Part shown: positions 1 to 64,000 of the stretch, in pieces
Layout of the letters: each line of letters begins with the position of its first letter
How positions within the stretch are numbered: the first letter of the stretch is position 1
Assembly (NCBI GenBank): GCA_041665065.1
Contig: JBAYJM010000001.1
Location: 23,116-87,115, forward strand
DNA: 64,000 bases
Origin: Candidatus Buchananbacteria bacterium
Lineage (GTDB): Bacteria; Patescibacteriota; Patescibacteriia; 2-01-FULL-39-33
Direction of reading: 5' to 3'
Notes under the pieces: model-generated
Database searches by the model: none
Seen by the model: the letters and a program-made list of their open reading frames with translations, nothing else
What the model was told of the DNA's origin: nothing
Made by a program: the position numbers and the translations under genes

Positions 1-594
1 TATTTACCCATTGATGAAGATCATCCGACTGAGCCGATTAATTTTTATGGTTTTACAAAATTGAAAATAGAGAGGCTATTGAAATGGTTTAACCAATTAA
101 AAGGAATTAATTTTGCCAGCCTGAGATATTTTAATGCGGTTGGCTATGATCCTGATAGGGGAGCTAAGGGCTTGGAACAAAATCCCAGTAATCTTTTGCC
201 GGTGTTAATGGAGGCCGCAAAAGGAATTAGGAGTTATGTTGAAGTATATGGAGATGATTATGACACGGATGATGGTAGCTGTGTTCGCGATTATGTTCAT
301 GTCAGCGATTTGGCATCTGCGCATCTGGCGGCTTTAAATAAGTTGTTTGCAGGAAGTGAAAGCATGACATTGAATTTGGGTTCATCAGCCGGTATTAGTG
401 TTTTTGAAATGATAAACGAAGTTAAAAAAATATCAGGCGTTGATTTTGAAGTTAGGTTCGGCCCTCGCCGTCCCGGAGATCCTGAGATATTGTTAGCCAA
501 TTCTCAAAGAGCGTGTGAGATGTTGGGATGGAAAGCGCAATATAGTGATTTGCAGACAATAGTAAAAACAACCTGGCAAGCATACAACCAATAA
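1..594 (+). CDS. galE: UDP-glucose 4-epimerase, C-terminal part (5' end lies outside the window)
   Basis: Frame 1 is open from position 1. It encodes YLPIDEDHPTEPINFYGFTK...DYVHVSDLASAHL, the typical GalE/NAD-dependent epimerase C-terminal half. Stop is TAA at 592-594. Confidence 0.75.
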   Translation, partial: YLPIDEDHPTEPINFYGFTKLKIERLLKWFNQLKGINFASLRYFNAVGYDPDRGAKGLEQNPSNLLPVLMEAAKGIRSYVEVYGDDYDTDDGSCVRDYVHVSDLASAHLAALNKLFAGSESMTLNLGSSAGISVFEMINEVKKISGVDFEVRFGPRRPGDPEILLANSQRACEMLGWKAQYSDLQTIVKTTWQAYNQ

Positions 595-1457
595 TGGTTA
601 CAAAATCTGAAAAAATATTTGGATGCAGAGTTGGAGCACATGTTTCGGCTGCCGGCAGTATTATATTTGCTCCGGATAGGGCAAGGGAAGCCGGTTGCGA
701 ATGTTTTCAATTTTTTTCGCGTTCTCCCCAGGGTGGAAACGCCAAGCCGATTGATAAAAAAACTGCAGAAGAATTTATTTCCAAGTGCAAAAGCAATCAA
801 ATGGAGTCCTATATCCATGCGCCTTATTTTATAAATTTAGGCTCGGCAAATAATAAGATATTTTACGGTTCAATATCGTTTTTAAAAGAAGAATTAAAGC
901 GAGGAAGCCAATTGGGAGTAAAATATTTAATGACTCATTTGGGCAGTGCAAAAGAATTGGGCGACAAAGAAGGCCTTAAAAAGGTGGTCAAGGGCATTAA
1001 AGAAATTTTGGCGGACTATAAAGGTTCCTGCGAGTTTTTAATTGAAATGGCGGCTGGAGCGGGAAGTATTATAGGCGATACATTCGAGGAAATAGCAATA
1101 ATTGTTAATTCCAAAGAATTAAAAAAATATAACATCGGCATTTGTCTTGATACGGCACACGCTTTTGCTTCCGGTTATGATTTGCGAAATGAGAAGGCGG
1201 TAAAGGCCACTTTTAAAAAGCTCAATGATATTTTAGGAAGTGATAGGCTAAAGTTAATACATGCCAACGACAGTAAGGCAGACTTGGGCAGCCACAAAGA
1301 TCAGCATGCCCATATTGGAGAAGGAAAAATCGGTTTAGATGGATTTAAAGCAATTGTGAATTATACCTGCAAGCAAAAAGTAAATTTGATATTAGAAACA
1401 CCAAAAGACGGAAAGGATTTAGAGGACATTGAAATTTTAAAAAAGTTGAGAAAATAA
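594..1457 (+). CDS. nfo: Endonuclease IV (AP endonuclease, Nfo family)
   Basis: 287 aa. Metal-binding motifs HAPYFINLGS, HLGS, ICLDTAHAFASGYD and HANDSK...GSHKDQHAHIGEGKIG are present. Its ATG overlaps the galE stop by 1 nt. Confidence 0.85.
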   Translation: MVTKSEKIFGCRVGAHVSAAGSIIFAPDRAREAGCECFQFFSRSPQGGNAKPIDKKTAEEFISKCKSNQMESYIHAPYFINLGSANNKIFYGSISFLKEELKRGSQLGVKYLMTHLGSAKELGDKEGLKKVVKGIKEILADYKGSCEFLIEMAAGAGSIIGDTFEEIAIIVNSKELKKYNIGICLDTAHAFASGYDLRNEKAVKATFKKLNDILGSDRLKLIHANDSKADLGSHKDQHAHIGEGKIGLDGFKAIVNYTCKQKVNLILETPKDGKDLEDIEILKKLRK

Positions 1458-1460
1458 AAT

Positions 1461-1486
1461 GGCCGGTTGGTTGTCCCGGCCGTTTC
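1461..1486. terminator. GC hairpin (GGCCGG-9nt-CCGGCC) between convergent nfo and a minus-strand cassette
   Basis: Perfect 6-bp inverted repeat at 1461-1481, followed by TTT. Candidate bidirectional terminator. Confidence 0.35.
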
Positions 1487-1509
1487 GAGGTGGCGGCCCT
1501 TCGTTTCGT

Positions 1510-1779
1510 TTATGGACCGCACTGAACCTCCCTTACCCCTTCGTCCGTGATGGAATACTCATCGATCACTGGCTGAAATCTGAGCCAGCCCAATGCGATC
1601 AGGGATTCCAGATCAGGCTGAGTCCAGTTTGTGACGACTTCTCCACGGTCACTGCTTCCCCGGTGGTAGCAGTTAATTGCTTCGTCAGCAGTGATCCAGG
1701 TGAACCCCTCGAATTCGAATTCCTCATACAATCTAGAGATGAGCTGAATATCTCTCTCCGTGGCTACAACGTTACTCAT
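1510..1779 (-). CDS. Hypothetical small protein (GC-rich cassette, gene 2 of 2)
   Basis: ORF in a region of about 50-55% GC. Internal ATG (MSNVVATERDIQ...) is preceded by a GGGAG Shine-Dalgarno site. No recognisable family. Confidence 0.45.
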   Translation of the reverse strand: MSNVVATERDIQLISRLYEEFEFEGFTWITADEAINCYHRGSSDRGEVVTNWTQPDLESLIALGWLRFQPVIDEYSITDEGVREVQCGP

Positions 1780-1829
1780 TGTTGCGCTCCCCATCGGTTG
1801 AACCGCTACTTCACCTTGCAATCCGCTTC

Positions 1830-2087
1830 TTACTTTTTTCTTGTCACTTTAAGCCTTATTGGCTCAGAGACAATCTCTAGGTCCCCCTCCTTTTCAACTA
1901 CCGCCCAAATATCAGAGCCGTCTTTCTGACAGTGGATTGTGAATGGGTACAGGCTTTCATTGAAGTGGGGCGGTCCCCAGTTTATGAGTACCGCATTTTC
2001 TATACGCGTTTTACCTCCTCGTCTGGCGGTGATGTTTACCCCGCTTTTAGGGGTAAGTTCATGTTTCTGCTCCCCGCTTCTAATCAT
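1830..2087 (-). CDS. Hypothetical small protein (GC-rich cassette, gene 1 of 2)
   Basis: 85 aa ORF. A strong GGAGGG Shine-Dalgarno site sits 6 nt upstream of the ATG (reverse complement of 2088-2101). GC-rich, unlike its neighbours. Confidence 0.5.
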   Translation of the reverse strand: MIRSGEQKHELTPKSGVNITARRGGKTRIENAVLINWGPPHFNESLYPFTIHCQKDGSDIWAVVEKEGDLEIVSEPIRLKVTRKK

Positions 2088-2132
2088 TGGTCTCCCTCCT
2101 TAATATCAAAGTATAGTCTTATTAGTAATTAA

Positions 2133-2645
2133 ATCAAGTATATAAAAATCGCTATTATTTCAGATTCACATGATAATGTTTCAAATATTGAAAAGTTTTT
2201 GAATTGGGTTGGAAATAATAATATAGAGACAATTATTCATTGCGGTGATTTATCGACGCCGTCTGTCTTGCAAAATGAATTTGGGCCAAAATTCAAGGGG
2301 CAATTTCACTTTGTTCATGGCAATGTTGCCGATAGGGACGTGGACGAAGAAATGGCCGATGAATTTGAAAATTTAATTTGTCACGGGGATATTGGAAAAT
2401 TAGTGATAGAGGGGCAGAAACTCGCTTTCTGCCATCATCCTGACCTAGCAAGGGATTTGGCAAAGACAGGCGAATATGACTTGATTTTTTGCGGTCATAC
2501 GCATAGGCCATGGATGGAGACATTGGATAATGGCACGCAAATAATTAACCCCGGCACATTGGCAGGCCTTTTTAACAAGGCAACGTTTGCAGTTTATGAC
2601 ACCAAGACAAAAAATTTGGAGTTAAAAATTTTAGAAACATTATGA
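2133..2645 (+). CDS. YfcE/MJ0936-like metallophosphoesterase (start codon unclear)
   Basis: Encodes GDLSTP, GNVADRD and GHTHRPW. The track ORF begins at TTG 2199, but the frame is open back to 2133 and encodes IAIISDSHDN, the conserved N-terminal D-x-H motif. No canonical ATG/GTG lies upstream, so the start may be non-canonical. Confidence 0.6.
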   Translation: MKYIKIAIISDSHDNVSNIEKFLNWVGNNNIETIIHCGDLSTPSVLQNEFGPKFKGQFHFVHGNVADRDVDEEMADEFENLICHGDIGKLVIEGQKLAFCHHPDLARDLAKTGEYDLIFCGHTHRPWMETLDNGTQIINPGTLAGLFNKATFAVYDTKTKNLELKILETL

Positions 2646-2866
2646 GGCAGATTTTAGTCCAGGCAAAACCCAATTCATCAAAGGTGGAGGTCGAAAAAAT
2701 TACTGATCAAGTATATAAAGTCAGATTAACGGCGCCACCGGTTGATGGCAAAGCAAATGACCAACTTATTAAGGTTTTGGCTCAATATTTTGATGTTAGT
2801 AAGAGCAATATCGCCATAAAAGCTGGAAAAAACGCTAAAACCAAGGTGGTGATAATTTATGGATAA
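2642..2866 (+). CDS. YggU/DUF167 family protein (UPF0235)
   Basis: 74 aa with the characteristic VDGKAND motif. Overlaps the preceding stop by 4 nt. Confidence 0.7.
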   Translation: MRQILVQAKPNSSKVEVEKITDQVYKVRLTAPPVDGKANDQLIKVLAQYFDVSKSNIAIKAGKNAKTKVVIIYG

Positions 2867-2995
2867 GTTGGTTATAACTTAATTGAAAATAAACCATAAA
2901 TCATATATAATTCCTTATGCTGAAGGGAAGTTTTTGGTATTTTGTGTAATTTTGGCCAAAGATTATGAAATGCAGATTATTGTTCAGTTTGTAGC

Positions 2996-3024
2996 TATTG
3001 ACAAAATTTATCATTTGTGATAAT
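2996..3024 (+). promoter_or_regulatory. Consensus sigma70-type promoter TTGACA-17-TAATAT
   Basis: TTGACA at 2996-3001, 17-nt spacer, TAATAT. No ORF follows on the plus strand for about 500 nt. Confidence 0.5.
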
Positions 3025-3030
3025 ATGTTT

Positions 3031-3453
3031 AATCGCAGGTAATTCCCATCCATTGCTCTGCAGGCACGACAAGCATGGGATTATTAATTAAGGACTATTT
3101 TGGTTTTAACGGACTGGAATTCTCCCTTAAAATAATTTCTTGTCTGCAGGGAAATGGATAGCAGTTGAAGCGATAGTATCCGGTAGCCTGTAGGTTAACA
3201 ATTCAATCAAATTTGTCACCTTCCAAAAAAATTTGAGAAAATTTTTATTTCTTCCCGTACGCTTCGGCGGACGGAAAATGCTCGGACGGGCTGATACGGC
3301 TAGGCACGACAAGCATGGGAATTTTATGGGCAATTTCAGGCTACGGCTTGAATCCTGCTCTACAAAATTTTCTTGCCTGGCCATATAAGCCCATCCGAGT
3401 TTAAACCTACAGGCTATCTGATAATATCTCCCCGATTATGTCGGGGTTTTTTG
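3031..3453 (+). ncRNA. Candidate structured ncRNA of unknown class (about 425 nt, promoter-to-terminator)
   Basis: Bounded by a consensus promoter and an intrinsic terminator, with no ORF above 40 codons. Internal direct repeat aggcacgacaagcatggga (3061-3079 and 3303-3321). Long-range complementary segments tagcctgtaggttaa (3183-3197) and ttaaacctacaggcta (3399-3414). A UUCG-capped helix ccgtacgc-ttcg-gcggacgg. Local hairpins ggata...tatcc and tcccat...atggga. Confidence 0.4.
3430..3453 (+). terminator. Intrinsic terminator CCCCGA-ttatg-TCGGGG + TTTTTTG
   Basis: 6-bp GC stem followed by a run of six U on the plus strand. Confidence 0.6.
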
Positions 3454-3517
3454 TTGCTCTATTTCTTGTTTGTAAAATCAAATTATGTTATTATGTATTC
3501 ATAATTGAAAGATAAAA

Positions 3518-3928
3518 ATGAGCACAACCATAAAGAAAAACGATTTTTTTCAAAGCCAAACCGATCATAAAGATGCCGTAGAAGAATGGTATTCTGGTGA
3601 AGGTCAACTGCTTTGCGATGTTTACGAAAGCGGCGATTATTTAATAGTCAAATCTACAATTGCCGGAGTTGATCCTAAAGACATCGATATATCCGTTGCG
3701 CATGATGTTTTGACGATTCGAGGCGTTCGAAAAATGGATGAAGAAATTGAAGATGAAAAATTTTATGCCCGGGAGTGTTATTGGGGTTCGTTTAGCAGGT
3801 CAATAGTTTTGCCTCATGAAATAGATCAAAAAAAAGTTGCAGCAAGTTTAAAAAACGGCGTGCTAACAGTTAAGCTGCCAAAAAAATATAAATCAACATC
3901 GATTAAAATAAGACAGAGCAATGGATGA
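3518..3928 (+). CDS. Small heat shock protein, Hsp20/alpha-crystallin family
   Basis: 136 aa with the alpha-crystallin domain and C-terminal VLTVKLPKK-like motif. Own TTGTTT-17-TATTAT promoter upstream. Confidence 0.85.
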   Translation: MSTTIKKNDFFQSQTDHKDAVEEWYSGEGQLLCDVYESGDYLIVKSTIAGVDPKDIDISVAHDVLTIRGVRKMDEEIEDEKFYARECYWGSFSRSIVLPHEIDQKKVAASLKNGVLTVKLPKKYKSTSIKIRQSNG

Positions 3929-4157
3929 TCAAAAGATAAAATTTTTAACCGGAGTAATTGATAGGATTGAGGGCGAGAAGGCAGTCGTCAGGCTTGATGA
4001 CGGCCAGGAAATTGTTTGGCCAAAAGATAAATTAACATCGGACATAAAAGAGGGATCATCAGTTAAAATAATCGCGCTGGGCGACAATGAAATGGAAGCG
4101 CACAGAGAAGAAATCGCCAAAAACATTTTGAAGGAAATTTTTAAGACAGATGATTAA
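3921..4157 (+). CDS. DUF3006-like small protein
   Basis: 78 aa. VIDRIEGEKAVVRLDDGQEI...P resembles the DUF3006 beta-barrel family. Overlaps the Hsp20 stop. Confidence 0.5.
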   Translation: MDDQKIKFLTGVIDRIEGEKAVVRLDDGQEIVWPKDKLTSDIKEGSSVKIIALGDNEMEAHREEIAKNILKEIFKTDD

Positions 4158-6099
4158 TTTCAAAAAGCTCCTGGAGAAAAGCCGGGAAAACATGGGATCG
4201 GAAGAATCAGGCAGGCAGAAAAAATCCCAAAAATGGTGGCTATTACTAATTATTGTAGTCGCTTTTTTTATAGTTATTGCCTTGGCGATAATCGGCCTTA
4301 TTGTTTTTGAAATAAAATATAAGTACGAATTTTTTCCAGGAAGCAGGATTGGTAATATTTCGCTTGAAGGCCTAAATCGCGAACAGGCATTGGCCTTGAT
4401 AACACCGATGGCCGATAAAATTGAAAGAGACGGAATAGAAATAAGATATCAGAATGATTCGCATAATTTAAATCTGACAGGCACGATTGATTCATTGTCT
4501 GATCCTGACTTATCACGGGAAGTTTTATATTTTGATGAGTACAAAACTATTTATGAATCATTTAAAACGGGTCATGATGGGTCGTTATTTAAAAATATTG
4601 GAGACCAATGGTCGACGTTTTGGGGTGTTAAAAACTTCAAGGCGGATTTTGTCTTGGATGAAGACGCATTAAATAAAATTTTAAAAGCGCAATTTGGAAA
4701 AAATGATCAGTCGCCCAAAAATGCGACTCCGAAAATAACTTGGGCGGGGAATAGCTATAAAATAGAAATTGAAAATGAAAATCCCGGCAGTGAGATTGAT
4801 TATCAAAAGGCCATTGACGATTTAAAAAACAATTTTTTAGAAATTTCAGATAAGCCGATTTTGTTAACACAAAAAATTACTGAGCCGACAGTAACGGCAG
4901 ATGAAATAACCGGCAAAACCGGTGATATCGATTTTGTTTTAAATTCGTCTACGCCAAAATTTTCATACGCAGATAAAAATTGGCAAATGGATAAAAAAAA
5001 GTTATCACAAATGATCGAATTTCAGAAAGTTGATAACGAAATTAAATTGGGTTTAAATCACGATCTATTTATAAAGTGGTTTACTGATACTATTTCAGCT
5101 CAAATTAATGTCGAGCCCAAAAATGCGCAGATAGAAATCAAAGACGGACAAGCCACAAAAATTTCCACCCATCAGGAAGGATTGAAAGCTGATGCGGAAA
5201 AGGCCTACGCTGATGTTCAGGGCAGATTAATGACAGCACAGTGGCCGGTTGCCGTTGAAGTGGTAAAAATTGCTCCGGATGTGGCAACTGATAATATCAA
5301 TGACATGGGCATTAAAGAAATTATCGGCGTTGGCGAGTCTGATTTTAAAGGCAGTCCAAGCAACAGGATTCATAACATTAAAAATGGTGCTAGCAAAGTG
5401 CATGGAATTTTAATTAAGCCCGGCGAAGAATTCTCTTTGATAAATACTTTAGGAGAAGTTGAAAAATCAACAGGATATTTGCCAGAGCTGGTTATCAAGG
5501 GCAATAAGACAATGCCTGAATATGGCGGCGGGCTTTGCCAAGTCGGGACGACAATGTTTAGAGCGGCGATGGGATCGGGTCTGCCAATAACTGAAAGGCG
5601 CAATCATTCATATAATGTTACTTATTATTTGGAAAATGGTTTGCCGGGAGTTGATGCTACAATCTATATTCCTCATCCTGATGTTAGATTTATAAACAAT
5701 ACTGGAAATTATGTTTTAATTCAGACTAGGGTAGAAGGTACTAAATTAAAGTTTGAATTTTGGGGCACAAAGGATGGCAGACAGGCTACAAGGACAAAGC
5801 CCAAGGCTTGGGACTGGGTTTCACCTCCGCCTACAAAATATGTTGAAACAACAGAATTAAAGCCAGGACAAAAGAAATGCACGGAAAGCGCCCATAAAGG
5901 CGTTAAGGCTTCATTTGATTATATTGTCACTTCAACTGACGGAACAGTAAAAAGACAGAATTTTTATTCGGTATACAAGCCCTGGCAGGCAGTTTGTTTG
6001 ATTGGCGTTGACCCGAATAAGGCCGTTGCAACCAGTACCGAAGTAATAATCGGAACGCCTGAAAATCCCGTGACAACTACTACTAGTGTTAGTAATTAA
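4150..6099 (+). CDS. VanW family protein, membrane anchored
   Basis: 649 aa with an N-terminal TM helix. Carries the VanW core motif GYLPELVIKGNKTMPEYGGGLCQVGTTMFRAAM. Confidence 0.75.
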   Translation: MINFKKLLEKSRENMGSEESGRQKKSQKWWLLLIIVVAFFIVIALAIIGLIVFEIKYKYEFFPGSRIGNISLEGLNREQALALITPMADKIERDGIEIRYQNDSHNLNLTGTIDSLSDPDLSREVLYFDEYKTIYESFKTGHDGSLFKNIGDQWSTFWGVKNFKADFVLDEDALNKILKAQFGKNDQSPKNATPKITWAGNSYKIEIENENPGSEIDYQKAIDDLKNNFLEISDKPILLTQKITEPTVTADEITGKTGDIDFVLNSSTPKFSYADKNWQMDKKKLSQMIEFQKVDNEIKLGLNHDLFIKWFTDTISAQINVEPKNAQIEIKDGQATKISTHQEGLKADAEKAYADVQGRLMTAQWPVAVEVVKIAPDVATDNINDMGIKEIIGVGESDFKGSPSNRIHNIKNGASKVHGILIKPGEEFSLINTLGEVEKSTGYLPELVIKGNKTMPEYGGGLCQVGTTMFRAAMGSGLPITERRNHSYNVTYYLENGLPGVDATIYIPHPDVRFINNTGNYVLIQTRVEGTKLKFEFWGTKDGRQATRTKPKAWDWVSPPPTKYVETTELKPGQKKCTESAHKGVKASFDYIVTSTDGTVKRQNFYSVYKPWQAVCLIGVDPNKAVATSTEVIIGTPENPVTTTTSVSN

Positions 6100-6113
6100 T
6101 GGCCTTGACTTTT

Positions 6114-6143
6114 TGGCTATAATTGTTTATAATTTTAAAAGTT
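6114..6143 (+). promoter_or_regulatory. Promoter TTGACT-17-TATAAT
   Basis: Consensus-like -35/-10 pair with 17-nt spacer, upstream of a short hairpin-terminated segment and tRNA-Glu. Confidence 0.4.
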
Positions 6144-6185
6144 TAATCAGTGTTTAAGGCTGTCATCCTGGACTCCTTTATTGTC

Positions 6186-6222
6186 ATTCCGTACTTAATA
6201 ATACGGAATCTCGTCTTTTTTA
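6186..6222 (+). terminator. Hairpin ATTCCGTA-8nt-TACGGAAT followed by a T-run
   Basis: 8-bp perfect stem, then ctcgtcTTTTTT. With the promoter at 6114 it bounds a short transcript of about 80 nt just upstream of the tRNA. Confidence 0.4.
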
Positions 6223-6255
6223 TAAAATACTGATTACCAGTTACAATTTATATTT

Positions 6256-6327
6256 GCGGCCATCGTCTAACGGTTAGGACGCCAGGTTTTCATCCTGGTA
6301 ATCGGGGTTCGATTCCCCGTGGCCGTA
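6256..6327 (+). tRNA. tRNA-Glu (anticodon UUC)
   Basis: Cloverleaf: acceptor GCGGCCA/TGGCCGT, D-arm GTCTAACGGTTAGGAC, anticodon stem CCAGG/CCTGG with loop TTTTCAT (anticodon TTC), T-arm CGGGGTTCGATTCCCCG. CCA is not encoded. Confidence 0.85.
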
Positions 6328-6342
6328 CTACTATTTTCAAAA

Positions 6343-6380
6343 AGAAAAGCACCAATATTTTGGGTGTTTTTTCTTTGAGG
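6343..6380 (+). repeat. Terminator-like element; imperfect direct repeat of 8813-8850
   Basis: gaaaagcaccaatattttgggtgttttttctttgagggctaatga is about 80% identical to gaaaaaacacccatattcgggtgttttctttttgaggtgaatga at 8813-8850. Confidence 0.45.
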
Positions 6381-6455
6381 GCTAATGAGAATCGATCTAT
6401 AGCTTTTGACTTTTGAATTTCAATATCAGATAATTATAATAAATATTTATTAAAT

Positions 6456-7163
6456 TTGCATATGGATTCAAGACAATATATAAAGCCTTTGAGTAAAAAA
6501 GAGAAAGCATCTGTTTTAAGGATGAGAGATAATATTCTTGAACAATTTAGAAAGACACCAAAGACGGGTATTGAAGTTAAACATCTTGGAAAATCATTCA
6601 TTGTTCCTGATGGTGTTTTTTGGCCTCGACCCGATAGCGAGTCATTAATAAAAAATTTTATAATTAGGAAAGGCGAAATTGTTTTAGATGTTTGTACTGG
6701 CTCAGGAGTTATCGCAATAAATGCAGCTCTGAAAGGAGCTAAAAAAGTTATTGCTGTTGATATAAGTCCTAAAGCTGTTAAGGCAGCTATATTAAACGTG
6801 AAACGTTTTAAGTTGGAAAAAATAATTGAAGTTCGAAAGTCAAATGTTTTTTCAGGGGTCAATAAAAAAGAAAAATTTAATGTTATTACATTTAATCCAC
6901 CTTTTTATAATGAACCAGCAAAAGATTTGATAGATAGAACCATGAAGGATCCTGGCTTTAAAACCACAATTAAATTTTTTAAGGATGTAAAAAATTATTT
7001 AAAAACAAAAGGCAGAATTTATGTTGCACAAGCTAATTCTGGAGATGTTCTTAAGATGATCGAATTGGCTGAAAAAAGTGGATTTAGCGTAAGGCCTATC
7101 GGGAAGAAAAAAATGCCAGAAAGTCCTCTTGAATTTTATGCTTTTGAATTGTTATTTAAATAG
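6456..7163 (+). CDS. Class I SAM-dependent methyltransferase, small-domain type with NPPF motif (HemK/RsmC-like)
   Basis: 235 aa. Motif I LDVCTGSGVIAINAA, acidic D at VDIS, and catalytic NPPF. Confidence 0.7.
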   Translation: MHMDSRQYIKPLSKKEKASVLRMRDNILEQFRKTPKTGIEVKHLGKSFIVPDGVFWPRPDSESLIKNFIIRKGEIVLDVCTGSGVIAINAALKGAKKVIAVDISPKAVKAAILNVKRFKLEKIIEVRKSNVFSGVNKKEKFNVITFNPPFYNEPAKDLIDRTMKDPGFKTTIKFFKDVKNYLKTKGRIYVAQANSGDVLKMIELAEKSGFSVRPIGKKKMPESPLEFYAFELLFK

Positions 7164-7337
7164 TTTTCCAACAGTTGCGTTAATCCGTACTAGAAAAATA
7201 ACCCATGCTTAAGGGGCTATTTTTTTATTAACTAATAGGGAATCGAACTTACTAAAATAAAATAGTTCCAAGACGAATATATATAAGTCAGGGGGCAGTG
7301 AATCTCTATTTGCGGGGATACAGAAGCCAGCTTCTGA

Positions 7338-7370
7338 TTTAAAAAACCGTAACAATCCTTTGTTACGGTT
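7338..7370 (-). terminator. Intrinsic terminator AACCGTAACAA-tcct-TTGTTACGGTT
   Basis: 11-bp perfect stem directly after the stop of the minus-strand gene. A run of six U follows on the minus strand. Confidence 0.6.
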
Positions 7371-8671
7371 TAATCCTCCAGGGTGGGTAGTTCGATTCCA
7401 GCCAAAAGGTCCTCTATATCCTCGTGGTCCCTCCTCGCACTTCCACGAGATTTTCTGTCGTTGTCGTCAGCAGAGCGTGTAGCCAGTATTTTGTCGATTG
7501 CCGAGTCAAAGTTAAACTTGTCAATCTTAGTGGCGTCTATGCTGCGGAGTACCTCTAGGACATTGCGTTGCATGAACGCATCGGGCAAGCTCAGCGTATC
7601 CCATCCAAAGTAAAACCCATATCGGCGCACTGAGCTTATAAGTTGGGTGAAGCTGAGAGTATGGCCAAGGTCTTTGATGATAGCTTCGATAAGTGAGCGA
7701 AAGTCCTCAACCGATTGAGGAGGTCGCGATGGACCTTCATGCAGAGCCCTCCAAACTCCACGCCTCACTTTGCCGAACCGCCTATCATTTGGATGAGTTA
7801 GGTGACAGCATACGTCGTTTTTCAACCCTTCTTTGTTTTTGGTCTGGTCAACGACATATCCACTGCTTGGATCAATAATTGCATTGCAAAGTTCATCATA
7901 CGTCCAGCCAGCAATTATCCTTTGCGCTCTCATTATTGTGTAGAGAGCATCGCGTTGATGGGGGGTGTGTTTCGGCCTCTTATATTCGCTTCGTTTTTTT
8001 GTCACCTTTAGACGAAGCTTCTTGGGAGTTGGCAGTTCCGCGCCGCTTCTCAGTCCCCAACGAGTATTCCGTGTTGGAATGTGGCCAGTGGCGTCCGGTA
8101 CTTTAACAAATAGTTCTTCGTTCCTGGCAACAACATTCCAGACGTCAATTCGTAGCTGTTTCTCGTCGATTTCTGGTTCATTGAAACTCTGATGGTTGCG
8201 GACTCTCTCCATAATCTCTCCAAGAACCAGAGGCCCCTCTTGAAGAATGTCAAAAATGATCGCGCGAAGAGCAAATCTGCCAACCATAATATGCCTATCA
8301 ACCGGCTTCCTTTTCCTTTCCAGTGTTTTTTGGAGCATTGGATCGGCGGCCGTAAAACGGACGTACCAAAGCCCATGACGTTGTCGGAATATGTGGGTTC
8401 TGGAATTCAGCACCAGATCGTGCAGGAGTCTGACCAGTTTTTCGTGGCTTAATCCTGAGGGGATTTTCCTGTCCCGGCGCAAAGCCATGATAAGTTCTGT
8501 AATCGTCATGGCTTTTTGTGATAGCAAATGAATTACCGCCTTTGTTTTTGTGCCGAGATCCGGACGAAGTGAGTCTATGACTTGTTGAGCGGACAGTATG
8601 GTGCCAGGCGCAAGGCCCAATTTTCTCATGCCCCTCTCGGGGCCTGTTTTTTGACCCCTAGATTTGGACAT
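7370..8671 (-). CDS. Hypothetical basic protein with multiple winged-helix-like segments (GC-rich island)
   Basis: Long ORF at about 50% GC, against about 33% for its neighbours. Likely start MSKSRGQKTGPERG, with an aaaggaaaa ribosome-binding site upstream. Several HTH/winged-helix-like stretches (AVIHLLSQKAMTITELIMAL; RFALRAIIFDILQEGPLVLGEIMERV). No integrase motifs recognised. Confidence 0.5.
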   Translation of the reverse strand: MSKSRGQKTGPERGMRKLGLAPGTILSAQQVIDSLRPDLGTKTKAVIHLLSQKAMTITELIMALRRDRKIPSGLSHEKLVRLLHDLVLNSRTHIFRQRHGLWYVRFTAADPMLQKTLERKRKPVDRHIMVGRFALRAIIFDILQEGPLVLGEIMERVRNHQSFNEPEIDEKQLRIDVWNVVARNEELFVKVPDATGHIPTRNTRWGLRSGAELPTPKKLRLKVTKKRSEYKRPKHTPHQRDALYTIMRAQRIIAGWTYDELCNAIIDPSSGYVVDQTKNKEGLKNDVCCHLTHPNDRRFGKVRRGVWRALHEGPSRPPQSVEDFRSLIEAIIKDLGHTLSFTQLISSVRRYGFYFGWDTLSLPDAFMQRNVLEVLRSIDATKIDKFNFDSAIDKILATRSADDNDRKSRGSARRDHEDIEDLLAGIELPTLED

Positions 8672-8812
8672 GGCAATTTTCCTTTGTTGGTCGCTATTGG
8701 TTAAAGGTACTTTAAGCATTATATTATTATATTAGCATTAGTCAAAGGTTGCTGGTTGAGTTATTAAAAATAAGAGCAGGATTTTTGTTAATTACTACTA
8801 GTTTTTTAAGAA

Positions 8813-8850
8813 GAAAAAACACCCATATTCGGGTGTTTTCTTTTTGAGGT
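8813..8850 (-). terminator. Intrinsic terminator ACACCC-atattc-GGGTGT; direct repeat of 6343-6380
   Basis: Hairpin flanked by A and T runs (bidirectional), immediately downstream of the minus-strand methyltransferase gene. Confidence 0.55.
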
Positions 8851-8859
8851 GAATGATAT

Positions 8860-9567
8860 TTATTTTTTCTGAAAAACCATTATTGCCATTCTAATCACGG
8901 ACTTTGTATTTGGAGAACGAGTTTCCAGCTCCTCTTTATGTATTATTTCAAAATCTTTAAATAATGTTTCCAATTCTTTTGTCTCAAAATGATGAGCTAT
9001 GCGAGCAATTTTATTTTTTTCAATCGCTTCCTCCATTTGCTTTTGAGTCTCAATAGAACTTGAAGAAGTGCCTTCATTAAAAACAAAAAAATTGTGTTTT
9101 TCATCTACAAACGGGCGCGAGAGTTCATATCTTTTATTATAATCCTCAGAAACCAAGCCCTCGTTTACCCATATTAAAGCGCCAGGCTTTAGAATACGAT
9201 TTAATTCTAAGACCAAAGCCTTTCTTTTTGATAATGGCATTATGTTTACTAACACAAAAGATATAATTATGGCATCAAAAGATTCATCGGCAAACGGCAG
9301 GATGTCCGTTATGTCACTAATTACATAATCAACTTGAGTCGGCTTTAGTTTATTTTGTGATATAGCTTCTTCATTTATATCAATTCCCGTAACTCTATAT
9401 CCTTGATCGGATAAATACTGTGCCATTTCGCCGGTTCCGCAGCCTAAATCCAAGATTGCAGATCCAGGCTCCAATCTTCTAATTAACTCATCGCCAGGAA
9501 ATGCGTTTCTGCCAATAATTGATTTAGCTGGAACAGTTTTCCAATATTGTGTATTTAAATCTTTCAT
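8860..9567 (-). CDS. Class I SAM-dependent methyltransferase
   Basis: 235 aa. Motif I ILDLGCGTGEMAQYL, motif II VDYVISD, motif III LKPGALIWV. Confidence 0.75.
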   Translation of the reverse strand: MKDLNTQYWKTVPAKSIIGRNAFPGDELIRRLEPGSAILDLGCGTGEMAQYLSDQGYRVTGIDINEEAISQNKLKPTQVDYVISDITDILPFADESFDAIIISFVLVNIMPLSKRKALVLELNRILKPGALIWVNEGLVSEDYNKRYELSRPFVDEKHNFFVFNEGTSSSSIETQKQMEEAIEKNKIARIAHHFETKELETLFKDFEIIHKEELETRSPNTKSVIRMAIMVFQKK

Positions 9568-9624
9568 TTGTTAATTTTATCAAAGATGCTCCAGTTAGTC
9601 ATATTAATGCTAAAAGATACGGCA

Positions 9625-9653
9625 TTGACAAAGCTAGAATAATATATTATAAT
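9625..9653 (+). promoter_or_regulatory. Perfect consensus promoter TTGACA-17-TATAAT
   Basis: TTGACA at 9625-9630, spacer aagctagaataatatat (17 nt), then TATAAT. Confidence 0.5.
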
Positions 9654-9699
9654 GCACAATTGTACATAGTGATTGGTGTAACTAACAAAGGGGGTGCAT

Positions 9700-9954
9700 A
9701 TGCCCATTGTGCCGATAAAGAGAGGAATCCCACAGAGTGTGAAGGGACGAATGGAATTTGTCCTTGATCGCTTAAGATGGATCGGCTGGTCCGTGAATGT
9801 TATCGGACTAGTTCGAAACATCGGGTGGGATACAAAGCTGCCCTATATGGAGCTTGAGCCGATTGTCAAAGTGGCTCTCAAAGGACTTTGTAGGGCGGGT
9901 TTTATCGAGGTGGTAAAAAACGATCATCGGCTGATCGTTCCTGCCAAGTCGTAA
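9700..9954 (+). CDS. Hypothetical 84-aa protein in a stand-alone cassette (moderately GC-rich)
   Basis: ATG preceded by an AAAGGGGG Shine-Dalgarno site and followed by a hairpin and T-run at about 9963-9990. No family recognised. Confidence 0.45.
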   Translation: MPIVPIKRGIPQSVKGRMEFVLDRLRWIGWSVNVIGLVRNIGWDTKLPYMELEPIVKVALKGLCRAGFIEVVKNDHRLIVPAKS

Positions 9955-10018
9955 CAAAAGCGTCGAGAGAAGATCTTGGCGCTGTTTTATTTTAAATATT
10001 TTTTTGTTGGATAATAGT

Positions 10019-11782
10019 TTAAATTACTACTCCCATCTGTTCTCGCCAAAGCGCAGAATAAAGTCCGCCTAGGTTTTTCAGCTCATCATTTTTTCCAACT
10101 TCAATTATTTTCCCTTTTTCCAAAACATAAATTTTATCGGCATGGGAAATCGTTGATAGGCGATGGGCGACTAGGATAGTTATCATTTTTGAAGAAGCTT
10201 TATCCAAGCTTTTTATTGTATCTGAAATTTCTTTTTCAGTGATAGAATCCAAACTGCTGGTTGCTTCATCAAAAATTAGAAGTGAAGGCTTGCGCAGGAG
10301 CGCTCTGGCGATTGCCAGTCTTTGGCGTTCACCGCCGGAAAGTTTCAGGCCTCCTTCGCCGATAATTGTATCAAGTCCTTTTCCGCCTCGTTGCATAATC
10401 TGAGAAACAGAGGCCGCCTCAAGCGCTTCAAGACAATCTCCATCACTTGCGCTTGGTTTGGCAAAAAGCAAGTTATCTCTAATTGATCCAGCAAATAACT
10501 GAGTTTCTTGGGAGACTAATCCGATTTTGTTCCGAAGATCATTATAATCAATTTTTTTAGAATCAATGCCATTAAAAGTCAGCTTTCCAGCTTGAGGTTG
10601 ATATAATCCGAGGATAAGTTTTACCAAAGTCGTTTTGCCGGATCCTGATGGTCCGACAAAAGCAACTGTTTCTCCTGGTGTTATTTTTAGAGAAGCTTCC
10701 TTTATGCTTGCCTCATTGCCTGATACATAAGTGAAGGTAATATTTTCAAAATCAATATTTAAATCATCGTCTAGTTTAATGGGATTTGTTGGCTTAGCCT
10801 GCGAAGGCATCTTTAGGATAGTATCTAATTGCTCCATGCTAGCTTTGGCCTCTTGGTATTGCGAAGATAATGCGCCCAATTCTCCGAGCGGTCCGAAAAT
10901 AAAAAATAGATAAAAGAAGAGGCTGAAAAATTCACCGAGCGTAATGCTTCTAGTATAAATAAGCCAAAGCATCAAAAGCATTATTAGCGCGCGCGAGGCA
11001 TTTATGGCTGTGCCTTGGATAAAACTCAAAGTCCTGACCAATCGTATTTTGCGCAGTTCTAATTTTAAAATATCATTATTTACTTCATTTAATCTTTTAA
11101 TTTCTTGGTTTTCGAGTCCAAGACTTTTAACCAACTCAACATTGCGAAGTGTTTCTGTTGTTGATCCTGCCAAGGCGGTCATTTGGGCGTTGATGTTTTT
11201 TTGAGCTTGCTTTACTTTTCCGCTAATAAAAAATATCGCCGCTCCAAGTGTCGGGGTTAAAATTAAAAAAGCCAAACCAATGGTCCAATTGACCCAGGAA
11301 GCGTATATTAGTACGAACAGTAATCCGACAATTGATAGAAATAAACTGCCGATCATGCCGGCAATCAAAGTCTGGCTGTCTAGCCTTGCCTTTTGCAGTT
11401 TTTGTAGAATCTCGCCGGATTTTTGATCTTCAAAATTTTGATAAGGCAAAGAAAAGGCATGAGCCACGCTATCGGCATAAAGTTTGGTCCCCAGTCTTTG
11501 GGTTATGACGTTTACATAGTAATCCTGGAAGTTTTTGGCGATTCTGGAAACTAGCGCCACGCCGACTGATAAGGCTAGTAAAAATAAAACCCCGCTAATA
11601 AAATCATTCCTTGAAAGAGTAAAGGCCTTATTGATATAGTTATCAACTATCAGTCTAAAAACCTGCGGATCAAGCAGAGAAAAAATCTGATTAATGGTGG
11701 CCAAAATCAAAGCAAAAATCAGCAGTGATTTATAGTTATTTAAATATTTCCAAATTAATTTCATATAATAACATTTTAACAT
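10019..11782 (-). CDS. ABC exporter, fused permease/ATPase (MsbA/ABCB-type)
   Basis: 587 aa with six N-terminal TM helices. Walker A GPSGSGKTT, signature LSGGERQRLAIARAL, Walker B LLIFDEATSSLD. Confidence 0.85.
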   Translation of the reverse strand: MLKCYYMKLIWKYLNNYKSLLIFALILATINQIFSLLDPQVFRLIVDNYINKAFTLSRNDFISGVLFLLALSVGVALVSRIAKNFQDYYVNVITQRLGTKLYADSVAHAFSLPYQNFEDQKSGEILQKLQKARLDSQTLIAGMIGSLFLSIVGLLFVLIYASWVNWTIGLAFLILTPTLGAAIFFISGKVKQAQKNINAQMTALAGSTTETLRNVELVKSLGLENQEIKRLNEVNNDILKLELRKIRLVRTLSFIQGTAINASRALIMLLMLWLIYTRSITLGEFFSLFFYLFFIFGPLGELGALSSQYQEAKASMEQLDTILKMPSQAKPTNPIKLDDDLNIDFENITFTYVSGNEASIKEASLKITPGETVAFVGPSGSGKTTLVKLILGLYQPQAGKLTFNGIDSKKIDYNDLRNKIGLVSQETQLFAGSIRDNLLFAKPSASDGDCLEALEAASVSQIMQRGGKGLDTIIGEGGLKLSGGERQRLAIARALLRKPSLLIFDEATSSLDSITEKEISDTIKSLDKASSKMITILVAHRLSTISHADKIYVLEKGKIIEVGKNDELKNLGGLYSALWREQMGVVI

Positions 11783-11914
11783 TAATTAGCCAGTTTATCA
11801 TTGATAGAATAGAAGGTCAATATATTTATATTTACACATATTAAAAATAGTATTATAATTAAATTAGCAAAATTAAATGGTGGATTAATATAAATATAAA
11901 TTTTTAAATTTAAT

Positions 11915-12922
11915 ATGGCAAATTCAACAAAGCTTTATCCGACAAAGGTGAAGACAAAAAGCACATTGGCTGTAATTATTATTGCAGTTGCCGTTATTGC
12001 AGGTGTTTTTTTTGGATGGTCTTCTTTTAATGGAATTACTTATTTAGTAAGTAGTGGGTCAAGGACAAGCTTGATAAATAAATGTCCACTTTATCATTCT
12101 GCTGATGTAAATAAAAATTATATTATTGAATCAGAAGAAATAAATTATGTAAATAAATTGAGAGAGTCAAAAAATTATCATTGTGATAAGACTGCTTATT
12201 CAGGATATGCTGTTGGTTATGGTAATAAAAATTGTAAGAAGCATAGTTCAGACTACAGAGAAGATCCTGAAAGCCTATCAATTATTGGTGATTGGAAAAT
12301 AAACTTAAGTGAATTTTTAAGATTAGTGCAATTTTATAATGCCGGTGGATATAAGGTTGATTGTAAGGGTGAAGATGGTTTTGCGCCGTCAGCAAATTCT
12401 GTTGTTTATCATTCCGCTGATGTAAATAAAAATTATATTATTGACAAGAATGAAATGGATTACGTTCTTAAGCTACAAGCTTCAAAGTCATATCATTGTG
12501 ATTCAAAAGCTTTTTCTGGTTATGCTACTGGAACCGGTTCGAAAGTTTGTAAGCCACATAATTCGGATTACTTAATTAAACCGGAAAGCGAACGAATTAA
12601 AGGAAGTGATTGGATTATAAGTATGAGTGAACTCCTAAGATTGGTTCAATTTGTAAATACCGGCGGTTATAAGTTTGTGGGATTTGAAAATAGTGAAGAT
12701 GGTTTTGAGCCAAGCGCACCATGCATTGGAGAGGGCCAAGCCATTATTTTAAGTGGTGCTGGAAGCCAAAATTGCTGTGCTGGATTAAAGTTATTGCCAC
12801 CAAAAAATACTTCTGAAGGTACTGCTGGTATATGTACGGCAAAATGTGGAGATAAAGTATGTGATAGTAATTTAGAATCTTGCACAAATTGCATAGCAGA
12901 TTGTCCAAATTGTAAAATTTAA
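11915..12922 (+). CDS. Membrane-anchored secreted repeat protein with a Cys-rich C-terminus (unknown function)
   Basis: 335 aa with an N-terminal TM segment. Two roughly 110-aa tandem repeats (YHSADVNKNYII...YHCD...SGYA.G.G.K.CK.H.SDY...LRLVQF.N.GGYK), supported by a near-identical 36-nt DNA repeat at 12091 and 12405. C-terminal CxxC-rich tail. Confidence 0.55.
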   Translation: MANSTKLYPTKVKTKSTLAVIIIAVAVIAGVFFGWSSFNGITYLVSSGSRTSLINKCPLYHSADVNKNYIIESEEINYVNKLRESKNYHCDKTAYSGYAVGYGNKNCKKHSSDYREDPESLSIIGDWKINLSEFLRLVQFYNAGGYKVDCKGEDGFAPSANSVVYHSADVNKNYIIDKNEMDYVLKLQASKSYHCDSKAFSGYATGTGSKVCKPHNSDYLIKPESERIKGSDWIISMSELLRLVQFVNTGGYKFVGFENSEDGFEPSAPCIGEGQAIILSGAGSQNCCAGLKLLPPKNTSEGTAGICTAKCGDKVCDSNLESCTNCIADCPNCKI

Positions 12923-13050
12923 CTAAATACTTTTTGAATTTTAAACTAGCTAAAACATCCGCTTACATGCGGATGTTTTTATTAGCTAATTTAAATATGG
13001 GTTATAGTGGACGCTTTTATGATGTTGAAGTAGTCCTGGTCAAGGTTAGT

Positions 13051-13079
13051 TTTTAAACAAAAAAAATTGCCGAAACGCG
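13051..13079 (-). terminator. Intrinsic terminator GCCGAAACG-12nt-CGTTTCGGC
   Basis: 9-bp stem with a run of eight U on the minus strand, downstream of the minus-strand gene 13118-13843. Confidence 0.55.
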
Positions 13080-13117
13080 TGTGAGTGCACGTTTCGGCGA
13101 GGGTTGGTGAGCAAATC

Positions 13118-13843
13118 TTAGGCCGATTGCCTATCCATGATTTGAATCAGCGCGTGACCCTTGGGGTCAACGCGTTTGATGACAAGGATCTTGGGACCCG
13201 CAGGGAGAATATTCCAGTACGTTTCCGCGATCTCTCGGTGGTCGCCAATGACGGGTACGAGAAGCGGGCCTCGAAACGAGTGAGTCTGGCCGGTGTCCTT
13301 TGTGCTTGTCGTGACACAGTAGCCAAAGCCGGACTCCATGTTGGGATATTGTTCTTTGCGTCTGTGGCCGTCATCGGTCTCCGTAGTTACGGAAATACCG
13401 GCATGAGGGGCCTCACCATTAAAGAAGCAGTAAGCGCTTACGCGTGGCGCATCGACCAATCCAAATCTGCGTTGATTGGAGTCTGCCTCACCAAATGCGG
13501 CATCGACAAATGTCGCATCGATGGGCGTGCCTCCTTGAAGTTTGGCGTAGTATGCAGCCCTGAGATGGTCTATGACGCTTTCGGTTTGGCCATTCGTCAC
13601 CACGTGGGTGTGGTAGTAACCGGCCATGGCGAGATAAGAAACGGGGCAGGGAATTCCTGGATTAATGGGAACAACCCGCACACTTCCATCGCAATCGTCA
13701 ATGGCAAAGGTGCAATTTGAATCTCCCATAATCCAGGCGACTTGATACAATACTTCACGGAAGAACGCCACCACTATCCCGTTGCTGGGGCTTTCACAAA
13801 GTGAAACAAAATTGTCTTGGGCCTCAACTCTTTCGGCGCTCAT
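13118..13843 (-). CDS. Hypothetical protein, GC-rich island
   Basis: 241 aa. GGGGGAA Shine-Dalgarno site upstream of the ATG, and a minus-oriented terminator downstream. The overlapping plus-strand ORF 13085-13720 is rejected because it starts inside the terminator hairpin. No confident family; His/Asp-rich segments (GDSNC, YYHTHVV) could hint at a metal-dependent hydrolase. Confidence 0.45.
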   Translation of the reverse strand: MSAERVEAQDNFVSLCESPSNGIVVAFFREVLYQVAWIMGDSNCTFAIDDCDGSVRVVPINPGIPCPVSYLAMAGYYHTHVVTNGQTESVIDHLRAAYYAKLQGGTPIDATFVDAAFGEADSNQRRFGLVDAPRVSAYCFFNGEAPHAGISVTTETDDGHRRKEQYPNMESGFGYCVTTSTKDTGQTHSFRGPLLVPVIGDHREIAETYWNILPAGPKILVIKRVDPKGHALIQIMDRQSA

Positions 13844-14001
13844 GATTATGAGATTCCCCCTAGTGTAAATTGTTTGATGAAGCCAAGATACGCTCTTGCT
13901 TCTTTGTTAAGTGTGTTTTATTTTTTAATTTTTGTCAATTATAATTTTTATCTAATTTTATTGTTATTTTTAGGTGGAGATAGGATTATTATTTAAATAA
14001 A

Positions 14002-14040
14002 ATAAAAAAACCGCCAAGTCATAGCCGTGCTATGTGGCGG
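14002..14040 (-). terminator. Intrinsic terminator (CCGCCA...TGGCGG stem + U-run on minus strand)
   Basis: Reverse complement reads cccgccacatagcacggctatgacttggcggttttttt, directly downstream of gene 14045-14440. Confidence 0.45.
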
Positions 14041-14044
14041 GTTA

Positions 14045-14440
14045 TTAGGTGTGTACAGGTTTGCGCTTCGTCTCTCTTATTTCGGTAATTACCCCTGCTT
14101 GCTCCAGGGCTATAATATAGTCATTGAGCCGTTTGTCGCTACCATAGATCCGAAAGAGCAGACGGTCGTGATAGCCAACTTCAAGACATAGATTGTTTTG
14201 GAAAACTGATGTTAAGCCAGCGCCTGCAAATTCTCCATGGTCTATTCCGAAAACCAGGATCGCTTCCTTCCACCTAGTATAGTCTGACCACAGATTTACT
14301 AAGGTTCTTACCAGGGCAACCCGATCCTCAAGTGTAGGCGCTTCAAATAGCGCGGCGTTAATCCGATCGATCGGATCAACCGGTTTTTCGGCTCTCCCAA
14401 CAAGGAGGGCAGAAATGAAATCCAGTACAGTGTGTGACAT
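14045..14440 (-). CDS. Hypothetical protein, GC-rich island
   Basis: 131 aa. Very strong AAAGGAGGGAG Shine-Dalgarno site 6 nt upstream of the ATG. Own terminator. Confidence 0.5.
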   Translation of the reverse strand: MSHTVLDFISALLVGRAEKPVDPIDRINAALFEAPTLEDRVALVRTLVNLWSDYTRWKEAILVFGIDHGEFAGAGLTSVFQNNLCLEVGYHDRLLFRIYGSDKRLNDYIIALEQAGVITEIRETKRKPVHT

Positions 14441-14581
14441 TTGGACTCCCTCCTTTGGGTTTTTGGCCTTTGAAATTAGTACGCAGGGTTAATTTAACAG
14501 ATATGAGAGCTATTTTCAAGTAGAGCCTAAACTTCATGATTTCTATAGCCTTCATTGATTATAATCATTTCTGGTGGTATT

Positions 14582-15148
14582 ATGACAGATATGTCAGAAA
14601 TTAATGATTATGAATTAATAGGCAAATATTTGAAAGGCGATGAAAAATCGCTAGAATTGCTGATCCAAAAATATCTCAAGCCGATATATTATTTTGTTTA
14701 TGGCTATATAAAAAATGACAAAGAAGCTGAGGATATTACTCAGGAAGTTTTTGTCCGCGCTTGGAAAAAGTTGAAACAATTCAAAAAAGAGAACAATTTT
14801 AATTCGTGGATTTTTGCCATAGCCAAAAATGCGTCAATTGACTTTTTGCGGAAAAGGAAAGATATTCCAATCTCAGCATTTGATAATGATGGCGGAAATG
14901 CCCTAATTGACAATTTATGTGATTTAAATCCAGCGACCGATAAGTTGATGGAAAATTATAGCGATCAAAAAAGCATAGGCGAGGCAGTTGAGATGCTGGC
15001 GCCTGATTACCAAACCGTTTTTAAAATGCATTATGAAAAGCAGTTGAATTTTAGAGAAATTGCTGAGATTTTAGGCGATTCAATAAATACCATAAAAAGT
15101 CGGCATAGAAGGGCTGTTTTGATTTTAAAAAATATTCTTAGTATTTAG
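14582..15148 (+). CDS. RNA polymerase sigma factor, ECF (sigma-70 family group 4)
   Basis: Region 2 (FVRAWKKLKQF...NFNSWIFAIAKNASIDFLRKRK) and region 4 HTH (LNFREIAEILGDSINTIKSRHRRA). ATG at 14582 after GGTGGT. Confidence 0.8.
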   Translation: MTDMSEINDYELIGKYLKGDEKSLELLIQKYLKPIYYFVYGYIKNDKEAEDITQEVFVRAWKKLKQFKKENNFNSWIFAIAKNASIDFLRKRKDIPISAFDNDGGNALIDNLCDLNPATDKLMENYSDQKSIGEAVEMLAPDYQTVFKMHYEKQLNFREIAEILGDSINTIKSRHRRAVLILKNILSI

Positions 15149-15162
15149 TAAATTTAGCTATT

Positions 15163-15194
15163 TACAAACACTTCACACGTGTGTGAAGTGTTTG
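15163..15194. repeat. Perfect 32-nt palindrome ACAAACACTTCACACGTGTGTGAAGTGTTTGT
   Basis: Lies between the ECF sigma gene and the putative anti-sigma gene. No T-run follows, so it is more likely an operator or RNA hairpin than a terminator. Confidence 0.5.
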
Positions 15195-15251
15195 TAGAAT
15201 TAACTCCAAAAAGAGGTGCACCAAAAGGCGCCTCTTTTTCGTATTAGTAAT

Positions 15252-15656
15252 ATGGAAACACATGACAACAATTTAAATTTTATGGCTCCGGAACCATCCG
15301 ACGGGCTTTTTTATAAGATTATCAATAGAATTGAGGAAGAGAAAAAGTTGCGAAAGATTAGAAAAAAAATCATCTACTCTTCATTGCTTTTCTCATGCTC
15401 GCTTATTGCTGTCGTGCCGGCAATAATATCATTATGGACTAATCTGGATAGTTCGGGATTTAATAGTTTTGCCTCTTTGTTATTTAGCGATAGCGGAATG
15501 ATTTTTGTCTATTGGCAAAGCTTCTCGCTGGCATTATTGGAAACGCTCCCGGTCATTAATTTAATTTTGGTTCTCGCGGTTGCCATGGGAATTCTGACAT
15601 CGCTTAGATTTTTATTTAAAAATATTAAAAAAATTAACTCACTTAAGTTTGCATAA
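15252..15656 (+). CDS. Putative anti-sigma factor (small membrane protein downstream of ECF sigma)
   Basis: Cytoplasmic N-terminus, then TM helices. Assignment rests on position immediately after the ECF sigma gene; an AGAGGUGC/GCGCCUCU hairpin with U-run lies between the two genes. Confidence 0.4.
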   Translation: METHDNNLNFMAPEPSDGLFYKIINRIEEEKKLRKIRKKIIYSSLLFSCSLIAVVPAIISLWTNLDSSGFNSFASLLFSDSGMIFVYWQSFSLALLETLPVINLILVLAVAMGILTSLRFLFKNIKKINSLKFA

Positions 15657-15658
15657 GT

Positions 15659-16156
15659 ATGGATTCAAAATTTTTACAATCAAACGGCTTTAAATTAGGA
15701 CTTTGGATAATTGGAATTATCATATTGGTCGCGATTGCCTTTGTCGGGGGCATGTATGTCGGATTTGAAAAGGCAAGTTTTTCGTATCAATGGGGAGAAA
15801 ATTATCATCGGAATTTTGCCGGCCCTAAAGACGGTTTTGGCCGTGAATTTATGGGACGAGATTTTATGGAAGCACACGGAATATTCGGGCAGATTATAAA
15901 AATAGATGGCAATACAATAATTGTAAAAGGAAATGATAATACCGAAAAAAGCATATTGGTAAGCGACAAGACCGTAATTAACAGATTTAAAGATAAAATT
16001 AAAATAGGGGACTTAAAAACTGATGACGGCATTGTGGTAATAGGAGATCCAAACGGTTCCGGCCAGATTGAGGCCAAGCTTATTAGGGTAATGCCGGCTT
16101 TTCCCGGACCGACACCCTCATCTTCAATGCCTTTGCCTCCTCCGCCCTTGCGATAA
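15659..16156 (+). CDS. Membrane-anchored hypothetical protein (paralogous to 19960-20427)
   Basis: 165 aa with an N-terminal TM helix. Beta-rich domain IIKIDGNTIIVKG...IKIGDLKTDDGIVVIGDPNGSGQIEAKLIRVMP and a Pro-rich tail. Confidence 0.5.
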   Translation: MDSKFLQSNGFKLGLWIIGIIILVAIAFVGGMYVGFEKASFSYQWGENYHRNFAGPKDGFGREFMGRDFMEAHGIFGQIIKIDGNTIIVKGNDNTEKSILVSDKTVINRFKDKIKIGDLKTDDGIVVIGDPNGSGQIEAKLIRVMPAFPGPTPSSSMPLPPPPLR

Positions 16157-16171
16157 ATAATCTAAATAAAT

Positions 16172-18013
16172 ATGTTTCAAAAGATTCTGAAGTTTTTCCC
16201 CCGCCATAAATTTGTTACTGCTCTGGTAATAATTATTATTGTGGCAATAGCCGGTTTTGCCATTCATTCAATGGGGGGCGGTGCCGGACAAACCGTCTAT
16301 GTCTTATCAACCGTAGAAAGGGGAACCATCGTTTCATCAATTTCTGGAAGCGGGCAGGTATCAGCTTCAAATCAAATTGATATTACATCAAAAGCGGCCA
16401 GCACTATTACCGATTTAAAAGTCCAAAAAGGCCAAGAAGTAAAAGAAGGCGACATTTTAGTTTCGCTTGACGCCAAGGACGCCGTCTCTTCTGTGCGTGA
16501 TGCTCAGATTAGTTTGGATAATGCCAATCTTTCATTACAAAAGTTAAAAAATGGATCGACTGAATCGGAAATAACCGCGTCAAAACTCCAGCTTGATTCT
16601 GCACAAAAAAATTATGATCAGGCAAAGGGTGATTTAGAAGTTGCTAAGACTAAGGCTGATACTGATTTAAATAATACTTATGATGACGCTAAGAGCGCAT
16701 TGCAAAGCGTTTATAGCAGTCTTGATGATAGTTTAAACAGGCAGTTGGATGGTATTTTTATTAATAATAATACTGATAATGCAAAGCTGTCGTTTTTAAC
16801 CGCTGATTCATCGGCTGAATACGATACTTACAATTTGAAAATTAAAGCCAAAAATCTATTATCTGAGATGAAAGATTTTTTACAGAATTATCCTTCCGAT
16901 CATTTGACAATAGATAATAAGCTGTCAGAATTTTCTAGCGATTTGACCATGATGCAAAATTTCTTTTCGCGTTTAAGCGATGCAGTCAATGGAGCGATTG
17001 TAACAAATAGCGTATCGCAATCCACAATCAGTGGCTATAAGAGCACGGTTGCTTCGTTAAAATCAACTGGCAATTCTTCAGTAAACAGCATTAATACTCA
17101 AATAAGAAATATTGCCAATCAAAAAACCACTAATGTAAATAATATCAGATCGGCTGAAAATAAAATTGCTGATGCCTCCACCTCGCTTACAAAAGCCGGC
17201 AATGATTTAAAAGATCTCCAAGTCGGTTCAGATCCGCTTGATATCAGGGCGCAAGAGTTGCAAGTCGCCAAGGCTCAGATAAATCTTTCAAATGCCCAAG
17301 AAAAATTAGCAGATTATACAATCAAAGCTTCGTTTGATGGAGTGATTGCTGAGGTTCCAATAAAGAAAGGCGATAATGTTACGGCCAACGGCGCTATTTT
17401 AAGCCTGATAACAAAACAACAAATTGCAGAAATCTCACTTAACGAAGTTGATGCCGCGTCGGTTAAAGTCGGCCAATTGGTGACACTTACTCTTGATGCG
17501 ATTGAGGGCCTGAGCATAACCGGTAAAGTTGCTGATGTGGATTCGCTGGGAACCGTTAGTCAGGGCGTTGTTTCTTATAATACTAAAGTCACTTTTGATA
17601 CCCAAGATAGCAGAGTTAAGCCGGGCATGAGCATTTCAGCTTCAATAATTACCAATACAAGTCAGAATGTTTTGACAGTTCCAAATAGCGCCATCAAAAA
17701 TTCCAATGGCAGTACTTATGTCGAGGTTCTTGATGAATCAGGATTGACAACAGTTGCTACCGGGGTAACTTCTAAAACAGCTCCAAGGCAACAGCAAGTA
17801 GTCGTCGGCTTGTCAGACGATAGTTATACGGAGATAGTATCCGGATTGGATGAGGGTGCAAAAGTAGTTTCCAAAACAATTGCCGCTACTGCCTCCAAGT
17901 CAAATTCCTCTGCTCCAAGCCTGCTTCAAAATTTGGGCGGTTCAAACAGGGCCGGATCGGCTGGAGCAAGTACTGGCAACAGAACCTTTCAGGGTGGTGG
18001 GCCTGGAATGTAA
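16172..18013 (+). CDS. HlyD/MacA-type periplasmic adaptor (membrane fusion protein)
   Basis: 613 aa with an N-terminal TM helix, long coiled-coil region, biotinyl-lipoyl-like and beta-barrel segments. Immediately upstream of the MacB ATPase and permease genes. Confidence 0.8.
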   Translation: MFQKILKFFPRHKFVTALVIIIIVAIAGFAIHSMGGGAGQTVYVLSTVERGTIVSSISGSGQVSASNQIDITSKAASTITDLKVQKGQEVKEGDILVSLDAKDAVSSVRDAQISLDNANLSLQKLKNGSTESEITASKLQLDSAQKNYDQAKGDLEVAKTKADTDLNNTYDDAKSALQSVYSSLDDSLNRQLDGIFINNNTDNAKLSFLTADSSAEYDTYNLKIKAKNLLSEMKDFLQNYPSDHLTIDNKLSEFSSDLTMMQNFFSRLSDAVNGAIVTNSVSQSTISGYKSTVASLKSTGNSSVNSINTQIRNIANQKTTNVNNIRSAENKIADASTSLTKAGNDLKDLQVGSDPLDIRAQELQVAKAQINLSNAQEKLADYTIKASFDGVIAEVPIKKGDNVTANGAILSLITKQQIAEISLNEVDAASVKVGQLVTLTLDAIEGLSITGKVADVDSLGTVSQGVVSYNTKVTFDTQDSRVKPGMSISASIITNTSQNVLTVPNSAIKNSNGSTYVEVLDESGLTTVATGVTSKTAPRQQQVVVGLSDDSYTEIVSGLDEGAKVVSKTIAATASKSNSSAPSLLQNLGGSNRAGSAGASTGNRTFQGGGPGM

Positions 18014-18017
18014 AAAT

Positions 18018-18716
18018 ATGATTGAAATAAAAAACATAACAAAAATTTATAATACCGGCGGATCTGATTTATATGCATTAAATAATGTCAGCTTTAAAAT
18101 TGAAGATGGCGAATTTGTGGCGATAATGGGGCCGTCCGGTTCTGGTAAATCCACTTTAATGCACATATTGGGAGCGCTGGACACGCCGACATCGGGAAAA
18201 TATTTTTTGGATGATAAAGATGTCTCAACTTTGACAGACGATCAATTGGCCGACATAAGAAAATCAAAAATTGGATTTGTGTTTCAGGCCTTTAATCTTT
18301 TGCCGAGGGCGACTGTGCTTAGAAATGTGATGTTGCCATTAATTTATGAAGAAGTAAATCGTGATGAACGAGAGAGAAGAGCCAAGGAAGCGCTTAAGGC
18401 GGCAGGATTGGATCAGCAGCATTTTTTGCATTTATCAAATCAGCTTTCAGGCGGACAAATTCAGCGCGTTGCCATTGCGAGAGCTTTGGTTAATAATCCG
18501 TCTTTGATTTTGGCAGACGAACCGACGGGAAATTTAGACACGCAAACCGGAGAAATAGTTTTAGATACTTTTCAAAAGCTTAATGCCAAAGAGGGCAAAA
18601 CCATAATATTGATTACGCATGAAAAAGATGTTGCCGAGCATGCCGACAGGATTATTGTGATACGAGACGGCAAAATTTTAAGCGATGAAAAAAATAATAA
18701 AAAGAGAATAATATAA
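18018..18716 (+). CDS. ABC transporter ATP-binding protein, MacB/LolD type
   Basis: Walker A GPSGSGKST, Q-loop, signature LSGGQIQRVAIARAL, Walker B ILADEPTGNLD. Confidence 0.85.
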   Translation: MIEIKNITKIYNTGGSDLYALNNVSFKIEDGEFVAIMGPSGSGKSTLMHILGALDTPTSGKYFLDDKDVSTLTDDQLADIRKSKIGFVFQAFNLLPRATVLRNVMLPLIYEEVNRDERERRAKEALKAAGLDQQHFLHLSNQLSGGQIQRVAIARALVNNPSLILADEPTGNLDTQTGEIVLDTFQKLNAKEGKTIILITHEKDVAEHADRIIVIRDGKILSDEKNNKKRII

Positions 18717-18718
18717 TT

Positions 18719-19939
18719 ATGAAAATAGCCGACGTCCTAGAAGAAACATATTCAGCGCTGTCAGCCAATAAAGTAAGATCAGGATTAACTATCCTGGGCA
18801 TTGTTATTGGAATCAGTTCTGTGATCGCGATGCTATCAATCGGCTTCGGAGCGCAGAGCTCAATTGAGTCCAGCATTCAGTCGATCGGATCAAATCTTAT
18901 TATGGTTATGCCTGGAGCCCAGCGCGGGCCGGGAGTGACTGTTAGTGCCGGCAGAGGTTCGGCCAAAACTTTAACAATGGAAGATGCTGATGCCATAAAA
19001 GAATTGGATTTAGTAAAAGCAGTAGCCCCCGAAGTAAGCGGAAGATATCAAATTGCCGCTAAGGGTCAAAATACCAATACCCAAGTTATTGGAACGGTTT
19101 CTGCCTATTCGTCGGTTAAAAATATTGAGGTCGAATCCGGAAATTTTTTAAGCGATCAAAACATTGCCAGTGCCTCCAAAGTAGCCGTTATCGGGCCGAC
19201 TGTCCGTGATGACGTTTTTGGAACAGATGCTGATGCCATCGGACAAACAATCCGTATAGATAAAACTGATTTTAAGGTTATTGGTATGACTAAGGCTAAA
19301 GGCGGTTCCGGATTTAATAATACGGATAATATGGTCTATGTGCCAATTACTACCGCGCAAAGACTTCTTACTGGCAATAAATATGTAACAACCATCAACG
19401 TCGAGGCTCAAGATGCAAATTCTATGACTTCAGTTCAGGAATCAATAACCTCGTTGTTGTTAACAAGACACAATATTTCTGATGCGACTAACGCGGATTT
19501 TAGCACTCTTAATCAAGCAGATATTATTGCCACGGCATCCAGCATTACCGGAATTTTAACGGCCCTACTGGGCTCGGTGGCGGGTATCTCATTAATTGTC
19601 GGCGGGATAGGGATTATGAATATGATGCTTACTACAGTCACGGAAAGAACCAAAGAGATCGGACTTAGAAAGGCTATCGGAGCTAAAGCAAAAGATATTA
19701 GCATTCAATTCTTAATTGAGGCCATTGCTTTAACAGTAATTGGCGGTCTGGTGGGAATCGTTTTGGGTTGGGCAATAGCTTTTGGCATAACATATTTTGG
19801 CGTTATGCAAACTAAAGTATCCTGGTATTCGATTTTGCTGTCTTTTGGTGTTTCGGCAATAATTGGGATTGTCTTTGGTTATTATCCGGCAAGGCGAGCA
19901 GCAAAATTAAATCCGATACAAGCCTTAAGATTTGAATAA
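18719..19939 (+). CDS. ABC transporter permease, MacB/FtsX type
   Basis: 406 aa. N-terminal TM helix, large periplasmic domain, and a C-terminal FtsX-like four-TM bundle (LTTVTERTKEIGLRKAIGAKAKDI). Confidence 0.85.
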   Translation: MKIADVLEETYSALSANKVRSGLTILGIVIGISSVIAMLSIGFGAQSSIESSIQSIGSNLIMVMPGAQRGPGVTVSAGRGSAKTLTMEDADAIKELDLVKAVAPEVSGRYQIAAKGQNTNTQVIGTVSAYSSVKNIEVESGNFLSDQNIASASKVAVIGPTVRDDVFGTDADAIGQTIRIDKTDFKVIGMTKAKGGSGFNNTDNMVYVPITTAQRLLTGNKYVTTINVEAQDANSMTSVQESITSLLLTRHNISDATNADFSTLNQADIIATASSITGILTALLGSVAGISLIVGGIGIMNMMLTTVTERTKEIGLRKAIGAKAKDISIQFLIEAIALTVIGGLVGIVLGWAIAFGITYFGVMQTKVSWYSILLSFGVSAIIGIVFGYYPARRAAKLNPIQALRFE

Positions 19940-19959
19940 TTATTAATAAAATATAAGCT

Positions 19960-20427
19960 ATGAAAAAAACATCAACGATAATTTTGATGGTTGTAATTGC
20001 GGCCGTCTTTGCGGTTGCTGGATTTTTTGGTGGAATGCAATTTCAAAGGAGTAAAAATTCGGCTGGCAGATTTGCAACTGAATTTCAAAATGGTAATTTT
20101 GCCGGCGCAAGACAAGGAAACGGTTCCGGAGCTGGGATGAGAGCCGGTAATCGGGGAGCAAATTTTATTGCCGGTGAAATAATTTCTAAAGATGATAAAA
20201 GTCTGACTTTAAAATTGGCGGCCGGTGGATCAAAAATTATATTATTTTCAACATCGACCGAACTCACCAAGTTTGCTACTACGTCATTGGAAAATTTAAA
20301 TATTGGTGAAAATATTTCTGTAAATGGCACTGCCAATTCAGACGGAAGTGTCACGGCTCAATCAATCCAAATGAGGCCGTTATTTGAGGCTCCATCACCA
20401 AATCAACAGATTCAGCCAACAAAATAG
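19960..20427 (+). CDS. Membrane-anchored hypothetical protein (paralogous to 15659-16156)
   Basis: 155 aa, with an N-terminal TM helix and a Gly/Asn-rich linker. The beta-rich C-terminal domain resembles that of the 15659 ORF. Confidence 0.5.
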   Translation: MKKTSTIILMVVIAAVFAVAGFFGGMQFQRSKNSAGRFATEFQNGNFAGARQGNGSGAGMRAGNRGANFIAGEIISKDDKSLTLKLAAGGSKIILFSTSTELTKFATTSLENLNIGENISVNGTANSDGSVTAQSIQMRPLFEAPSPNQQIQPTK

Positions 20428-20489
20428 TTTAATTTTTATTTCATATTGTTTCGTTATATTTCAGTCGACCTAAGAAATAAAATAAAAAT

Positions 20490-20711
20490 ATGGAAAACGT
20501 ATCAATGGCGGATCTGCAAAGATATTTGTCAGGAGTCACTTATCCGGCAAGAAAGGAAGATTTGGTTAATCGGGCCATGGAAAATGGAGCTCCTATGGAT
20601 TTAATACAAATGATGGAGGGCTTGTCAGAAGAAGAGTTTAATGGGCATCACCAGGTAATGCATGCAATGAATCAAGGTGATGATGAGATGGCGGATGTGG
20701 AGGATGAATAA
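20490..20711 (+). CDS. DUF2795-like small protein
   Basis: 73 aa. LSGVTYPARKEDLVNRAMENGAPMDLIQMMEGL matches the DUF2795 pattern. Confidence 0.55.
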   Translation: MENVSMADLQRYLSGVTYPARKEDLVNRAMENGAPMDLIQMMEGLSEEEFNGHHQVMHAMNQGDDEMADVEDE

Positions 20712-20734
20712 AAATAATTTTAGGTAAACAAATA

Positions 20735-20760
20735 AAACGCACAGAAATGTGCGTTTTATT
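20735..20760. terminator. Bidirectional intrinsic terminator AAACGCACA-gaaa-TGTGCGTTT
   Basis: 9-bp stem with GAAA tetraloop, flanked by an A-run and a T-run. Sits between convergent genes. Confidence 0.6.
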
Positions 20761-20841
20761 GCAAAAAAAATTGCCTCTCCCTCCGGTGTCGCGTGGAGGA
20801 AGAGGACTTTGGATTATGGCCGTCGCAATTATAGGGGGGGG

Positions 20842-21090
20842 TTAGGGGCGGATGACTTTGAGCTCACGGAGTTCACTGGCGCTTACCCAGGCCGTGGAAC
20901 CGTCGTGGAAACGGATGCCAAAGATCTTGCCAGTGATTTCGGCGATGGATCGCCGATCGTTGCCATATAACACAACAACTTCGTTGTGCTTGAGCTCAAG
21001 CCCAGACTCAGACACTCCGATCGTGTATCGAAACCTGCGGCGTTGCGCCCGGAATCCTCCCCCTTGATTCTTACTTTTGGTGGTTGTCAT
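20842..21090 (-). CDS. Hypothetical small basic protein, GC-rich island
   Basis: 82 aa. AGGAAGGAA Shine-Dalgarno site upstream of the ATG. About 55% GC against AT-rich flanks. Confidence 0.5.
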   Translation of the reverse strand: MTTTKSKNQGGGFRAQRRRFRYTIGVSESGLELKHNEVVVLYGNDRRSIAEITGKIFGIRFHDGSTAWVSASELRELKVIRP

Positions 21091-21296
21091 TTACATTCCT
21101 TCCTTGTTTCCCCGTTATGCTGCCTGGAACAATAATGCCTGACATACATATTAACACAATTATACCTTAGTGTCAATAAGTTTTATCTTTAAGCTATCAT
21201 TTTTTATCTTAATTAACGTAGAATTATTTATAAAATCTTCACAATTTTATATTTTTGGGCTATAATTATTTAGTTGATAAATAAAACTATAAAATT

Positions 21297-21509
21297 ATGG
21301 CTATTACAATTGATCTAGAAAAATGCTGTTGGAAAGATGGCAAGTGCACAAGTTGTGGATGTGAATCCGGCTCGTCATGTTTTGGGTGCGTAGAAGTTTG
21401 TGCAATGGGTGCAATAACTCGAGAAGATATCGTAAAAGTAGATTCGGCTAAATGCATAGATTGTGGAGCGTGCATAAGCGCCTGCAAGCACGGCGCCATA
21501 ACTTTGTAA
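21297..21509 (+). CDS. 4Fe-4S ferredoxin-like small protein
   Basis: 70 aa, Cys-rich. The CIDCGACISAC cluster motif is preceded by a second cluster-like region, CTSCGC...CFGCVEVC. Confidence 0.55.
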   Translation: MAITIDLEKCCWKDGKCTSCGCESGSSCFGCVEVCAMGAITREDIVKVDSAKCIDCGACISACKHGAITL

Positions 21510-21510
21510 A

Positions 21511-22533
21511 ATGATCATTCTCGCAATTGAAACTTCTTGTGATGAAACGTCGACGGCAATTCTAAGAGCGACAAAAGGCAAGCTAGAATTATTATCCAAC
21601 ATTGTTTCGTCACAAATCGATATACATAAACAGTACGGCGGGGTAGTGCCAGAAGTGGCTGCTCGCCATCATGTTTTAAACATTAATCCCGTAATTAATG
21701 AGTCTTTGGATGTGGCAAGAATAAAAGCCAAGGATATTGATTTAATTGCGACCGTGTCGGGGCCGGGATTAATCACCTCTCTAATCGTTGGAGTTGAGGC
21801 GGCGAAAACTTTGAGCATGGCTTGGAAAAAACCGCTTATGCAAATCAATCATATGTATTCCCATATTGCCGGCAATTTTTTAAACAAAATTGAATTTCCG
21901 GTTATGTGTTTGGTGGTTTCTGGTGGTCATACTGAATTGGTTTATTTAAAAAATTATTGGCAATTCAAAAAAATCGGCCAGACAGTTGATGATGCAGCGG
22001 GTGAGGCTTTTGACAAAGTCGCCAAGCTTCTAGGTTTGGGTTATCCGGGAGGACCGATTGTTTCTGCTGAAGCTGATAAATTTAAAGCAAAAGAATTAAG
22101 TATTAAATTTCCTCGGCCAATGATAGATTCCGATAATTTTAATTTTTCTTTCTCAGGATTAAAAACATCGGTCCTTTATGCTACGCAAAAAATGACCGCT
22201 GAAGAAAAAAAGAAAAAAATTCCTGAAATATGTTTTGGATTTCAACAAGCAGTAATTGATGTTTTGGTTTCAAAAACAATTAAAGCCTCAAAACAATTTA
22301 AAGTCAAAACCGTTTTGATGGCTGGAGGAGTGGCTGCCAATAAAAGCTTAAGGGAGTCTTTAAAAAATGCTTCGGAAAATAATGGTTACGAATTCTTTGT
22401 TCCTGAATTTAAGTTGTGTACCGATAATGCAGCCATGGTTGCCTTGGCCGCGTATTATCTATCACAAAACAAAAAACCAAAATTGGATAATTGGAAAAAA
22501 GTTAAGGTTGATCCTAATTGGGAGTTAAAATAA
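21511..22533 (+). CDS. tsaD: tRNA N6-adenosine threonylcarbamoyltransferase TsaD (Kae1/Gcp)
   Basis: 340 aa. ILAIETSCDETS N-terminus and the conserved His/metal-binding motifs. Confidence 0.9.
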   Translation: MIILAIETSCDETSTAILRATKGKLELLSNIVSSQIDIHKQYGGVVPEVAARHHVLNINPVINESLDVARIKAKDIDLIATVSGPGLITSLIVGVEAAKTLSMAWKKPLMQINHMYSHIAGNFLNKIEFPVMCLVVSGGHTELVYLKNYWQFKKIGQTVDDAAGEAFDKVAKLLGLGYPGGPIVSAEADKFKAKELSIKFPRPMIDSDNFNFSFSGLKTSVLYATQKMTAEEKKKKIPEICFGFQQAVIDVLVSKTIKASKQFKVKTVLMAGGVAANKSLRESLKNASENNGYEFFVPEFKLCTDNAAMVALAAYYLSQNKKPKLDNWKKVKVDPNWELK

Positions 22534-22534
22534 C

Positions 22535-22957
22535 ATGCAAAAGATTACATCATCAGAACAAAAAACATTTGAATTTGCAAAAACCTTTGCTAAGAGGTTA
22601 AAAGGCGGAGAGGTATTGTGTTTAATTGGTGATTTGGGAGCTGGCAAAACTGCTTTTACAAAAGGCTTGGCAAGCGGTTTGGATGTGAAAAATATTATTA
22701 CAAGTCCGACCTTTGTATTGATGAAGGTTTACAGCGTACACCATGATGCAATAAAAAAATTAGCCCATATTGATGCATACCGTATAAATAGCGGAGAGGA
22801 TTTAGAGGCGATTGGTATTGATGATTATTTTAATGATAAAAATTGTGTCACTGTAATTGAATGGGCTGATAGGGTAAAAGAAATTTGGCCGAAAAATGTC
22901 ACTAAAATTAATTTTAAAATTTTAGAAGGTGATAAAAGAAAAGTAACTGTTACGTAG
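22535..22957 (+). CDS. tsaE: tRNA threonylcarbamoyladenosine biosynthesis ATPase TsaE (YjeE)
   Basis: 140 aa. Walker A GDLGAGKTAFTKG. Adjacent to tsaD. Confidence 0.8.
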   Translation: MQKITSSEQKTFEFAKTFAKRLKGGEVLCLIGDLGAGKTAFTKGLASGLDVKNIITSPTFVLMKVYSVHHDAIKKLAHIDAYRINSGEDLEAIGIDDYFNDKNCVTVIEWADRVKEIWPKNVTKINFKILEGDKRKVTVT

Positions 22958-22970
22958 CATGCTGCGTAAC

Positions 22971-23007
22971 AAAAAAATCCGTTCGCCACGGCAAACGGAT
23001 TTTTTAT
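22971..23007. terminator. Bidirectional intrinsic terminator AAATCCGTT-loop-AACGGATTT
   Basis: 9-bp stem flanked by a run of seven A and a run of five T. A second GTTACG...CGTAAC hairpin lies just upstream. Confidence 0.6.
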
Positions 23008-23028
23008 TTGATGCAATTTAAAAAATTT

Positions 23029-24723
23029 TTACTCTGCCACTCTAAATACTTCATCAACCGAAGTTATTCCTTCCATGGCTTTGATTAGGCCATCTTGGGC
23101 CATTGTAATTACGCCCATTTCAAAAGTCATTTTTTTGATATCATATTCAGATAAGTTTCCTTTTACAATTTCATTTTTCATTTTATCGTTGATCGGAATT
23201 ATTTCAAATATACCGATTCGGCCATGATAGCCAAGTCCTTGGCAGGCGTCACAGCCTTTTGAGCCGTAAAATTTTAGATTTTCCAAATCAACTTTATATT
23301 CTGAATTCTGGGGGATTTCGCCGAGTACATCTTTTACCCTTTGTAAAATCTTTTCATCCAAAGTAATTTCACTTTTACATTTGTCACATAGTTTTCTGAC
23401 AAGTCTTTGGCCGATGGAAACATTAAGGGCTGGAGCAAGCAAATACGGCTTTGAGCCCATTGATAAAAATCTAGGAATGGTGCCAAAGGCGTCATTAGTA
23501 TGAATGGTTGATAATACCAAATGACCGGTCAAGGCGGCCTGGATGGCAATTTCAGCCGTATCAAGGTCTCTGATTTCACCAACCATAATTATATCCGGGT
23601 CTTGGCGGACAATGGACTTCAAACCCTTTGCAAAAGTGTAATTATCATTGACCTGGCTTTGGTTGACGCCGGCAAGTTCGTATTCAATAGGATCTTCAAT
23701 GGTGATAATTTTTGTTTCCGCATTATTAAGTCTCCTTAAAATCGAATAAAGGGTAGTTGTTTTACCTGAGCCGGTTGGTCCGGTCGTTACAATCATGCCG
23801 TTAGGTCTTTCAATTTCCCTTGATAAAATTTCCAGAGCTTGGCCGCGAAGGCCCAATTCTTCAAAGCTGATGCCGGCAAACGAAGACATTAAAAGTCTCA
23901 TAACTACGCTTTCGCCAAATGATGTTGGCAGGCAGGAGACCCTGACATCCACCTTGTCGTCTTTTAAAAATATTGTGAATCTGCCGTCTTGAGGCTTGTC
24001 GGTGATATTTATTTTTAATTTTGCTAGCTGTTTAATTCTGGAAATAATCTGGGGCCACATTGATTTTTCAACGATGGCAACGTCATTTAAAACGCCGTCA
24101 ATCCTATACCTGACCTTAACGTCTTTTTCTTCCGCTTCAATATGGATATCGGAGGATCTTGCTTTGATGGCCGCCGCGATAATTAAAGTCACCATCTGCG
24201 TCAGAGAGACTTTTTTTATTTGTTCGTTTAAGTCACTGAATTTTATGATTTCATCCTGGAATTTTTGCAGATCTTCTTCTTTGATTTCAATTCCCCGGAC
24301 AAATTTTCTGACCTTGGGCAAAGTGGCGTAAAGCTTAAATGCGGCTTCAAAGCTGTGCTGGGATATTAAATAAGTTTCAACTCCCGCAAAGTTTTTTTCT
24401 TTAAGTTCCTGTTCTAGGGCCATGACTTGGTCATTATAATCGACCGCTCCGATTCTAATTTGCTTGCCGGTATTTAAAAAGCATACCGATTTTAACTCTT
24501 TGGCCCTTGCCTCATCTATGGTGGTAAGGGTTTCAGGGCTGATTCCAAAACTTTCAAGGCTGATATAAGGCAGACCAATTTCGTTAGCCTGTTTTTCTGT
24601 TTCAGTTTCCTTTTCCTTGATAGTAATTGATTTTATTTTCTGTTGAAGCTTTGCGGTGGTGGAGCCTTCTTCTGGCGTGTCCTCAGATAGCAAATCTTCA
24701 ATCGATGGTCCTATTGATGTCAT
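23029..24723 (-). CDS. Type II secretion / type IV pilus assembly ATPase (GspE/PilB family)
   Basis: 564 aa. Walker A GPTGSGKTTTLY, Asp and His boxes, and a tetracysteine CDKCK...CDACQG zinc motif. Confidence 0.85.
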   Translation of the reverse strand: MTSIGPSIEDLLSEDTPEEGSTTAKLQQKIKSITIKEKETETEKQANEIGLPYISLESFGISPETLTTIDEARAKELKSVCFLNTGKQIRIGAVDYNDQVMALEQELKEKNFAGVETYLISQHSFEAAFKLYATLPKVRKFVRGIEIKEEDLQKFQDEIIKFSDLNEQIKKVSLTQMVTLIIAAAIKARSSDIHIEAEEKDVKVRYRIDGVLNDVAIVEKSMWPQIISRIKQLAKLKINITDKPQDGRFTIFLKDDKVDVRVSCLPTSFGESVVMRLLMSSFAGISFEELGLRGQALEILSREIERPNGMIVTTGPTGSGKTTTLYSILRRLNNAETKIITIEDPIEYELAGVNQSQVNDNYTFAKGLKSIVRQDPDIIMVGEIRDLDTAEIAIQAALTGHLVLSTIHTNDAFGTIPRFLSMGSKPYLLAPALNVSIGQRLVRKLCDKCKSEITLDEKILQRVKDVLGEIPQNSEYKVDLENLKFYGSKGCDACQGLGYHGRIGIFEIIPINDKMKNEIVKGNLSEYDIKKMTFEMGVITMAQDGLIKAMEGITSVDEVFRVAE

Positions 24724-24840
24724 TATTTTAGCAAAATATTTATATGTTAATTATAGAAGTAATAGGGTTTTTTTTCAAGTTAAGGCAAATATTTGAGAAT
24801 AAAAAATCCCCGCGAGTTGCGGGGATCAATGAGTGACAAA

Positions 24841-25872
24841 TTAGCTTTTATTGGAAAAGTAGGTTGGGAGATTTTGAATTTGGCCGATTGTTCTTGTAAT
24901 TTTGCTTTCTTCTTCACCGCCATAAATTCTGCTAAACAGCAATGTCCAGACAGCCCATTGGAAAGTGGTGATAAAAGCGGCCACAAAAACAATTATAACA
25001 ATCATTAAAACTGTGCAGAATCCTAAGATGATATAGGCGGCTATTGGCGCTATGGTTGAGAAATATAGGGGTAAAATAAATAGCGGGCCAGCAGTCAGAA
25101 TAAGAGAAGCGATTGCGCTGATAAAAAGGCCGACAATATATACTCCAAGAAGAACAAGGGCGGTCTCCAGGGCTATAAGCACATTGCTTTTAAATAATAG
25201 CCAGGCATTTTGCAGGGCGGGAATAAATCGTTCTTTGTTTAAGGTAATATTAAAAATTTGAAATTTAAATATAACCGAGATAAGAAGGGCTCCGATTGCA
25301 AAAACTACAAAAATAATGAAGTAGACGATGGTTTGCCACAAGTTTCCTGAGAATAATAATGCGATTGAGCCAAAAATTATGAAAATTATAAATAGCGCCA
25401 CCTTTAAAACAACGTTGGACCAGAACACCGGCCAGAAATTTTTGCCTCCATGGCTAAAACCCTCGTTCAATGAAGGTTTTTTATTTTTGTTTATAGTCGA
25501 AATGTTTTTAATGAGAGAGATTTGGGAAATTATGCCCAGCCAGATGAAAAAAACTGCAATAGCAATCGCCACCGCCGCAATTAAAATTGCCATTATGGTG
25601 GTAAAAGGACTGCTTGTTATGGCGCCGATAATATTTTGCCAAAGATTGCCTCCATCAGCCAATCCGGCCTGAATCCCCGAATTAAAGGAGTTCATAAAGT
25701 CTCCAATAAAGCCTCTATTTTTTGGGCTATAAAAAAACCTGGTAATTATTTCGTATTCGCCACCACTGGAAAGTAATGTTGCAAAAAAACCTAAAATCCA
25801 AAGTGATTTGAATCGTTTGGTAATTTGCCATGCCTTTTTAAGCGTTGGTCGATAAAGAGATGTGTCTGACAT
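24841..25872 (-). CDS. Polytopic membrane protein, unknown function
   Basis: 343 aa, about nine predicted TM helices. Followed by a CCCCGCAACTCGCGGGG terminator at 24800-24830. Confidence 0.5.
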   Translation of the reverse strand: MSDTSLYRPTLKKAWQITKRFKSLWILGFFATLLSSGGEYEIITRFFYSPKNRGFIGDFMNSFNSGIQAGLADGGNLWQNIIGAITSSPFTTIMAILIAAVAIAIAVFFIWLGIISQISLIKNISTINKNKKPSLNEGFSHGGKNFWPVFWSNVVLKVALFIIFIIFGSIALLFSGNLWQTIVYFIIFVVFAIGALLISVIFKFQIFNITLNKERFIPALQNAWLLFKSNVLIALETALVLLGVYIVGLFISAIASLILTAGPLFILPLYFSTIAPIAAYIILGFCTVLMIVIIVFVAAFITTFQWAVWTLLFSRIYGGEEESKITRTIGQIQNLPTYFSNKS

Positions 25873-25981
25873 ATTGATTGAAAGTTATTTGATGTATAAA
25901 TTATAACATAAAAATAGGAAAATAAAAAAATAGGACGCTCGCATCGTGCAAGCGTCCATCGCATGGTTCTGACTGTTAAAG

Positions 25982-26668
25982 CTAGAACAGGGAGAGGACG
26001 AAAGACCAGGTGGCGTAAGCCCCGATACTAGCCAGAAGCATCAGGGAGGCCACAATAAGGAGTGGTCGACCGTAGTAAATCTGAACTTCCTCATAATACC
26101 GACCATCTTGCTGATTCTTAGTTTTGGGCTCGATGTCCAATTCTTCGTATGCTGCTAGACAGCCCTCTTTCGTCTTCTCGTTAATTAAAGCGTCCTGGCG
26201 CTTCTTTAATTCGCTTAGGGTTTTGGGGTTTGGTCGACTTTGAGTTCTTCTCTCTTCTCGTAAGAGGGTCAGTTTCCATGTGTTGCTGCTCCATGGACAC
26301 GCTCTCTCCAGCAAAAGCAAATACGCCGCTTGGTTTGCTTGGTTGTCCAGTTTGCGTAGAGCGAAATAGATGCTCTCTTGAGATTGTTTTTTCCTCGAGT
26401 ATGTCTTTAGTCCCCGTAAATCAAACAGGGGGACCATCTGAACGGAGGTTTCTCCCACCGCGGCGAGAAGGTTTCCGTCTCCGTCGAGAATTAAAATTCG
26501 GCGAGAGTACTCAAACTCCCCACTGGCAAGGTCATTGTATAGGCCCAGATCATTAACATCAAAGGGTCGTACATGGCACTCAACGACCTGGTCCTGCGGC
26601 ATGTGACGTTTGAGAAATGGGCGCTCCCGGTACAGGGCATCAACTTTGCCGGCATCAATGCAATTCAT
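25982..26668 (-). CDS. Hypothetical tail-anchored protein, GC-rich island
   Basis: 228 aa with a single C-terminal TM helix. AGGAGGC Shine-Dalgarno site. About 52% GC. Confidence 0.5.
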   Translation of the reverse strand: MNCIDAGKVDALYRERPFLKRHMPQDQVVECHVRPFDVNDLGLYNDLASGEFEYSRRILILDGDGNLLAAVGETSVQMVPLFDLRGLKTYSRKKQSQESIYFALRKLDNQANQAAYLLLLERACPWSSNTWKLTLLREERRTQSRPNPKTLSELKKRQDALINEKTKEGCLAAYEELDIEPKTKNQQDGRYYEEVQIYYGRPLLIVASLMLLASIGAYATWSFVLSLF

Positions 26669-26682
26669 AAAGTAAGCCTCCT

Positions 26683-26757
26683 GGCATCCCGCCAGTTTTA
26701 GAGATATGGCATCCCGCCACAGCTCCGCTTCTATTAATGATTACGGCATCCCACCGA
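26683..26757. repeat. Three direct repeats GGCATCCC(G/A)CC in the upstream region of the 25982-26668 gene
   Basis: Copies at 26683-26693, 26708-26718 and 26745-26755, spaced 25 and 37 nt. Confidence 0.45.
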
Positions 26758-26909
26758 AATCATTAGGCTAGTCACTAGACCAGCCAATGTACTAGTATAT
26801 ACTATATCATTTTTTTGTAAATTAGTCAATAGACGCGTAGGCGAGTTCAAAAATTCAGTTGCTGGTTAAATAAATTTGTAGTAAAATTAAAAAAACTAAC
26901 TTGACAAGT

Positions 26910-28412
26910 ATGCCATCTGAATTTTTTAATATTCGTTACGCAAAAACAAAAATCCCGATTATTTTTCCTACAGTTCTTTCAAACGAGGCAATGACTAGCA
27001 CTGAAATGGAAGAAATAGCTGGAGGGCGTTACAAAAAATCACAGCTGATAGTTTTTTATAATGGTTATGTTTTGGGTTATTGGCATCATGAAGACTATGA
27101 ACAAGCGAGAAGAAAAATTTTACAGATTCAATTGCAAAATAACCAGTTGCCAAGTTTTATAAATAAGGTAAATGAGATTTCAGCGGAAATTAGCAAGTTA
27201 CTTATAGAATTTAATAAAACTTTTTCCGAGGCCACGGATAAGAGGGCGACAGCATGGAAAACATACGATGGTGCTTGTAACCTATATAGAAGCCTTTGTA
27301 CATATGCTTATGTTGCTAATCTTTTAGACAGGATACTTACTGAAACGGTAAAAGAAGATTTAAAGCAATATATCGTTGATGAAAATAAGCTTCAAGATGA
27401 TCTTTTGGTGTTATCTCGAGCGCCTAAGGCCAATTATATGTATCAGCATGATTTGGAATTGATTGATCTTTTGGAAAAGCAATCGACCGCAGAGGAAATG
27501 GAAAATCATATCAATAAATGGTGCGGACTTTTTGGCGGTGGCAGTAATCCTGAGCTTGAAGAATTAAAAAAAGAGGTGGCTGGCAGAATTGTTTTATTTA
27601 AGGGTATGACCGAAACACAGCGCATTAAGGAGCGCGAAAACATTTCGCAAAATTTTTTACAAGCAGATGAAAATATAAAAAAATGTGAAACTGAATTGAA
27701 TCTGACAGCAGAGATAAAAGACAAATTCAAATTGTTTCGAGATGCCATTGTATTAAAGGAGGCTAGAAAAATGGCTTTGGTCAAGTTTAGTGTTGAGGCA
27801 AATTTTTTGTTTCAGGCTATATCAGATTTGACTGGCATTACAATTGATAAATTGAGATGCATGTTGCCTTCGGAAACAGAAAGCCTTCTTACAGATAAAG
27901 ATTGCGATATTAGTAATGAGATAGACGATAATGTTATATATGTCATTAATGGCGGTATAGTTGTAAAGTATGCGGGGCAGGATTTTTTTGGTAAAATTAA
28001 AGAATATGAAATAGATGAAGAGGTTCTTAAATTAAAAAATGAATTAAGCGGACCTAAAGAAACAATAAAGTCTATAGCGCCAGATTTAAAAAAAATCTAT
28101 AAGGGAATGGTCTCCTGTCGAGGACAAATAACCGCTCCGGTGAAGGTGGTAATGACGATTGCTGATTTTGGAAAAATACAAGACGGAGATATTTTAGTAA
28201 CACCCTTAACCACGCCGGAATATGTCAAAATATTTCATAAAGTTAGGGGAATGATCACGTTTGACGGGGCAGGACTTACAAGCCATCCGGCAACTCTTTC
28301 TAGAGAATACAAAATACCCGCAATTTTAGGGGTGAAGGAATTAGACGGGATTTTAAAAGATGGAGATATGGTGGAGTTAAATGCAGATAATAATGAGATT
28401 AAAATTTTATAA
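26910..28412 (+). CDS. Protein with C-terminal PEP-utilising (phosphohistidine swivel) domain; N-terminal roughly 390 aa of unknown fold
   Basis: The C-terminus (VKVVMTIADFGKIQDGDILVTPLTTPEYVKIFHKVRGMITFDGAGLTSHPATLSREYKIPAILGV) matches the PEP-utilisers mobile domain, with the conserved His in G(G/A)xTSH. The architecture resembles the substrate-binding plus His domains of rifampin phosphotransferase. Confidence 0.65.
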   Translation: MPSEFFNIRYAKTKIPIIFPTVLSNEAMTSTEMEEIAGGRYKKSQLIVFYNGYVLGYWHHEDYEQARRKILQIQLQNNQLPSFINKVNEISAEISKLLIEFNKTFSEATDKRATAWKTYDGACNLYRSLCTYAYVANLLDRILTETVKEDLKQYIVDENKLQDDLLVLSRAPKANYMYQHDLELIDLLEKQSTAEEMENHINKWCGLFGGGSNPELEELKKEVAGRIVLFKGMTETQRIKERENISQNFLQADENIKKCETELNLTAEIKDKFKLFRDAIVLKEARKMALVKFSVEANFLFQAISDLTGITIDKLRCMLPSETESLLTDKDCDISNEIDDNVIYVINGGIVVKYAGQDFFGKIKEYEIDEEVLKLKNELSGPKETIKSIAPDLKKIYKGMVSCRGQITAPVKVVMTIADFGKIQDGDILVTPLTTPEYVKIFHKVRGMITFDGAGLTSHPATLSREYKIPAILGVKELDGILKDGDMVELNADNNEIKIL

Positions 28413-28428
28413 AAATTAATTTTAAAAT

Positions 28429-29505
28429 ATGAATTTTGAAGGTGAAAAAAAATTATTGGAAGACCATAGTAGAGAGGCCAAATTTTTTGATATTGAAGAA
28501 AATGAAAACGGATCTAAAACTTATACCGTTAGATGTAGACGTCCTAAAATAAGAGATGTTTGGAAAGACGCACGCGGGGGAAAAGGAGAAATATTACGCG
28601 ATGTGGCATCTTGGGATGGCGATCAAGATTTGCAGGCGCCAGTTTTTGGAGAGGGATATCACTATGGTGTTATGATGGGTGACGTTGGACCAAAGGAGGC
28701 TATTGAAATGGAAAAGCCTGAACTGGAAGTGGCTTGTGTAAGGCATTTAAAACATGAAGGTAACGTGGTAAGTCCTCAAGATTTGGAGGCTTATAAAAAA
28801 AGGGCAGAGGAGTTGGTGGACAGTTTTAATATCGGCGAAGATGATGAGGTCTATGTTATCGCTAGTCCATCTGGCCAATGGCAAGGTCAGGAAGATAGTA
28901 ATGAGGCCGTTAAACTATCACGCACGGCAGATACCGCGGGAGTAATTAAAGATGTTTTAGAAGAAAAGGGCATAAAGTTTTTTGATAAAATAGACCCGAG
29001 AGGTGATGAAACAGGCCCCGTTGATAGCGCGCTCTTTAAGGCATTGCAGGAATTTGACATTAGAGATGATGCATTATTTGGCGAGGAAAATAAAAAAGGA
29101 ATTGCAAACTTAAGAGCCACAAAAGCCGGTAAAGACCTTCCTCATCCTGGTGCTTTGACTATGTCAGCTCCGGCTTATGCTTCGCAAGCCCCAAATCTTA
29201 AAGATCTAGTCGATAGAACCGGAATAACAGAATTAAGCAGTGCAACCATTGCCAGAACCTTTAGGGGTTTGGATGTTGCTGAGGAATATTTTCTAAATGG
29301 AAGAGGCAAAAATAATAAACGAAAAATTGTGATTATGTGCGGTCATGGACAATTTGTTACAGATATAACCGAAGCTTTTCAAAATACTACTGCCGGGCAA
29401 TTCCCTACTATTTTTGCAAACAATGGGGATTATTTTACGATGCAGGTCGGCAAAGATAAAGAAGGAAAAATAGTTGAAGAATATAATTTTACTAAACAGG
29501 ACTAA
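28429..29505 (+). CDS. Hypothetical protein (operon partner)
   Basis: 358 aa. No recognisable motifs. Spaced 17 nt and 10 nt from its neighbours. Confidence 0.5.
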   Translation: MNFEGEKKLLEDHSREAKFFDIEENENGSKTYTVRCRRPKIRDVWKDARGGKGEILRDVASWDGDQDLQAPVFGEGYHYGVMMGDVGPKEAIEMEKPELEVACVRHLKHEGNVVSPQDLEAYKKRAEELVDSFNIGEDDEVYVIASPSGQWQGQEDSNEAVKLSRTADTAGVIKDVLEEKGIKFFDKIDPRGDETGPVDSALFKALQEFDIRDDALFGEENKKGIANLRATKAGKDLPHPGALTMSAPAYASQAPNLKDLVDRTGITELSSATIARTFRGLDVAEEYFLNGRGKNNKRKIVIMCGHGQFVTDITEAFQNTTAGQFPTIFANNGDYFTMQVGKDKEGKIVEEYNFTKQD

Positions 29506-29514
29506 ATAAAAATT

Positions 29515-30783
29515 ATGAAGAAAACAACAAAGAAAAAATTTATTGATATTTCTCCGCATAGAAGTATCCTTACTAAAATTAGTCAGACTGGATATTCAAT
29601 TCAGGAGGCGCTATCAGAACTTATTGATAATGCCATTGATGCGAAGTTGCCAAGAAAAAAAATGAAAGTTACTATTGATGTTTCTGAGGATGAAATTGTA
29701 ATAACTGATACGGGCAAGGGAATGTCCGAAGATCAGGCGGCCAAATCCATCAGGCTTGGTTATTCGGAGAAGAAGTGTCAGTTAGGTGAATTTGGTTTGG
29801 GACTAAAAACATCAACATCATTTTTGGGCAAGGGATTTACCCTGGTTACTTCCCCTTTAAAGTCCAATGAGGAATACATTTTGGAATATGATGAGGGTCA
29901 TTGGCTGGAACATGGTGATTGGAATAAATATCCTTTTGTCATTAATCGAGGCGTTGATCCTGAAAAAAGCGGGACGACAATAATTATTAAAAAACTTAAA
30001 GTTAAATTTTCTGAAAAGTTATTAAGCAATATTAAGGACGAGTTTGGTATGCGTTTTGGCCCGTTTATCAGTAATGGTGAGTTAGAGCTTATTTTTAATA
30101 AAGAAATTTGTGAGTCATATGTCCCTCAGATCATAGATAATAAAAAAAATGAATTCTCATTTGAATTTAAAGGCGGTAAGGCAATTGGCTGGTGGGGATA
30201 TCAGTTAAGCGGACTTAATAAAAGTTACTACGGCTTTCATACTTATAGGCGTGGCAGGCTGGTAACAATTTATGATAAAATTGGCTTGACTCCTAATCAG
30301 ACTATTAAACAAATAATTGGCGATATTCATATAGAGGGTATTCCTATTACTCATGATAAAAAGGGTTGGTTAAAATCCTCCAAAGAATATCAGGATCTTG
30401 AAAGTAAAATGAGAGAGTATTTCAAGCCATTTGAAAAAAGACCAAGGCGTATTTTGAGTGGATTTGGAGCATCATCTGGAATTGTTATCGGCACAGTCAG
30501 GTTGGTAAATATGTTTATGTCTGGCAATATAGAAACCGAGATGAAAAGAGTAGCAAAAGGTGACATAATTGTTACCGAAATGACTAGGCCGCAGTTTCTT
30601 CTTGCCATTAGGCGATCAGCTGGAATTATAACTGATATGGGCGGTAATTTATGCCATGCAGCTATAGCTTCAAGGGAATTTAATATACCGGCCGTGGTTG
30701 GTACTCAAAATGCCACGTCTGTCCTCCAAGATGGCCAAAGGGTTATTTTGGATGGTAATGAGGGATATATATATGAAGATTAA
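29515..30783 (+). CDS. GHKL-type ATPase fused to a C-terminal PEP-utilising phosphohistidine domain
   Basis: N-terminal Bergerat-fold motifs ELIDNAIDA (N box), DTGKGM (G1), GEFGLGLK (G2). C-terminus GDIIVTEMTRPQF...DMGGNLCHAAIASREFNIPAVVG is the swivel His domain. Confidence 0.65.
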   Translation: MKKTTKKKFIDISPHRSILTKISQTGYSIQEALSELIDNAIDAKLPRKKMKVTIDVSEDEIVITDTGKGMSEDQAAKSIRLGYSEKKCQLGEFGLGLKTSTSFLGKGFTLVTSPLKSNEEYILEYDEGHWLEHGDWNKYPFVINRGVDPEKSGTTIIIKKLKVKFSEKLLSNIKDEFGMRFGPFISNGELELIFNKEICESYVPQIIDNKKNEFSFEFKGGKAIGWWGYQLSGLNKSYYGFHTYRRGRLVTIYDKIGLTPNQTIKQIIGDIHIEGIPITHDKKGWLKSSKEYQDLESKMREYFKPFEKRPRRILSGFGASSGIVIGTVRLVNMFMSGNIETEMKRVAKGDIIVTEMTRPQFLLAIRRSAGIITDMGGNLCHAAIASREFNIPAVVGTQNATSVLQDGQRVILDGNEGYIYED

Positions 30784-31897
30784 AATCGGTGAACAATATT
30801 TGCAATTTCCAAAAGTATTGCCTAACGACCTAGAAAGTTTTTTGATTTTTTATCCAAATAAATTTCCACTCATAGTGCCTTATTATAAGGAGGTGGCAAA
30901 AAAAATTGCCGGTGATCCAGAGGAATTTAAGAAATATGGCAATTGGGCGCACGATGAATTATTTGCTGGTTTTGAAAAAATTAAAAAAGATTATGAGAAT
31001 GGCGACCAGTCAAACCTTGATTTTTTAGTCAAAATTGATCAGAGATTTAATAAATTAATTTGCTATCGGTTCTGGATTGTTAATTACCTTTTTCCGGATG
31101 GACCAATACACGATTTTTATGTTGAGGTTTTAAAAAATTCAATTCGTAAATTTACAGATGTATCTGATGAGGTGGAAGAATTCGAAGGTAAAATTACAAG
31201 AATTCAAAGAGATCTTTTGCAAAGCGACTATGCCGATCTTTATTTACAGCAAGCACTCAACTCGGTAGAGTTATATGAGTTATTGGCCAGTAGTAAGAAT
31301 TCAAAATCTATTTTATCTAAGGCAGAGGATATTATTAGTCATCATAAATTGGAAGATGCGCCCGAAATAAATGTTCTTTGGGACGATCTTGTGACAATGA
31401 TCAAGGATGAAACCAATAATGATCCCACAATTTTAAAAATAAAAGATAAGCTGCAGTTTGTTATCAATCAGGCTATAATGAGAAAATCTAATCAGCCTAT
31501 TTATAATATGTTGACCCAAGCCGTTGAATTTCGTAAAGAGAATGAGGAGCTATTTAAAAGGCATGGACAGATGGGCGGTAAGTTAGATGTTATTTTTTCT
31601 CAAGCTAAAGATCGGCTTGATGCGGAGGAATTTAAATTGTTTCAGGTGGCTTATGAGCAATCTCGTAATTTTGCAATGTTTAAAGATGTTATGGGGGAAA
31701 TTGACAGGCCTCTTTTGCCGCTTTGGTTTGGATTGCATGATAAAGTTAAGGCAATCCTCACAAAAGATCAAAAAGTTGACCTTTCAAGAACAGGACATGC
31801 CTGTATGTTCTACCGTTTTGTTTGGTATTTGCCGGCACATTTAAAAGATGAAGTAATGAAGGCTGATATGACGCCATTTGATTTGAAAACAATTTAG
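30773..31897 (+). CDS. Hypothetical protein (operon partner)
   Basis: The ATG at 30773 (MKIKIGEQYLQ) overlaps the preceding stop by 11 nt. About 374 aa. No recognised family. Confidence 0.5.
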   Translation: MKIKIGEQYLQFPKVLPNDLESFLIFYPNKFPLIVPYYKEVAKKIAGDPEEFKKYGNWAHDELFAGFEKIKKDYENGDQSNLDFLVKIDQRFNKLICYRFWIVNYLFPDGPIHDFYVEVLKNSIRKFTDVSDEVEEFEGKITRIQRDLLQSDYADLYLQQALNSVELYELLASSKNSKSILSKAEDIISHHKLEDAPEINVLWDDLVTMIKDETNNDPTILKIKDKLQFVINQAIMRKSNQPIYNMLTQAVEFRKENEELFKRHGQMGGKLDVIFSQAKDRLDAEEFKLFQVAYEQSRNFAMFKDVMGEIDRPLLPLWFGLHDKVKAILTKDQKVDLSRTGHACMFYRFVWYLPAHLKDEVMKADMTPFDLKTI

Positions 31898-31911
31898 TAT
31901 TTAAAACTATC

Positions 31912-32859
31912 ATGAAAGACGTATTAAAATTAACAGAAATAGATAAAAATGATGTAGGAATCGCTGGAGGCAAGGGCGCATCGCTTGGAGAAATGACTCA
32001 GGCTGGGATTCCTGTACCGCCGGGTTTTATTATTAGTTCTGACGCTTTTGAGAAATTTTTACAGATATCGGAAATTGATAAAAAGATTGAAGCTTTACTT
32101 GCTGGAGTTGATGGCAAGGATGATGATATGGTTGAAAAAGTTTCTAAACAAATTGAAGAATTAATTTTAAAGTCAGATATTCCTGATGATTTGGTTAATA
32201 AAATATCTGATGAATATAAATTTTTAGATGCGTCATTTGTGGCAGTCAGGTCATCGGCGACAGCCGAAGATGGCGCTACATGCGCTTGGGCCGGCCAATT
32301 AGATAGCTACTTAAACACAAAAGAAAAAGATCTTTTGAAAAATATCAAGCGTTGCTGGGCTTCTCTTTTTACGCCAAGAGCAATTTTTTATAGGATTGAA
32401 AATAAGCTAGAAGATACTAAAATTTCAGTAGCGGTTGTGGTGCAGAAGATGGTTGATAGCGAAATGGCAGGCGTGGCATTTTCAGTGCACCCCGTGACTG
32501 AGGATAGAAATCAACTTATAATCGAGGCGGTATATGGATTGGGAGAGGCCTTGGTTTCAGGAATGATTACGCCAAATAGTTATGTTATTGAAAAAGACTC
32601 AAAAAATATTATTGAAAAAAATGTAATTAACCAGAAGCGCGGATTTTACAAAAATGAGGTTGAAGGAAGCAGTGATTGGAAAGACGTTGAAGATGGTCTG
32701 GGAGAAAAACAAGTGCTTTCTGATGAGCAAATAATTGAGTTATCAAATCTGGTAATGGATATAGAAAATCACTACGGTTTTCCTTGCGACATAGAATGGG
32801 CTTTTGAAAGTGGAAAGTTTTATATCGTGCAGAGTAGGCCGATAACAACTTTAAAATAA
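31912..32859 (+). CDS. Stand-alone PPDK_N / PEP-synthase-type ATP-grasp nucleotide-binding domain protein
   Basis: 315 aa. The N-terminus (VGIAGGKGASLGEMTQAGIPVPPGFIISSDAFEKF) matches the pyruvate phosphate dikinase / PEP synthase / rifampin phosphotransferase ATP-binding domain. No swivel or substrate domain is attached. Confidence 0.7.
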   Translation: MKDVLKLTEIDKNDVGIAGGKGASLGEMTQAGIPVPPGFIISSDAFEKFLQISEIDKKIEALLAGVDGKDDDMVEKVSKQIEELILKSDIPDDLVNKISDEYKFLDASFVAVRSSATAEDGATCAWAGQLDSYLNTKEKDLLKNIKRCWASLFTPRAIFYRIENKLEDTKISVAVVVQKMVDSEMAGVAFSVHPVTEDRNQLIIEAVYGLGEALVSGMITPNSYVIEKDSKNIIEKNVINQKRGFYKNEVEGSSDWKDVEDGLGEKQVLSDEQIIELSNLVMDIENHYGFPCDIEWAFESGKFYIVQSRPITTLK

Positions 32860-32871
32860 ATTTTTTCAAAC

Positions 32872-32903
32872 AAAAAACCTGGCTTCTCGGCCAGGTTTTT
32901 TTG
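32872..32903. terminator. Bidirectional terminator CCTGGC-ttctcg-GCCAGG between convergent operon and ftsH
   Basis: 6-bp GC stem flanked by a run of six A and a run of seven T. Confidence 0.55.
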
Positions 32904-32912
32904 AGATATAAA

Positions 32913-34760
32913 TTATGCAACTTCATCGGCTGTAACCGGTTTTATCTCCGGTTCAAAAATTGCATTAAATTCTTCTGTCTCAAGAGTTTCTTTTACAAGC
33001 AGTTCGCTGGATATTTTATCTAAGTATACTTTTTTATCTCTTATAATCTCTCTGGCTTTGTCTGCCCCAGCTTTTATAAGCTTGGTAATTTCTTCATCGA
33101 TCATTTCCGCGCTCTTTTCCGAGTAGTCTCTTTGTTCATGAATATCCCGTCCCAAGAAGACCATCTCCTCTTTATGCCCAAAAGTTCTAAGTCCGGTTTT
33201 TTCGTTCATGCCGAATTCGGTAATAATTCTTTTTGCCAATTTTGTAGCTTGCATCAAATCATTCTGGGCTCCAGTAGTAACTTCGCCGAAAACTTCTTCC
33301 TCGGCTATTCTGCCGGCAAGGAAAACCGAAAGTTCTTCAATGAATTCACTGCGAGTGTGCATTTTTTTATCTTCGGATGGAAGTTTTAAAGTAAATCCGG
33401 CAGCCATTCCCCGAGCGATTATCGAAACTTTTCTAACTGCGTCAGTATTTGGAAGTTCGTGAGCAACTAAGGCATGACCAGCTTCATGATAGGCTGTAAT
33501 TTTTTTCTCACGAGTATTTAGGATGTGGCTTTTTCTTTCCGGTCCCAAGATTATTTTATCTATGCTTTTTAAAATATCATCAAGGCTGACTTCTTTTTTA
33601 TTTTTAAGCGCTGCCAAAATTGCAGATTCGTTAAGCAGGTTTGCCAAATCAGCTCCGGAAAAGCCGGGAGTCATTTCGCCGATTCTTCTTAGATCAACAT
33701 TATCAGCAAGCGGTTTGTTTTTACTGTGAACCATTAAAATGCTTTCTCTGTCGTTGATGTCTGGTAAGTCTAAAGTAACCCTTCGATCAAACCTTCCCGG
33801 CCTAAGCAAGGCTGAATCTAATACGTCAGGCCTGTTTGTCGCGGCCATGACAATAATATTTGTATTCGGCTCGAAGCCGTCCATTTCCACAAGTATTTGA
33901 TTTAAAGTTTGTTCTCTTTCATCATGTGATCCGCCAAGTCCAGCTCCTCTTTGTCTGCCAACCGCGTCAATTTCGTCAATAAAAATTATACAAGGGGCAT
34001 TCTTTTTTGCTTTCCGAAATAAATCTCGGACTCTTGATGCGCCGACACCGACAAACATTTCTACAAATTCAGATCCGGAGATGCTAAAAAATGGGACGTT
34101 GGCTTCGCCGGCTACTGCTTTTGCTAAAAGTGTTTTTCCAGTTCCAGGAGCGCCTAAAAGCAAAACACCTTTTGGAATAGTGGCACCAAGTGACAAGAAT
34201 TTTTTTGGATTTTTTAAAAAGTCTACAATCTCAACCAACTCTTGTTTGGCCTCTTTTACGCCGGCGACATCTTTAAAAGTAGTTTTAAGATTCTTGCTTA
34301 AATTGAATTCTTTAGCTCCGCTTTGTCCGAAGCTCATTGCCTTGTTGTTGGCTCCTTGAGCCTGTCTCATAATAAACCAGAAAAAAACGATAATTAAAAT
34401 GAAAGAAACCAGAAACGGGGCTATGGTCAGTAAAACATATTTCATGGTACTGTCATTTTTAACTTGGATATTTACGGCGGCCAATTTTTCTCCATTTACA
34501 TTTAAATCTTTAAGTAGGGCGGGCAAGCTATCCGTGCCCTCTTTTTGCATCATTTGTTTAGTGCCATCAAGAAGAGTTATGTTGACGGTATTATTACTAA
34601 CATCAAGAGACTTAATTTTACCTTGATTTATCTCTTCGACCAGGCTTGTTTGTCCAATTTCGGAGATTTTGGTTCCCGTATTGTTTACCAAGCTAAATAT
34701 TGCCGATATAATGATAAATATTACAAATGCGATGATTAAATTTCGGGTCAAGTTTTTCAT
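32913..34760 (-). CDS. ftsH: ATP-dependent zinc metalloprotease FtsH
   Basis: 615 aa. Two TM helices, AAA+ Walker [14 protein letters not shown], second region of homology, HEAGH zinc motif. Confidence 0.9.
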
Positions 34761-34839
34761 AGTTTTTTAATAAGTTAACGTAAAAATTGAGTTAAAGCTA
34801 TTGTTCAAATATCTAGTATAATACTAATTTTATATAAAA

Positions 34840-35433
34840 ATGTCAATGATTATTCAAAAAACAATCGACAATGCCTGGGACGCCACTTTATTTAGAATAA
34901 TCCCCAAGTGGGTCAGGCCAAATCATTTGACTATTGCCAAAATTATATTTTTGCCGATAATTGTATTGGTTTTCTATTTTGGCAATTTTTGGATCGCTTT
35001 GGCTTTATTTATTATTGCTGCATTGTTTGATAGCATTGACGGAGCGCTGGCAAGAAAAAGGAATTTAATCTCGCCTTTGGGCACTTGGCTGGATCCATTC
35101 GCAGACAAATTACTGATAGTTGTCGCTATAATTCTTATTTATAGTTTTTACCCCTATAAAAGTTTTTTAATGATAGTGGCAATAATTGAAATCGCCGCCA
35201 TTATCATAAGTGTAATTGTTCATTTTGGCTTAAAAGAGGTAGGTATTGTAAAGGCAGACTGGTGGGGAAAAATTAAGCTGGCATTGCAAGTTGCGGGTGT
35301 TGTGCTTATTATACTTTTTATAATTTCCGGTAATTTAGGTATTTTGTTTTTAAGCGCAATTATCCTTTCGGTAGCGATTGTTTTTTCTTTGGCAAGCATT
35401 TTCAATCGTATTTATATTATAATAAAGAAATAA
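34840..35433 (+). CDS. CDP-alcohol phosphatidyltransferase family protein (PgsA-like)
   Basis: 197 aa, polytopic. DSIDGALARKRNLISPLGTWLDPFADKLL carries the D-G-x2-A-R...G-x3-D-x3-D signature. Confidence 0.75.
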   Translation: MSMIIQKTIDNAWDATLFRIIPKWVRPNHLTIAKIIFLPIIVLVFYFGNFWIALALFIIAALFDSIDGALARKRNLISPLGTWLDPFADKLLIVVAIILIYSFYPYKSFLMIVAIIEIAAIIISVIVHFGLKEVGIVKADWWGKIKLALQVAGVVLIILFIISGNLGILFLSAIILSVAIVFSLASIFNRIYIIIKK

Positions 35434-35479
35434 AGATTAGATTAAAAAATCCCCGCCACTTGGCGGGGATTTAAGCTGA

Positions 35480-36709
35480 TTATTTTTTGGCCTTTTTTTC
35501 TTTTTTCTCTTCTTTGGCTTTAGCTTTTTCTTCTTTTGCATCAGGTTCTTTCTTTTTCTCTTTCACTTCCTCTGTTTTGGCTTCTGCCACCTTAACTTCT
35601 TCAGCCTTGGGCTTTTCTTCTTTTGGCTTGGCAAAGCTCAGTCCAAGTCGATGGTTTTTAGGGTCTAGCGATACAACATAAAAATCCAGTTCATCGCCTT
35701 GCTTGGCAAAATCATTGATGCTGGCAACCGGCTTATCGCTAAGCTGTGAAATGTGAGCAAGTCCATGGATGTTCTTTTCTAATTCTACAAACAGTCCAAA
35801 AGGATTTAACTTAATTACCTTGCCTTTGACCTTCTGTCCAATGGCATATTTCTTTTCAATTCCATCCCAAGGATCTTTTAGCATCTTTTTCATGGATAAA
35901 AATATCTTGGAATTTTCAATGCCGATAATTTCAGCCGTTACTCTTTGTCCAACTTTGACAAAGTCGTTTGGATTTTCAATTCTCTGCCAGGCAATTTCTG
36001 AAATGTGAATCAGCCCTTCTAATTTATCGTCGAATTCGACAAATACTCCAAAGTCAGTGACTGCAGTTACGCTGCCTTCGACTTGCTGGCCTACTTTATA
36101 TTTATTTAGAACATCTTTTTGTGTTTCTTCCCAAGCAGTCTTTTCAGAAACGATTAATTTATCGTCTTCTTCATTTAAATCTAAAACTTTAACATCAAAT
36201 TTTTTGCCGATGTAGCCTTTTAGGATTTCAAGAATTCTCATTTTGTCTCCGCCGGGAACTCTTGGATAATGTTCAGGAGATAACTGTGAGACTGGCAAGA
36301 ATCCAACTGTGTTTTCAACTTTAATCATCAATCCGCCTTTGTTGGCGTCAGTAATTAAGGCTTGGACAATGTTGGCGGCTTTTTCTAAATCACGCAAACT
36401 CTGCCAGGCTTTTTGTCTTCCGGCATATTGGAATGATAATTCTATTTCGCCATTTTCATTTTCTAATTCTAAAACAGTCGCTTCTATAATATCACCAGGT
36501 TTTAGGTTTTTGTATTCTTCGGATTCGTCGTATCTTTCCCGTCCTCTGACAACGCCGGTGGCAACTCCGCCCAGGTCGATGTGGACTTCATTTTTGTTTG
36601 AGGAAATTACTGTTCCCTTAACCAATTCGCCAACTTTTGGCAAATTAAAATACTGCTTTTCTTCAAGCAGTTTCGTCATTATTGATTCTTTTTTTTCTTT
36701 TGTGCTCAT
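35480..36709 (-). CDS. rpsA: 30S ribosomal protein S1 (multiple S1 domains, Lys/Glu-rich tail)
   Basis: Repeated S1 OB-fold motifs (GxV..I..FGVFV.L..G..GL.HISE) and a KEEK-rich C-terminus. The real start may be an internal Met (MTKLLEEKQYF). Confidence 0.8.
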   Translation of the reverse strand: MSTKEKKESIMTKLLEEKQYFNLPKVGELVKGTVISSNKNEVHIDLGGVATGVVRGRERYDESEEYKNLKPGDIIEATVLELENENGEIELSFQYAGRQKAWQSLRDLEKAANIVQALITDANKGGLMIKVENTVGFLPVSQLSPEHYPRVPGGDKMRILEILKGYIGKKFDVKVLDLNEEDDKLIVSEKTAWEETQKDVLNKYKVGQQVEGSVTAVTDFGVFVEFDDKLEGLIHISEIAWQRIENPNDFVKVGQRVTAEIIGIENSKIFLSMKKMLKDPWDGIEKKYAIGQKVKGKVIKLNPFGLFVELEKNIHGLAHISQLSDKPVASINDFAKQGDELDFYVVSLDPKNHRLGLSFAKPKEEKPKAEEVKVAEAKTEEVKEKKKEPDAKEEKAKAKEEKKEKKAKK

Positions 36710-36991
36710 ACAAGTAATTAGCCTCTGAGAGCCTCAGAAGCCCCGCTTTTTAGTTATTAAGTTTGGACTTTTTGTCCGTTTGTTGCGGGTTTTTAATTGA
36801 GATTAGTATAGTATATTTTGGAATTAAAGTCAATGGATAATTATTTTTAAAATTAAAAATATGTGCAAATTGGGCTGTGGATAAGTCTCTGGCTAATTTT
36901 AGTAGTTTTATTGTACAATATAAATGTGAAGCTCACACGAGCTTACATGTTCCTACCATGGTAGAAGTCTGACAAGAAGGAGACTCTCAGC

Positions 36992-37429
36992 ATGCGGAAA
37001 TGGTTCGTGGTACCCATTATTCTCTTGGCCGTCTTGGCCGCGATTCCTCTGGCTGTGGCTCTGACGAGCCCGACGGTGGCCGTTCAGGAAGCCGAGAGCG
37101 TACAGATGCCGGCGACGCCGACGATGATGGCTGCGCAAGACCTGAAGACGCCCGCGATCGAAGACACGGGCCAGACGTTCGTTGAGCAGCAGCCTGCGCT
37201 CACCAACGAATACGCCGCCACCGTGCATGTCGTCTACGACACGAGTCCGGCGCCGGCGCTTATCTCCCTGGCAAGCGAGCAGAAGCTCACCTCCGCGGAC
37301 GGCGTAATCGACGCAGAAGACACCCCCTCGGTCACCGTGGCTTACGGCGACACCGGGCCGGCTGTTGCTTTCGCGATCGACGCTCAGAAGATGTCGGCGA
37401 AGACGGCGACCCAGGCAATCCTCACGTAA
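36992..37429 (+). CDS. Small secreted protein, GC-rich island (about 60% GC)
   Basis: 145 aa. N-terminal signal peptide MRKWFVVPIILLAVLAAIPLAVA, Ala/Thr/Pro-rich mature part. AAGGAG Shine-Dalgarno site. The overlapping minus-strand ORF 36953-37597 is rejected as an artefact of the high GC. Confidence 0.55.
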   Translation: MRKWFVVPIILLAVLAAIPLAVALTSPTVAVQEAESVQMPATPTMMAAQDLKTPAIEDTGQTFVEQQPALTNEYAATVHVVYDTSPAPALISLASEQKLTSADGVIDAEDTPSVTVAYGDTGPAVAFAIDAQKMSAKTATQAILT

Positions 37430-37479
37430 GAGGACATGGGTCGGGAAGACTTTGGGTCTGAAAAGACCTTTAGCGGTGC

Positions 37480-37528
37480 GGAACTGGCAAGAAATACGAA
37501 ACACGCCAGTTCCCCCGCTTATTTTATT
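37480..37528 (+). terminator. Intrinsic terminator GGAACTGGC-loop-GCCAGTTCC + T-rich tail
   Basis: 9-bp stem with a 16-nt loop, followed by cccgcttattttatttg. A smaller GGTCT-gaaa-AGACC hairpin lies just upstream. Confidence 0.5.
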
Positions 37529-37562
37529 TGCTTTAAAATCATAAAATGCTAGTATATTAAAT

Positions 37563-37883
37563 ATGAAAAGATTCACCAAAAAGAAAGAGGATTTCATCTG
37601 TCAAAATTGCGGGCAGGAAGTCAAAGGCGATGGCTATACAAATCATTGCCCTCATTGTCTTTGGTCAAAACACGTTGATGTTAATCCCGGCGACCGCCTT
37701 GAGGAATGTGGCGGAATGATGAGGCCTATTGATGTTTACAAACAGAAACAAGACTGGATACTAACTCATCGCTGTGAAATCTGTGGGGCAATAAAACGGA
37801 ATAAAATTGATGAAAACGATGATTTCGACAAGGTGATAAAATTGGTCAAAGAGATTAGCGATAAAAAAACAAAAAAATCATAA
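37563..37883 (+). CDS. RNHCP domain protein (zinc ribbon)
   Basis: 106 aa. CQNCG...GYTNHCPHCLWSKHVD...CEICG matches the RNHCP motif. Confidence 0.65.
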   Translation: MKRFTKKKEDFICQNCGQEVKGDGYTNHCPHCLWSKHVDVNPGDRLEECGGMMRPIDVYKQKQDWILTHRCEICGAIKRNKIDENDDFDKVIKLVKEISDKKTKKS

Positions 37884-37993
37884 ATTAATTACTATTTTAA
37901 TTTATTTTTGTTATAATTAATTTAAGTTTAGTAATTCAAATAGCCTAAGATGGTTGTTTTTTTAAATCACCATTTTTATAAACTTATTTATAT

Positions 37994-39715
37994 ATGGCCA
38001 TTGGAACAATACCGGAAAAATTCGTTGAGATAGCGGAAAAATTTCCAAATAAAACCGCCCTCATGCATAAGCAGAAGGGCAAATACAAATCAATCACCTT
38101 TACTCAATTATTTGAGTCGGTGAGAGTGGCTTGCTCGGCGCTTAAGGAAATGGGAATTGGCAAGGGCGACAAGGTTGCCATCATGTCCGAAGGCCGGCCG
38201 GAATGGGTGATAGTTGATTTGGCGGCCATGTGTCTTGGAGCGATAACTGTTCCAATCCATACGACTCTTAGCGCCAAAATTATCAACCACATAATAGAGC
38301 ACAGCGAGGCCAAAATAATTTTTGCTTCTAAAACTGAATATCTAAATAAAATTTCTCAAGATGAATGCATTTGTCTTGAGAATTTTGTTTTAATGGAGAA
38401 TTTTGTTGGGAGCGAAATTGAAATTAAAAAAACAATCAGTTGGAAAAAGTTTTTTGAATTGGTAAAAGATAAAAATTTCAAATTGGAAAAAATAGATTCA
38501 GAAGATGTTTGTACAATTATTTATACCTCCGGCACCACTGGCTTGCCCAAAGGCGTAATGCTTTCGCATAAAAATATTTTAAGCAATGTCGAGATGATTT
38601 TAAAAGGTATTCCTGCTTACTCAAGTGATACCTTCTTGTCATTTCTGCCATTGTCACATGTTTTGGAGCGAACTGCAGGCTATTATGTTCCTCTTTCGGT
38701 TGGTGCGACAATCGCTTATGCGGAAAATTCCAAAACTTTGCCCAAAAATTTGCTGGAAATAAAACCAACGATTTTGATTTGCGTGCCAAGAATTTTTGAA
38801 AAATTTAGTGATGCGATTTGGGACAATATTGGCAAGTCATCTGCGTTAAGTAAAAAAATATTTTATTGGGCGCTTAAAAGAAAAAAGGGCCTTGGGTATT
38901 TTATCGCCGATAAATTGGTTTTTAAAAAAGTTAGGAATAAAATGGGCGGACGTTTGCGCTTGGCGGTTTCCGGCGGTGCTTCGCTTGATGAAAGAATCGG
39001 CAAGTTTTTTAATAAAGTGGGAGTAAAAATTTTAGAAGGCTATGGCTTGACGGAAACAGCGCCGGTTTTGTCAGCAAACAGATTGGATAATTTTAAATTT
39101 GGAACAGTCGGACGACCTCTTTTGGGATTAGAAATAAAAATTTCTGCTGATAAGGAAATTTTAGCTAAGGGCCCGAACGTGATGAAGGGTTATTATAAAA
39201 ATGAAATAGAAACAAAAGAAGCAATTGATGATGAAGGCTGGTTCCATACCGGTGATTTTGGCTTTATTGACAGTGACGGCTTTTTGGTAATTATCGGCAG
39301 GAAAAAAGAAATGATTATAACTTCCGGTGGCAAAAATATCTGGCCGGAGCACATTGAAACAGAACTTAATTTTGATAAATTAATTTCCCAGTCAATCATT
39401 GTCGGACATAAACGGAAATTTGTTTCAGCCTTGATCGTTCCAAATTGCCAGGAGTTGAATCTATATTTAAAATCAAAAGGCTTAGCTGAAAAGAAATTAT
39501 CAGATTTAAATCATGACGGAGAAATTTTAAAAATCTATCATGACTGCGTAGGAAAAATAAACGGCAATCTGTCTGATTACGAACAAATTAAAAAATTCTG
39601 TCTGATTGATAGGGAATTCACGCAGGAATTGGATGAAATCACGCCAACTTTAAAAATCAGGAGGCATGCCATTGAGCATCATTTTAAAAGGGAGATAGAG
39701 GGGATGTATTTGTAA
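37994..39715 (+). CDS. Long-chain-fatty-acid--CoA ligase (AMP-dependent synthetase, FadD-like)
   Basis: 573 aa. AMP-binding signature IYTSGTTGLPKGV; also GYGLTE and the adenylate-binding GWFHTGD motif. Confidence 0.8.
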   Translation: MAIGTIPEKFVEIAEKFPNKTALMHKQKGKYKSITFTQLFESVRVACSALKEMGIGKGDKVAIMSEGRPEWVIVDLAAMCLGAITVPIHTTLSAKIINHIIEHSEAKIIFASKTEYLNKISQDECICLENFVLMENFVGSEIEIKKTISWKKFFELVKDKNFKLEKIDSEDVCTIIYTSGTTGLPKGVMLSHKNILSNVEMILKGIPAYSSDTFLSFLPLSHVLERTAGYYVPLSVGATIAYAENSKTLPKNLLEIKPTILICVPRIFEKFSDAIWDNIGKSSALSKKIFYWALKRKKGLGYFIADKLVFKKVRNKMGGRLRLAVSGGASLDERIGKFFNKVGVKILEGYGLTETAPVLSANRLDNFKFGTVGRPLLGLEIKISADKEILAKGPNVMKGYYKNEIETKEAIDDEGWFHTGDFGFIDSDGFLVIIGRKKEMIITSGGKNIWPEHIETELNFDKLISQSIIVGHKRKFVSALIVPNCQELNLYLKSKGLAEKKLSDLNHDGEILKIYHDCVGKINGNLSDYEQIKKFCLIDREFTQELDEITPTLKIRRHAIEHHFKREIEGMYL

Positions 39716-39719
39716 AAAC

Positions 39720-39748
39720 TTGACAAGTTTTTTTGCTTATCCTATTAT
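39720..39748 (+). promoter_or_regulatory. Promoter TTGACA-17-TATTAT
   Basis: Consensus -35, 17-nt spacer, near-consensus -10. A terminator follows about 70 nt downstream, ahead of the helicase gene. Confidence 0.4.
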
Positions 39749-39816
39749 ATATTTATATGCTAAGAATAAAGCTCAAACACAAGTATTTTATTGATTTAAA
39801 TATCATAAGCAAGTTG

Positions 39817-39850
39817 GAAACCGCCTAGAACCATGAGGGCGGTTTTTTAG
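39817..39850 (+). terminator. Intrinsic terminator CCGCC-loop-GGCGG + TTTTTT in a leader region
   Basis: aaaccgcctagaaccatgagggcggtttttt. With the promoter at 39720 it bounds a transcript of about 95 nt. Confidence 0.45.
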
Positions 39851-39862
39851 TTTAAAAAACAT

Positions 39863-41671
39863 ATGACTACAGAACAAAAAGAAGAATATTTATCCAAGGC
39901 AAAATTGATTTTAAATAGCAAGTCAAGGGCCATCAGTTCCGAAATTGAACGCATACCGGCTGAGTCAATGAAATTAAATGAATTAAAATATGGCTCGGCT
40001 GAAGATCAATTGACTTACCAAACGATGCTGGCGACATACAGAAGACGTTTTAATGATTTACAAAATCTTTATCCGTCGCCATATTTTTATTATTGCCTGG
40101 TGAAATTTGATGGCGAGGATGATTTCAGGGAGCTTTATTTTTCAAAATTTTCTTTTGATAATGAATCAATATACTCGTGGGCATCGCCGGTATCGCAAAT
40201 CAGGTTTGAATCGCCAGGGCGTTTTGTTTTTGAAACAAATGGCAACAAACAATCGGGATTTATGATTAAAAAAGATCAGTATTTGATCAATGAAAATAAA
40301 ATAATATTTCTGGCAACGGAAAATGGAGATAATCCAAGAGAATTAATTTACCAAGAATATTTTTCCACTCGTAAAACTGCTTTTGTCTTGCCGGAAATCG
40401 TCGCACAAATGGAAAAGGCGCAGGATCAAGTGGTCAGGGCATCATTTGGGGGATTATTGGCAGTGACCGGGCCGGCCGGATCTGGAAAAACAACTTTGGC
40501 TTTGCATCGTATTGCATATTTGCTTCAGGCTCCTGAGATGTCGGAAAAATTATCAGACAAAGATATTTTGGTTTTTGTCCAAGATGAAAGTACGCGCGAT
40601 TATTTTTCGCATTTGCTTCCTGATTTAGGAATTAAGGATGTTGAAATTACAACTTTGGCTTCTTGGGCGAAGCGAATTCTGCCGTTAGCTGGCTGGGAAA
40701 TTGTCGAGCATGAAAAAGACAGCGATGCTTCTTATGTTTGGGCAAAAATAACTGCTTTGCGGGATGGAAATAAGGCAACTTGGCGAAACGACTGGTTTAA
40801 TATTTTAAATGATAAATATGGCAAGCAGTTTAATGGCGAGCAATCTGTCAGATTATCGGCGCAAAAGAAAAATAAAGTCTTGGATCGTATAGATTTGGCA
40901 ATACTTTTGTCTGCAAAATATGAAGCAGATGGATTTTTCAATATTGAAAAAGAATATTATACTGTGGCCAAGGATATGGAGCTTAAAAAGAAAACCGGCA
41001 GATTTAAAGCCTCATACAAGCTGATGATTATTGATGAATTTCAGAATTATCTGTCGGAGCAGTTAGACTTGTTCGGTAGGGCAGTCAACGAAATCGACGG
41101 TGAAAGCGTTTATATTGGTGATTTTAATCAAAGAGTAAGATTGGGCACATCTTTAAATACAGAAAGCCTCGGACAAAATTTCTCAGCAGAGAGATTGGTA
41201 AAATTATCAAAAGTTTACCGTAATACTAAAGAAATATTATTATATTTACAGGGGCTTAGATATAAAGTTAATATTCCTGAGATGATAAAGTCTGGTCCGG
41301 AGGCTAAAGAATTGGCATTCTCACAAGCAGAAGAGGCACAATATATTGCAGATCAGATTGAAAATTTAAAAGAGGTAAGTGTCGGAATTCTTTCACACAA
41401 TGAAAAAACAGTGAATTTTTACAAAGAAAGATTTAAGGAATATAAAAATGTAAAAGCCATGTCTTTGACTGATTCGCAGGGCGTTGAGTTTGATACGGTT
41501 TTCCTGGCAGGAGTCGATGACGATTTATTATCAGTAAAACATTTGCCTCAGGAACTGCAGGGAGAAATGGCAAAAATAAAAAGGGACTTGCTCTATATTG
41601 CGCTGACTAGGGCGATGAATGGATTGCATGTTTTAGGTGAGAGGAAATTAAGTGATATAATTAAGGTATGA
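39863..41671 (+). CDS. UvrD/PcrA/HelD-like superfamily-1 helicase
   Basis: 602 aa. Walker A AVTGPAGSGKTTLALHRIAYLL, Walker B MIIDEFQN, C-terminal GVEFDTVFLAGVDD. Confidence 0.65.
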   Translation: MTTEQKEEYLSKAKLILNSKSRAISSEIERIPAESMKLNELKYGSAEDQLTYQTMLATYRRRFNDLQNLYPSPYFYYCLVKFDGEDDFRELYFSKFSFDNESIYSWASPVSQIRFESPGRFVFETNGNKQSGFMIKKDQYLINENKIIFLATENGDNPRELIYQEYFSTRKTAFVLPEIVAQMEKAQDQVVRASFGGLLAVTGPAGSGKTTLALHRIAYLLQAPEMSEKLSDKDILVFVQDESTRDYFSHLLPDLGIKDVEITTLASWAKRILPLAGWEIVEHEKDSDASYVWAKITALRDGNKATWRNDWFNILNDKYGKQFNGEQSVRLSAQKKNKVLDRIDLAILLSAKYEADGFFNIEKEYYTVAKDMELKKKTGRFKASYKLMIIDEFQNYLSEQLDLFGRAVNEIDGESVYIGDFNQRVRLGTSLNTESLGQNFSAERLVKLSKVYRNTKEILLYLQGLRYKVNIPEMIKSGPEAKELAFSQAEEAQYIADQIENLKEVSVGILSHNEKTVNFYKERFKEYKNVKAMSLTDSQGVEFDTVFLAGVDDDLLSVKHLPQELQGEMAKIKRDLLYIALTRAMNGLHVLGERKLSDIIKV

Positions 41672-42270
41672 ATAATCCAAAAATAATTTTTATAGATTGG
41701 CACAAGACATTATCAAATTCGTTTTTCTGGTCTGGCAATTTAAAATATTCTGATGTATTTTTTAAGCATAATAGGGAATTAATTAATCCGTGGATGAGAG
41801 GCGAATATACCGCAGAAGAAGTTTGTAAAATTTTATCTGACCAGAATAACTTTGATTTTGATGATGTTTTAAAAAGTTTACGAGAAAGCTGTGGCAGGAT
41901 GACCTTTGTTTCTGACAAAATTCCAGAGTTGATCAAAAATATCAGATCAAAAGGAATTAAGGTTATTGTCGCAACTGATAATATGGACACTTTCTCTCGA
42001 TTTACAATTCCGGAATTGGATTTAAAAAATATTTTTGATGATTTTTTGCTCTCTTATGATCTTAAGGTTTTGAAAAATGATGTAGGAGAAAATTCAATTC
42101 CATTTTTTGACGATTATTTAAATAAAAATTCATTGGATTATAGAGATTGTGTTTTATTGGATGATAGCGGATCGAGTTCGGTTTATGATAGCCTTGGGTT
42201 TAAATCAGTAATGATTGGAAATGGCGATGAGTTATTAGATGTTTTAGAAAATATACTGAAAATTAATTAA
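41668..42270 (+). CDS. HAD-like hydrolase (degenerate motif I) or hypothetical
   Basis: 200 aa. FIDWHKTLS where the HAD DxD motif would be, K-containing motif III, LLDDSG motif IV. Low confidence. Confidence 0.35.
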   Translation: MNNPKIIFIDWHKTLSNSFFWSGNLKYSDVFFKHNRELINPWMRGEYTAEEVCKILSDQNNFDFDDVLKSLRESCGRMTFVSDKIPELIKNIRSKGIKVIVATDNMDTFSRFTIPELDLKNIFDDFLLSYDLKVLKNDVGENSIPFFDDYLNKNSLDYRDCVLLDDSGSSSVYDSLGFKSVMIGNGDELLDVLENILKIN

Positions 42271-42277
42271 TAAAATA

Positions 42278-42928
42278 ATGAAAGGAATAATAATCGACGG
42301 TGTTGCATCATCTGGAAAAACAATGATTTTTCAGCTCCTGCAAAAAAAGCTTGTAGAATTCAAGCCATCGACGACTAAACTATTTATCAGCGAACATTAT
42401 ACTCAAAGAATGATTGAACATCTAAGAGATGATGGAAGTTTGAACGGAGGCGATATTAAAAAGCATATTGAAAAAATAATTACTGTTTTATCAGAATTTC
42501 AAAACATGTTGGAAGCCTCAAAATTTAATAATCAGCAGGCAAATGCAGACTCTATTGTCGTATTAGAAAGATTTATTTTAACGCATTTTGTTTCGCAAAA
42601 AAATGAAGATGATTTTTCAATAGACGATGCAAAAATTTATTTTACTAAATTAAAAAATTTTAATATAAAGCAAATTCTATTAATTATTCCACAAAACAAA
42701 ATAAGAGAAAGGATAATGTCGACCTTGAATTATCGAAATGACGCCTGGAAAGAATATTTGCTTTCAAAGGGCAGTGAAGATCAAATAATTGAGGAATATA
42801 TAAAATGGCAAGAAAAATGTATTAAATACGCTGGAATTTTTAAAGATTTTATCGACACTGAAGTTATAGAAGTAAAAGAAAATGATTATGATAATTATGT
42901 CGAAAAGATTTTAAAATCATTAACATGA
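42278..42928 (+). CDS. P-loop NTPase (nucleoside/nucleotide kinase-like), unknown specificity
   Basis: 216 aa. N-terminal Walker A IIIDGVASSGKTM. Confidence 0.45.
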   Translation: MKGIIIDGVASSGKTMIFQLLQKKLVEFKPSTTKLFISEHYTQRMIEHLRDDGSLNGGDIKKHIEKIITVLSEFQNMLEASKFNNQQANADSIVVLERFILTHFVSQKNEDDFSIDDAKIYFTKLKNFNIKQILLIIPQNKIRERIMSTLNYRNDAWKEYLLSKGSEDQIIEEYIKWQEKCIKYAGIFKDFIDTEVIEVKENDYDNYVEKILKSLT

Positions 42929-43001
42929 ATAAATCACTCAAAATTCGTATATTTTTCCATTTATGGTATAATTTTAAGTAAATTAGCAAAGATATAGTAA
43001 T

Positions 43002-43913
43002 ATGCCCAGGGAGAAGAAAATTTGCCTATTGTTTTTCGGCGATTATTGTTCCCAAGACCAAATGAGCGTTTGGTTGGAAAATATTCCAGAGCTGAAGGTT
43101 TTAAATAAAATTGAGCCAATCTTTGTTTTTGGTAAAAACACCGTTGAAGTTATGGTCGGTGATTGGTTGAGGTTGGCAAAAATAATTTCTGATTCAGCTG
43201 AAAAATACGACGGCTTTGTTGTACTTCACAACATAGAAAATTTGCTTTTTTCTTCCGCGGCTATTTCCTTTCTCTTGCCTAATTTTGCAAAACCAATAGT
43301 TTTTACGGGCGGCTTAAGTCCAAAGGCTAAAGATTCAGGCATAAAATCCAATATAATAAATGCATGCCAATTAGCGGGTCATCCTTTGGCTGAAGTCTGC
43401 CTTCTTTTTGGCAATAAAATTTTGCGCGCTAACCAGGCTTCAAGAAATTATTCTTCGTCTCTTAATTTATTTCAGGCATCATCTAGCGGTTCATTGGGAC
43501 AAATAGATTTCAGTATAAGAATTTTCAATCAAACCAAAAGGGATATAGAAAACAAAGTGAAAATGGTCTCAGATTTGGAAGAAAATATTTTAATAGTAGA
43601 GGCTACACCAATATTGTCGATTGCTTCTCTTAAGGATGCTATTAAAAATAAAAAGGGCTTATTAGTTAAGGCCGATGTTAATAAAATTTCTTCAATAGTT
43701 ATAAGTGCATTAGAGGAAATATCTAAAAAAATGCCAGTTGTGATTTTCGGCAAACAGCAAACAGACCAATTGCCCGACGGATTTATTGTGGTTTCTAATA
43801 TGACTCTAGAGGCCAGTATTATTAAGTTGATGTGGTCATTAAAACAAGTAGCCGCACCCACAAAAATAAAAGACTTAATGCATAAGAATGTGGCAGGAGA
43901 AATAATTATATGA
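43002..43913 (+). CDS. Hypothetical protein
   Basis: 303 aa. Start at ATG 43002 after AGGGAG. No confident family. Confidence 0.4.
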   Translation: MPREKKICLLFFGDYCSQDQMSVWLENIPELKVLNKIEPIFVFGKNTVEVMVGDWLRLAKIISDSAEKYDGFVVLHNIENLLFSSAAISFLLPNFAKPIVFTGGLSPKAKDSGIKSNIINACQLAGHPLAEVCLLFGNKILRANQASRNYSSSLNLFQASSSGSLGQIDFSIRIFNQTKRDIENKVKMVSDLEENILIVEATPILSIASLKDAIKNKKGLLVKADVNKISSIVISALEEISKKMPVVIFGKQQTDQLPDGFIVVSNMTLEASIIKLMWSLKQVAAPTKIKDLMHKNVAGEIII

Positions 43914-44509
43914 AAATCTATTTTTCCGTTGCCCAAAATACAGAAAAGAATACTGATTTAGCAGAGCAGGTTGTTAGGATTTTAAATCAGGCCGGTATAT
44001 TAGTTCTGAGTAATTATAAGCAGGAGGATATTTTTGAATTTGCAGAGCAGGATTTAGAAAGAGTGGAGAATTCCGGTGAATCTATTTTGAAAAAGATAGA
44101 TGCCATAATAATTGACAGTAATTCGTCCACGGAAGAAAGCGGTTATTTAATAGCTCTAGCCTTAACCCATAAAAAACCGATTTTATATCTTGCAGAGAAA
44201 GGAAATGTTTTGGACAGGCATCTGTCGGGATTGCTGAAAAACAAGGATGTGGCTAAAATACTAAAGGTTGCATTTTATTATGATCAGAATTTAGAAAAAG
44301 TGATTTTGAAATTCATCACGGAAATTGAAACTGGCTATGGTATTGAAAATCCAAATATCAAATTCACTTTAAGAATTACTTCCAGAATTGAGCGTTATTT
44401 ATATTGGAAAACTCATAATACAAAGACATCCAAGGCCGATTACTTACGTGATATCCTAGAAAAAATGATCGCTGAAGATGAGGAGTATAAAAAATATTTG
44501 AAGGAATAA
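43910..44509 (+). CDS. Hypothetical protein, possible nucleoside 2-deoxyribosyltransferase-like Rossmann domain
   Basis: 199 aa. KIYFSVA...AGILVL...AIIIDSNSSTEESGYLIALALTHKKPILYL has the flavour of the NDT/DUF4062-type fold. Low confidence. Confidence 0.35.
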   Translation: MKIYFSVAQNTEKNTDLAEQVVRILNQAGILVLSNYKQEDIFEFAEQDLERVENSGESILKKIDAIIIDSNSSTEESGYLIALALTHKKPILYLAEKGNVLDRHLSGLLKNKDVAKILKVAFYYDQNLEKVILKFITEIETGYGIENPNIKFTLRITSRIERYLYWKTHNTKTSKADYLRDILEKMIAEDEEYKKYLKE

Positions 44510-44550
44510 AAGCTAGTAAAATTTTCCCGCATTGAGCGGGATTTTTTTAT

Positions 44551-44578
44551 TGACTTAATGTCTAAAATTGCTATAATT
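44551..44578 (+). promoter_or_regulatory. Promoter TTGACT-16-TATAAT, followed by a repeat-containing leader
   Basis: Upstream of the GreA-like gene. The leader at 44585-44730 carries four AGCCGTCG motifs and two GTCGTAAAAA motifs. Confidence 0.4.
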
Positions 44579-44732
44579 AGATTAGTTATCCAAGCCGTCG
44601 CATAGATATCGCCGTCGGTATAAACTAATAATACAGACCAATAAGTATAAAAAACAATAAACAATTAAAGAATTACTTATAGCCGTCGCTAGTCATAGCC
44701 GTCGTAAAAAAAGTGGATAAAGTCGTAAAAAT

Positions 44733-44957
44733 ATGGATAGGGAAATAAAAATTGGAGATTGCATCAGAATTGAATTGGATGGGCAGATTATGGAATTGAA
44801 TATTATTGATGTTTTGCAGAAAGACATGGCATACAATGCCATTACTGCATCTTCGCCATTAGCTCAAGTGGTTTTAGGAATGCAGCGCGGTGAAACGGTA
44901 GAATTCAAATCACCAAGTGGATTAAAATGTTGTCGTATATTAGAAATTATTTCTTAA
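44733..44957 (+). CDS. GreA/GreB C-terminal (FKBP-like) domain protein
   Basis: 74 aa. SPLAQVVLGMQRGETVEF resembles the GreA C-terminal domain signature. Confidence 0.45.
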   Translation: MDREIKIGDCIRIELDGQIMELNIIDVLQKDMAYNAITASSPLAQVVLGMQRGETVEFKSPSGLKCCRILEIIS

Positions 44958-45115
44958 GTTGAAAGTCTTTATTAATTTCTGCCACTATGATAGGGGCAGA
45001 GATCAGGAGGGATTTTTCTTTCTTTGTTCCAGTACTTTGACATCGAAAAAGTAGTTACAATTAACTTGAACCAAAGTCTTCCTATACACCATTACGCCAT
45101 GGAAGGAAAATCATC

Positions 45116-46471
45116 ATGATAGCATCCATCACGAGGCCACTTAATGCTCAACTTGAAATCACTGACAAATGCAATCTTCGGTGCCGTCACTGTTACCATC
45201 TTGACTCCGATTGTGAAAGACATAGTCAAGACCTATCCGATGATCAGGTGATGGAGCTGGTCGAGAAGCTTATAGCTTCTAAAGTGTTCTCGGTTGTTGT
45301 GACTGGTGGCGAGCCGCTCGTACGCAAAGGACTAACCAAGAAGATTATCCGTCGTCTTAAACAAGAAGACATCGATACCTCCCTTAATACAAACCTGTTA
45401 CTTCTAGACAGGGTAAGTCTTGAGGATCTCCTGGCCTGTAAGCTCGACGGTATGCTTGTCTCTTGCACAACGTCCGATTCCGAACTTTACGACCTTATGA
45501 CTCGGGGTGGTAATTATCACCAATTCGAGACAAAGGTTAAAATGCTAGTCACATTGGGACAGCACTTCGCCGTAAATATGGTCGTCAACCGCCATAACAT
45601 CGGGCATATCCGAAAAACAGCAACACGAATGCGAGATATCGGCGTTAAGGTATTTGGCGCAACGCCGATGGGTCTTAACGCCACCAATCCCGACCTTGAG
45701 AACCTTCTTGAAGTAGACCAGGTCAAGTTGCTTGTTGAAGATCTTATCTGGGCACAGGAGCATCTTAACCTCAAAACCGACATATTTGAAGCATTGCCAA
45801 AGTGCGTCTTCCCGGCATGGGTTCGATCAAGGGACTATGCCTTTCTCAACCGCAAGTGCCAGGCTGGCAAAACTATTGCGTCCATTGCCAATAATGGTGA
45901 CGTCCGAGCTTGTTCCCATAATCCCGATGTCTATGGCAACTTGTTTAACGAGTCGATCGAAAGCATCTGGTCGAAAATGGGAGCATGGCGTGATCAGCGC
46001 ACCGCGCCTGGTCGCTGTCTCGGCTGCAAGCTTGTTGGCAGCTGTTACGGAGGATGTAGGATTACCGCCCGCACGTTCACTGGAGATCATCAAGGCGAAG
46101 ATCCGTGGATGGACAAACCACTCTCCGTCAATGATATGCCCCAACGAAAAGTCAATGGTTTGTCCCTTGGACTGGACACAACACTAACTTTCGCCGACAA
46201 ATTACATTGGCGTCAAGAAACCGAAGAAGACTACCTTATGTCGTCAACCCGGGGCAACCGGAATATTACAATGGTTAACAGACCACTTCTGGAATTTGCC
46301 CAGGAATTAAGACGCCTATCGCCAATATCACTAGAGCATCTTGCCAGGGTTGCCGGTTGCAATCCTGGTGATGCCGAGTTTCAAAGAGTCCTTACGTTGC
46401 TTGTAACTAGGGGGTTTGTATACCCACAACAACCAGGAAGAAAGGAGGAACGCTATGTCTCGACCATTTAA
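45116..46471 (+). CDS. Radical SAM enzyme with C-terminal SPASM/twitch auxiliary cluster domain (RiPP maturase-like)
   Basis: 451 aa at about 50% GC. CNLRCRHC = CxxxCxxC at the N-terminus. C-terminal Cys clusters CQAGKT...ACSHN and GRCLGCKLVGSCYGGCRI. GGAAGGAAAA Shine-Dalgarno site. Confidence 0.85.
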   Translation: MIASITRPLNAQLEITDKCNLRCRHCYHLDSDCERHSQDLSDDQVMELVEKLIASKVFSVVVTGGEPLVRKGLTKKIIRRLKQEDIDTSLNTNLLLLDRVSLEDLLACKLDGMLVSCTTSDSELYDLMTRGGNYHQFETKVKMLVTLGQHFAVNMVVNRHNIGHIRKTATRMRDIGVKVFGATPMGLNATNPDLENLLEVDQVKLLVEDLIWAQEHLNLKTDIFEALPKCVFPAWVRSRDYAFLNRKCQAGKTIASIANNGDVRACSHNPDVYGNLFNESIESIWSKMGAWRDQRTAPGRCLGCKLVGSCYGGCRITARTFTGDHQGEDPWMDKPLSVNDMPQRKVNGLSLGLDTTLTFADKLHWRQETEEDYLMSSTRGNRNITMVNRPLLEFAQELRRLSPISLEHLARVAGCNPGDAEFQRVLTLLVTRGFVYPQQPGRKEERYVSTI

Positions 46472-46595
46472 TTTCGCCGCAATGCAAGTTAAGCCGGTAA
46501 ACACCGTCGACAACTGCTTTGACTGCGACTGTGGCGATGGCGGTGGCGATGGCGGCTGCGTCTCGTGCGACAGTTGCGATTGCGACAGCGAATAG
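46455..46595 (+). CDS. Cys/Asp-rich precursor peptide (46 aa) overlapping the 3' end of the rSAM gene
   Basis: Not in the ORF track because it is shorter than 60 aa. AGGAGG sits 6 nt upstream of the ATG. Translation is MSRPFNFAAMQVKPVNTVDNCFDCDCGDGGGDGGCVSCDSCDCDSE: seven Cys, mostly as CD or CxD pairs. Followed by the terminator GGACCTA-loop-TAGGTCC + T-run at 46619-46652. Confidence 0.6.
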   Translation: MSRPFNFAAMQVKPVNTVDNCFDCDCGDGGGDGGCVSCDSCDCDSE

Positions 46596-46618
46596 TTTCG
46601 AATTTTACCCCTCTTTGC

Positions 46619-46652
46619 GGACCTATCCTTGCGGTAGGTCCATTATTTTTAT
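46619..46652 (+). terminator. Intrinsic terminator GGACCTA-tccttgcgg-TAGGTCC + ATTATTTTTAT
   Basis: 7-bp perfect stem directly after the precursor peptide ORF. Confidence 0.55.
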
Positions 46653-46663
46653 AAAATATTAAT

Positions 46664-47317
46664 ATGTCTCTTAATTTTGAATACAACCTCAAAAAAGACG
46701 CCGAGAATCATCGGGCCATAGCTCACGCTAAATATATTGGCAAACCATCAAAAGTGATTGAATATTTTCAAGTAAAATTTGGGGGTGATTTCAGTGATGA
46801 TAAACTCAAACGATTTATAAAAGGACTTATTGATTATAATAAAATTGATATTGATCAAAAAGTCTTAGATTTTAAATCAACTTGGCAACAGGTAGAATTA
46901 GAATTTGAATTACGAATGAAAAACCTATTTGGTGATATTTTATCATTAGATATGTTTACCGCATATATTACAACAAATGATCGCTGTACGTATTCAACTA
47001 GAGATAATAGTTTTTTTCTTACTGTATTTAGTAAGCAACCAAGACTTGTCATTAGTCACGAACTATTTCATCTCTTTACTTGCCAAATCTTTAGCAAAGA
47101 ACTTAATGCAATGCCACAAAAGGCTGCCTATGACACAAAAGAATCACTCACCGAATTACTTAACTTTACATGCAAAGATATAATAGGAGCTCCAGATCTT
47201 GGATATGACCAACATAGAGAGTTGCGTAAGTTAATTTGTGAACTATGGCCAAAGAACAACAATCTAAAAAAAATATTTAATAAAGTTGCTAATGCAGCAC
47301 AATCTAAACACAACTAA
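46664..47317 (+). CDS. Putative zinc metallopeptidase (HExxH motif), unknown family
   Basis: 217 aa, AT-rich (native-like). ISHELFHLF contains HELFH. Confidence 0.5.
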   Translation: MSLNFEYNLKKDAENHRAIAHAKYIGKPSKVIEYFQVKFGGDFSDDKLKRFIKGLIDYNKIDIDQKVLDFKSTWQQVELEFELRMKNLFGDILSLDMFTAYITTNDRCTYSTRDNSFFLTVFSKQPRLVISHELFHLFTCQIFSKELNAMPQKAAYDTKESLTELLNFTCKDIIGAPDLGYDQHRELRKLICELWPKNNNLKKIFNKVANAAQSKHN

Positions 47318-47393
47318 ATTGTAATTCATTACTTAATTTTATAAAGACGCTTAGATTTTTTTAAAATATGAAGATATCTAAACGAAAGAAAAT

Positions 47394-48005
47394 ATGGATT
47401 ACAACAACAGCTATAAAAAACATCATCAATTGTGGGGCAATATGCCAAACAATTTAATAACAATGTTTGAAGGTGAGTTTGAACAAAATTGTAACTGTCT
47501 TGATTTAGGCTCCGGCCAAGGTCGTGATTCACTATATCTCGCTGGGAAGAATTTTAAAGTAACATCGGTTGACTCATCTGGGGTTGGAGTTGATCAATTA
47601 AAAGGTAAATCCATTGAACAGGGGCTTGTCTCAAATTTAGAATTAATATGTGAAGACGTATTGTCATTTAATATTCCCACACAAAAATTTAAAGTTATAA
47701 ATGCGATTAATTTGCTACAATTTTTACCCCGCCAACAAAGCTTATTGCTTATAGATAATATAAGAAAATCCATCGCTAACTCTGGCTTTATTATAATTAA
47801 GGCTTTTACCGTTAATGACTCCTCTTTTATTAAAAAGAGAGATAATAAAAATATGACATTCTTTTACCCCGATGAACTTAAAGGAATATTTAATGATTTT
47901 AAGATTAGACATTATTTTGAATATATTACCCTAGATCAGGGGCATGGGGACACTCCTGAGCCACATTTGCATGGAATAGTTGAAATTGTGGCACAAAAAA
48001 TTTGA
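47394..48005 (+). CDS. TehB-like SAM-dependent methyltransferase
   Basis: 203 aa. Motif I CLDLGSGQGRDSLYLA resembles tellurite-resistance methyltransferase TehB. Confidence 0.65.
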   Translation: MDYNNSYKKHHQLWGNMPNNLITMFEGEFEQNCNCLDLGSGQGRDSLYLAGKNFKVTSVDSSGVGVDQLKGKSIEQGLVSNLELICEDVLSFNIPTQKFKVINAINLLQFLPRQQSLLLIDNIRKSIANSGFIIIKAFTVNDSSFIKKRDNKNMTFFYPDELKGIFNDFKIRHYFEYITLDQGHGDTPEPHLHGIVEIVAQKI

Positions 48006-48236
48006 GTTTTGTTTAAATTGTAGCTGCGTATCTTTTTGCAAATATAAACAATTAATCGATTTAATATTTAAATGGTTTATAAATTCCGCCGTTTGGCGGT
48101 TTTTTTGTTTTTTTGGTATAATATAAATATAATCTATATTATGCTTTTAAATATTTATAAGATAATAGGCTTTATCCCTGGCTGACTACTTACGGAATTC
48201 TCTTGAAATGATATGTTATAAAAACTGATTTAAAAT

Positions 48237-48920
48237 ATGGCTGCAATTATTATTCTTTTAGTTCTCGCTTCGTTATTTAATCTTGCTTTGACGTTTATTG
48301 TTTGGCGCAGGAATTATAAAAGTCCAATGAATATTTTTTATTCCTTGGCAAATCTTGGTGTTTTTTTCTGGGTTATTTGTCAGGTTGGCATATTTATGCC
48401 AGTCAATGCTGAAATGTTATATTTTTCCTGGATTGCAAGTTATATCTCCGGAGCTTTTATTGCAGTCAACGTGGCGATCTTTAGTTTTTATTTCCCTTTC
48501 GCTAAAAATATAAACAAAAAGATAATTTTTATTATTTATTTATTGTTTTTTGTCTTGTTATTTTTATTATTTATCCCAGGATTTATTGTTAACCCAATGA
48601 CGTCAGTAACTGGTTATTCGTCGTCATTAGAATTAAAGGCTTCTTTATGGGGGTCTGTTATTTATGGTGTTTATTTTGTAATCATGTTTTATATATTTTT
48701 TAATAATTTTATAAAAAAATATATCAATATAGATGGATTTGCTAAGTCGCAAATTAAATTAATTTTAATTGGTGTTTCCGCAATCTTGCTTATGGGTCTT
48801 ATAACAAATGTAATAGCACCTATTTATATCGGGTCAAATATCGGTTGGATTGGGCCATTATCTTCTGTTATTATGGCTTTTTTTGCCCTTCATCTTTTAT
48901 ACTTTAAGCAGGATAAATAG
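48237..48920 (+). CDS. Stand-alone 7TM membrane domain protein (histidine-kinase N-terminal 7TM-like)
   Basis: 227 aa, seven hydrophobic helices. Resembles the N-terminal membrane domain of the sensor kinase at 51035. Confidence 0.5.
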   Translation: MAAIIILLVLASLFNLALTFIVWRRNYKSPMNIFYSLANLGVFFWVICQVGIFMPVNAEMLYFSWIASYISGAFIAVNVAIFSFYFPFAKNINKKIIFIIYLLFFVLLFLLFIPGFIVNPMTSVTGYSSSLELKASLWGSVIYGVYFVIMFYIFFNNFIKKYINIDGFAKSQIKLILIGVSAILLMGLITNVIAPIYIGSNIGWIGPLSSVIMAFFALHLLYFKQDK

Positions 48921-48929
48921 ATTTAACTT

Positions 48930-49592
48930 ATGCTTCTACTTATTTACAAAATAACCGCCTTATTAATTCCTATCTCAGCTTTTGGTGTTGGTTTTTATAG
49001 TCTATATTTAAATCCTAAATCAAAGCTCATCTGGCTATGGTTTTTAACAAGCTTATCTGTTGGTTTGTGGGGAGTGGGATTATTCGGCCTTTTGATTGCA
49101 CAAGATCACGATCAGGCTCTCTTTTTTATTCGTTTTTTGCAATCCTTCTCTGTTTTTATTCCTGTTTTCTATTTACATTTCATCCTAACATTTCTACATA
49201 TAGATAGAAAAAAAACGGCTTTTTTTGTTGTGCCTGCATATATTTTATCCCTAATATTTTCAGTTTTATCTTGGACGTCAAATATTTTTGTTGCAGAAGC
49301 TGCTCCTATGGCTGGATTTGATTATTGGGTTAGCGGAGGCCCATTATATATGATTTATATAGTCTATTTCGCGGTCTGCGTTCTATTAACCCTAGCCTTT
49401 TTATTTCTCTACTATTATAAGAGCGATGGAATAATAAAAAAACAAATTGCTTATATTATTGTTATTTCGTTAATCGGTTTTATTTCTGGGGGCACTAGTT
49501 TTTTGCCTATACTATTTAATATGTATCCGTTTGGAACTTTTATTACTTTTACATACCCAATACTTGTTACTTATAGTATTTTTAAAAAATAA
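48930..49592 (+). CDS. Stand-alone 7TM membrane domain protein (paralogue of 48237 and of the kinase N-terminus)
   Basis: 220 aa. SLSVGLWGVGLFGLLIAQDHDQALFFIRFLQ parallels LSIFAWSIGFFGVVISKQQHVAFLWQYLLD in the kinase. Confidence 0.5.
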   Translation: MLLLIYKITALLIPISAFGVGFYSLYLNPKSKLIWLWFLTSLSVGLWGVGLFGLLIAQDHDQALFFIRFLQSFSVFIPVFYLHFILTFLHIDRKKTAFFVVPAYILSLIFSVLSWTSNIFVAEAAPMAGFDYWVSGGPLYMIYIVYFAVCVLLTLAFLFLYYYKSDGIIKKQIAYIIVISLIGFISGGTSFLPILFNMYPFGTFITFTYPILVTYSIFKK

Positions 49593-49693
49593 TTCGGTTT
49601 TTAATGTCAATGGATGGGGTGGCAAGGAATAAAATTACTAGCACTAATTCAAAAAGATTTTTTGGAAAGAGAGTAAAATTATAATTTTTTAAT

Positions 49694-50320
49694 ATGACCT
49701 ATAAAATCATAAAGTTTCTCTTTGCCCCAATCATAAAGCTGCTTTGGATTAAAAAAGTTGAAGGATTAGAAAATATCCCAGAAACAGACAGAATAATTTT
49801 AGCCTCTAATCACGAAAGCTACTTTGATTTTATTTGTCTTGCGGCTATTAGCCCAAGGCCGGTTTATTTCTTGGCGGGTGAAGTATTTTTTAAGAAGTGG
49901 TATTTTAGGCCACTGATGAAAATGACCGGACAAATCAGAGTGGATAGGAATCAAAAAGATAAATCCCAGGCAGTAAATAAGGCTTTAGAAATTTTGGAAC
50001 GGGAAAAAGTTTTTGGTATATTTCCAGAAGGCACCAGGTCAGCGGACGGTAAATTGCAAAAAGCTTATACGGGGGTTGCAAAAATTGCTTTGAAGTCAAA
50101 ATCTAAAGTTATTCCCGTGGGAATGATTGGTACATTCGAAATTATGTCGCGACATGATAAATATCCCAAGTTTAAAAAATGCAAAATCAAAATTGGAAAG
50201 GCAATCAACCTGAGTCAATATTATGGGAAAGAAGAGGACAAAGAAGTTTTAATTAATATAGCTGATAAAATAATAATGCCCCAAATTGCCAAGCTAACGG
50301 GTGAGGAGTATAATTTTTAA
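49694..50320 (+). CDS. plsC: 1-acyl-sn-glycerol-3-phosphate acyltransferase (PlsC family)
   Basis: HxxxxD motif NHESYFD, and the FPEGTRS motif. Confidence 0.8.
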   Translation: MTYKIIKFLFAPIIKLLWIKKVEGLENIPETDRIILASNHESYFDFICLAAISPRPVYFLAGEVFFKKWYFRPLMKMTGQIRVDRNQKDKSQAVNKALEILEREKVFGIFPEGTRSADGKLQKAYTGVAKIALKSKSKVIPVGMIGTFEIMSRHDKYPKFKKCKIKIGKAINLSQYYGKEEDKEVLINIADKIIMPQIAKLTGEEYNF

Positions 50321-50360
50321 TTGTTTATAAATATTACTGATTTATGTTATAATTAAGTTA

Positions 50361-51038
50361 TTGAAACTTAATTTTTTTATGTCAGAAATAGTTTTTTTTG
50401 ATCTTGATGACACTCTTATTTTCGGCCAATCGCAAATCATGCTGGTTAAATATTTGTTTTCTAGGCATAAATTAAATTTTTTGGCTCTAATTATAACCAT
50501 TATTTGGATGTTGTTATATAAGGCTGGAATTATAAAGGATGTTCTGCCAGCCATGGAAAAATCTTATAAAATTGCTACGGGATGGGGAGTAGAAGATGCA
50601 AAAATTCTAGTCAGAGATTTTATTAAGGTGGAAGTTAAAAATAAAATATATTTAAGGGCTTTGAAAATTATTCAAGAACACAAAAAACAGAACAGAAAAA
50701 TAGCCGTGATCTCCAACAGCCCTCAGCTTATAGTGGATGAAATTAGTAGCTTTATAAAAGCAGATTATGCTTTTGGTACAAAGCTAGAGATCAAAAATTA
50801 TATTTATACTGGTAGAATTGATGGTAAGCCTCTTTATGGCAAGCAGAAGGCAGAATTTATCATGGCAATTGCCGTAAAAGAGGATTGGGATTTAAAAAAT
50901 AGTTTCGCGTATAGTGATCACTATTCAGACGTTTTTATGATGGAATTGGTTGGCAATCCTGTTGCGGTTAATCCAGATAAAAAACTGAGACTGATTGCTA
51001 AAGAAAAAAAATGGGTCATCGAAAATTTTAAAATATGA
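50361..51038 (+). CDS. HAD-superfamily hydrolase (subfamily IB-like)
   Basis: Motif I FFDLDDTLI, motif III K, motif IV DHYSD. Confidence 0.65.
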   Translation: MKLNFFMSEIVFFDLDDTLIFGQSQIMLVKYLFSRHKLNFLALIITIIWMLLYKAGIIKDVLPAMEKSYKIATGWGVEDAKILVRDFIKVEVKNKIYLRALKIIQEHKKQNRKIAVISNSPQLIVDEISSFIKADYAFGTKLEIKNYIYTGRIDGKPLYGKQKAEFIMAIAVKEDWDLKNSFAYSDHYSDVFMMELVGNPVAVNPDKKLRLIAKEKKWVIENFKI

Positions 51039-53287
51039 TATTTTTTGCTTCAACTTGTTTAATTGTGGCAATATTGAGCATTCTTTTGGGTATTTTAGTT
51101 TTATCTAGAAATCCAAAAGGCTTAATAAATAGGACTTGGTTTTTTGTGACCCTGTCTATCTTCGCCTGGTCAATTGGTTTTTTTGGAGTGGTCATATCTA
51201 AACAACAACACGTCGCATTTTTATGGCAATATTTATTGGATGCCGGTGGAATTTTTATACCGGTGACTTATCTTCATTTTGTTTGGGTACTTTTAGATAA
51301 AAATAAAACGAGTCGTAATAATTATTTAATCCAGTGTTTAGCTTTTTATACTTCTGCCTTTGCGATGTTGGTACTGAGTTTTTTTCCCATTTTTAAAAAA
51401 GGCATGCAACCGATCCTGGGGTTTAATTATTGGATAGAGCCTGGCAGTTTATATGTGTTGTTTCCCATATTTGTTGCTACATTGATGCTATATGCTCTCT
51501 TTTTGCTGATAAAAAGTTATTCAACCGCTACTGGATATAAGCGTGGTCAAATCAGATATGTTGCAATTGCCTTAATTGTTGGTTTTGGCGGTGGTATCAC
51601 AAATTTTTTCCCTCAGCTCATTAAGGTTTATCCTTTTGGGCATTTTTTTATGGCCCTCTATGTTGTTTTTATTACTTATGCCATAAGTCGCTACCGTTTA
51701 ATGGATATTAAAACAATCGTAAAAAAATCAACAGTTTTTACAGCCTTGGTTGTATCTATTGGAGCTATTTTTATAGTATTATCCAGTTTAACGTCATATT
51801 TTATCGATTTAGCATTAAAAGGCAACCAGTATGTCAGCCTAATTTCCGCCATAATCGTTTCAATTATTATAGCTTCGATTTTTCAGCCGCTTAGAAATAT
51901 TTTAGAGGCTTTGACGGATAGGTTTTTATTTACAAAGGAATATAACCCTTCGGAGTTGCTTACAGAAGTTAATCAGGCCATCTCTTCAACCATTGATCTT
52001 AATAAATTACTCAAGCTCGTCGCCCAGCACCTTGAAGACGTTTTTCATTATTCTAAAATAGGTGTTGCATTAGTCAGCAAAAGCAGCGCTGTGGAAAAGT
52101 TGAGAATATATTATCAATCTGGTTTTGATATAAAAGCTCTTGAAAAATTTACAAAAGGAAAAGTCGAAATTTTACCTTTATATTTTAATGACAATAAAGA
52201 AATTAAAGTAATTGATGAGTTAAAGGCAAAATATGAGGCGCATGAGTATCAGCCAAAAGATGTAGATCTGCTTGTGGGTCTCTATGACCTTGGTATTTCT
52301 TTGGTAATCCCTTTATTTTCAAAAGAAAAACTTATCGGAATAATTGTTTTAGGCAATAAAAAATCCGATGATCCCTATAACGGCGAAGATTTAAGAATGC
52401 TCACCATCATTGCCGGCCAACTTGGCATTGCCATTGAAAATGCCAGGCTATATGAACAGCAGAAAAATTTTAACGTCCATTTGAAAGATGAAGTTAAAAA
52501 AGCTACATCAGAATTGGAGGCTGTCAATAAAGAGTTAAAAAGACTGGATGATGCCAAATCAGAATTTTTATCAATTGCATCACATCAACTCAGGACACCG
52601 CTGACAATTACCAAGGGTTATGTTTCGATGATGAATGAGGGAAGTTTTGGCAAGGTGCCAAAATTGATAAAAGAAAATTTGGTTAAGGTGTATGCTGCAA
52701 ATGAAAGACTGCTTCACTTAGTTGAAAACCTTTTGGATATTTCAAGAATTGAAGCGGGCAGATTGGAATTTAATATGCAGCCGGTCGATTTGGTTGAGTC
52801 CGTTAAGTTGCTTGTTGCTGATTTCCAGAATAAAGCAAAAGAGAAAAAGATAAAATTAGAATTTTATCCTGAGCCGAACTTGCCGAAATGTTCCGCCGAT
52901 CCTGAAAAGGTAAAAGAGGTTATTTCTAACATTGTTGATAACTCAATTAAATATACGCCCGAAGGAGAAATTACGGTTGGAATTCATCAGGAGAGCCAGT
53001 CATTAGTATTTACTTGCCAGGATACCGGCATGGGAGTAGAGCCGGAAGACTTGCCAAGGCTGTTTAATAAATTTGTCAGAGGCAAGGGTATGATGACAGT
53101 CCATACTGAGGGAACGGGCTTAGGATTATATTTTGCCAGGGTGGTGATTGAAAATATGGGTGGCCGTATTTGGGTTGAAAGCCCTGGGAAGAACCGGGGA
53201 AGCAAGTTTTCTTTCAGTTTGCCATTGGCAGATAAAGCCAAAGCAAAAAAAGTTGGGGCGGTTGAAGAGATTAAAAATCCGGCTTAA
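51035..53287 (+). CDS. Sensor histidine kinase (7TM membrane domain - GAF - HisKA - HATPase_c)
   Basis: 750 aa. N-terminal 7TM, GAF-like middle region, H-box SHQLRTPLT, N/G boxes (DNSIKYT, DTGMGV, GTGLGL). Confidence 0.85.
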   Translation: MIFFASTCLIVAILSILLGILVLSRNPKGLINRTWFFVTLSIFAWSIGFFGVVISKQQHVAFLWQYLLDAGGIFIPVTYLHFVWVLLDKNKTSRNNYLIQCLAFYTSAFAMLVLSFFPIFKKGMQPILGFNYWIEPGSLYVLFPIFVATLMLYALFLLIKSYSTATGYKRGQIRYVAIALIVGFGGGITNFFPQLIKVYPFGHFFMALYVVFITYAISRYRLMDIKTIVKKSTVFTALVVSIGAIFIVLSSLTSYFIDLALKGNQYVSLISAIIVSIIIASIFQPLRNILEALTDRFLFTKEYNPSELLTEVNQAISSTIDLNKLLKLVAQHLEDVFHYSKIGVALVSKSSAVEKLRIYYQSGFDIKALEKFTKGKVEILPLYFNDNKEIKVIDELKAKYEAHEYQPKDVDLLVGLYDLGISLVIPLFSKEKLIGIIVLGNKKSDDPYNGEDLRMLTIIAGQLGIAIENARLYEQQKNFNVHLKDEVKKATSELEAVNKELKRLDDAKSEFLSIASHQLRTPLTITKGYVSMMNEGSFGKVPKLIKENLVKVYAANERLLHLVENLLDISRIEAGRLEFNMQPVDLVESVKLLVADFQNKAKEKKIKLEFYPEPNLPKCSADPEKVKEVISNIVDNSIKYTPEGEITVGIHQESQSLVFTCQDTGMGVEPEDLPRLFNKFVRGKGMMTVHTEGTGLGLYFARVVIENMGGRIWVESPGKNRGSKFSFSLPLADKAKAKKVGAVEEIKNPA

Positions 53288-53413
53288 AGCCGGAATTTTA
53301 ATTTAAGATTGGTTCTACTTGAAAAAATTATTAATTTTAGCTATTATATAGCAATATTATAAGATATTTATTTTAAATTAATTTAACTTAATTAATTTAG
53401 TGCCCTTAACTTT

Positions 53414-54283
53414 ATGAAGCCTTATCAGAAAATATTAGAACAGCAAGAAAAAGGACATTTTTTTGTTATACAACATATTTGGGGTCAAAGTGACAGCGGA
53501 GTATATAATGAACTGGTTGACGTCTGGAATGAAAAAGCTGGCATTGATGATAATATTTTTATCTTGTCTAAAAAATATTTTGGACTCAGATCTGTGGTTA
53601 AAACTCTTAAGAAGATGGGAGTTATTTTTGAAATTGTTGGGAAAGGTGAGGATGAGACTAGGCTGATAAAGATTACAAAAGATAACAATAGAAAATTAGA
53701 GCCAATTATTTTTGATAACTTTATAAATTTTAAATTCGCCGGTTTAGAATATAAAGTTGATGCCGGCCAGGCGATTTTTTCCAGAAATAAATTAGATGAG
53801 GGTACTGAATTTCTACTTAAAACCGCCCTCGAGCATGTTGGTGATCTAAACGGTAAGGCTATCGGTGATCTCGGCGGGGGCTGGGGAGCAATAAGCTTAA
53901 TATTGGGCACCACTTTTCCTCAAAGCCAAATTATTGCTTTTGAAAATGAGTTTTCTTCTATCAAGGCTTTTTCAAAAAACGTAGAAGATTTGCATAATAT
54001 TACTTTATTTAATTCTGATATTGCATCTTTAACGGATGAAAATATACAAAAATATTATAATAAGTTGGACTATATTATATCTAATCCTCCTTTGCATGTT
54101 ACAACCAAACAACGCGAAGACATCTGTCAAAATATGGGCAAGTTTATTAAAAAAGGCGGCGAAATATTTGTAGTGACGGAAGGGCGCTTTATTAGCATGT
54201 ATGAAAAACAATTAGCTAGTATTTTTAAAATAACGGGAAGCTTTGATTATAAGAGATTTAGGGTTTTTCAATGTGTAAAGTAG
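53414..54283 (+). CDS. Small-domain SAM-dependent methyltransferase (RsmC/RlmG-like)
   Basis: 289 aa. IGDLGGGWGAISLIL motif I, acidic FEN, catalytic NPPLH. Confidence 0.65.
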   Translation: MKPYQKILEQQEKGHFFVIQHIWGQSDSGVYNELVDVWNEKAGIDDNIFILSKKYFGLRSVVKTLKKMGVIFEIVGKGEDETRLIKITKDNNRKLEPIIFDNFINFKFAGLEYKVDAGQAIFSRNKLDEGTEFLLKTALEHVGDLNGKAIGDLGGGWGAISLILGTTFPQSQIIAFENEFSSIKAFSKNVEDLHNITLFNSDIASLTDENIQKYYNKLDYIISNPPLHVTTKQREDICQNMGKFIKKGGEIFVVTEGRFISMYEKQLASIFKITGSFDYKRFRVFQCVK

Positions 54284-54290
54284 TAATTAG

Positions 54291-54334
54291 TTGACATTTC
54301 AAAGTATTATTATATAATGACGATATATATCGTC
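54291..54334 (+). promoter_or_regulatory. Promoter TTGACA-16-TATAAT overlapping a perfect 16-nt palindrome GACGATATATATCGTC
   Basis: The -10 hexamer lies at 54313-54318, and the palindrome at 54319-54334 is followed by GTTTTTT. The 15-mer tatataatgacgata is repeated at 54311 and 54390, upstream of the TrmB-like regulator. Confidence 0.45.
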
Positions 54335-54440
54335 GTTTTTTAATTAACAATAATTACTGTAAATTGAGACTACATATAATATTATAAATTATATAATGAC
54401 GATAATGATAGACTAAAATATCAATAAATACCATAATTAT

Positions 54441-55220
54441 ATGATAAACAAGATTCAGCAAAATCAGATCAAGGACGCACTTTTACAATTAGGGTTGTCC
54501 GAAAAAGAAGCATTAGTTTATTTAGCAATTTTGCAGTCTGGAGAAACCTCTATTATAAATATTACAGGAGAGACGGGCTTAAGTCGGGGAACTTGCTTTG
54601 ACATAGTCGAAAGGCTGATTCGTGATGGTTTTGTCGCTGAGATTAAAAGGGGCAAGAAGAGAAGGATCGTAGTAGAAAGCCCTACGGGAAATTTTTATAA
54701 GGTACTTGATGGCTTGCATGATAAATTTACGCGAACTAAAAAGATGGTAGAAGAAGTTTTGCCACTAATAAAAAGCATTGGCAGTGAACAAGATTTCAAG
54801 CCACAAATCAGAGTATATTCAGGAGAGTCAGGATTTAAAAAAGTTTGGGATGAAATATTTTCCTCGGAGGTTGGAGAATTTTTAAGTATTGCCAGGGTTG
54901 AAACATTTGTGAAATTTGCGGGCGAAGATTTTCTCATTAGCATCCAAAATAGGAAGATCAAGGCGGGGATGTCTAGCCGAGCAATTAATGAGAATTCGGA
55001 TCTGGCTAATAAGTTGGTGGCCGCTGATAATATTTCCAATCGTGAGACCAGACTTATCCCAATCGGCATGGAATTTCCTTCTACTGAAATAATTTATGGC
55101 GACAAGATCGCCATGTTTTCGACTCGCGATGAAAATATTGTGGTAGTTATTGAAAGTCGGGATTTTGCTTCGACACATCGGGCATATTTTGAAATGATGT
55201 GGAAATTTTTAGAAAAGTAA
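54441..55220 (+). CDS. TrmB-family transcriptional regulator
   Basis: 259 aa. N-terminal wHTH LGLSEKEALVYLAILQSGETSIINITGETGLSRGTCFDIVERLIRDGFV is typical of TrmB. Confidence 0.65.
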   Translation: MINKIQQNQIKDALLQLGLSEKEALVYLAILQSGETSIINITGETGLSRGTCFDIVERLIRDGFVAEIKRGKKRRIVVESPTGNFYKVLDGLHDKFTRTKKMVEEVLPLIKSIGSEQDFKPQIRVYSGESGFKKVWDEIFSSEVGEFLSIARVETFVKFAGEDFLISIQNRKIKAGMSSRAINENSDLANKLVAADNISNRETRLIPIGMEFPSTEIIYGDKIAMFSTRDENIVVVIESRDFASTHRAYFEMMWKFLEK

Positions 55221-55299
55221 TTGAAAAAATAAGTTTAGAAACTAAAATCCGCCACAAGGCGGGTTTTAGTTTGAGAAATAATTAATTATTAAAAATTAT

Positions 55300-56433
55300 A
55301 TGTCAAAAAAACTTAAAATTGTTTTTTGGATAGGGATTGTCGTTATTATTGTCGTAGTCGCATTCTTTATTTTACAAAAACCAGATACAAAAACTGCAGG
55401 CACAGAACCGCATAAGATAGGGGTTGTCATGTCTCTTACGGGCAATGCTGCTGAATATGGCGACTCAACCCTCAAGGGCATGCAAGTAGCCTTGGATGAA
55501 ATAAACATCGATGCCAAAAAAATGGATATAATTTTAGAAGATGACAATTCTACTGCGACCGGAGCGGTCAGTGCTTTCCATAAAATAATCGCTGCGAATA
55601 ATGTTCCAGTAGTCGTTGGCTTCTTGGTAAGCGGTGGTGCAGTTGCTAGCGCTCCCGTTGCCAATGAATCAAAAGTAGTCATGATTAGCACTTTATGCGG
55701 GACAGACGACTTGAAAGATGCCGGAGATTATGTTTTTAGAATTCGTGAAAGCGGGAAAGCGCATAGTTTGGCGATGGCAAAATTTTTGAAGGAGAATTTG
55801 AAAAAGGATTCGGTGGCGCTTTTTTACGCTAGTGCCATAAATGGAGTTTCTTATGCTGACAATTTTAAGCGGGAGTTTGAAAGGCTGGGAGGCAAAGTAG
55901 TTTTTGAAGATCAATATATTGAAAAGAGTAATGATTTTAGATCTAGTCTGAGCAAGCTAAAGGGTGTGAATCCTGAGGCGGTGTATATTGCCGGAATGGC
56001 TCCAGATATGGGTTTGATTATCAATCAGGCCAATGAATTAGGAATAAAGACGCAGTGGCTAGCTTCGCCTGGCGCTGAAAACTCTAAAATTTTAGAGATT
56101 ACCAAGGGGGCGGCCGAAGGTTTAATTTTTACAACCCCACTATTTCGTTCTGATTCAAAAAATGAGCAAGTAGAAAAATTTGTGGAGAATTATAGGAAAA
56201 AATATGGTGAAGATCCTGATTTTGCCTCAGCTAATGGATATGATGTAATTAAGTTAGTTAATGATATGATCAATAAATATGGCTATGATGCCGATAAGAT
56301 CAAGGCTGGCTTGTATGGTGTTGTAAATTTTGATGGTATGGGCGGGACATTTTCTTTTGACCAGTTTGGAGAAGTTGAAAAGCCAGTTATGTTTAGAACG
56401 GTAAAAGATGGCAAGTTTGTTGAGTATAGATAG
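55300..56433 (+). CDS. ABC transporter substrate-binding protein (LivJ/Peripla_BP_6 type)
   Basis: 377 aa, N-terminal TM/signal anchor. Type-I periplasmic binding fold features (IGVVMSLTGNAAEYG..., VVVGFLVSGG). Confidence 0.75.
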   Translation: MSKKLKIVFWIGIVVIIVVVAFFILQKPDTKTAGTEPHKIGVVMSLTGNAAEYGDSTLKGMQVALDEINIDAKKMDIILEDDNSTATGAVSAFHKIIAANNVPVVVGFLVSGGAVASAPVANESKVVMISTLCGTDDLKDAGDYVFRIRESGKAHSLAMAKFLKENLKKDSVALFYASAINGVSYADNFKREFERLGGKVVFEDQYIEKSNDFRSSLSKLKGVNPEAVYIAGMAPDMGLIINQANELGIKTQWLASPGAENSKILEITKGAAEGLIFTTPLFRSDSKNEQVEKFVENYRKKYGEDPDFASANGYDVIKLVNDMINKYGYDADKIKAGLYGVVNFDGMGGTFSFDQFGEVEKPVMFRTVKDGKFVEYR

Positions 56434-56443
56434 TAATTTGTTT

Positions 56444-57144
56444 TTATAGTTTTTTCATTTTATAACAGGCAATCCCATCTTTAATATATTGGTTTGTCAG
56501 CAGAGGATAAAATTTCTCTTTTTCTATTTTTACTTTTTTAAAATCAATGAGTTTTAATTCTATGTTTTTATTTGTTAGTAATTTCCCATAGACATAAAAT
56601 ATTTTTTTGTTCCCAGTTATTTTATTGTCTGGCAATTGATGTATATTTTTAATAAAGTTTTCCAAAATTAAAGTGCACCTATTTATTATTAATTTTCTTG
56701 GCCTATTTTTACTGCCGAATTCCAATTCAATTGCATTTTTAAGTATTTGGCTAATTGGTCCTTTTGGATCTGGCCATAATAAAACTTTTTTTAGGTTTAT
56801 AAATTCTAGCGGAAAAGTTTTTGATAATTTTTTACGAGGCATAATGATAAAATCATCAGTTCCTTGGCTGGCTTCATGCAGGTCAATTATATAGCGATAT
56901 TTTTTAGCAATTTTAAAATTCTCGAAAGCGATTCTTTCTTCATAAATTTTTGATTTGGCATCTCCGGGATACGAGCGATTCAAATCAGCTTCAATAAGGC
57001 GGACATTTTTTTCAAGTGCTTTTGGATTGGCAATTAAAACGTCAAAATATTTTTCTAATCCTTTGTTTTCTAAAATTTTTACAGCCTCAATTCCAATTTT
57101 TTCATTGCCATGAGTGGCGATGATAAATAAAATTTGTTTTTTCA
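56444..57144 (-). CDS. Succinylglutamate desuccinylase/aspartoacylase (AstE/AspA) family zinc hydrolase
   Basis: Start at MKKQILFIIATHGNEKIG. HGNE, DLNR and DLHE metal/substrate motifs. Confidence 0.6.
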
Positions 57145-57216
57145 TATATTTATTAATAAGTTTTAATTTTGAGGCAGGCAAACGGTTTGCTTGCCTCAAT
57201 AAAACACGGATTGCGG

Positions 57217-57816
57217 TTAGAGTTCGAGAACCCAATAACTTCTTTGATGCTCGTTTGCATCAATAACATCGAGTTCTACAAACCCCAACCCTTTGTAAAG
57301 GGCGCGAGCCGGTTCTGCTCGGAGGTCGGTTCGCAGAAGAATGGTCTCGTGGCCGGTTTTGATGGCCCATTCCAAAAGGCATTCGCTTAGTTCTCGACCA
57401 GCTCCTTTGAGTCGGCAGTTGGAATCAACACCGAGTTCATCAATGTAAAACACTTCGCCATTTTCGAAAAATCGATCCATCTGCGAAGTTCCCGAGATGT
57501 TTTGCATGTCTTCCATGCTGACACGATAGCCCCAAGTGAAGCCGATGATGGCGTCGTTTGACTTGGGATCGGTTGGAAGTGCAAGGAATCCTCGGGATTG
57601 TCCGCGCGCGAGCTCTTCTTTGAGCTCTTGCAATACAATTTCAGTCGTCCAGAAATCCTCATTCCACGGCGGTTCTCTCCAGATTTCGCAATAGAGCGAG
57701 GCGCACCCTTCCAAGACGGAAAGAGGCGTTTGATCCAGGCTTATCACCTCGATTCGATATCCTTTTTGCATGTCACGATTCCTTATTGTTACATGCTTGG
57801 TGTTTGGGTTTTTCAT
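57217..57816 (-). CDS. GNAT family N-acetyltransferase, GC-rich island
   Basis: 199 aa at about 52% GC. Acetyl-CoA motif A IDELGVDSNCRLKGAGRELSECLLEWA. Confidence 0.65.
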   Translation of the reverse strand: MKNPNTKHVTIRNRDMQKGYRIEVISLDQTPLSVLEGCASLYCEIWREPPWNEDFWTTEIVLQELKEELARGQSRGFLALPTDPKSNDAIIGFTWGYRVSMEDMQNISGTSQMDRFFENGEVFYIDELGVDSNCRLKGAGRELSECLLEWAIKTGHETILLRTDLRAEPARALYKGLGFVELDVIDANEHQRSYWVLEL

Positions 57817-57821
57817 ATAAA

Positions 57822-57852
57822 AAACCCCTTCCCACTCGGGAAGGGGTTGAGT
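57822..57852 (-). terminator. Intrinsic terminator CCCCTTCCC-gagt-GGGAAGGGG + U-run (minus strand)
   Basis: 9-bp GC stem. On the minus strand it follows the trpR-like gene and is followed by TTTTTTAT. Confidence 0.55.
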
Positions 57853-57868
57853 TTATATTTTAAAAATA

Positions 57869-58189
57869 TCAACGCAGCTCTTTCCCGATTGAGGAAGAGC
57901 TATAATGATTTATTCTTTTTGAAATTAAATTATATCCGCCGGTTCCGTTATTTAACCAAAGCGCGACACGGCTGACAGTAGTTGTGCTGACTTTTAATTT
58001 TTCGGCAATCTCACGATAGGGCATTTTCTTCTCCAAAAGCTTCACTATTTCCCAGCGCTCGCTCATTTCCTTGATTTCTTCAACCGTACAGAGGTCACGA
58101 AAAAATAACTCGCATTCTTTTGTGGTTTTTAATGATAGGATGGCTTCAAAAAGCCTGTTAGTTTGTTTGTTAAATTTAAATTGTTTCAT
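57869..58189 (-). CDS. TrpR-like DNA-binding protein (YerC/YecD family)
   Basis: 106 aa. LCTVEEIKEMSERWEIVKLL...YREIAEKLKVSTTTVSRVALWLNNGTGGY matches the YerC/YecD Trp-repressor-like family. Confidence 0.65.
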   Translation of the reverse strand: MKQFKFNKQTNRLFEAILSLKTTKECELFFRDLCTVEEIKEMSERWEIVKLLEKKMPYREIAEKLKVSTTTVSRVALWLNNGTGGYNLISKRINHYSSSSIGKELR

Positions 58190-58382
58190 ATCTGTATCAC
58201 TGTATTACTATACTAACACAGAATAAATACAATGTCAAGAATATAATTTATTAATTAAAAAAACCGCCTAAAGGCGGGTAATGTGTGTTTGTTATTTTAT
58301 TACTCTCAAAAGCAACAATAGGATTATTACTTTAATTGAGTGGAGAAGGCAAGGGTAGGACTTGTATCTTCTCCGATTTGAA

Positions 58383-58856
58383 CTAAATACCGATGACCTC
58401 CTTGGCTTTGAGCAAGTCGATCATTCTGCGAACTTCTTGCGTGTTGGGCATGCAACCGTAACCATCATGCAGGTTAAAAGCGGCTTCAGCCTCACTCGCA
58501 CGTCCAGCTTTCGCGAAGAGAAACGCTGAAGTGAGGTACAGCTTTTTATGGAACATTTCCTTGGCCATCTCGATGATAGCGTCTGTCTCGACAGGACTGT
58601 CGATTGTTTCCCGGAGTTTGACGTACATCCAGTACCCGAGCAGATCGGCCAACTTATCACATTCCTCAGAAAGCCACGGTCTGCAGTCGGGGGCATTTAA
58701 GTAGAACCAGGCTATGAATTTGGAAACTCCCTGAGCGTCTTTGCGGTCTGCCATATACCGCAAGAGGGATTCGGGGTGACCTGGGTTCTTGGTGAGGCAG
58801 TCATCCCACCGACCAAAGCTCACCAACACATACATGGGCAACCAGCTCATATTCAT
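58383..58856 (-). CDS. Hypothetical protein, GC-rich island
   Basis: Likely start MNMSWLPMYV with a GAGGGA Shine-Dalgarno site. Terminator (aaaccgcctaaaggcggg) at 58255-58285 on the minus strand. No family recognised. Confidence 0.45.
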   Translation of the reverse strand: MNMSWLPMYVLVSFGRWDDCLTKNPGHPESLLRYMADRKDAQGVSKFIAWFYLNAPDCRPWLSEECDKLADLLGYWMYVKLRETIDSPVETDAIIEMAKEMFHKKLYLTSAFLFAKAGRASEAEAAFNLHDGYGCMPNTQEVRRMIDLLKAKEVIGI

Positions 58857-59081
58857 ATTTTTTCCCTCGTAAGGCCAGGCCAAGATTTATTACTTTCATC
58901 CTCAAACTCACAAGAGCCCAGGATTTTTAATGCTTTATGGTACAAATTCTTTGTGAACGTTACTCACATTGAATACATTATTATATCATAGTTAAATCAT
59001 TTTGTCAAATATATTTGCTAAGTTTATTTAAAATAAAATAAAAAAACCGCCCCAGCAAGGGGCGGAAAATTTGATATGAAT

Positions 59082-60812
59082 TTATTTTTTCTCTGTAATT
59101 TCTTTTTTAATTCCTTCGATAAATTTTGTTAAATCCTGCGATCCAAGATCGCCTTCGCTCCTTTTGCGGACGGCGACAGTCTTAGATTCGACTTCTTTTT
59201 CGCCGACTACTAATATATATGGTGTCTTTTGTTTTTCGGCATTTCTAATTCTTTTGCCAAGCGATTCATCGCTATTATCAAATTCAACTCTAATCCCATT
59301 TTCTAAAAGAATATTTTTAACTTCTTCGCCGTACTCATTAAATTTTTCAGATACAGGGATTATAACCGCTTGAACAGGAGAGAGCCAAATTGGAAATGCG
59401 CCGGCATAATGTTCAATTAAAACTCCGAAAAATCTTTCCATTGAACCGTAAATAACGCGATGAATCATTACTGGACGTTTTTCTTTGCCATCAGAATCAA
59501 TATAATTTAAATTAAATCTTTCTGGCATATTCATATCCAATTGAATTGTTCCGCATTGCCATGTTCTGCCAATCGCATCTTTGATTTTAATATCAATTTT
59601 TGGTCCATAGAAAGCTCCATCACCCTCATTAATATCATATTCTTTTCCTGTGCTATCAAGCGCTTCTTTTAATCCATTTGTTGCCATTTCCCAAGCCTCA
59701 TCCGAGCCGATTGATTTTTCTGGGCGTGTGGAAAGTTCAAGGGAGTAAGTTAAGCCGAATGCAGAATACATTTTGTCTACTAATTTTAATACTCCAAGAA
59801 TTTCATCTTTGATTTGATCTGGTCGCATATAAATATGGGCATCATCTTGATGGAATACTCTAACTCTAAATAGCCCTGACAATACTCCTGACAATTCATG
59901 CCTATGTACCAATCCAATTTCTCCCATACGAAGTGGCAAATCGCGATATGAATGAATATCTTCGCCATACATCAACATTCCACCGGGGCAATTCATCGGT
60001 TTGATAGCATATTCCATATCATCAATCTTGCTTTCATACATATTTTCACGATAATTTTCCCAGTGGCCGGATGTTTCCCATAACTTTCGAGATAACATGA
60101 TTGGAGTTTTGATTTCATCATATCCGGCTTCTCTATGTGCTTCTCTCCAAAAGTTTAGTAGCTCATTCCAAATGATCATTCCTTTTGGTTTGAAAAAAGG
60201 AAAACCAGGACCTTCATCATGGAAAGAAAATAATTCTAATTCCTTGCCTAATTTTTTATGATCTCTTTTTTCAGCCTCTTCTAAAAGTTTTAAATAATCA
60301 AAAAGTTCTTGCTTGGTGGCAAACGCAGTGCCGTAGATCCTTTGCAACATTTTATTTTTTTCATCGCCACGCCAATATGCTCCGGCAATTTTCATTAATT
60401 TAAAAATTCCCAGTTCTTTGGTGGTTTCAACATGAGGGCCTCGGCATAAATCTTCAAATTCTCCGACTTTATAAAAACTAACCATTGTTTCGCCGCCTTT
60501 TTCTAGGTCTTCAATCAGCTCTTTCTTGTACGGCTGGTCTTTAACTCTTTTTAAAGCTTCTTTAATCGGCAGTTCTGTTTTGGTAAATTCTAATTTTTTC
60601 TTGATGATTTCTTCCATTTTCTTTTCGATCTTTTTCAAATCTTCGGGAGAGAAAGTCTTATCGCCCAAATCAAAGTCATAGTAAAAGCCTTCTTCAATTG
60701 TCGGGCCGATTGCAAATTTTACATCTTCAAAAAGCTCTTTGACGGCATAAGCCATGATGTGAGAAGTTGAATGCCTTATTTTATCCAATTGTTCGTTAAT
60801 TTGTTTTGCCAT
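59082..60812 (-). CDS. thrS: Threonyl-tRNA synthetase (lacks the N-terminal TGS extension)
   Basis: 576 aa. HSTSHIMAYAV editing-domain motif, class II catalytic core, C-terminal anticodon-binding domain. Confidence 0.9.
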   Translation of the reverse strand: MAKQINEQLDKIRHSTSHIMAYAVKELFEDVKFAIGPTIEEGFYYDFDLGDKTFSPEDLKKIEKKMEEIIKKKLEFTKTELPIKEALKRVKDQPYKKELIEDLEKGGETMVSFYKVGEFEDLCRGPHVETTKELGIFKLMKIAGAYWRGDEKNKMLQRIYGTAFATKQELFDYLKLLEEAEKRDHKKLGKELELFSFHDEGPGFPFFKPKGMIIWNELLNFWREAHREAGYDEIKTPIMLSRKLWETSGHWENYRENMYESKIDDMEYAIKPMNCPGGMLMYGEDIHSYRDLPLRMGEIGLVHRHELSGVLSGLFRVRVFHQDDAHIYMRPDQIKDEILGVLKLVDKMYSAFGLTYSLELSTRPEKSIGSDEAWEMATNGLKEALDSTGKEYDINEGDGAFYGPKIDIKIKDAIGRTWQCGTIQLDMNMPERFNLNYIDSDGKEKRPVMIHRVIYGSMERFFGVLIEHYAGAFPIWLSPVQAVIIPVSEKFNEYGEEVKNILLENGIRVEFDNSDESLGKRIRNAEKQKTPYILVVGEKEVESKTVAVRKRSEGDLGSQDLTKFIEGIKKEITEKK

Positions 60813-60816
60813 ATTT

Positions 60817-61359
60817 TTATTTTAATTTTTTATAATCACTTTTTAACATTGCCATTATTATCTCATCCCAAAATCTTCCGTATCGATATATGCTTTGTCT
60901 TTTTATTCCCTCTTTTTTTAATCCGCATTTAGCATAGCATTTAATGCCACCTATATTTCCCTCATAAACAGATAAGCCAAAACGATTAAGTTTAAGAGTG
61001 TTAAAAGAATATTTTATTATTGTTTTTAAAACGTCTTGGCCATATCCTTTATTCCAATAATTTTTGTCTCCAATCATAATGCCCCATTCAGTTTTTTTAT
61101 TTTCTTTGCTTAGTGAATGCAGATCTGTACTGCCAATATGGACTCCGTCTTTTGTATAGATCGACCAAAGCACTTGCTCTTTATTTTCAGCAATTTTTTT
61201 AATGTACTGTTTTTCTTTTACAAGAGTCAAGCCTTTGTTTTGCCTGCCTAAAAATTTTATAACTTCTTCATCCTGGAACCATTTTACAAAGCTTGGCGCC
61301 TCTTTAAGGTTGATTGGTTTTAAAATAATTTTTTTGCCTTTTAAAATTGGACCGTACAT
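60817..61359 (-). CDS. GNAT N-acetyltransferase (RimJ/RimL-like)
   Basis: 180 aa. N-terminus KKIILKPINLKEAPSFVKWFQDEEVIKFLG and core GYGQDVLK are typical of ribosomal-protein-acetyltransferase-type GNATs. Confidence 0.65.
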   Translation of the reverse strand: MYGPILKGKKIILKPINLKEAPSFVKWFQDEEVIKFLGRQNKGLTLVKEKQYIKKIAENKEQVLWSIYTKDGVHIGSTDLHSLSKENKKTEWGIMIGDKNYWNKGYGQDVLKTIIKYSFNTLKLNRFGLSVYEGNIGGIKCYAKCGLKKEGIKRQSIYRYGRFWDEIIMAMLKSDYKKLK

Positions 61360-61366
61360 ATCATTT

Positions 61367-62118
61367 TTAATTTTTATTTAAAGTTTTTATTGCTGCAACA
61401 AACTTAGCATAAAATTTTTGAGTAATATATTTCGCCGCCTTTCTTAATTCGTTTAAGTTGGGAAAATTACTAGGGTCAAAATTCTGTGCATCTTCTTTGT
61501 CCAAATTTATTTTATAAATTATATCATCTGGTTCAATGTCAGCCTTTCCATATTTGCCTAGGCCATAGTATACCTTTTCATCATAAGGACTTTCATGATC
61601 GGATCTTATTATTAGAAACGTTGATCCTGTTTCGATTAGTTTGTCAATAATCTGCCCTGCAGTTTGAGAGTCGCCATCACCAAGGCTTCTTATGTCCCAG
61701 CCCATACTTTCAAGAAAAAATTTTATTATACTATCGCTAAAATCTTCTATTAAATGTCTTTTTACTTCTGGATCAATATCTTCTTCTTTTTGAATATGGC
61801 TTAAAGCTTCACTGACGGTGTAGCCGATACTACTCGCTCTTTTTATTAAGGCAGGGTGATTTTTGATTATAATTTTCTCATCTTCCTCTCTTAACAAATT
61901 ATAAATATTAGCTATGGCTACCGCGTCTCCGGCTTCAATTCCTTCTGATGCCTCTCTGTCGGCCTGCTCTTTAGTTGTTAAATGTCTTAATCCGAGGCTA
62001 TTTTCATGGATAAATAATAAATCATCAAATTCAAGTTCAGGCCCGTCTTTATAATCTTGATATTCGGGGTCGTCTATACGCTCTTCGGTTGGCTCTCTTT
62101 TAGAAAGAAATTCATTCA
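61367..62118 (-). CDS. Hypothetical acidic protein, first gene after the T-box leader
   Basis: About 250 aa. ATG at 62116-62118 immediately follows the T-box terminator U-run. Confidence 0.45.
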
Positions 62119-62121
62119 TAG

Positions 62122-62295
62122 TATTAAAATAAAAAATCTCCCATCCCAATTATACGCTAATTATAGCATATTATTGGGACGAGAGATGTTCCCGCGGTTC
62201 CACCCAGATTTCCTGCATGTGCAGGACACTTTATTAAATAAGCTTAGTCCGCCGAAGCGGATCCGTATGGAGAACAGTTGGTGGCTGTTCCAATT
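62122..62295 (-). ncRNA. T-box riboswitch leader (ultrashort Stem I; putative Thr specifier ACC)
   Basis: The minus-strand RNA contains the T-box antiterminator consensus AAUCUGGGUGGAACCGCGGGAA (reverse complement of 62189-62213). A terminator CUCUCGUCCCAAU...AUUGGGAUGGGAGA + UUUUUUAUUUU follows. Upstream hairpin GGAACAG-CCACCAA-CUGUUCU has ACC followed by A in the loop. UUCG-capped helix CCGC-UUCG-GCGG and Stem III-like CCUGCA-ca-UGCAGG are also present. Confidence 0.65.
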
Positions 62296-62379
62296 GCTGT
62301 ACTTAAATTATTATAAAAAAAGCCCAAAAAGTCAAATGAACCTTGTTTTTATGCCTCATTTTTGCTAATATCAATTATT

Positions 62380-64000
62380 ATGGATTACACAATAATTAAA
62401 GTAAAACAGCAGATAAAAGAGGCGGTACAAAAAGCTTTGGGCCAGGAAATTGACCAAAAGCATATAGAAATAGGAGTTCCGCCGGAAAAAGATATGGGGG
62501 ATTTGGCAATTCCTTGTTTTTATTTTGCAAAATTGCTCCGGCTTTCTCCAAATAGAATAGCCGAAGAATTAAAAAATAAAATACGGCCAGTAGGTTTTAT
62601 TGAATCTGCCAACAATGCCGGACCCTATTTAAATATCATATTAAATAAAAAAGTCCTGGCTCAAAAGGTTTTAAATGAAATCAGTAAGAAAGGCGAAAAA
62701 TTTGGCAGCTTAAAGTCTGACAAAGAAAAAATAATGATTGAGTATTCTAATCCCAATACTCACAAAGAATTTCATATCGGCCATAGTAGAAATGCGATTT
62801 TGGGAGCAAGCTTGGTTAATGTTTATAAATTTGCCGGCAAAAAAGTTATCCCTGTAAATTATATAGGCGATATCGGATCGCATGTGGCTAAATGCCTTTG
62901 GGCTTTGGAGAAATTCCACAAAGACGAGCCTCTGCCCGAAAATAAAGGAAAATATTTGGGAGGAATTTATGGCGAAGCGGTGAGAAGAATTGATGAGAAT
63001 ACAGAGCTCAAAAAAGAAACTGACGAGGTTCAGCAAAAATTGGAATCAGGCGATAAATATTGGATGGCGCTTTGGAAAAAAACAAAAGCATGGAGCATGG
63101 ATGAGCTGAAAGAGATTTATAAATTATTAAATGCAAAATTTGATAAGATTTTTTTTGAAAGCGAAGTGGAAAAGCCCGGCAAAAAAATTGTGGCTGAGTT
63201 AATGGAGAGGGGAATTGCAGAAAAATCCCAGGGAGCGGTAGTAATCAATTTGGAAAAATATAATTTAAGAACTCTTTTACTTCTAAAGTCAGACGGTTCG
63301 TCTCTATATTCCACAAAAGAGTTGGCTCTTGCCCAGTTAAAATTTGATAAGTATAAGATTGATAAGAGCATAGTCATTGTCGATAATCGCCAGGGTTTTT
63401 ATTTTCAACAATTTTTTAAGACATTGGAAATAATGGGATTTGATAAAAAAATGGAGCATATTCCCTATGAATTTGTCACCCTAAAGGATGGCGCAATGTC
63501 ATCGCGATCTGGCAACATTGTCCCTTTTGAAGATTTTTTTGAAAAAGTTGTTGAGTTGGCAAAAGCTGAAACACAAAAGAGGCATCAGGATTGGAACGGG
63601 GAAAAAATCAGCGATGTGTCCCAAAAAATCGCCTTGTCTGCCATTAAATTCAACATGATAAAAACAAATAACAGTAATATTATTGTTTTTGATGTTGAAG
63701 AGGCATTAAGTTTTGACGGATTCACGGGGCCTTATTTGCAATATACTATCAGCAGGATAAATAGCATTCTTAAAAAAGAATCTCCAAAAGGAGAAATTGA
63801 TTTTGCAAAGTTGGAAAATCTACTAGAAAAAGAATTGATTTTAAAGGCTTCGAATTTTCCGGAAATAATTGCTCAGTGCCAAAAAGAAAATCAGCCTAGC
63901 ATTTTAGCTAAATACTTATTCGAATTGGCAAAGCTGTTTTCCAACTATTATCAAAATATCCCAATTTTAAAATCCGAACAAGAAACCAAAAAGGCAAGAT
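62380..64000 (+). CDS. argS: Arginyl-tRNA synthetase (3' end lies outside the window)
   Basis: Not in the ORF track because no stop falls within the window. N-terminal Add-1 domain, class I HIGH motif (HKEFHIGHSRNAILG), catalytic core continuing to position 64000. Confidence 0.85.
   Translation, partial: MDYTIIKVKQQIKEAVQKALGQEIDQKHIEIGVPPEKDMGDLAIPCFYFAKLLRLSPNRIAEELKNKIRPVGFIESANNAGPYLNIILNKKVLAQKVLNEISKKGEKFGSLKSDKEKIMIEYSNPNTHKEFHIGHSRNAILGASLVNVYKFAGKKVIPVNYIGDIGSHVAKCLWALEKFHKDEPLPENKGKYLGGIYGEAVRRIDENTELKKETDEVQQKLESGDKYWMALWKKTKAWSMDELKEIYKLLNAKFDKIFFESEVEKPGKKIVAELMERGIAEKSQGAVVINLEKYNLRTLLLLKSDGSSLYSTKELALAQLKFDKYKIDKSIVIVDNRQGFYFQQFFKTLEIMGFDKKMEHIPYEFVTLKDGAMSSRSGNIVPFEDFFEKVVELAKAETQKRHQDWNGEKISDVSQKIALSAIKFNMIKTNNSNIIVFDVEEALSFDGFTGPYLQYTISRINSILKKESPKGEIDFAKLENLLEKELILKASNFPEIIAQCQKENQPSILAKYLFELAKLFSNYYQNIPILKSEQETKKAR

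Follow-up and report, generated by a model that had tools for sequence, protein, structure and literature searches.

The window analysed here, a stretch of 64,000 nucleotides, contains at positions 26910-32859 (+) five co-directional ORFs, g1 to g5, which on balance probably encode a phosphohistidine system of the dikinase type that has several subunits, with a MORC ATPase at its centre, and would operate by the steps proposed below. The domain identities of the proteins, their conserved catalytic residues and the co-occurrence of the genes are shown by the analysis and support this. A sequence-only reading had proposed a five-gene operon at the same coordinates, and the ORFs were found on the + strand where it had placed them; the motifs that it quoted were checked against the ORF translations and all were found. 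Its spacings (17, 10, -11 and 15 nt) were right for the overlap only, as the other three had been calculated as start minus end and were one too large, the gaps between successive ORFs being 16, 9, -11 and 14 nt. The operon is far beyond chance, since homologues exist for each protein and the gene set is found in approximately 90 independent loci. Upstream of g1, and following a divergent gene (25982-26668), lies an intergenic gap of 241 nt (26669-26909, +) that may contain the operon promoter. A promoter scan of this region gave one weak sigma-70-like match (26776-26803), and the scan did not exceed the shuffled expectation. The predicted isoelectric point of g3 is 9.0, and g1, g2, g4 and g5 are acidic. 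The host of the operon is an ultra-small bacterium.

Domain architecture of the core proteins

The last gene, g5 (31912-32859, +; 315 aa), encodes a core component, the stand-alone PPDK_N ATP-grasp nucleotide-binding subunit that had been recognised from the sequence, and Pfam assigns PPDK_N to it with an E-value of 1.3e-98. Both the ATP-grasp domain of RPH-Lm (residues 5-316) and 9goj (387 aa) align with g5 from end to end. In the alignment with RPH (5FBS/5FBT/5FBU), K22 and R117 are kept as K21 and R113, and T136 is replaced by S132 (RPH residues according to PMC4844700). Among 47 distinct PPDK_N proteins from the loci described below, K21 and R113 never vary, and the residue at 132 is T or S.

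The second core component, g3 (29515-30783, +; 422 aa), joins an ATPase of the MORC type (GHKL+S5) to a phosphohistidine swivel in one polypeptide. An N-terminal GHKL domain had been noticed before, and this part of g3 is, more exactly, a true MORC module comprising GHKL and S5. The GHKL (Bergerat) ATP-binding domain (29593-29922, +) carries E35/N39 (ELIDNAIDA), D65-x-G-x-G and G91-x-x-G-x-G, and was assigned to HATPase_c_3 by Pfam (residues 27-136, E 5.5e-17). It is followed by an S5-fold transducer domain (30193-30420, +) with the MORC motifs YGFHTYRRGRL and THDKKGW (K282/K283), which align with the MORC3 segments YGIMMYHRNRL and THNKQDF; Pfam detects Morc6_S5 at residues 227-302 (28.8 bits versus a cut-off of 26.2). 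The best PDB sequence matches of g3 were MORC3, MORC2 and MORC4, with both the GHKL and the S5 stretches covered, and the GHKL and S5 motifs are conserved across 30 g3 family members. The swivel domain (30553-30765, +) contains the PpsA-like motif GGNLCHAAIASRE with the catalytic His381 (codon 30655-30657), which is invariant in the same 30 proteins. It matches Pfam PEP-utilizers (residues 347-417, E 3.4e-24) and the NCBIfam PEP synthase model (positions 350-463, E 2e-32). In total, 261 homologues of g3 with 55-87% identity are spread over CPR classes and Clostridia.

The obligate partner of g3 and a further core component is g4 (30773-31897, +; 374 aa), an orphan all-alpha protein. Its reading frame extends back to a TTG at 30698, but the homologues start at the ATG at 30773. 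This start lies within an 11-nt overlap with the g3 stop (ATGAAGATTAA; 30773-30783, +), which suggests translational coupling, and an almost identical overlap (tATGArnaTTRA) was seen at 18 of the 20 loci that were inspected, which range from CPR to Clostridia, with a similar form at both archaeal loci. The structure model of g4 is all-helical (pLDDT 93). No relative of g4 was found in the PDB, nor was similarity to the rifampin-binding domain of RPH detected, and no acceptor site was identified in either g3 or g4.

A second swivel protein and a divergent phosphatase

The first gene, g1 (26910-28412, +; 500 aa; alternative TTG start at 26901), combines a domain that looks like the acceptor-site domain of RPH and HpeH (residues 1-395) with a C-terminal phosphohistidine swivel (28176-28391, +). 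The catalytic His459 of the swivel (codon 28284-28286, motif GLTSHPATLSRE) is invariant across the family alignment, and Pfam assigns PEP-utilizers to residues 423-494 (E 4e-17), so that profile searches bear out the earlier proposal that g1 and g3 both end in PEP-utilising swivels with a catalytic His. A putative second phosphotransfer site, K283-E284-A-R286-K287 (27756-27770, +), was assigned from family conservation and from the RPH alignment. K283, R286 and K287 are each at least 90% conserved, and the motif aligns with R666-E667-Y-P-K670 of RPH-Lm, residues that contact the transferred phosphate and of which R666 and E667 were essential in mutagenesis (PMC4844700). The g1 family profile covers residues 459-866 of 5fbs (rifampin phosphotransferase) in one continuous stretch. 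With an HMM of the N-domain only, RPH 459-760 scored 13.9 bits (targeted pairwise E ~1e-6), and in a PDB-wide search with this HMM the similarity to RPH was not significant. The family is small, with 15 representatives, every one consisting of N-domain and swivel.

Neither g2 nor g4 had been given a family in the sequence-only reading. This holds for g4, and both proteins lack matches in Pfam, NCBIfam, PADLOC and PHROGs, but g2 (28429-29505, +; 358 aa) is a divergent member of the histidine-phosphatase superfamily. Its structure model, of moderate confidence (pLDDT 67.7), matches histidine phosphatases only, among them the phosphohistidine phosphatase SixA, and R105-H106, R165 and H306 are candidates for its catalytic residues. 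SixA and PGAM5 are phosphohistidine phosphatases of this superfamily, with SixA acting on PTS-type and HPt carriers. Compared to these, g2 is much larger, with inserts and an N-terminal extension of ~95 aa before a core at approximately residues 97-358, and falls below Pfam thresholds; its substrate might be a phosphorylated product instead of phosphohistidine. At bacterial g3/g4 loci, a family designated X shows RHG, SPT..RAxET and THGE motifs, with His_Phos_1 matches below threshold. At two archaeal loci an unrelated LMW-PTP phosphatase adjoins g3/g4 in place of the histidine-phosphatase type, a case of non-orthologous displacement. The X-family motifs, the matches of the g2 model and this displacement together suggest that a phosphatase is a required function of the system. 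At two loci (L037 and L067) a phosphatase was looked for and none was recognisable.

Recurrence of the gene set

Across CPR (tiny bacteria), DPANN (tiny archaea) and gut Clostridia, 91 loci with the g3-g4 pair were found. Of the 77 that extend far enough upstream, 76 have g3 immediately before g4. PPDK_N and phosphatase genes were counted at the 40 loci whose downstream flank measures 3 kb or more, and 35 of these carry PPDK_N and 35 a histidine-phosphatase-type gene. The possibility that the genes never co-occur, raised together with the operon proposal, clearly fails on these counts. The conserved core consists of g3, g4, the phosphatase and the ATP-grasp protein. The domains of the original parts list, an ATP-grasp serving two swivel proteins, were correctly named, but g1 is an accessory of subtype II loci, where it travels with the g2-type phosphatase, and the number of accessory swivel proteins differs between loci. 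The MORC fusion is the sole swivel protein beside the stand-alone ATP-grasp in at least 19 of the 40 long-flank loci, a number that rises if shorter Clostridial loci are included, and in all gut-Clostridia loci. There, the ATP-grasp has no other possible partner, thus delivery in trans to the g3 swivel is strongly implied by gene content. A nearby PPDK_N is missing from 5 of the 40 loci, including that of the closest relative (L042; g3 87% identical), which carries g2-g3-g4 and no PPDK_N within 10 kb, indicating that either the linkage is not obligatory or the gene is located elsewhere in those genomes.

Proposed phosphotransfer mechanism and alternative readings

Phenylphosphate synthase, PpsAB, is a two-component small-molecule dikinase of the same kind as HpeHI of Rhodococcus. 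In HpeHI, a stand-alone ATP-grasp subunit resembling g5 (HpeI) acts in trans on HpeH, which like g1, and in architecture also g3, has a substrate-binding domain followed by a C-terminal His swivel, and ATP is converted to AMP, Pi and phospho-substrate via phosphohistidine (PMC12167813). The g1+g5 pair, judged by its domains, maps onto these RPH-like dikinases, so the earlier statement that no described system fits holds for the arrangement as a whole and not for this pair. No description of the gene set was found in the searchable literature. Unlike HpeHI and PpsAB, the ATP-grasp is here linked to a MORC-mounted swivel, with a second swivel protein in the window, the conserved set includes both a phosphatase of its own and an orphan helical protein, and the module occurs in CPR, DPANN and gut Clostridia, outside any aromatic-catabolism context. 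RPH, whose swivel is matched by those of g1 and g3, is a single polypeptide, whereas the present system is split; its three-subdomain rifampin-binding domain cannot be recognised here in its entirety, and g3 has a MORC module in its place. Prokaryotic MORCs and paraMORCs share the GHKL+S5 layout and all ATP-binding and S5 motifs with g3, as do eukaryotic MORC2/3/4, and show a similarly sporadic, horizontally spread distribution; a C-terminal phosphohistidine swivel is not mentioned in the 2008 survey by Iyer, Abhiman & Aravind (PMC2292703).

In the mechanism that we favour, g5 would work like the ATP-grasp of PEP synthase, PPDK and rifampin phosphotransferase: it would bind ATP and let a swivel histidine attack the beta-phosphate, with release of AMP and then Pi and formation of His~P. 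Charged at His459, g1 would use its own acceptor site (K283/E284/K287) to phosphorylate a small molecule. The other swivel (His381) is borne by a MORC ATPase with intact catalytic residues, and g3 would be produced in fixed proportion to the helical g4; we infer a complex of the two in which the phosphohistidine is handed to a bound acceptor or gates an ATP-driven MORC clamp. The phosphatase g2 would reset the system by dephosphorylating either the carrier histidine or the product. In DhaM-DhaL-DhaK, a phosphohistidine carrier re-phosphorylates ADP that is permanently held by an all-helical subunit, and by analogy His~P could act on a bound nucleotide here, either in the GHKL domain or on g4, although phosphate would come from ATP through the ATP-grasp instead of from PEP through the PTS, and g4 showed no sequence or fold similarity to DhaL.

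An anti-phage or other conflict system seems rather unlikely. The MORC would sense or clamp foreign DNA and switch on the ATP-grasp, swivel and phosphatase, and these would abort infection by phosphorylating a target or by depleting ATP in a futile cycle (ATP + 2 H2O -> AMP + 2 Pi), which fits with a kinase and a phosphatase on one carrier leading to net ATP hydrolysis. Prokaryotic MORCs and paraMORCs are mainly found in restriction-modification contexts (PMC2292703), but the helicase (SFII), nuclease and DNA methylase partners typical of their operons are absent, the partners of g3 being an ATP-grasp, a phosphatase and an orphan helical protein. The GHKL protein MzaB was the only PADLOC and NCBIfam defence match, and phage-like and methylase genes are found at a distance of 3 kb from one locus; against this, the flanks are housekeeping genes (tRNA synthetases, ATP synthase, UvrC, GyrA, YchF, TatD, FtsH and S1), and no enrichment of defence families was found among 150 flanking ORFs. 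The system is found sporadically and in different domains of life (CPR, DPANN, Clostridia) with high identity, implying horizontal transfer, which together with the variable number of swivel proteins would suit a conflict system. However, g4 was absent from the 72,556 plasmids and 50,697 phage genomes searched and from the viral contigs of IMG/VR, the module of gut Clostridia occupies the same chromosomal position across hundreds of samples, and the identity among g3 proteins is unusually high for a sensor. The same accessory distribution and horizontal transfer would suit a phosphotransferase that inactivates antibiotics or other xenobiotics in the manner of RPH, a reading with a low probability. 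The GHKL pocket, possibly with g4, would bind a small molecule, for instance a natural product that targets GHKL proteins or an analogue of a nucleotide, for phosphorylation by swivel His~P, and g1-like proteins would widen the substrate range. The order of binding domain and swivel in g3 with a separate ATP-grasp, the RPH phosphate-handling motif in the g1 family and, in gut Clostridia, a divergent neighbouring AraC regulator with a GyrI-like effector-binding domain agree with this. Yet the MORC module conserves its complete ATPase machinery (catalytic E35, Mg-binding N39, G-boxes and S5 lysine), which a mere binding pocket would not need, a dedicated phosphatase would reverse the inactivation, no clue to a substrate emerged, and the NCBIfam RIF_Ptrans_rph scores (49.6, 71.3 and 297.8) are far under the cut-off of 999.

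The operon might also join two unrelated units, an HpeHI-like dikinase (g1+g5) and a MORC module (g2-g3-g4) with a swivel that is vestigial or charged by the GHKL domain, but we regard this as very unlikely. The HpeH/HpeI architecture is indeed reproduced by g1+g5 alone, histidine phosphorylation by GHKL domains is established for sensor kinases, and the closest relative has g2-g3-g4 with no PPDK_N within 10 kb. Nevertheless, the loci at which PPDK_N accompanies g3-g4 without a g1-like protein argue against such a division, the g3 swivel retains the PpsA-type signature GG-x-x-C-H-AAI-x-x-RE and the invariant His, and its GHKL domain, which is followed by an S5 transducer, belongs to the MORC/MutL type and is no histidine-kinase CA domain. 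It is extremely improbable that the operon encodes a PEP synthase or PPDK broken into fragments and serving central carbon metabolism, as suggested by homologues annotated 'PEP-utilizing enzyme' or 'pyruvate, water dikinase' and by PEP synthase models as the best partial NCBIfam matches. These matches cover one domain each and all score far under the cut-off (for example, g5 339 and g3 112, versus 598), and the PEP/pyruvate-binding TIM-barrel domain is absent from all five proteins, which effectively refutes this identity.

The phosphohistidine system favoured here would have an accessory, horizontally spread role. The MORC family is best known for DNA clamping and compaction, and this operon couples a MORC-type ATPase with the phosphate-carrying swivel of PEP-synthase-like kinases.

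Composition of the operon and its relation to known dikinases

The five open reading frames that the sequence-only reading had placed at 26910-32859 of the window were all found there, on the + strand throughout: g1 at 26910-28412 (500 aa), g2 at 28429-29505 (358 aa), g3 at 29515-30783 (422 aa), g4 at 30773-31897 (374 aa) and g5 at 31912-32859 (315 aa), with intergenic spacings from g1 to g5 of 16, 9, -11 and 14 nt. The g3 protein sequence is identical to an NCBI entry of Candidatus Buchananbacteria, and the source is a CPR bacterium. Housekeeping genes lie on both sides of the operon; the 5' side carries genes for TsaD, a PilB-type ATPase and two unknown membrane proteins, and the 3' side genes for FtsH, a CDP-alcohol phosphatidyltransferase and ribosomal protein S1. 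Scanning the operon for promoters and terminators was uninformative. Further downstream, 5-9 kb 3' of the operon, the + strand encodes an AMP-binding (acyl-adenylate-forming) enzyme (37994-39715) and a UvrD-like superfamily-1 helicase with weak Pfam scores (39863-41671), and no connection of this 37994-41671 pair to the operon was seen. The G+C content drops to 0.31 at 42001-44000 and to 0.30 at 48001-50000, compared with about 0.37-0.40 in the rest of the window.

The dikinase-like parts proposed from sequence were recovered in domain searches. The g5 protein is a complete PPDK_N-type ATP-grasp domain with nothing else in the protein (Pfam PPDK_N, E 1.3e-98), and its full length can be aligned with residues 5-316 of the Listeria rifampin phosphotransferase (RPH), and also with 9goj (387 aa). 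Its ATP-binding residues K21, R113 and S132, which are kept in 47 relatives, align with K22, R117 and T136 of RPH, the residues that position ATP (PMC4844700). Both g1 and g3 end in a PEP-utilizers swivel domain with the catalytic histidine, His459 in a T-S-H motif in g1 and His381 in an L-C-H motif in g3, each invariant in its own family. The ATP-grasp (g5) and the His swivel (g1 and g3) are thus shared with PEP synthase and PPDK, but the PEP/pyruvate-binding TIM-barrel domain (PEP-utilizers_C) is absent from all five proteins according to Pfam and NCBIfam, which excludes a split PEP synthase. In addition, every score of the five proteins with the NCBIfam PEPS and PPDK models was under the cut-off. 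The curated RPH model NF041857 gave scores of 49.6 for g1, 71.3 for g3 and 297.8 for g5 against a cut-off of 999, hence no full-length match, and no HPr, EIIA or receiver-domain acceptor, as used in the PTS and in His-Asp phosphorelays, was found in the five proteins or their conserved neighbours.

A closer parallel is provided by HpeHI, the two-component RPH-like dikinase of Rhodococcus, whose described architecture is a precedent for an ATP-grasp on a polypeptide chain of its own, and whose type of chemistry is the ATP-dependent phosphorylation of a small-molecule hydroxyl, yielding AMP and Pi (PMC12167813). Common to both systems is an ATP-grasp as its own polypeptide beside a swivel-bearing subunit. 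The g1 family, of which 15 representatives were found in 1.84 billion proteins searched, all consisting of an N-domain and a swivel, has a profile that aligns with RPH residues 459-866 as a single stretch. The N-domain alone scored 13.9 bits against RPH (pairwise E about 1e-6), and a PDB-wide search with it gave no match at E <= 1. The near-invariant residues K283, R286 and K287 of g1 align on R666-E667-Y-P-K670 of RPH (K-E-x-x-K versus R-E-x-x-K), where R666-E667-x-x-K670 forms the second phosphotransfer site and mutagenesis has shown R666 and E667 to be essential (PMC4844700); outside this motif the link between g1 and RPH is weak. Judged from sequence, the g1+g5 pair probably adds a member to the two-component RPH-like dikinases. 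An exhaustive search with the g1 N-domain also returned the 1500-aa protein P0227, which contains three tandem units of a g1-like N-domain plus swivel, with three PEP-utilizers matches, and which in effect is a concatenated array of phosphohistidine carriers.

The MORC-swivel fusion and its helical partner

MORC ATPases are central in animal and plant gene silencing, and their regulation is poorly understood. The N-terminal GHKL motifs that had been read in g3 (ELIDNAIDA, DTGKGM and GEFGLGLK) are present, with an HATPase_c_3 match at E 5.5e-17, and Pfam also reported Morc6_S5 at 28.8 bits against a gathering cut-off of 26.2. The best PDB sequence matches were MORC3, MORC2 and MORC4, with the Bergerat fold matched as well as the S5 domain, and the motifs YGFHTYRRGRL and THDKKGW of g3 align with YGIMMYHRNRL and THNKQDF of MORC3, the THDKKGW/THNKQDF pair being part of a second matched stretch that covers MORC3 residues 308-367. 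Across 30 members of the g3 family, conservation extends to the catalytic Glu and the Mg-binding Asn, to the two glycine boxes, to the lysine of the S5 domain and to the histidine of the swivel. Judged by these matches, the first ~300 residues of g3 are a MORC module rather than a generic GHKL ATPase. With a pI of 9.0, g3 is the sole basic protein among the five, which would fit nucleic-acid binding but is no proof of it.

The g3 family counts 261 homologues with 55-87% identity, distributed over many CPR classes and Clostridia. One of its 90% clusters, P0103, comprises 613 member sequences and has index entries in 440 blocks of the assembly collection; most of the contigs read show it in one and the same chromosomal context, in sporulating Firmicutes. 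About 70% of prokaryotic MORC operons contain a linked SFII helicase, nuclease or methylase (PMC2292703), but across about 90 loci none of these turned up in the conserved neighbourhood. The g3 protein has the GHKL and S5 domains of MORC ATPases and lacks this prokaryotic context. A fusion of MORC to a swivel domain is not mentioned in the 2008 survey of prokaryotic MORCs (PMC2292703).

Directly downstream of g3 lies g4, for which a structure of 18 helices was predicted with high confidence (pLDDT 93.1). Searches of Pfam, NCBIfam, PADLOC, PHROGs and PDB sequences gave nothing consistent for this protein, which has 96 homologues, from CPR and DPANN. Invariant charged residues form a cluster in g4, and D19, K30, E138, D155, K304, D305 and D311 make up a conserved polar cluster. 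Genomes and metagenomes yielded 91 loci that contain a g4 gene, and we sorted the open reading frames of these loci by family HMMs; in these counts, which are not de-duplicated, the MORC-swivel gene was situated directly 5' of g4 in 76 of the 77 loci with enough upstream sequence. We define g4 as a new family of orphan helical proteins, always encoded together with the MORC fusion. The stop of g3 and the start of g4 overlap by 11 nt at 30773-30783 (tATGAAgatTGA), with almost the same bases from CPR to Clostridia; the overlap was seen at the g3/g4 junction of L001, L004, L009-L017 and L036-L042, and two archaeal loci show a similar form. Such conservation suggests translational coupling under a dual coding constraint.

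Locus subtypes and the accompanying predicted phosphatase

A PPDK_N gene was found in 35 of the 40 surveyed loci with at least 3 kb of downstream sequence, as was a histidine-phosphatase-type gene (35/40), while five of the 40, including the closest relative L042, had no nearby ATP-grasp. The loci fall into two subtypes. Subtype I, found in Clostridia and many CPR, consists of g3, g4, an X-type phosphatase (the other histidine-phosphatase-type family in these loci) and a short ATP-grasp of 186-293 aa, without a further swivel protein; the short ATP-grasps are devoid of two peripheral segments and have kept K21/R113/T132. Subtype II combines g3, g4 and a g2-type phosphatase with a mostly full-length ATP-grasp of about 250-330 aa and one to three extra swivel proteins, and the window belongs to this subtype, with a permuted gene order. 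An extra swivel protein accompanied the g2 type in 11 of 11 loci. L042, whose g3 is 87% identical, has no PPDK_N gene within 10 kb; a 562-aa swivel protein (L042:203-1891), composed of an N-terminal HTH_26, a g1-like N-domain (hhalign 94%) and a swivel, sits 8 kb upstream of its g2-g3-g4 cluster.

Two observations concern the gut Clostridia. Nearly all contigs (L001-L003, L019-L028 and L068-L082) stop about 200 bp past the PPDK_N gene, whichever the assembly, which suggests that a repeated element (an rRNA operon, an IS or similar) directly 3' of this gene breaks the assemblies. Immediately 5' of the MORC-swivel gene, and divergent from it, lies a gene for an AraC-family regulator with a GyrI-like/Cass2 effector-binding domain (L001:7074-7892, and the same place in other gut Clostridia loci), possibly a small-molecule-responsive regulator of the module. 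TrmB-family regulators were the commonest flanking Pfam family, yet they were several kb off at inconsistent positions and were left out of the system.

The g2 protein had no Pfam match, and the gathering score of neither His_Phos_1 nor His_Phos_2 was reached. Its predicted fold, modelled with moderate confidence, is the alpha/beta fold of the histidine phosphatase superfamily, and R105-H106, R165 and H306, invariant in the family, fit the catalytic RH(G)...R...H pattern of the superfamily. The X family shows plain RHG, SPT..RAxET and THGE motifs, with sub-threshold His_Phos_1 matches (E 3e-4 to 0.14). BLAST and jackhmmer gave no link between the two families, which are connected by profile-profile comparison and structure only: hhalign gave a probability of 88.6% and placed SRT and GHG of g2 on the RAxET and THGE columns of the X family, with R105-H106 falling downstream of the X-family RHG, and therefore the assignment of R105-H106 rests on the match in motif and fold. 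The 'hypothetical' g2/X family now has a fold and a likely activity, that of a phosphatase. Among the surveyed loci the X family occurred 24 times and the g2 type 11 times. In two archaeal loci, from Woesearchaeota (L033:9363-10412) and Diapherotrites (L031:6014-6730), the histidine-phosphatase-type gene beside g3/g4 is replaced by a gene with an LMW-PTP fold (LMWPc, E 2e-6 and 6e-8, respectively). Since an unrelated phosphatase occupies the same place, this argues that phosphatase activity is the function under selection.

A putative phosphohistidine circuit around a MORC ATPase

In all characterised relatives, the swivel His attacks the beta-phosphate of ATP in the ATP-grasp and carries the phosphate to a second site (PMC4844700). 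Because the MORC fusion is the sole swivel protein in subtype I, which provides the strongest argument, we infer that the g5-type ATP-grasp acts on g3, and g5 would then charge the swivel His of g3 in trans. In the window, g1 is presumably charged by g5 as well, and it would have its own RPH-like acceptor site. The strict coupling of g3 and g4, together with the invariant charged cluster in g4, makes a g3/g4 complex the likely site where the phosphate is used. As to the role of g3~P, we infer that its phosphate would be passed to an acceptor or would control the ATP-driven MORC dimer, and the phosphatase would reset the carrier or the product.

A defence system is an attractive alternative, as prokaryotic MORCs usually occur in restriction-modification operons (PMC2292703) and the module is horizontally spread. 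However, the module lacks a helicase, nuclease or methylase partner, the 150 flanking open reading frames analysed with PADLOC and Pfam comprised housekeeping genes and generic helicase matches only, g4 was not found in plasmid, phage-genome or viral-contig collections, and in gut Clostridia the module has one fixed position. PADLOC had no match for g1, g2, g4 and g5, and the MZA/MzaB match was confined to g3 residues 22-106, with 29-38 bits against a cut-off of 850, and was not full-length. At one locus only, that of Candidatus Campbellbacteria (CP064977.1; L040:16679-21266), phage-like and methylase genes (AAA_24, Phage_rep_O, a ParB-N6_N4 methylase and a cytosine methylase) begin about 3 kb 3' of the module, past a YchF GTPase. 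A drug kinase that uses the GHKL pocket as its substrate site fits the architecture, but would leave both the intact ATPase machinery and the phosphatase unexplained. Two adjacent independent units were also considered, and are contradicted by subtype I.

The most far-reaching proposal is one that we regard as possible but on balance doubtful: the core of g3, g4, phosphatase and ATP-grasp would be a functionally new type of system, a hitherto unrecognised writer-carrier-eraser circuit, spread by horizontal gene transfer among CPR, DPANN and gut Clostridia, in which a phosphohistidine on a mobile domain fuels or gates a MORC clamp ATPase, and which would amount either to a new way in which an ATPase of the chromatin type is controlled or to a conflict system of a new class. 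For example, the His~P might re-phosphorylate the GHKL-bound nucleotide, or phosphorylate DNA or protein held by MORC/g4.

The claim that the arrangement matches no described system hardly holds for g1+g5, which probably belong with the RPH-like two-component dikinases, but it stands for the g3-g4-phosphatase-ATP-grasp core, for which no described counterpart was found; a full-text literature search on MORC in connection with swivel domains, PEP-utilising enzymes, dikinases or defence gave nothing relevant. To our knowledge, phosphohistidine swivel domains have so far been seen in metabolic dikinases, pyruvate kinase and PTS enzyme I. The dikinase chemistry is already known; the novelty lies in coupling this chemistry to a MORC motor, and in the presence of a dedicated phosphatase and an orphan partner. 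The four-gene set is small, strongly conserved and abundant in human-gut Clostridia, and is therefore directly testable in vitro. If borne out, it would be the first instance in which a GHKL/MORC motor is linked to the chemistry of dikinases, in a conserved fusion that has an ATP-loading subunit and a phosphatase of its own.

Follow-up and report, generated by a model that had tools for sequence, protein, structure and literature searches.

A Candidatus Buchananbacteria locus that joins a radical SAM enzyme, an unannotated 46-residue peptide and a zinc-protease-like protein almost certainly directs the production of a modified peptide, of what would be an undescribed family judging from the sequences of the locus and its relatives. 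The locus lies within the 64,000-nucleotide stretch of genomic DNA that we analyzed (herein referred to as the window; table 1). Its precursor peptide is genetically coupled with the radical SAM/SPASM enzyme and, in Patescibacteria, also to an HExxH protein with a zincin fold, and we consider that the three genes probably constitute a maturation cassette for a ribosomal peptide of an uncharacterized family. The combination of a radical SAM/SPASM enzyme with a Cys-rich peptide is a known kind of system, of which the cassette is, by its sequence, an uncharacterized variant that lacks a curated model; its distinctive traits include a precursor core that is half Cys and Asp and the dedicated HExxH partner found in Patescibacteria. 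A literature search returned no description of the enzyme/peptide family, of its peptide motifs or of a Patescibacteria radical SAM RiPP family, and a Bacteroidales RiPP mining paper considered as a candidate description covers other clusters (PMC10352776).

Table 1. Features of the cassette and its immediate surroundings, in window coordinates
Feature	Position	Strand	Basis
Likely ribosome-binding site of the radical SAM gene, purine-rich GGAAGGAAA	45101..45109	+	Read from sequence, putative function; lies 7 nt ahead of the enzyme ATG at 45116
Radical SAM/SPASM peptide maturase gene, 451 aa	45116..46471	+	NCBI MFA6421848.1 "radical SAM protein", Candidatus Buchananbacteria
CxxxCxxC motif (C19/C23/C26), binds the SAM-cleaving [4Fe-4S] cluster	45170..45193	+	Sequence CNLRCRHC
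SPASM auxiliary-cluster region, C248-x12-G261-x4-C266 and C301-x2-C304-x5-C310-x3-C314	45857..46057	+	Alignment; residues 248-304 matched by Pfam SPASM
Family-specific C-terminal domain, residues 356-438	46181..46429	+	AF2 model; putative RRE role
AGGAGG, ribosome-binding site of the peptide gene	46443..46448	+	Sequence; 6 nt upstream of ATG 46455
Precursor peptide gene, 46 aa	46455..46595	+	ORF; homologous peptides; alignment; synonymous changes; fusion
Peptide leader, residues 1-20, motif FNFAAMQV	46455-46514	+
Peptide core, residues 21-46	46515-46592	+
Intrinsic-terminator-like hairpin and T run, immediately 3' of the peptide gene	46619..46651	+	9-bp stem with 5 G-C pairs at 46619-46641, then T run
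HExxH protein gene, 217 aa, third cassette gene	46664..47317	+	Zincin-like fold
HExxH motif, H132-E133-x-x-H136	47057-47071	+
E160 of the HExxH protein	47141-47143	+
TehB-like SAM-dependent methyltransferase gene	47394..48005	+	Pfam TehB, Methyltransf_25

A Conserved Cys/Asp-Rich Precursor Overlaps the Enzyme Gene

Rereading of the sequence recovered each element of the layout given by the initial annotation: the radical SAM/SPASM open reading frame with its CxxxCxxC motif, the 46-codon frame that overlaps it (by 17 nt, in a different frame) behind an AGGAGG, the stem and T run that follow, and the TehB-like methyltransferase gene downstream, for which Pfam now gives TehB and Methyltransf_25 matches. 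The RiPP-like pairing proposed on that basis is likewise borne out, as is the conservation of the small frame at homologous loci, on which the proposal had been made to depend. A Cys/Asp-rich peptide is encoded at 28 of 29 distinct homologous loci (hosted by Patescibacteria, rumen Bacteroidales and Pelotalea chapellei) and adjoins the enzyme in all but one; it usually lies downstream, with upstream placement in loci L010, L011 and L015, and occurs as two tandem copies in Bacteroidales. Locus L010 is that of Pelotalea chapellei DSM 13688, at 90588-97913 of NZ_JAHDYS010000014.1.

By these comparisons, the product of the frame, MSRPFNFAAMQVKPVNTVDNCFDCDCGDGGGDGGCVSCDSCDCDSE, is a conserved, translated precursor with a predicted 20-residue leader and 26-residue core. 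We judge it to be translated because it has a ribosome-binding site of its own and because, among close relatives, the changes within its conserved block CVSCDSCDCDS are synonymous only, with 6 of the 11 codons differing between the window and locus L094 and 5 of 11 between the window and L096. Family peptides share the leader motif [FY]DFxx[ML], which can also be written F-[DN]-F-x-x-M-x-[VI], and their cores begin N-C-[FY], an aromatic residue almost always following the first Cys. The window core consists almost exclusively of Cys, Asp, Gly and Ser (seven Cys, eight Asp/Glu and six Gly; Lys and Arg are absent), and the description of its Cys as nearly all beside Asp holds for six of the seven (four CD, two CxD and one without Asp). 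Across the pooled family cores, Asp and Cys account for 26% of residues each, Lys and Arg for two residues in total, Asp follows Cys in 105 of 157 cases, and the Cys are spaced mostly as CxC (45) and CxxC (50); these two residues are the only strongly conserved ones in a core that is otherwise hypervariable. The locus thus has the general traits of a RiPP cassette: the genes are adjacent, the leader carries a conserved motif, the Cys/Asp core is hypervariable and a natural enzyme-precursor fusion exists (database protein P0032).

Short open reading frames are common and two other frames are open over the same DNA (46519-46662 on the + strand and 46489-46692 on the - strand), but the alternative that the small frame arose by chance in GC-rich DNA, with the enzyme acting on a distant substrate, is effectively refuted by its retention at 28 of the 29 loci over genomic GC contents of 26% to 41%, its synonymous-only changes, its own ribosome-binding site and the existence of the fusion protein. 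The exact window peptide is not annotated, and a collection of 15 billion predicted proteins does not contain it. Automated gene calling systematically overlooks the precursor or puts it in the wrong frame, and cluster-mining surveys may therefore undercount such systems in CPR genomes.

The Enzyme Is a SPASM Protein outside the Curated Families

The enzyme belongs to the radical SAM superfamily, as indicated by its C19-x3-C23-x2-C26 motif, a Radical_SAM domain (PF04055; 77.5 bits, cutoff 29.5, with Fer4_12 also matched) and a partial TIM barrel predicted with high confidence; the three Cys are invariant across 26 aligned sequences and keep at least 90% conservation in an alignment of 120. The hallmark of the SPASM subfamily is a seven-Cys pattern, CX9-15GX4C ... 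CX2CX5CX3C ... C, that supports two auxiliary clusters. The Pfam SPASM score (PF13186; 26.1 bits, cutoff 21.5) and the invariant Cys place the enzyme in this subfamily: 120 homologues show no variation at C248, C266, C301, C304, C310 and C314, nor at C117 and C230. Conservation across the family does not extend to the Cys that normally closes the SPASM pattern, and ligation of the second auxiliary cluster is therefore uncertain. C117, an extra invariant Cys, sits where a barrel strand ends and belongs to none of the cluster motifs. In structural comparisons the enzyme best matches the peptide-modifying SPASM enzymes SuiB, CteB, ChlB, SkfB and PqqE together with anSME, and the matches are equally good for SuiB (C-C bond formation), CteB (thioether), anSME (Cys oxidation), SkfB and PqqE.

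Searches of NCBIfam left the enzyme outside every curated family, its 25 best matches all scoring at most 95 bits and below cutoff: 60.4 bits against 340 for PapB (NF047865), 67.3 against 850 for AlbA (NF012164), 68.1 against 625 for StsB (NF045574) and 52.4 against 349 for anSME (TIGR03942), with the SCIFF maturase model absent among those 25. The possibility that the enzyme would cluster with a non-RiPP radical SAM family, which had been raised as a check on the annotation, is hence answered in the negative by the low anSME score, and the enzyme has a dedicated peptide at 28 of the 29 loci. When the window peptide and five relatives were searched against NCBIfam (E <= 10) and Pfam, no family was matched except FibroRumin, weakly, by one Bacteroidales-type peptide (E 0.038, 14 bits, cutoff 45). 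The suggested membership among ranthipeptide, SCIFF or freyrasin-type systems is consequently not upheld, given the PapB score and the lack of any SCIFF or peptide-model match.

Ranthipeptides are defined by a thioether that joins the sulfur of a Cys to a carbon, other than the alpha carbon, of a second residue. Likeness to such systems lies in the arrangement: as in PapB/PapA (freyrasin) and QhpD/QhpC, a radical SAM/SPASM enzyme stands beside or acts on a peptide containing Cys and Asp, whose repeated Cys...Asp units are obvious crosslink partners. The thioethers that PapB installs join Cys to Asp, and its substrates can be Cys-Xn-Asp with n = 0-6, a tolerance that covers the CD and CxD units of the window peptide (PMC9413430), and QhpD makes Cys-Asp/Glu thioethers (PMC10114670). 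The window repeat is, however, CD/CxC/CxxC rather than CX3D, and unlike the PapB and QhpD systems the cassette has a family-specific putative leader-binding domain at the C terminus of the enzyme, has an HExxH partner and is known from genes alone. SCIFF peptides (six Cys in forty-five residues; CteB/Tte1186-type maturases) differ in that the family peptides do not match their model, in core composition and leader motif, and in taxa (Clostridia, vs. Patescibacteria and Bacteroidales here). FibroRumin (TIGR04135), a predicted family with no mention in the literature searched, also comprises short Cys-rich rumen-bacterial peptides next to a radical SAM maturase, but its model leaves the window peptide and the other peptides unmatched and the enzyme falls below the cutoff of every related model.

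A Private C-Terminal Domain

The enzyme family carries a private domain at its C terminus instead of the usual recognition element at the N terminus. In the AF2 model, residues 356-438 (block pLDDT 86-95) form four strands (356-359, 364-367, 372-376 and 385-388), three helices (389-401, 406-413 and 420-431) and a final strand, an arrangement that looks winged-helix-like. The domain is conserved across the enzyme family and nearly confined to it: a profile search of 1.84 billion proteins returned just 78 cluster representatives, nearly all with the domain C-terminal in proteins of ~435-450 aa or in fragments. RRE domains are PqqD-like winged helix-turn-helix folds, with a three-stranded sheet and three helices, that bind leader peptides. 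Searches for sequence similarity to PqqD or RRE profiles were negative; Pfam searches with 32 members gave scattered chance matches, a PDB profile search gave weak repeat matches to protein A, and an hhalign comparison with a PqqD sequence gave a probability of 0.2%. Because these searches gave nothing, it is from the topology of the model that we infer an RRE-like, leader-binding role for the domain.

An HExxH Protein as the Third Gene in Patescibacteria

The HExxH gene had been regarded as a native neighbor of a two-gene cassette, a view at odds with its position in relatives. It follows the peptide gene in at least nine distinct Patescibacteria-type loci, and the order enzyme-peptide-HExxH is kept even where the enzymes are only 28-31% identical; because this includes such distant relatives, we assign the gene to the cassette. 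Against the three-gene reading count the Bacteroidales cassettes, which do not have it, and the terminator that separates it from the peptide gene in the window. L004 has a similar hairpin, of 12 bp, behind its peptide gene; in L001 none was detected.

The protein has a zincin-like fold, with 6-14% identity to its structural matches, and both the HExxH motif and E160 are invariant across its family. Pfam and PDB sequence searches with the protein and its profiles gave no relevant family match; a strong PDB match to GrpB arises from fusion partners in the alignment and was rejected as an identity. We propose that it removes the leader as a peptidase or else acts in tailoring as an Fe/alpha-ketoglutarate HExxH enzyme. 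Compared with zincin/gluzincin metallopeptidases (catalytic domains of M1 aminopeptidase and thermolysin), it is just 217 aa, stands alone and is without a family match at the sequence level. The alternative, that it is an Fe(II)/alpha-ketoglutarate oxygenase that beta-hydroxylates core Asp/Asn or cleaves the backbone oxidatively in the manner of ChlH, PflC/PosC and BpmH, appears doubtful. The protein resembles these enzymes less than it does hydrolytic zincins, the alpha-ketoglutarate HExxH beta-hydroxylase domain family (IPR026337) gave no sequence match, and the hosts of the cassette are probably anaerobic. The HExxH family is also widespread without a radical SAM gene, sometimes fused to GrpB or to a methyltransferase, and its role may thus be broader than leader removal. 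One such fusion (P0223) carries a methyltransferase homologous to the TehB-like protein of the window (E 1e-12), although the TehB-like gene itself is not conserved in the cassette and in L001 and L004 does not follow the HExxH gene.

Proposed Maturation and the Chemistry of the Core

We hypothesize that the leader would be bound by the winged-helix-like domain of the enzyme, that the radical SAM cluster would generate a 5'-deoxyadenosyl radical to abstract hydrogen from a core residue, and that the SPASM auxiliary clusters would hold a Cys thiolate and accept an electron. The outcome would be several intramolecular Cys-derived crosslinks, most likely thioethers to neighboring Asp as made by PapB- and QhpD-type enzymes, because Asp follows two thirds of the Cys. 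The HExxH protein may then remove the leader or tailor the core, yielding a compact, strongly anionic, thiol/thioether-rich peptide. The window enzyme matches no curated family, and Cys-Asp thioether formation by it is plausible by analogy with these enzymes.

Some other chemistry on the same cassette, in place of Cys-Asp (non-alpha) thioethers, is a minority possibility that we retain tentatively; it could be alpha-carbon thioethers (sactionine), crosslinks at the Tyr/Phe after the first Cys, epimerization or Cys oxidation. It would accommodate the equal structural matches to SuiB, CteB, anSME, SkfB and PqqE, the invariant C117 outside the cluster motifs, the near-invariably aromatic residue after the first Cys and the lack of a match to any curated thioether-synthase model, but the cores are repeated Cys-Asp units, the pattern found in substrates of the known Cys-Asp thioether enzymes (PMC9413430).

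A second alternative concerns function: the product could be mainly metal-binding, as a ribosomal metallothionein/phytochelatin analogue or a metallophore, with the radical SAM step only rigidifying or activating it and a role in metal homeostasis or acquisition rather than antibiosis or signaling. The dominant CxC (45) and CxxC (50) spacing and cores of ~26% Cys and ~26% Asp with hardly any basic residues are in keeping with this, as is the precedent of bufferins, Cys-containing RiPPs that chelate copper (PMC12452194). Exporter, immunity and regulator genes are likewise missing from the cassette, and with no exporter gene close by, the product may act inside the cell or bind metal. Thiolate ligands would be lost, however, if thioethers consumed all of the Cys, and no metal-handling genes are consistently adjacent. 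We regard a mainly metal-binding product as unlikely, and the reading is compatible with Cys-Asp thioether maturation rather than exclusive of it.

Quite unlikely, in our estimation, is a bolder proposal in which the CD-repeat peptides form a new RiPP class, their adjacent or nearly adjacent Cys and Asp (n = 0-2) stitched together as a closely packed ladder of tiny thioether rings, or the "phytochelatin-like" sequence otherwise made into a rigid polyanionic metal cage, with the HExxH partner as an unconventional tailoring enzyme and not a protease. If true, ultra-small Patescibacteria could use the product to capture metal from their host cell or to interact with it.

GC Content and Distribution across Lineages

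The enzyme and peptide genes are richer in GC (0.48 and 0.55) than the neighboring genes (0.31-0.35), as originally described; the whole window stands at 0.37, rather than the 0.33 given for it. That a low-GC genome recently gained the pair by horizontal transfer, which had been considered probable, now seems somewhat unlikely to us. In its favor, GC3 is 0.49 in the enzyme gene and 0.64 in the peptide gene against 0.23-0.33 in adjacent genes, and homologous genes are AT-rich in the very AT-rich hosts of L006 and L024, so that the copy in the window seems not to have equilibrated with its genome. Against this, the enzyme groups with homologues labeled Patescibacteria and Komeilibacteria, L001, L004, L020 and L087 likewise have an enzyme-peptide pair that contrasts in GC with the HExxH gene, and the neighboring asparaginase-like, 199-aa and 7TM genes are syntenic with a Komeilibacteria contig. 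The cassette flanks hold repeats at chance level and no integrase or tRNA, the only tRNA of the window lying 39 kb away. GC content was rejected as decisive proof of transfer, given this recurrence in other lineages and an enzyme GC3 (0.489) at z = 1.46 relative to the window gene mean, with six other ORFs higher; the window holds several other GC-rich islands. As the GC step recurs elsewhere and the neighborhood is shared with Komeilibacteria, recent import from outside CPR is therefore not supported, and the evidence suggests at most that a copy from a different CPR lineage replaced the original.

CPR surveys rarely contain RiPP clusters, and the cassette was first viewed as unusual for such a genome; the enzyme/peptide family nevertheless recurs in several CPR lineages. 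This uncharacterized family, which occurs in Patescibacteria, rumen Bacteroidales and a few other anaerobes, places the cassette among the few peptide-modification systems that recur across CPR lineages with tiny genomes, a recurrence that implies a function worth its upkeep cost. The family is also present in rumen Bacteroidales and in the cultured Pelotalea chapellei DSM 13688, and is thus experimentally tractable.

Organization of the Cassette

The region outlined in the initial annotation, with an enzyme ORF, an overlapping peptide ORF, an AGGAGG motif and a terminator-like hairpin, is borne out by the sequence (table below). The enzyme contains C19-x3-C23-x2-C26, matches the Pfam families Radical_SAM (77.5 bits), Fer4_12 and SPASM (26.1 bits), and has the accession MFA6421848.1 ("radical SAM protein"), the source being a Candidatus Buchananbacteria MAG; the entry for the downstream 217-aa protein calls it hypothetical. 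The peptide and enzyme ORFs share 17 nt, read in different frames, and the peptide was not found among 15 billion predicted proteins. Gene callers err at loci of this family: an antisense ORF is called in place of the peptide at L001 (a homologous locus), the 70 extra N-terminal residues of the database protein P0122 come from reading the peptide gene in the wrong frame, and P0001, the 406-aa version of the window enzyme called by JGI, is without the CxxxCxxC motif.

Features of the window cassette, its surroundings and two homologous loci
Feature	Position	Strand	Remarks
Window, radical SAM/SPASM enzyme ORF	45116-46471	+	451 aa
Window, AGGAGG	46443-46448		6 nt 5' of peptide ATG
Window, peptide ORF	46455-46595	+	ATG at 46455; 46 codons; product MSRPFNFAAMQVKPVNTVDNCFDCDCGDGGGDGGCVSCDSCDCDSE
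Window, hairpin	46619-46641		9 bp, with T run; 3' of peptide ORF
Window, HExxH gene	46664-47317		217 aa
Window, TehB-like methyltransferase gene	47394-48005
Window, ORF just upstream of cassette	44733-44957		74 aa
Window, other GC-rich islands	1459-1929, 7370-8719, 13118-13843, 25982-26668, 36953-37597, 57217-58883		GC 0.48-0.56; long ORFs
L001, antisense ORF	4306-4518	-	70 aa
L087, second radical SAM/SPASM gene	44-1261		unrelated to family enzyme
L087, peptide	3824-3946
L087, HExxH gene	4001-4648
L087, IS1595-type transposase	5583-6422	-	between HExxH gene and enzyme
L087, family enzyme	about 7206-8528

Conservation of the Peptide

Enzyme homologues numbered 261 at E ≤ 1e-10; their loci were taken from genomes and metagenomes, all six frames were scanned for short ORFs, and 29 distinct loci had an enzyme with the family C-terminal domain. 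Conservation of the small ORF, on which the initial annotation had hinged its reading, is found in 28 of these, with one or more short ORFs apiece whose products have a tail rich in Cys and Asp, usually immediately 3' of the enzyme gene and upstream of it in L010, L011 and L015. The block CVSCDSCDCDS is common to the window and the loci with the closest cores, L094 and L096, and the codons that differ (6/11 and 5/11, respectively) are all synonymous. Moreover, P0032 (494 aa) is a family enzyme fused to a precursor-like tail (...SDFAAMQVLPLSVVDNCFCDCDSGGCDCDTCNCDSCDAGT), through either a true fusion or an assembly frameshift. The small ORF is thus a genuine gene, and a chance origin is excluded.

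The peptides share the leader motif [FY]-D-F-x-x-[ML], and the core starts about ten residues beyond it with N-C-[FY]-x-C-D. Asp and Cys each make up 26% of the cores across 23 peptides, Gly 13% and Ser 12%, and the cores together contain just two basic residues; Asp directly follows Cys in 105 of 157 cases, and CxC or CxxC spacing predominates.

Rumen Bacteroidales loci (L005, L008, L009, L012, L013, L016, L017, L019, L095, L100) usually have two tandem precursor genes with differing cores: one type ends in ...CDHGW, ...CDSNW or ...CDSDW, and the other, which is longer, has CN/NC units. At L005, which has a single precursor gene, another radical SAM gene and a small HTH-like gene lie upstream. 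In L087 the cassette is split (3824-8528), the peptide adjoining the HExxH gene about 3 kb from the enzyme. L006 (CAYNCE010000091.1; 26% GC) is labelled a Gammaproteobacteria MAG, probably through a binning or labelling error; the same peptide is deposited from a Patescibacteria MAG (MBU4360693.1). Six loci (L020, L021, L024, L103, L104, L107) encode radical SAM enzymes that are more distantly related (28-31% identity), and the Cys-rich peptides after them have another type of leader (...GIVSL[LI][DE]...); L020, L024 and L103 also have a divergent HExxH-like gene. Judged by sequence, these relatives are a sister family.

Relation to Known Systems and Proposed Function

The cassette encodes a conserved, translated leader-core peptide with a genetic tie to its radical SAM/SPASM enzyme; in CPR this tie extends to a zincin-fold protein. 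It is very probably a radical-SAM-modified peptide system. The ranthipeptide/SCIFF-type arrangement initially proposed holds as a likeness in working, but family membership does not, the cassette having failed each membership test that could be applied. The most fitting description is an uncharacterised variant of radical-SAM-modified Cys-rich peptides that has a precursor family and a recognition-like domain of its own and, in CPR genomes, an HExxH partner as well. We found the family described nowhere in a literature search that also covered the motifs of the peptides; in published surveys, Patescibacteria have few biosynthetic clusters or none (PMC11613949, PMC8692599, PMC12153355). The system is experimentally accessible because the cultured Pelotalea chapellei DSM 13688 (L010, NZ_JAHDYS010000014.1) carries it.

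We propose that the enzyme's C-terminal domain would bind the leader, and that the enzyme would take hydrogen from a core residue, which would be joined to a Cys sulfur held at an auxiliary cluster, so that repeated rounds would yield several thioether rings. The repeat unit being Cys-Asp, the partner is probably Asp. Thioethers between Cys and Asp are made by PapB, which accepts Cys-Xn-Asp for n = 0-6 (PMC9413430), and QhpD performs similar chemistry (PMC10114670); by analogy, Cys-Asp thioethers specifically are a tentative assignment, somewhat short of an even chance. The HExxH protein may afterwards remove the leader or tailor the core. In the window and the homologous loci inspected, the cassette has no genes for export, immunity or regulation. 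The core resembles metallothionein or phytochelatin, and by this analogy an intracellular or metal-binding role is therefore plausible.

Origin of the Cassette

GC content is 0.48 in the enzyme gene and 0.55 in the peptide gene, against 0.31-0.35 in neighboring genes. This step, from which horizontal acquisition had been argued, is real, yet weak evidence for recent import: enzyme GC3 is 1.46 SD above the window mean, with six window ORFs higher, and GC3 of the enzyme-peptide pair also exceeds that of the HExxH gene in L001, L004, L020 and L087. Against recent import, too, homologues labelled Patescibacteria and Komeilibacteria form a cluster with the enzyme, separate from the large Bacteroidales cluster; genes around the cassette encode an asparaginase-like protein, a family-less 199-aa protein and a 7TM membrane protein in the window and likewise in the Komeilibacteria contig (window 43002-44509 and 48237-48920 vs L004 298-2525; 24-37% identity, orientation differing); and the flanks of the window cassette showed neither repeats nor an integrase or tRNA gene. 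Since homologues are AT-rich in very AT-rich hosts, the data allow at most that the window copy may derive from replacement by a copy out of another CPR lineage.

The Buchananbacteria genome is compositionally mosaic. Pfam searches on long ORFs of the other GC-rich islands gave no match except a GNAT acetyltransferase (57217-57816), and some could prove spurious. The sole match of the 74-aa ORF is to the GreA/GreB C-terminal domain, and it is predicted to be a stand-alone or truncated transcript-cleavage-factor domain.

HExxH family members occur widely across Patescibacteria without a radical SAM gene nearby (L086, L088, L089), and some are fused to GrpB (PF04229). In P0223 a member is fused to a TehB-like methyltransferase; because this partner is homologous to the adjacent downstream window gene, the fusion suggests that the HExxH protein and the methyltransferase are a functional pair (46664-48005).

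Follow-up and report, generated by a model that had tools for sequence, protein, structure and literature searches.

T-box riboswitches are sorted into classes by the architecture of their 5′ domain. Class I has a long Stem I and a Stem II, class II, that of glyQS, has a long Stem I without Stem II, and class IV has a Stem I of intermediate length and is translational (PMC10482949). In class III the Stem I is short and displays the specifier in an apical penta- or hexaloop, Stem II is required, and the output is again translational (PMC10482949). Examples of class III are the ileS leaders of Mycobacterium and Nocardia, with structures PDB 6UFG and 6UFM (PMC7583486). Binding of tRNA is augmented by a platform, by an S-turn or by both (PMC10482949). 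According to current models the platform or S-turn must augment the 3-bp codon-anticodon contact, and leaders with a short Stem I need Stem II (PMC7583486, PMC10482949).

Transcriptional T-boxes generally require the elbow-binding platform of a long Stem I, and it has been asked whether any T-box works without a K-turn (PMC7583486). All previously described T-boxes with an apical-loop specifier are translational (PMC7583486, PMC10482949), and a literature search did not find the combination of an apical-loop specifier with transcription termination described for T-boxes. It should be noted that TBDB sought T-boxes with a short Stem I only in Actinobacteria and among matches to the Rfam model. 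In the open-access literature no T-box was found described in Patescibacteria/CPR, nor the class presented below, although this absence is not proof.

Here we analyze a leader in a 64-kb stretch of DNA from a Candidatus Buchananbacteria contig (the window, 64,000 nt). Comparison of its sequence and predicted structure with those of related leaders shows that it is very probably a threonine-specific T-box riboswitch, which would control transcription read-through into an operon that consists of the genes for a 250-aa protein, a GNAT acetyltransferase and ThrRS (thrS).

Leader elements and the downstream operon

The elements of the leader and the genes of the operon are in Table 1. The sequence GGGUGGAACCGCG at 62205-62193 on the minus strand is found once in the 64-kb window, with 0.09 occurrences expected by chance, and GGGUGGNACCGCG also occurs once in the 64 kb versus 0.09 expected. 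No other T-box was found in the window besides the leader of the thrS operon. Stem III has the 5′ flank AAGUG, which fits the RRRxG motif defined for this position (PMC7583486), and the 3′ flank AA. The G.U wobble at the base of antiterminator helix A2, the steric sensor, is present as G62195.U62179. The stretch CUCGUCCC is common to antiterminator and terminator and renders the two mutually exclusive. The terminator has a folding energy of about -32 to -38 kcal/mol and the antiterminator one of -5.5 kcal/mol; the terminator is far stronger, which makes “off” the default. Compared with shuffled sequence, the complete leader has a much more stable fold (z = -6.8).

An earlier note on this DNA, made from the letters alone, had proposed a minus-strand T-box consensus with a mutually exclusive terminator, preceded by Stem III-like and UUCG helices, and all of these elements are present. 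It had described Stem I as a 7-bp hairpin with the loop CCACCAA. The loop is as described, but the conserved stem has 6 bp, and the seventh pair, a G.U, is not kept in relatives. Two of its boundaries need correction. The leader region had been started at 62379, whereas the RNA most likely starts near A62300 because of the position of the promoter, and the downstream open reading frame, given as ending at 62118, has its ATG at 62119. P0, the four-way junction and the transcriptional output are additions to that description.

Table 1. Positions of the leader elements and of the adjacent genes in the window
Feature	Position	Strand	Description
argS	ATG at 62380	plus	divergent from leader
Promoter, sigma-70 type	TTGACT 62335-62330; AATAAT 62312-62307	minus	17-nt spacer; 10/12 consensus matches
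T-box leader	about 62300-62126	minus	between divergent argS and 250-codon ORF
P0	AGC 62298-62296; GCU 62243-62241	minus	3 bp; closes four-way junction; MFE fold and comparison
Junction strand AAUUG	62295-62291	minus	5′ side, between P0 and Stem I
Stem I (P1)	62290-62272	minus	GAACAG/CUGUUC, 6 bp, 19 nt in total; fold and covariation
Heptaloop of Stem I	62284-62278	minus	CCACCAA
Specifier	62282-62280	minus	ACC (Thr codon), then conserved purine A62279; comparison
P2a	62271-62262	minus	minimal hairpin UCC-AUAC-GGA at Stem II position; MFE fold and comparison
P2b	62261-62248	minus	hairpin UCCGC-UUCG-GCGGA at Stem IIA/B position; MFE fold and comparison
Junction strand CUAA	62247-62244	minus	3′ side, before P0 3′ strand
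A-rich linker	62240-62227	minus	5′ of Stem III; ends in AAGUG (62231-62227), the RRRxG purine string
Stem III	62226-62211	minus	UCCUGC-ACAU-GCAGGA, then AA 62210-62209
Antiterminator	62205-62176	minus	GGG/UGGAACC/GCGGG...CUCGU/CCC; Rfam alignment and fold
Antiterminator helices A1 and A2		minus	A1 GGG/CCC; A2 GCGGG/CUCGU with G62195.U62179 at base
T-box bulge	62202-62196	minus	UGGAACC, variable base A62199
Intrinsic terminator hairpin	62186-62137 (element 62187-62126)	minus	5′ arm reuses CUCGUCCC; fold
Terminator U-run	62136-62126	minus	UUUUUUAUUUU
250-aa acidic protein gene	61367-62119, ATG 62119	minus	first after leader; pI 4.66
GNAT acetyltransferase gene	60817-61359	minus	180 aa; PF13302, Acetyltransf_3; 7 nt after previous gene
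thrS	59082-60812	minus	threonine-tRNA ligase, 576 aa, without TGS domain; 4 nt after GNAT
Operon terminator	59065-59047	minus	intrinsic, after thrS; hairpin and U-run

The genes downstream of the leader are separated by gaps of only a few nt (Table 1), and the next terminator on the minus strand is the one that follows thrS. The three genes are probably co-transcribed. Weak promoter-like sites are found inside the GNAT gene, and these could give some thrS transcription that is independent of the leader. The identity of thrS is clear from TIGR00418, with 732 bits versus a cut-off of 384. The first two products had been called an acidic protein and a RimL-like acetyltransferase; the acidity of the former and the GNAT assignment of the latter hold, but the second is a generic GNAT protein without specific support for RimL, and its best NCBIfam match is PseH, below the cut-off.

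The 250-aa protein has no Pfam or NCBIfam match. A word-index search returned only the protein itself, and an exhaustive HMMER search detected 64 remote homologs, which rules out that it is an orphan. One homolog, at locus L100, shows no linkage to thrS. No match to its fold was obtained with Foldseek against the PDB or with a profile search of the PDB, and single-sequence AlphaFold2 modeling was uninformative (pLDDT 37).

Related leaders in other Patescibacteria

Relatives of the leader were sought by a genome scan with ThrRS, by look-ups of contigs that have ThrRS homologs, and by a pattern scan of metagenomes with CACCAA..AAGTG..GGGTGGAACCGCG. Leaders upstream of thrS, whose comparison the earlier note had put forward as a check, were thereby found in 12 further loci with the same architecture (L002, L004, L084, L086, L087, L089, L091 and L093-L097), i.e., 13 with the window. 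They come from Buchanan-, Campbell- and Parcubacteria-type contigs and from sequences labeled “Patescibacteria group”. All 13 are situated upstream of thrS, and the ThrRS proteins of the relatives are 44-85% identical to that of the window. Thus the earlier reading was right in its essentials, and the leader is conserved across several CPR lineages.

Two further matches of the pattern scan do not belong to this class: L083, a glyQ T-box whose specifier is GGC, and L090, which is coding. Other Patescibacteria display intermediate reductions. The Magasanikbacteria-like L098 and L099 have a short Stem I that keeps an internal specifier loop. The Moranbacteria-like L011 and L085 have a K-turn, a 4-bp stem and a 9-nt loop, AYUCACCAA, and probably a pseudoknot AAGUU/AACUU as judged from their sequences. 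In all four, inspection by eye shows a hairpin and then a U-run at the end.

The heptamer loop was said by the earlier note to present ACC followed by a purine, specific for Thr. The comparison bears this out: ACCAA is invariant in the 13 leaders and is found in L011 and L085 as well, Stem I shows compensatory changes (see below), and thrS is downstream in 15/15 leaders when L011 and L085 are added to the 13. Invariant also are the UGGA of the bulge and the basal G.U of helix A2 (both 13/13). The bulge is UGGNACC in 13/13, save for one C-to-U change and one insertion, and helix A1 and the first three of the four counted pairs of helix A2 never vary.

In the junction, AUUG is present in all 13 leaders; the 5′ strand reads GAUUG in 11/13 relatives versus AAUUG in the window, and the 3′ strand is CYAA. 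The alternation of G-C and G.U with CCAA and CUAA suggests that UUG of the 5′ strand may pair with YAA of the 3′ strand.

Every one of the 13 has a terminator hairpin and U-run, with energies of -20 to -41 kcal/mol and 4-8 U directly after the hairpin, and in none (0/13) is the hairpin placed such that it masks a ribosome-binding site. In 11/15 related leaders the best promoter-like site has a -10 hexamer that ends 6-13 nt before P0, with a variable match to the consensus.

The layout of the loci differs in what lies between leader and thrS. L093-L096 show argS, the divergent leader and then thrS directly. A GNAT ortholog (56% identity) lies between leader and thrS in only one relative, L002, and the 250-aa gene does so in the window only (0 relatives). 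Since the leader directly precedes thrS in relatives, the 250-aa and GNAT genes are lineage-specific insertions into an ancestral leader-thrS unit. The close relatives L003 and L092 are without the leader; it has been lost there and is therefore dispensable.

Covariation and secondary structure

The Stem I region of the 13 leaders forms a natural, gap-free alignment (alignment A1). All 6/6 Stem I pairs change on both sides, and 94.9% of the cells pair, compared with 27-53% with slid partners. There are 36 cells with double changes versus 10.7 in shuffles, and the observed values were attained by 0/500 shuffles.

From a MAFFT alignment made without guidance, RNAalifold independently recovers the antiterminator, Stem III and Stem I including its loop of 7 nt. 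It misses P0, P2a and P2b because MAFFT, when given full leaders, aligns the variable middle domain wrongly; therefore an alignment of the whole structure was built by hand, with helices trimmed (alignment A2). In alignment A2, which was fitted to the model and is thus biased towards it, 97.8% of the cells pair versus 33-45% with slid partners, 21/28 pairs change on both sides, and 112 cells have double changes versus 32.5 in shuffles. The five variable helices P0, P1, P2a, P2b and Stem III all covary in this alignment. P0 pairs in 48/49 cells across the 13 leaders, and its 3/3 junction-proximal pairs change on both sides. P2b pairs in 67/67 cells with changes on both sides in 4/4 counted pairs, and Stem III has such changes in 5/5 counted pairs.

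When the sequences are folded singly by minimum free energy, 6/13 leaders show the four-way junction. The length of P2a ranges from 2 to 9 bp, with 2-3 bp in the window, L002, L087 and L095 and 8-9 bp in L004, L097 and L086. If three flanking pairs are assigned to P2a, no linker nucleotides remain between Stem I, P2a and P2b.

Match to the Rfam T-box model

A scan with Rfam RF00230, also named in the earlier note as a check, gave a match at 62172-62371 on the minus strand. The score of 52.6 bits does not reach the gathering cut-off of 93, but the E-value is low, 1.7e-9, and the half with the discriminator has the canonical form. The score is low because only the 3′ half of the leader fits the model. 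This half, i.e., AAGUG, Stem III, AA and the antiterminator, is aligned with high posterior probability. The model takes the actual Stem I/P2 region for an insertion, and the 5′ half of the alignment is spurious, as it is forced onto promoter DNA and the start of argS. Relatives score 33.5-56.5 bits, and Firmicute thrS leaders score 97-134 bits. Since the minimal leaders are below the cut-off, annotation that relies on it would miss the whole class.

Comparison with described T-box classes

The leader has its discriminator in common with all classes, and it shares several properties with the class III ileS leaders of Actinobacteria: a short Stem I without platform, a specifier in the apical loop followed by a purine, three abutting helices, and a canonical Stem III and discriminator with UGGN bulge. 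It differs from them in its amino acid, gene and phylum (Thr and thrS in Patescibacteria versus Ile and ileS in Actinobacteria) and in its output, which is an intrinsic terminator and not Shine-Dalgarno sequestration. The loop has 7 nt, compared with 5-6 nt in class III (PMC10482949), and its three hairpins are held within a four-way junction that an additional helix, P0, closes. The window leader has no Stem II with S-turn and no IIA/B pseudoknot or F-box, and a K-turn of the GA type is not detectable in it.

Firmicute class I thrS leaders regulate the same gene, have the UGGA bulge in all that were fetched, and lie next to the closest ThrRS homologs outside the CPR, which are about 60% identical. 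In one of these, L009 from Caloramator (134 bits), whose alignment was read, the specifier is likewise ACC-A, AGUG precedes Stem III, and the antiterminator/terminator logic is the same. Even the base of its Stem I, GC-GAU-GA...AA-GCU, resembles AGC-AAU-UG...AA-GCU of the window. However, the long Stem I of L009, with internal specifier loop, AG bulge and distal platform, is absent in the window, and so are its GAA/AGUA Stem II S-turn and CGUUA F-box pseudoknot. With class II glyQS the leader has in common that it is transcriptional, is without a Stem II S-turn and would rely on a GC-rich codon-anticodon duplex. In contrast, glyQS keeps a long Stem I, a K-turn, the elbow platform and a single-stranded linker, where the window has a Stem I of 6 bp and two hairpins in the linker region; the glyQ leader L083 can serve as the contrasting case.

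The 19-nt Stem I has no elbow-binding platform, AG bulge or internal specifier loop. A longer Stem I further upstream is excluded, as the promoter abuts P0 in the window and in most relatives and leaves no room for one, and argS starts at 62380. No Stem II S-turn was found in the 13 leaders, and P2a has no internal loop or AGUA/GAA signature. Neither is there an IIA/B pseudoknot or F-box; P2b is a plain hairpin with unconserved loops, and no complementary downstream stretch was found. Thus the absence of S-turn, pseudoknot and F-box follows from P2a and P2b being perfect hairpins with unrelated loops and from the variable length of P2a. The tandem G.A pairs of a GA-type K-turn are impossible; at the equivalent place are the invariant AUUG/CYAA strands, and L011 and L085 have UGA...GA there. 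Given that no platform, canonical K-turn, S-turn or pseudoknot is detectable, and that the known classes with an apical specifier are translational, the leader represents a new architectural variant of the T-box.

Proposed mechanism and alternative explanations

The model that we propose builds on the observed elements, covariation, thrS linkage and mutually exclusive terminator; binding of tRNA and switching by the leader are inferred from these. Transcription would start about 8 nt before P0, and the 5′ domain would then fold such that P0, Stem I, P2a and P2b meet in a four-way junction. The heptaloop is predicted to present ACC-A within an anticodon-loop-like Y-Y-ACC-A-A, such that ACC could pair with the GGU anticodon of tRNA-Thr. 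The 3′ end of the uncharged tRNA, which the UGGA of the bulge implies to be U73-CCA, would pair with the bulge and stabilize the antiterminator. Held by tRNA, the weak antiterminator (-5.5 kcal/mol) would withstand a terminator of about -32 kcal/mol or more, and read-through would express the 250-aa, GNAT and thrS genes. Charged tRNA cannot stabilize the antiterminator, and RNA polymerase is thus proposed to stop at the U-run 62136-62126. No tRNA-Thr gene was detected in the window, in the 10 kb beyond its left end, in 20 Patescibacteria loci or, with ARAGORN, in all 100 loci; only tRNA-Glu and unrelated tRNAs were met, and there was no EF-Tu gene that could have served as an anchor.

In complexes of two tRNAs that pair by their anticodons, each loop has 7 nt, with a pyrimidine at position 1, the triplet at positions 3-5, an A after the triplet and an A at position 7. 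The heptaloop of Stem I resembles an anticodon loop at the positions of Y32, R37 and A38. This is an analogy only, and position 2 is C in 8/13 leaders and not an invariant U33. Pre-organization of this kind, together with two G-C pairs, may make up for the auxiliary contacts that are missing. Given the published need for a platform or a Stem II, it speaks against the T-box reading that tRNA would have to be captured fast enough by a codon-anticodon contact of 3 bp.

We suggest tentatively, on the basis of the compared sequences, that these leaders may constitute a fifth T-box class. At about 123 nt, counted from P0 through the antiterminator, this would be the smallest natural class; it would terminate transcription and recognize tRNA-Thr by the heptaloop alone, without platform, K-turn, S-turn or pseudoknot, across Parcubacteria-type Patescibacteria. 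A somewhat less probable view is that P2a and P2b do the work of Stem II and the IIA/B pseudoknot, dock beside Stem I and brace the codon-anticodon duplex as in the actinobacterial ileS leaders; the leader would then be a class III decoder with a terminator attached. The zero-length linkers between Stem I, P2a and P2b are those of the linear array of stems I, II and IIA/B (PMC10482949), both hairpins are kept as helices in 13/13 leaders, and a plain hairpin can replace the pseudoknot with only a sixfold loss (PMC10482949). However, a P2a of 2-9 bp that has unrelated loops and neither internal loop nor AGUA/GAA S-turn does not fit well with docking in a fixed geometry, and the Rfam model cannot align the P2 region.

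The remaining explanations dispute regulation by tRNA-Thr at the level of transcription. The loss of the leader in L003 and L092, the drastic reduction of Stem I and the low Rfam score would suit a decaying relic that acts as a constitutive partial terminator and senses no tRNA. This is very unlikely, as a relic would not keep compensatory changes in five helices, the invariant ACCAA and G.U pair, and a nearly invariant UGGAACC at 44-85% ThrRS identity. It is more improbable still that a different tRNA is sensed through CCA (Pro) or CAA (Gln), both of which lie within ACCAA: ACC occupies positions 3-5 of the loop with A as the next base, in keeping with the rule for specifiers, thrS is downstream in all 15 leaders, and among Firmicute thrS leaders L009 uses ACC-A and all those fetched carry UGGA. 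Equally little weight can be given to translational control by masking of the ribosome-binding site, the mode of the actinobacterial T-boxes with short Stem I and of the known apical-specifier T-boxes. Although the 3′ arm of the terminator hairpin contains GGAG, this motif is 18 nt from the ATG, and every member has a long GC-containing hairpin followed by 4-8 U, the same design that ends thrS itself. That the RNA features are coincidental and the plus-strand ORF 62057-62368 (103 aa) is coding can practically be dismissed. The ORF is open, with a TTG start, but it has no NCBIfam match and overlaps the start of the minus-strand gene, and its region shows paired RNA substitutions and changes in helix length that would shift the frame. 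It is thus open in a mechanical sense only and is spurious, as the earlier note had held.

Implications

The leader is missed by standard annotation and may then easily be taken for a spurious ORF, for example 62057-62368. As a very probable threonine-specific T-box, it belongs to a conserved and covarying class that appears to be without auxiliary tRNA contacts yet uses a terminator, where reviews hold that a platform is needed. If the leader works as predicted, recognition of tRNA by T-boxes can be far simpler than thought, and the leader would offer a highly compact module for studies of structure and for the engineering of tRNA-responsive switches. It would also mean that ultra-small CPR bacteria, which depend on external amino acids, monitor the charging of tRNA-Thr directly.

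Threonyl-tRNA synthetase sequences and neighboring genes

The thrS product of the window (59082-60812, minus strand) and the ThrRS of its CPR relatives, of about 572-590 aa, are missing the N-terminal TGS domain; this domain is present in several non-CPR ThrRS homologs of about 630-808 aa. The nearest non-CPR relatives are found in Clostridia and Desulfobacterales, with an identity of about 60%. A bacterial-type ThrRS, 61-65% identical to that of the window, is also carried by contigs labelled Nanoarchaeota, Woesearchaeota, Nanobdellota or Methanosarcinales (loci L010, L033 and L081; proteins P0071, P0092 and P0104). Either these are CPR contigs that were mis-binned, or the gene was transferred into DPANN archaea; none of L010, L033 and L081 shows a detectable T-box.

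The isoleucyl-tRNA synthetase adjoining this locus (L001, 1906-5328; L095, 1-1057) has a histidine-phosphatase domain (PF00300) inserted into the catalytic domain, and measures 1136-1140 aa, compared with 959-1009 aa in the relatives L092-L094 and L096.

Signals that follow thrS in the window are listed below. The strong terminator after the TrpR-family gene shows weak Rfam matches to Phe_leader and PyrR.

Features downstream of thrS in the window
Feature	Position	Strand	Remarks
Perfect extended promoter, TTGACA-17-TATAAT preceded by TG	58980-59008	-	directly after the thrS terminator
TrpR-family gene	57869-58189		followed by the strong terminator
Strong terminator, CCCCUUCCC-GAGU-GGGAAGGGG-U6	57818-57888	-	after the TrpR-family gene

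Loss and variation of the leader

Two close relatives, L003 (2897-4001) and L092 (2895-4001), with ThrRS 77-81% identical, are without the T-box leader, and their argS-thrS interval is occupied instead by a gene on the minus strand that encodes about 244-275 aa and belongs to no known family. Thus, with the leader absent from both loci and another gene in its place, the leader has been lost repeatedly.

In L004 (3827-3871) approximately 36 nt are inserted within the T-box bulge, between UGGAA and CC, in a leader that is otherwise typical of its class. The insertion folds into two hairpins, UCCCGA-GCAA-UCGGGA and CUUCGGC-UAAA-GCCGGAG, and is not present in the close relative L097. We know of no insertion described at this position of the bulge.

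Other reduced thrS leaders in Patescibacteria

A second ultrashort subtype, Moranbacteria-like, is found in L011 (3482-3690) and L085 (449-650). It displays a K-turn (UGA...GA), a 4-bp stem and a 9-nt loop, AYUCACCAA; Stem II is absent, and there is probably a IIA/B-type pseudoknot (AAGUU/AACUU in L011). The stretch from the terminator to thrS in L011 also contains a small Cys-rich open reading frame in antisense orientation.

Magasanikbacteria-like thrS leaders with a Stem I of intermediate length are present in L098 (3780-4000), where helix A2 has a large insertion, and L099 (3680-3900). Both have ACC-A within an internal loop and lack the platform, with terminators retained. These leaders may represent steps in a reduction series that started from Firmicute-type leaders.
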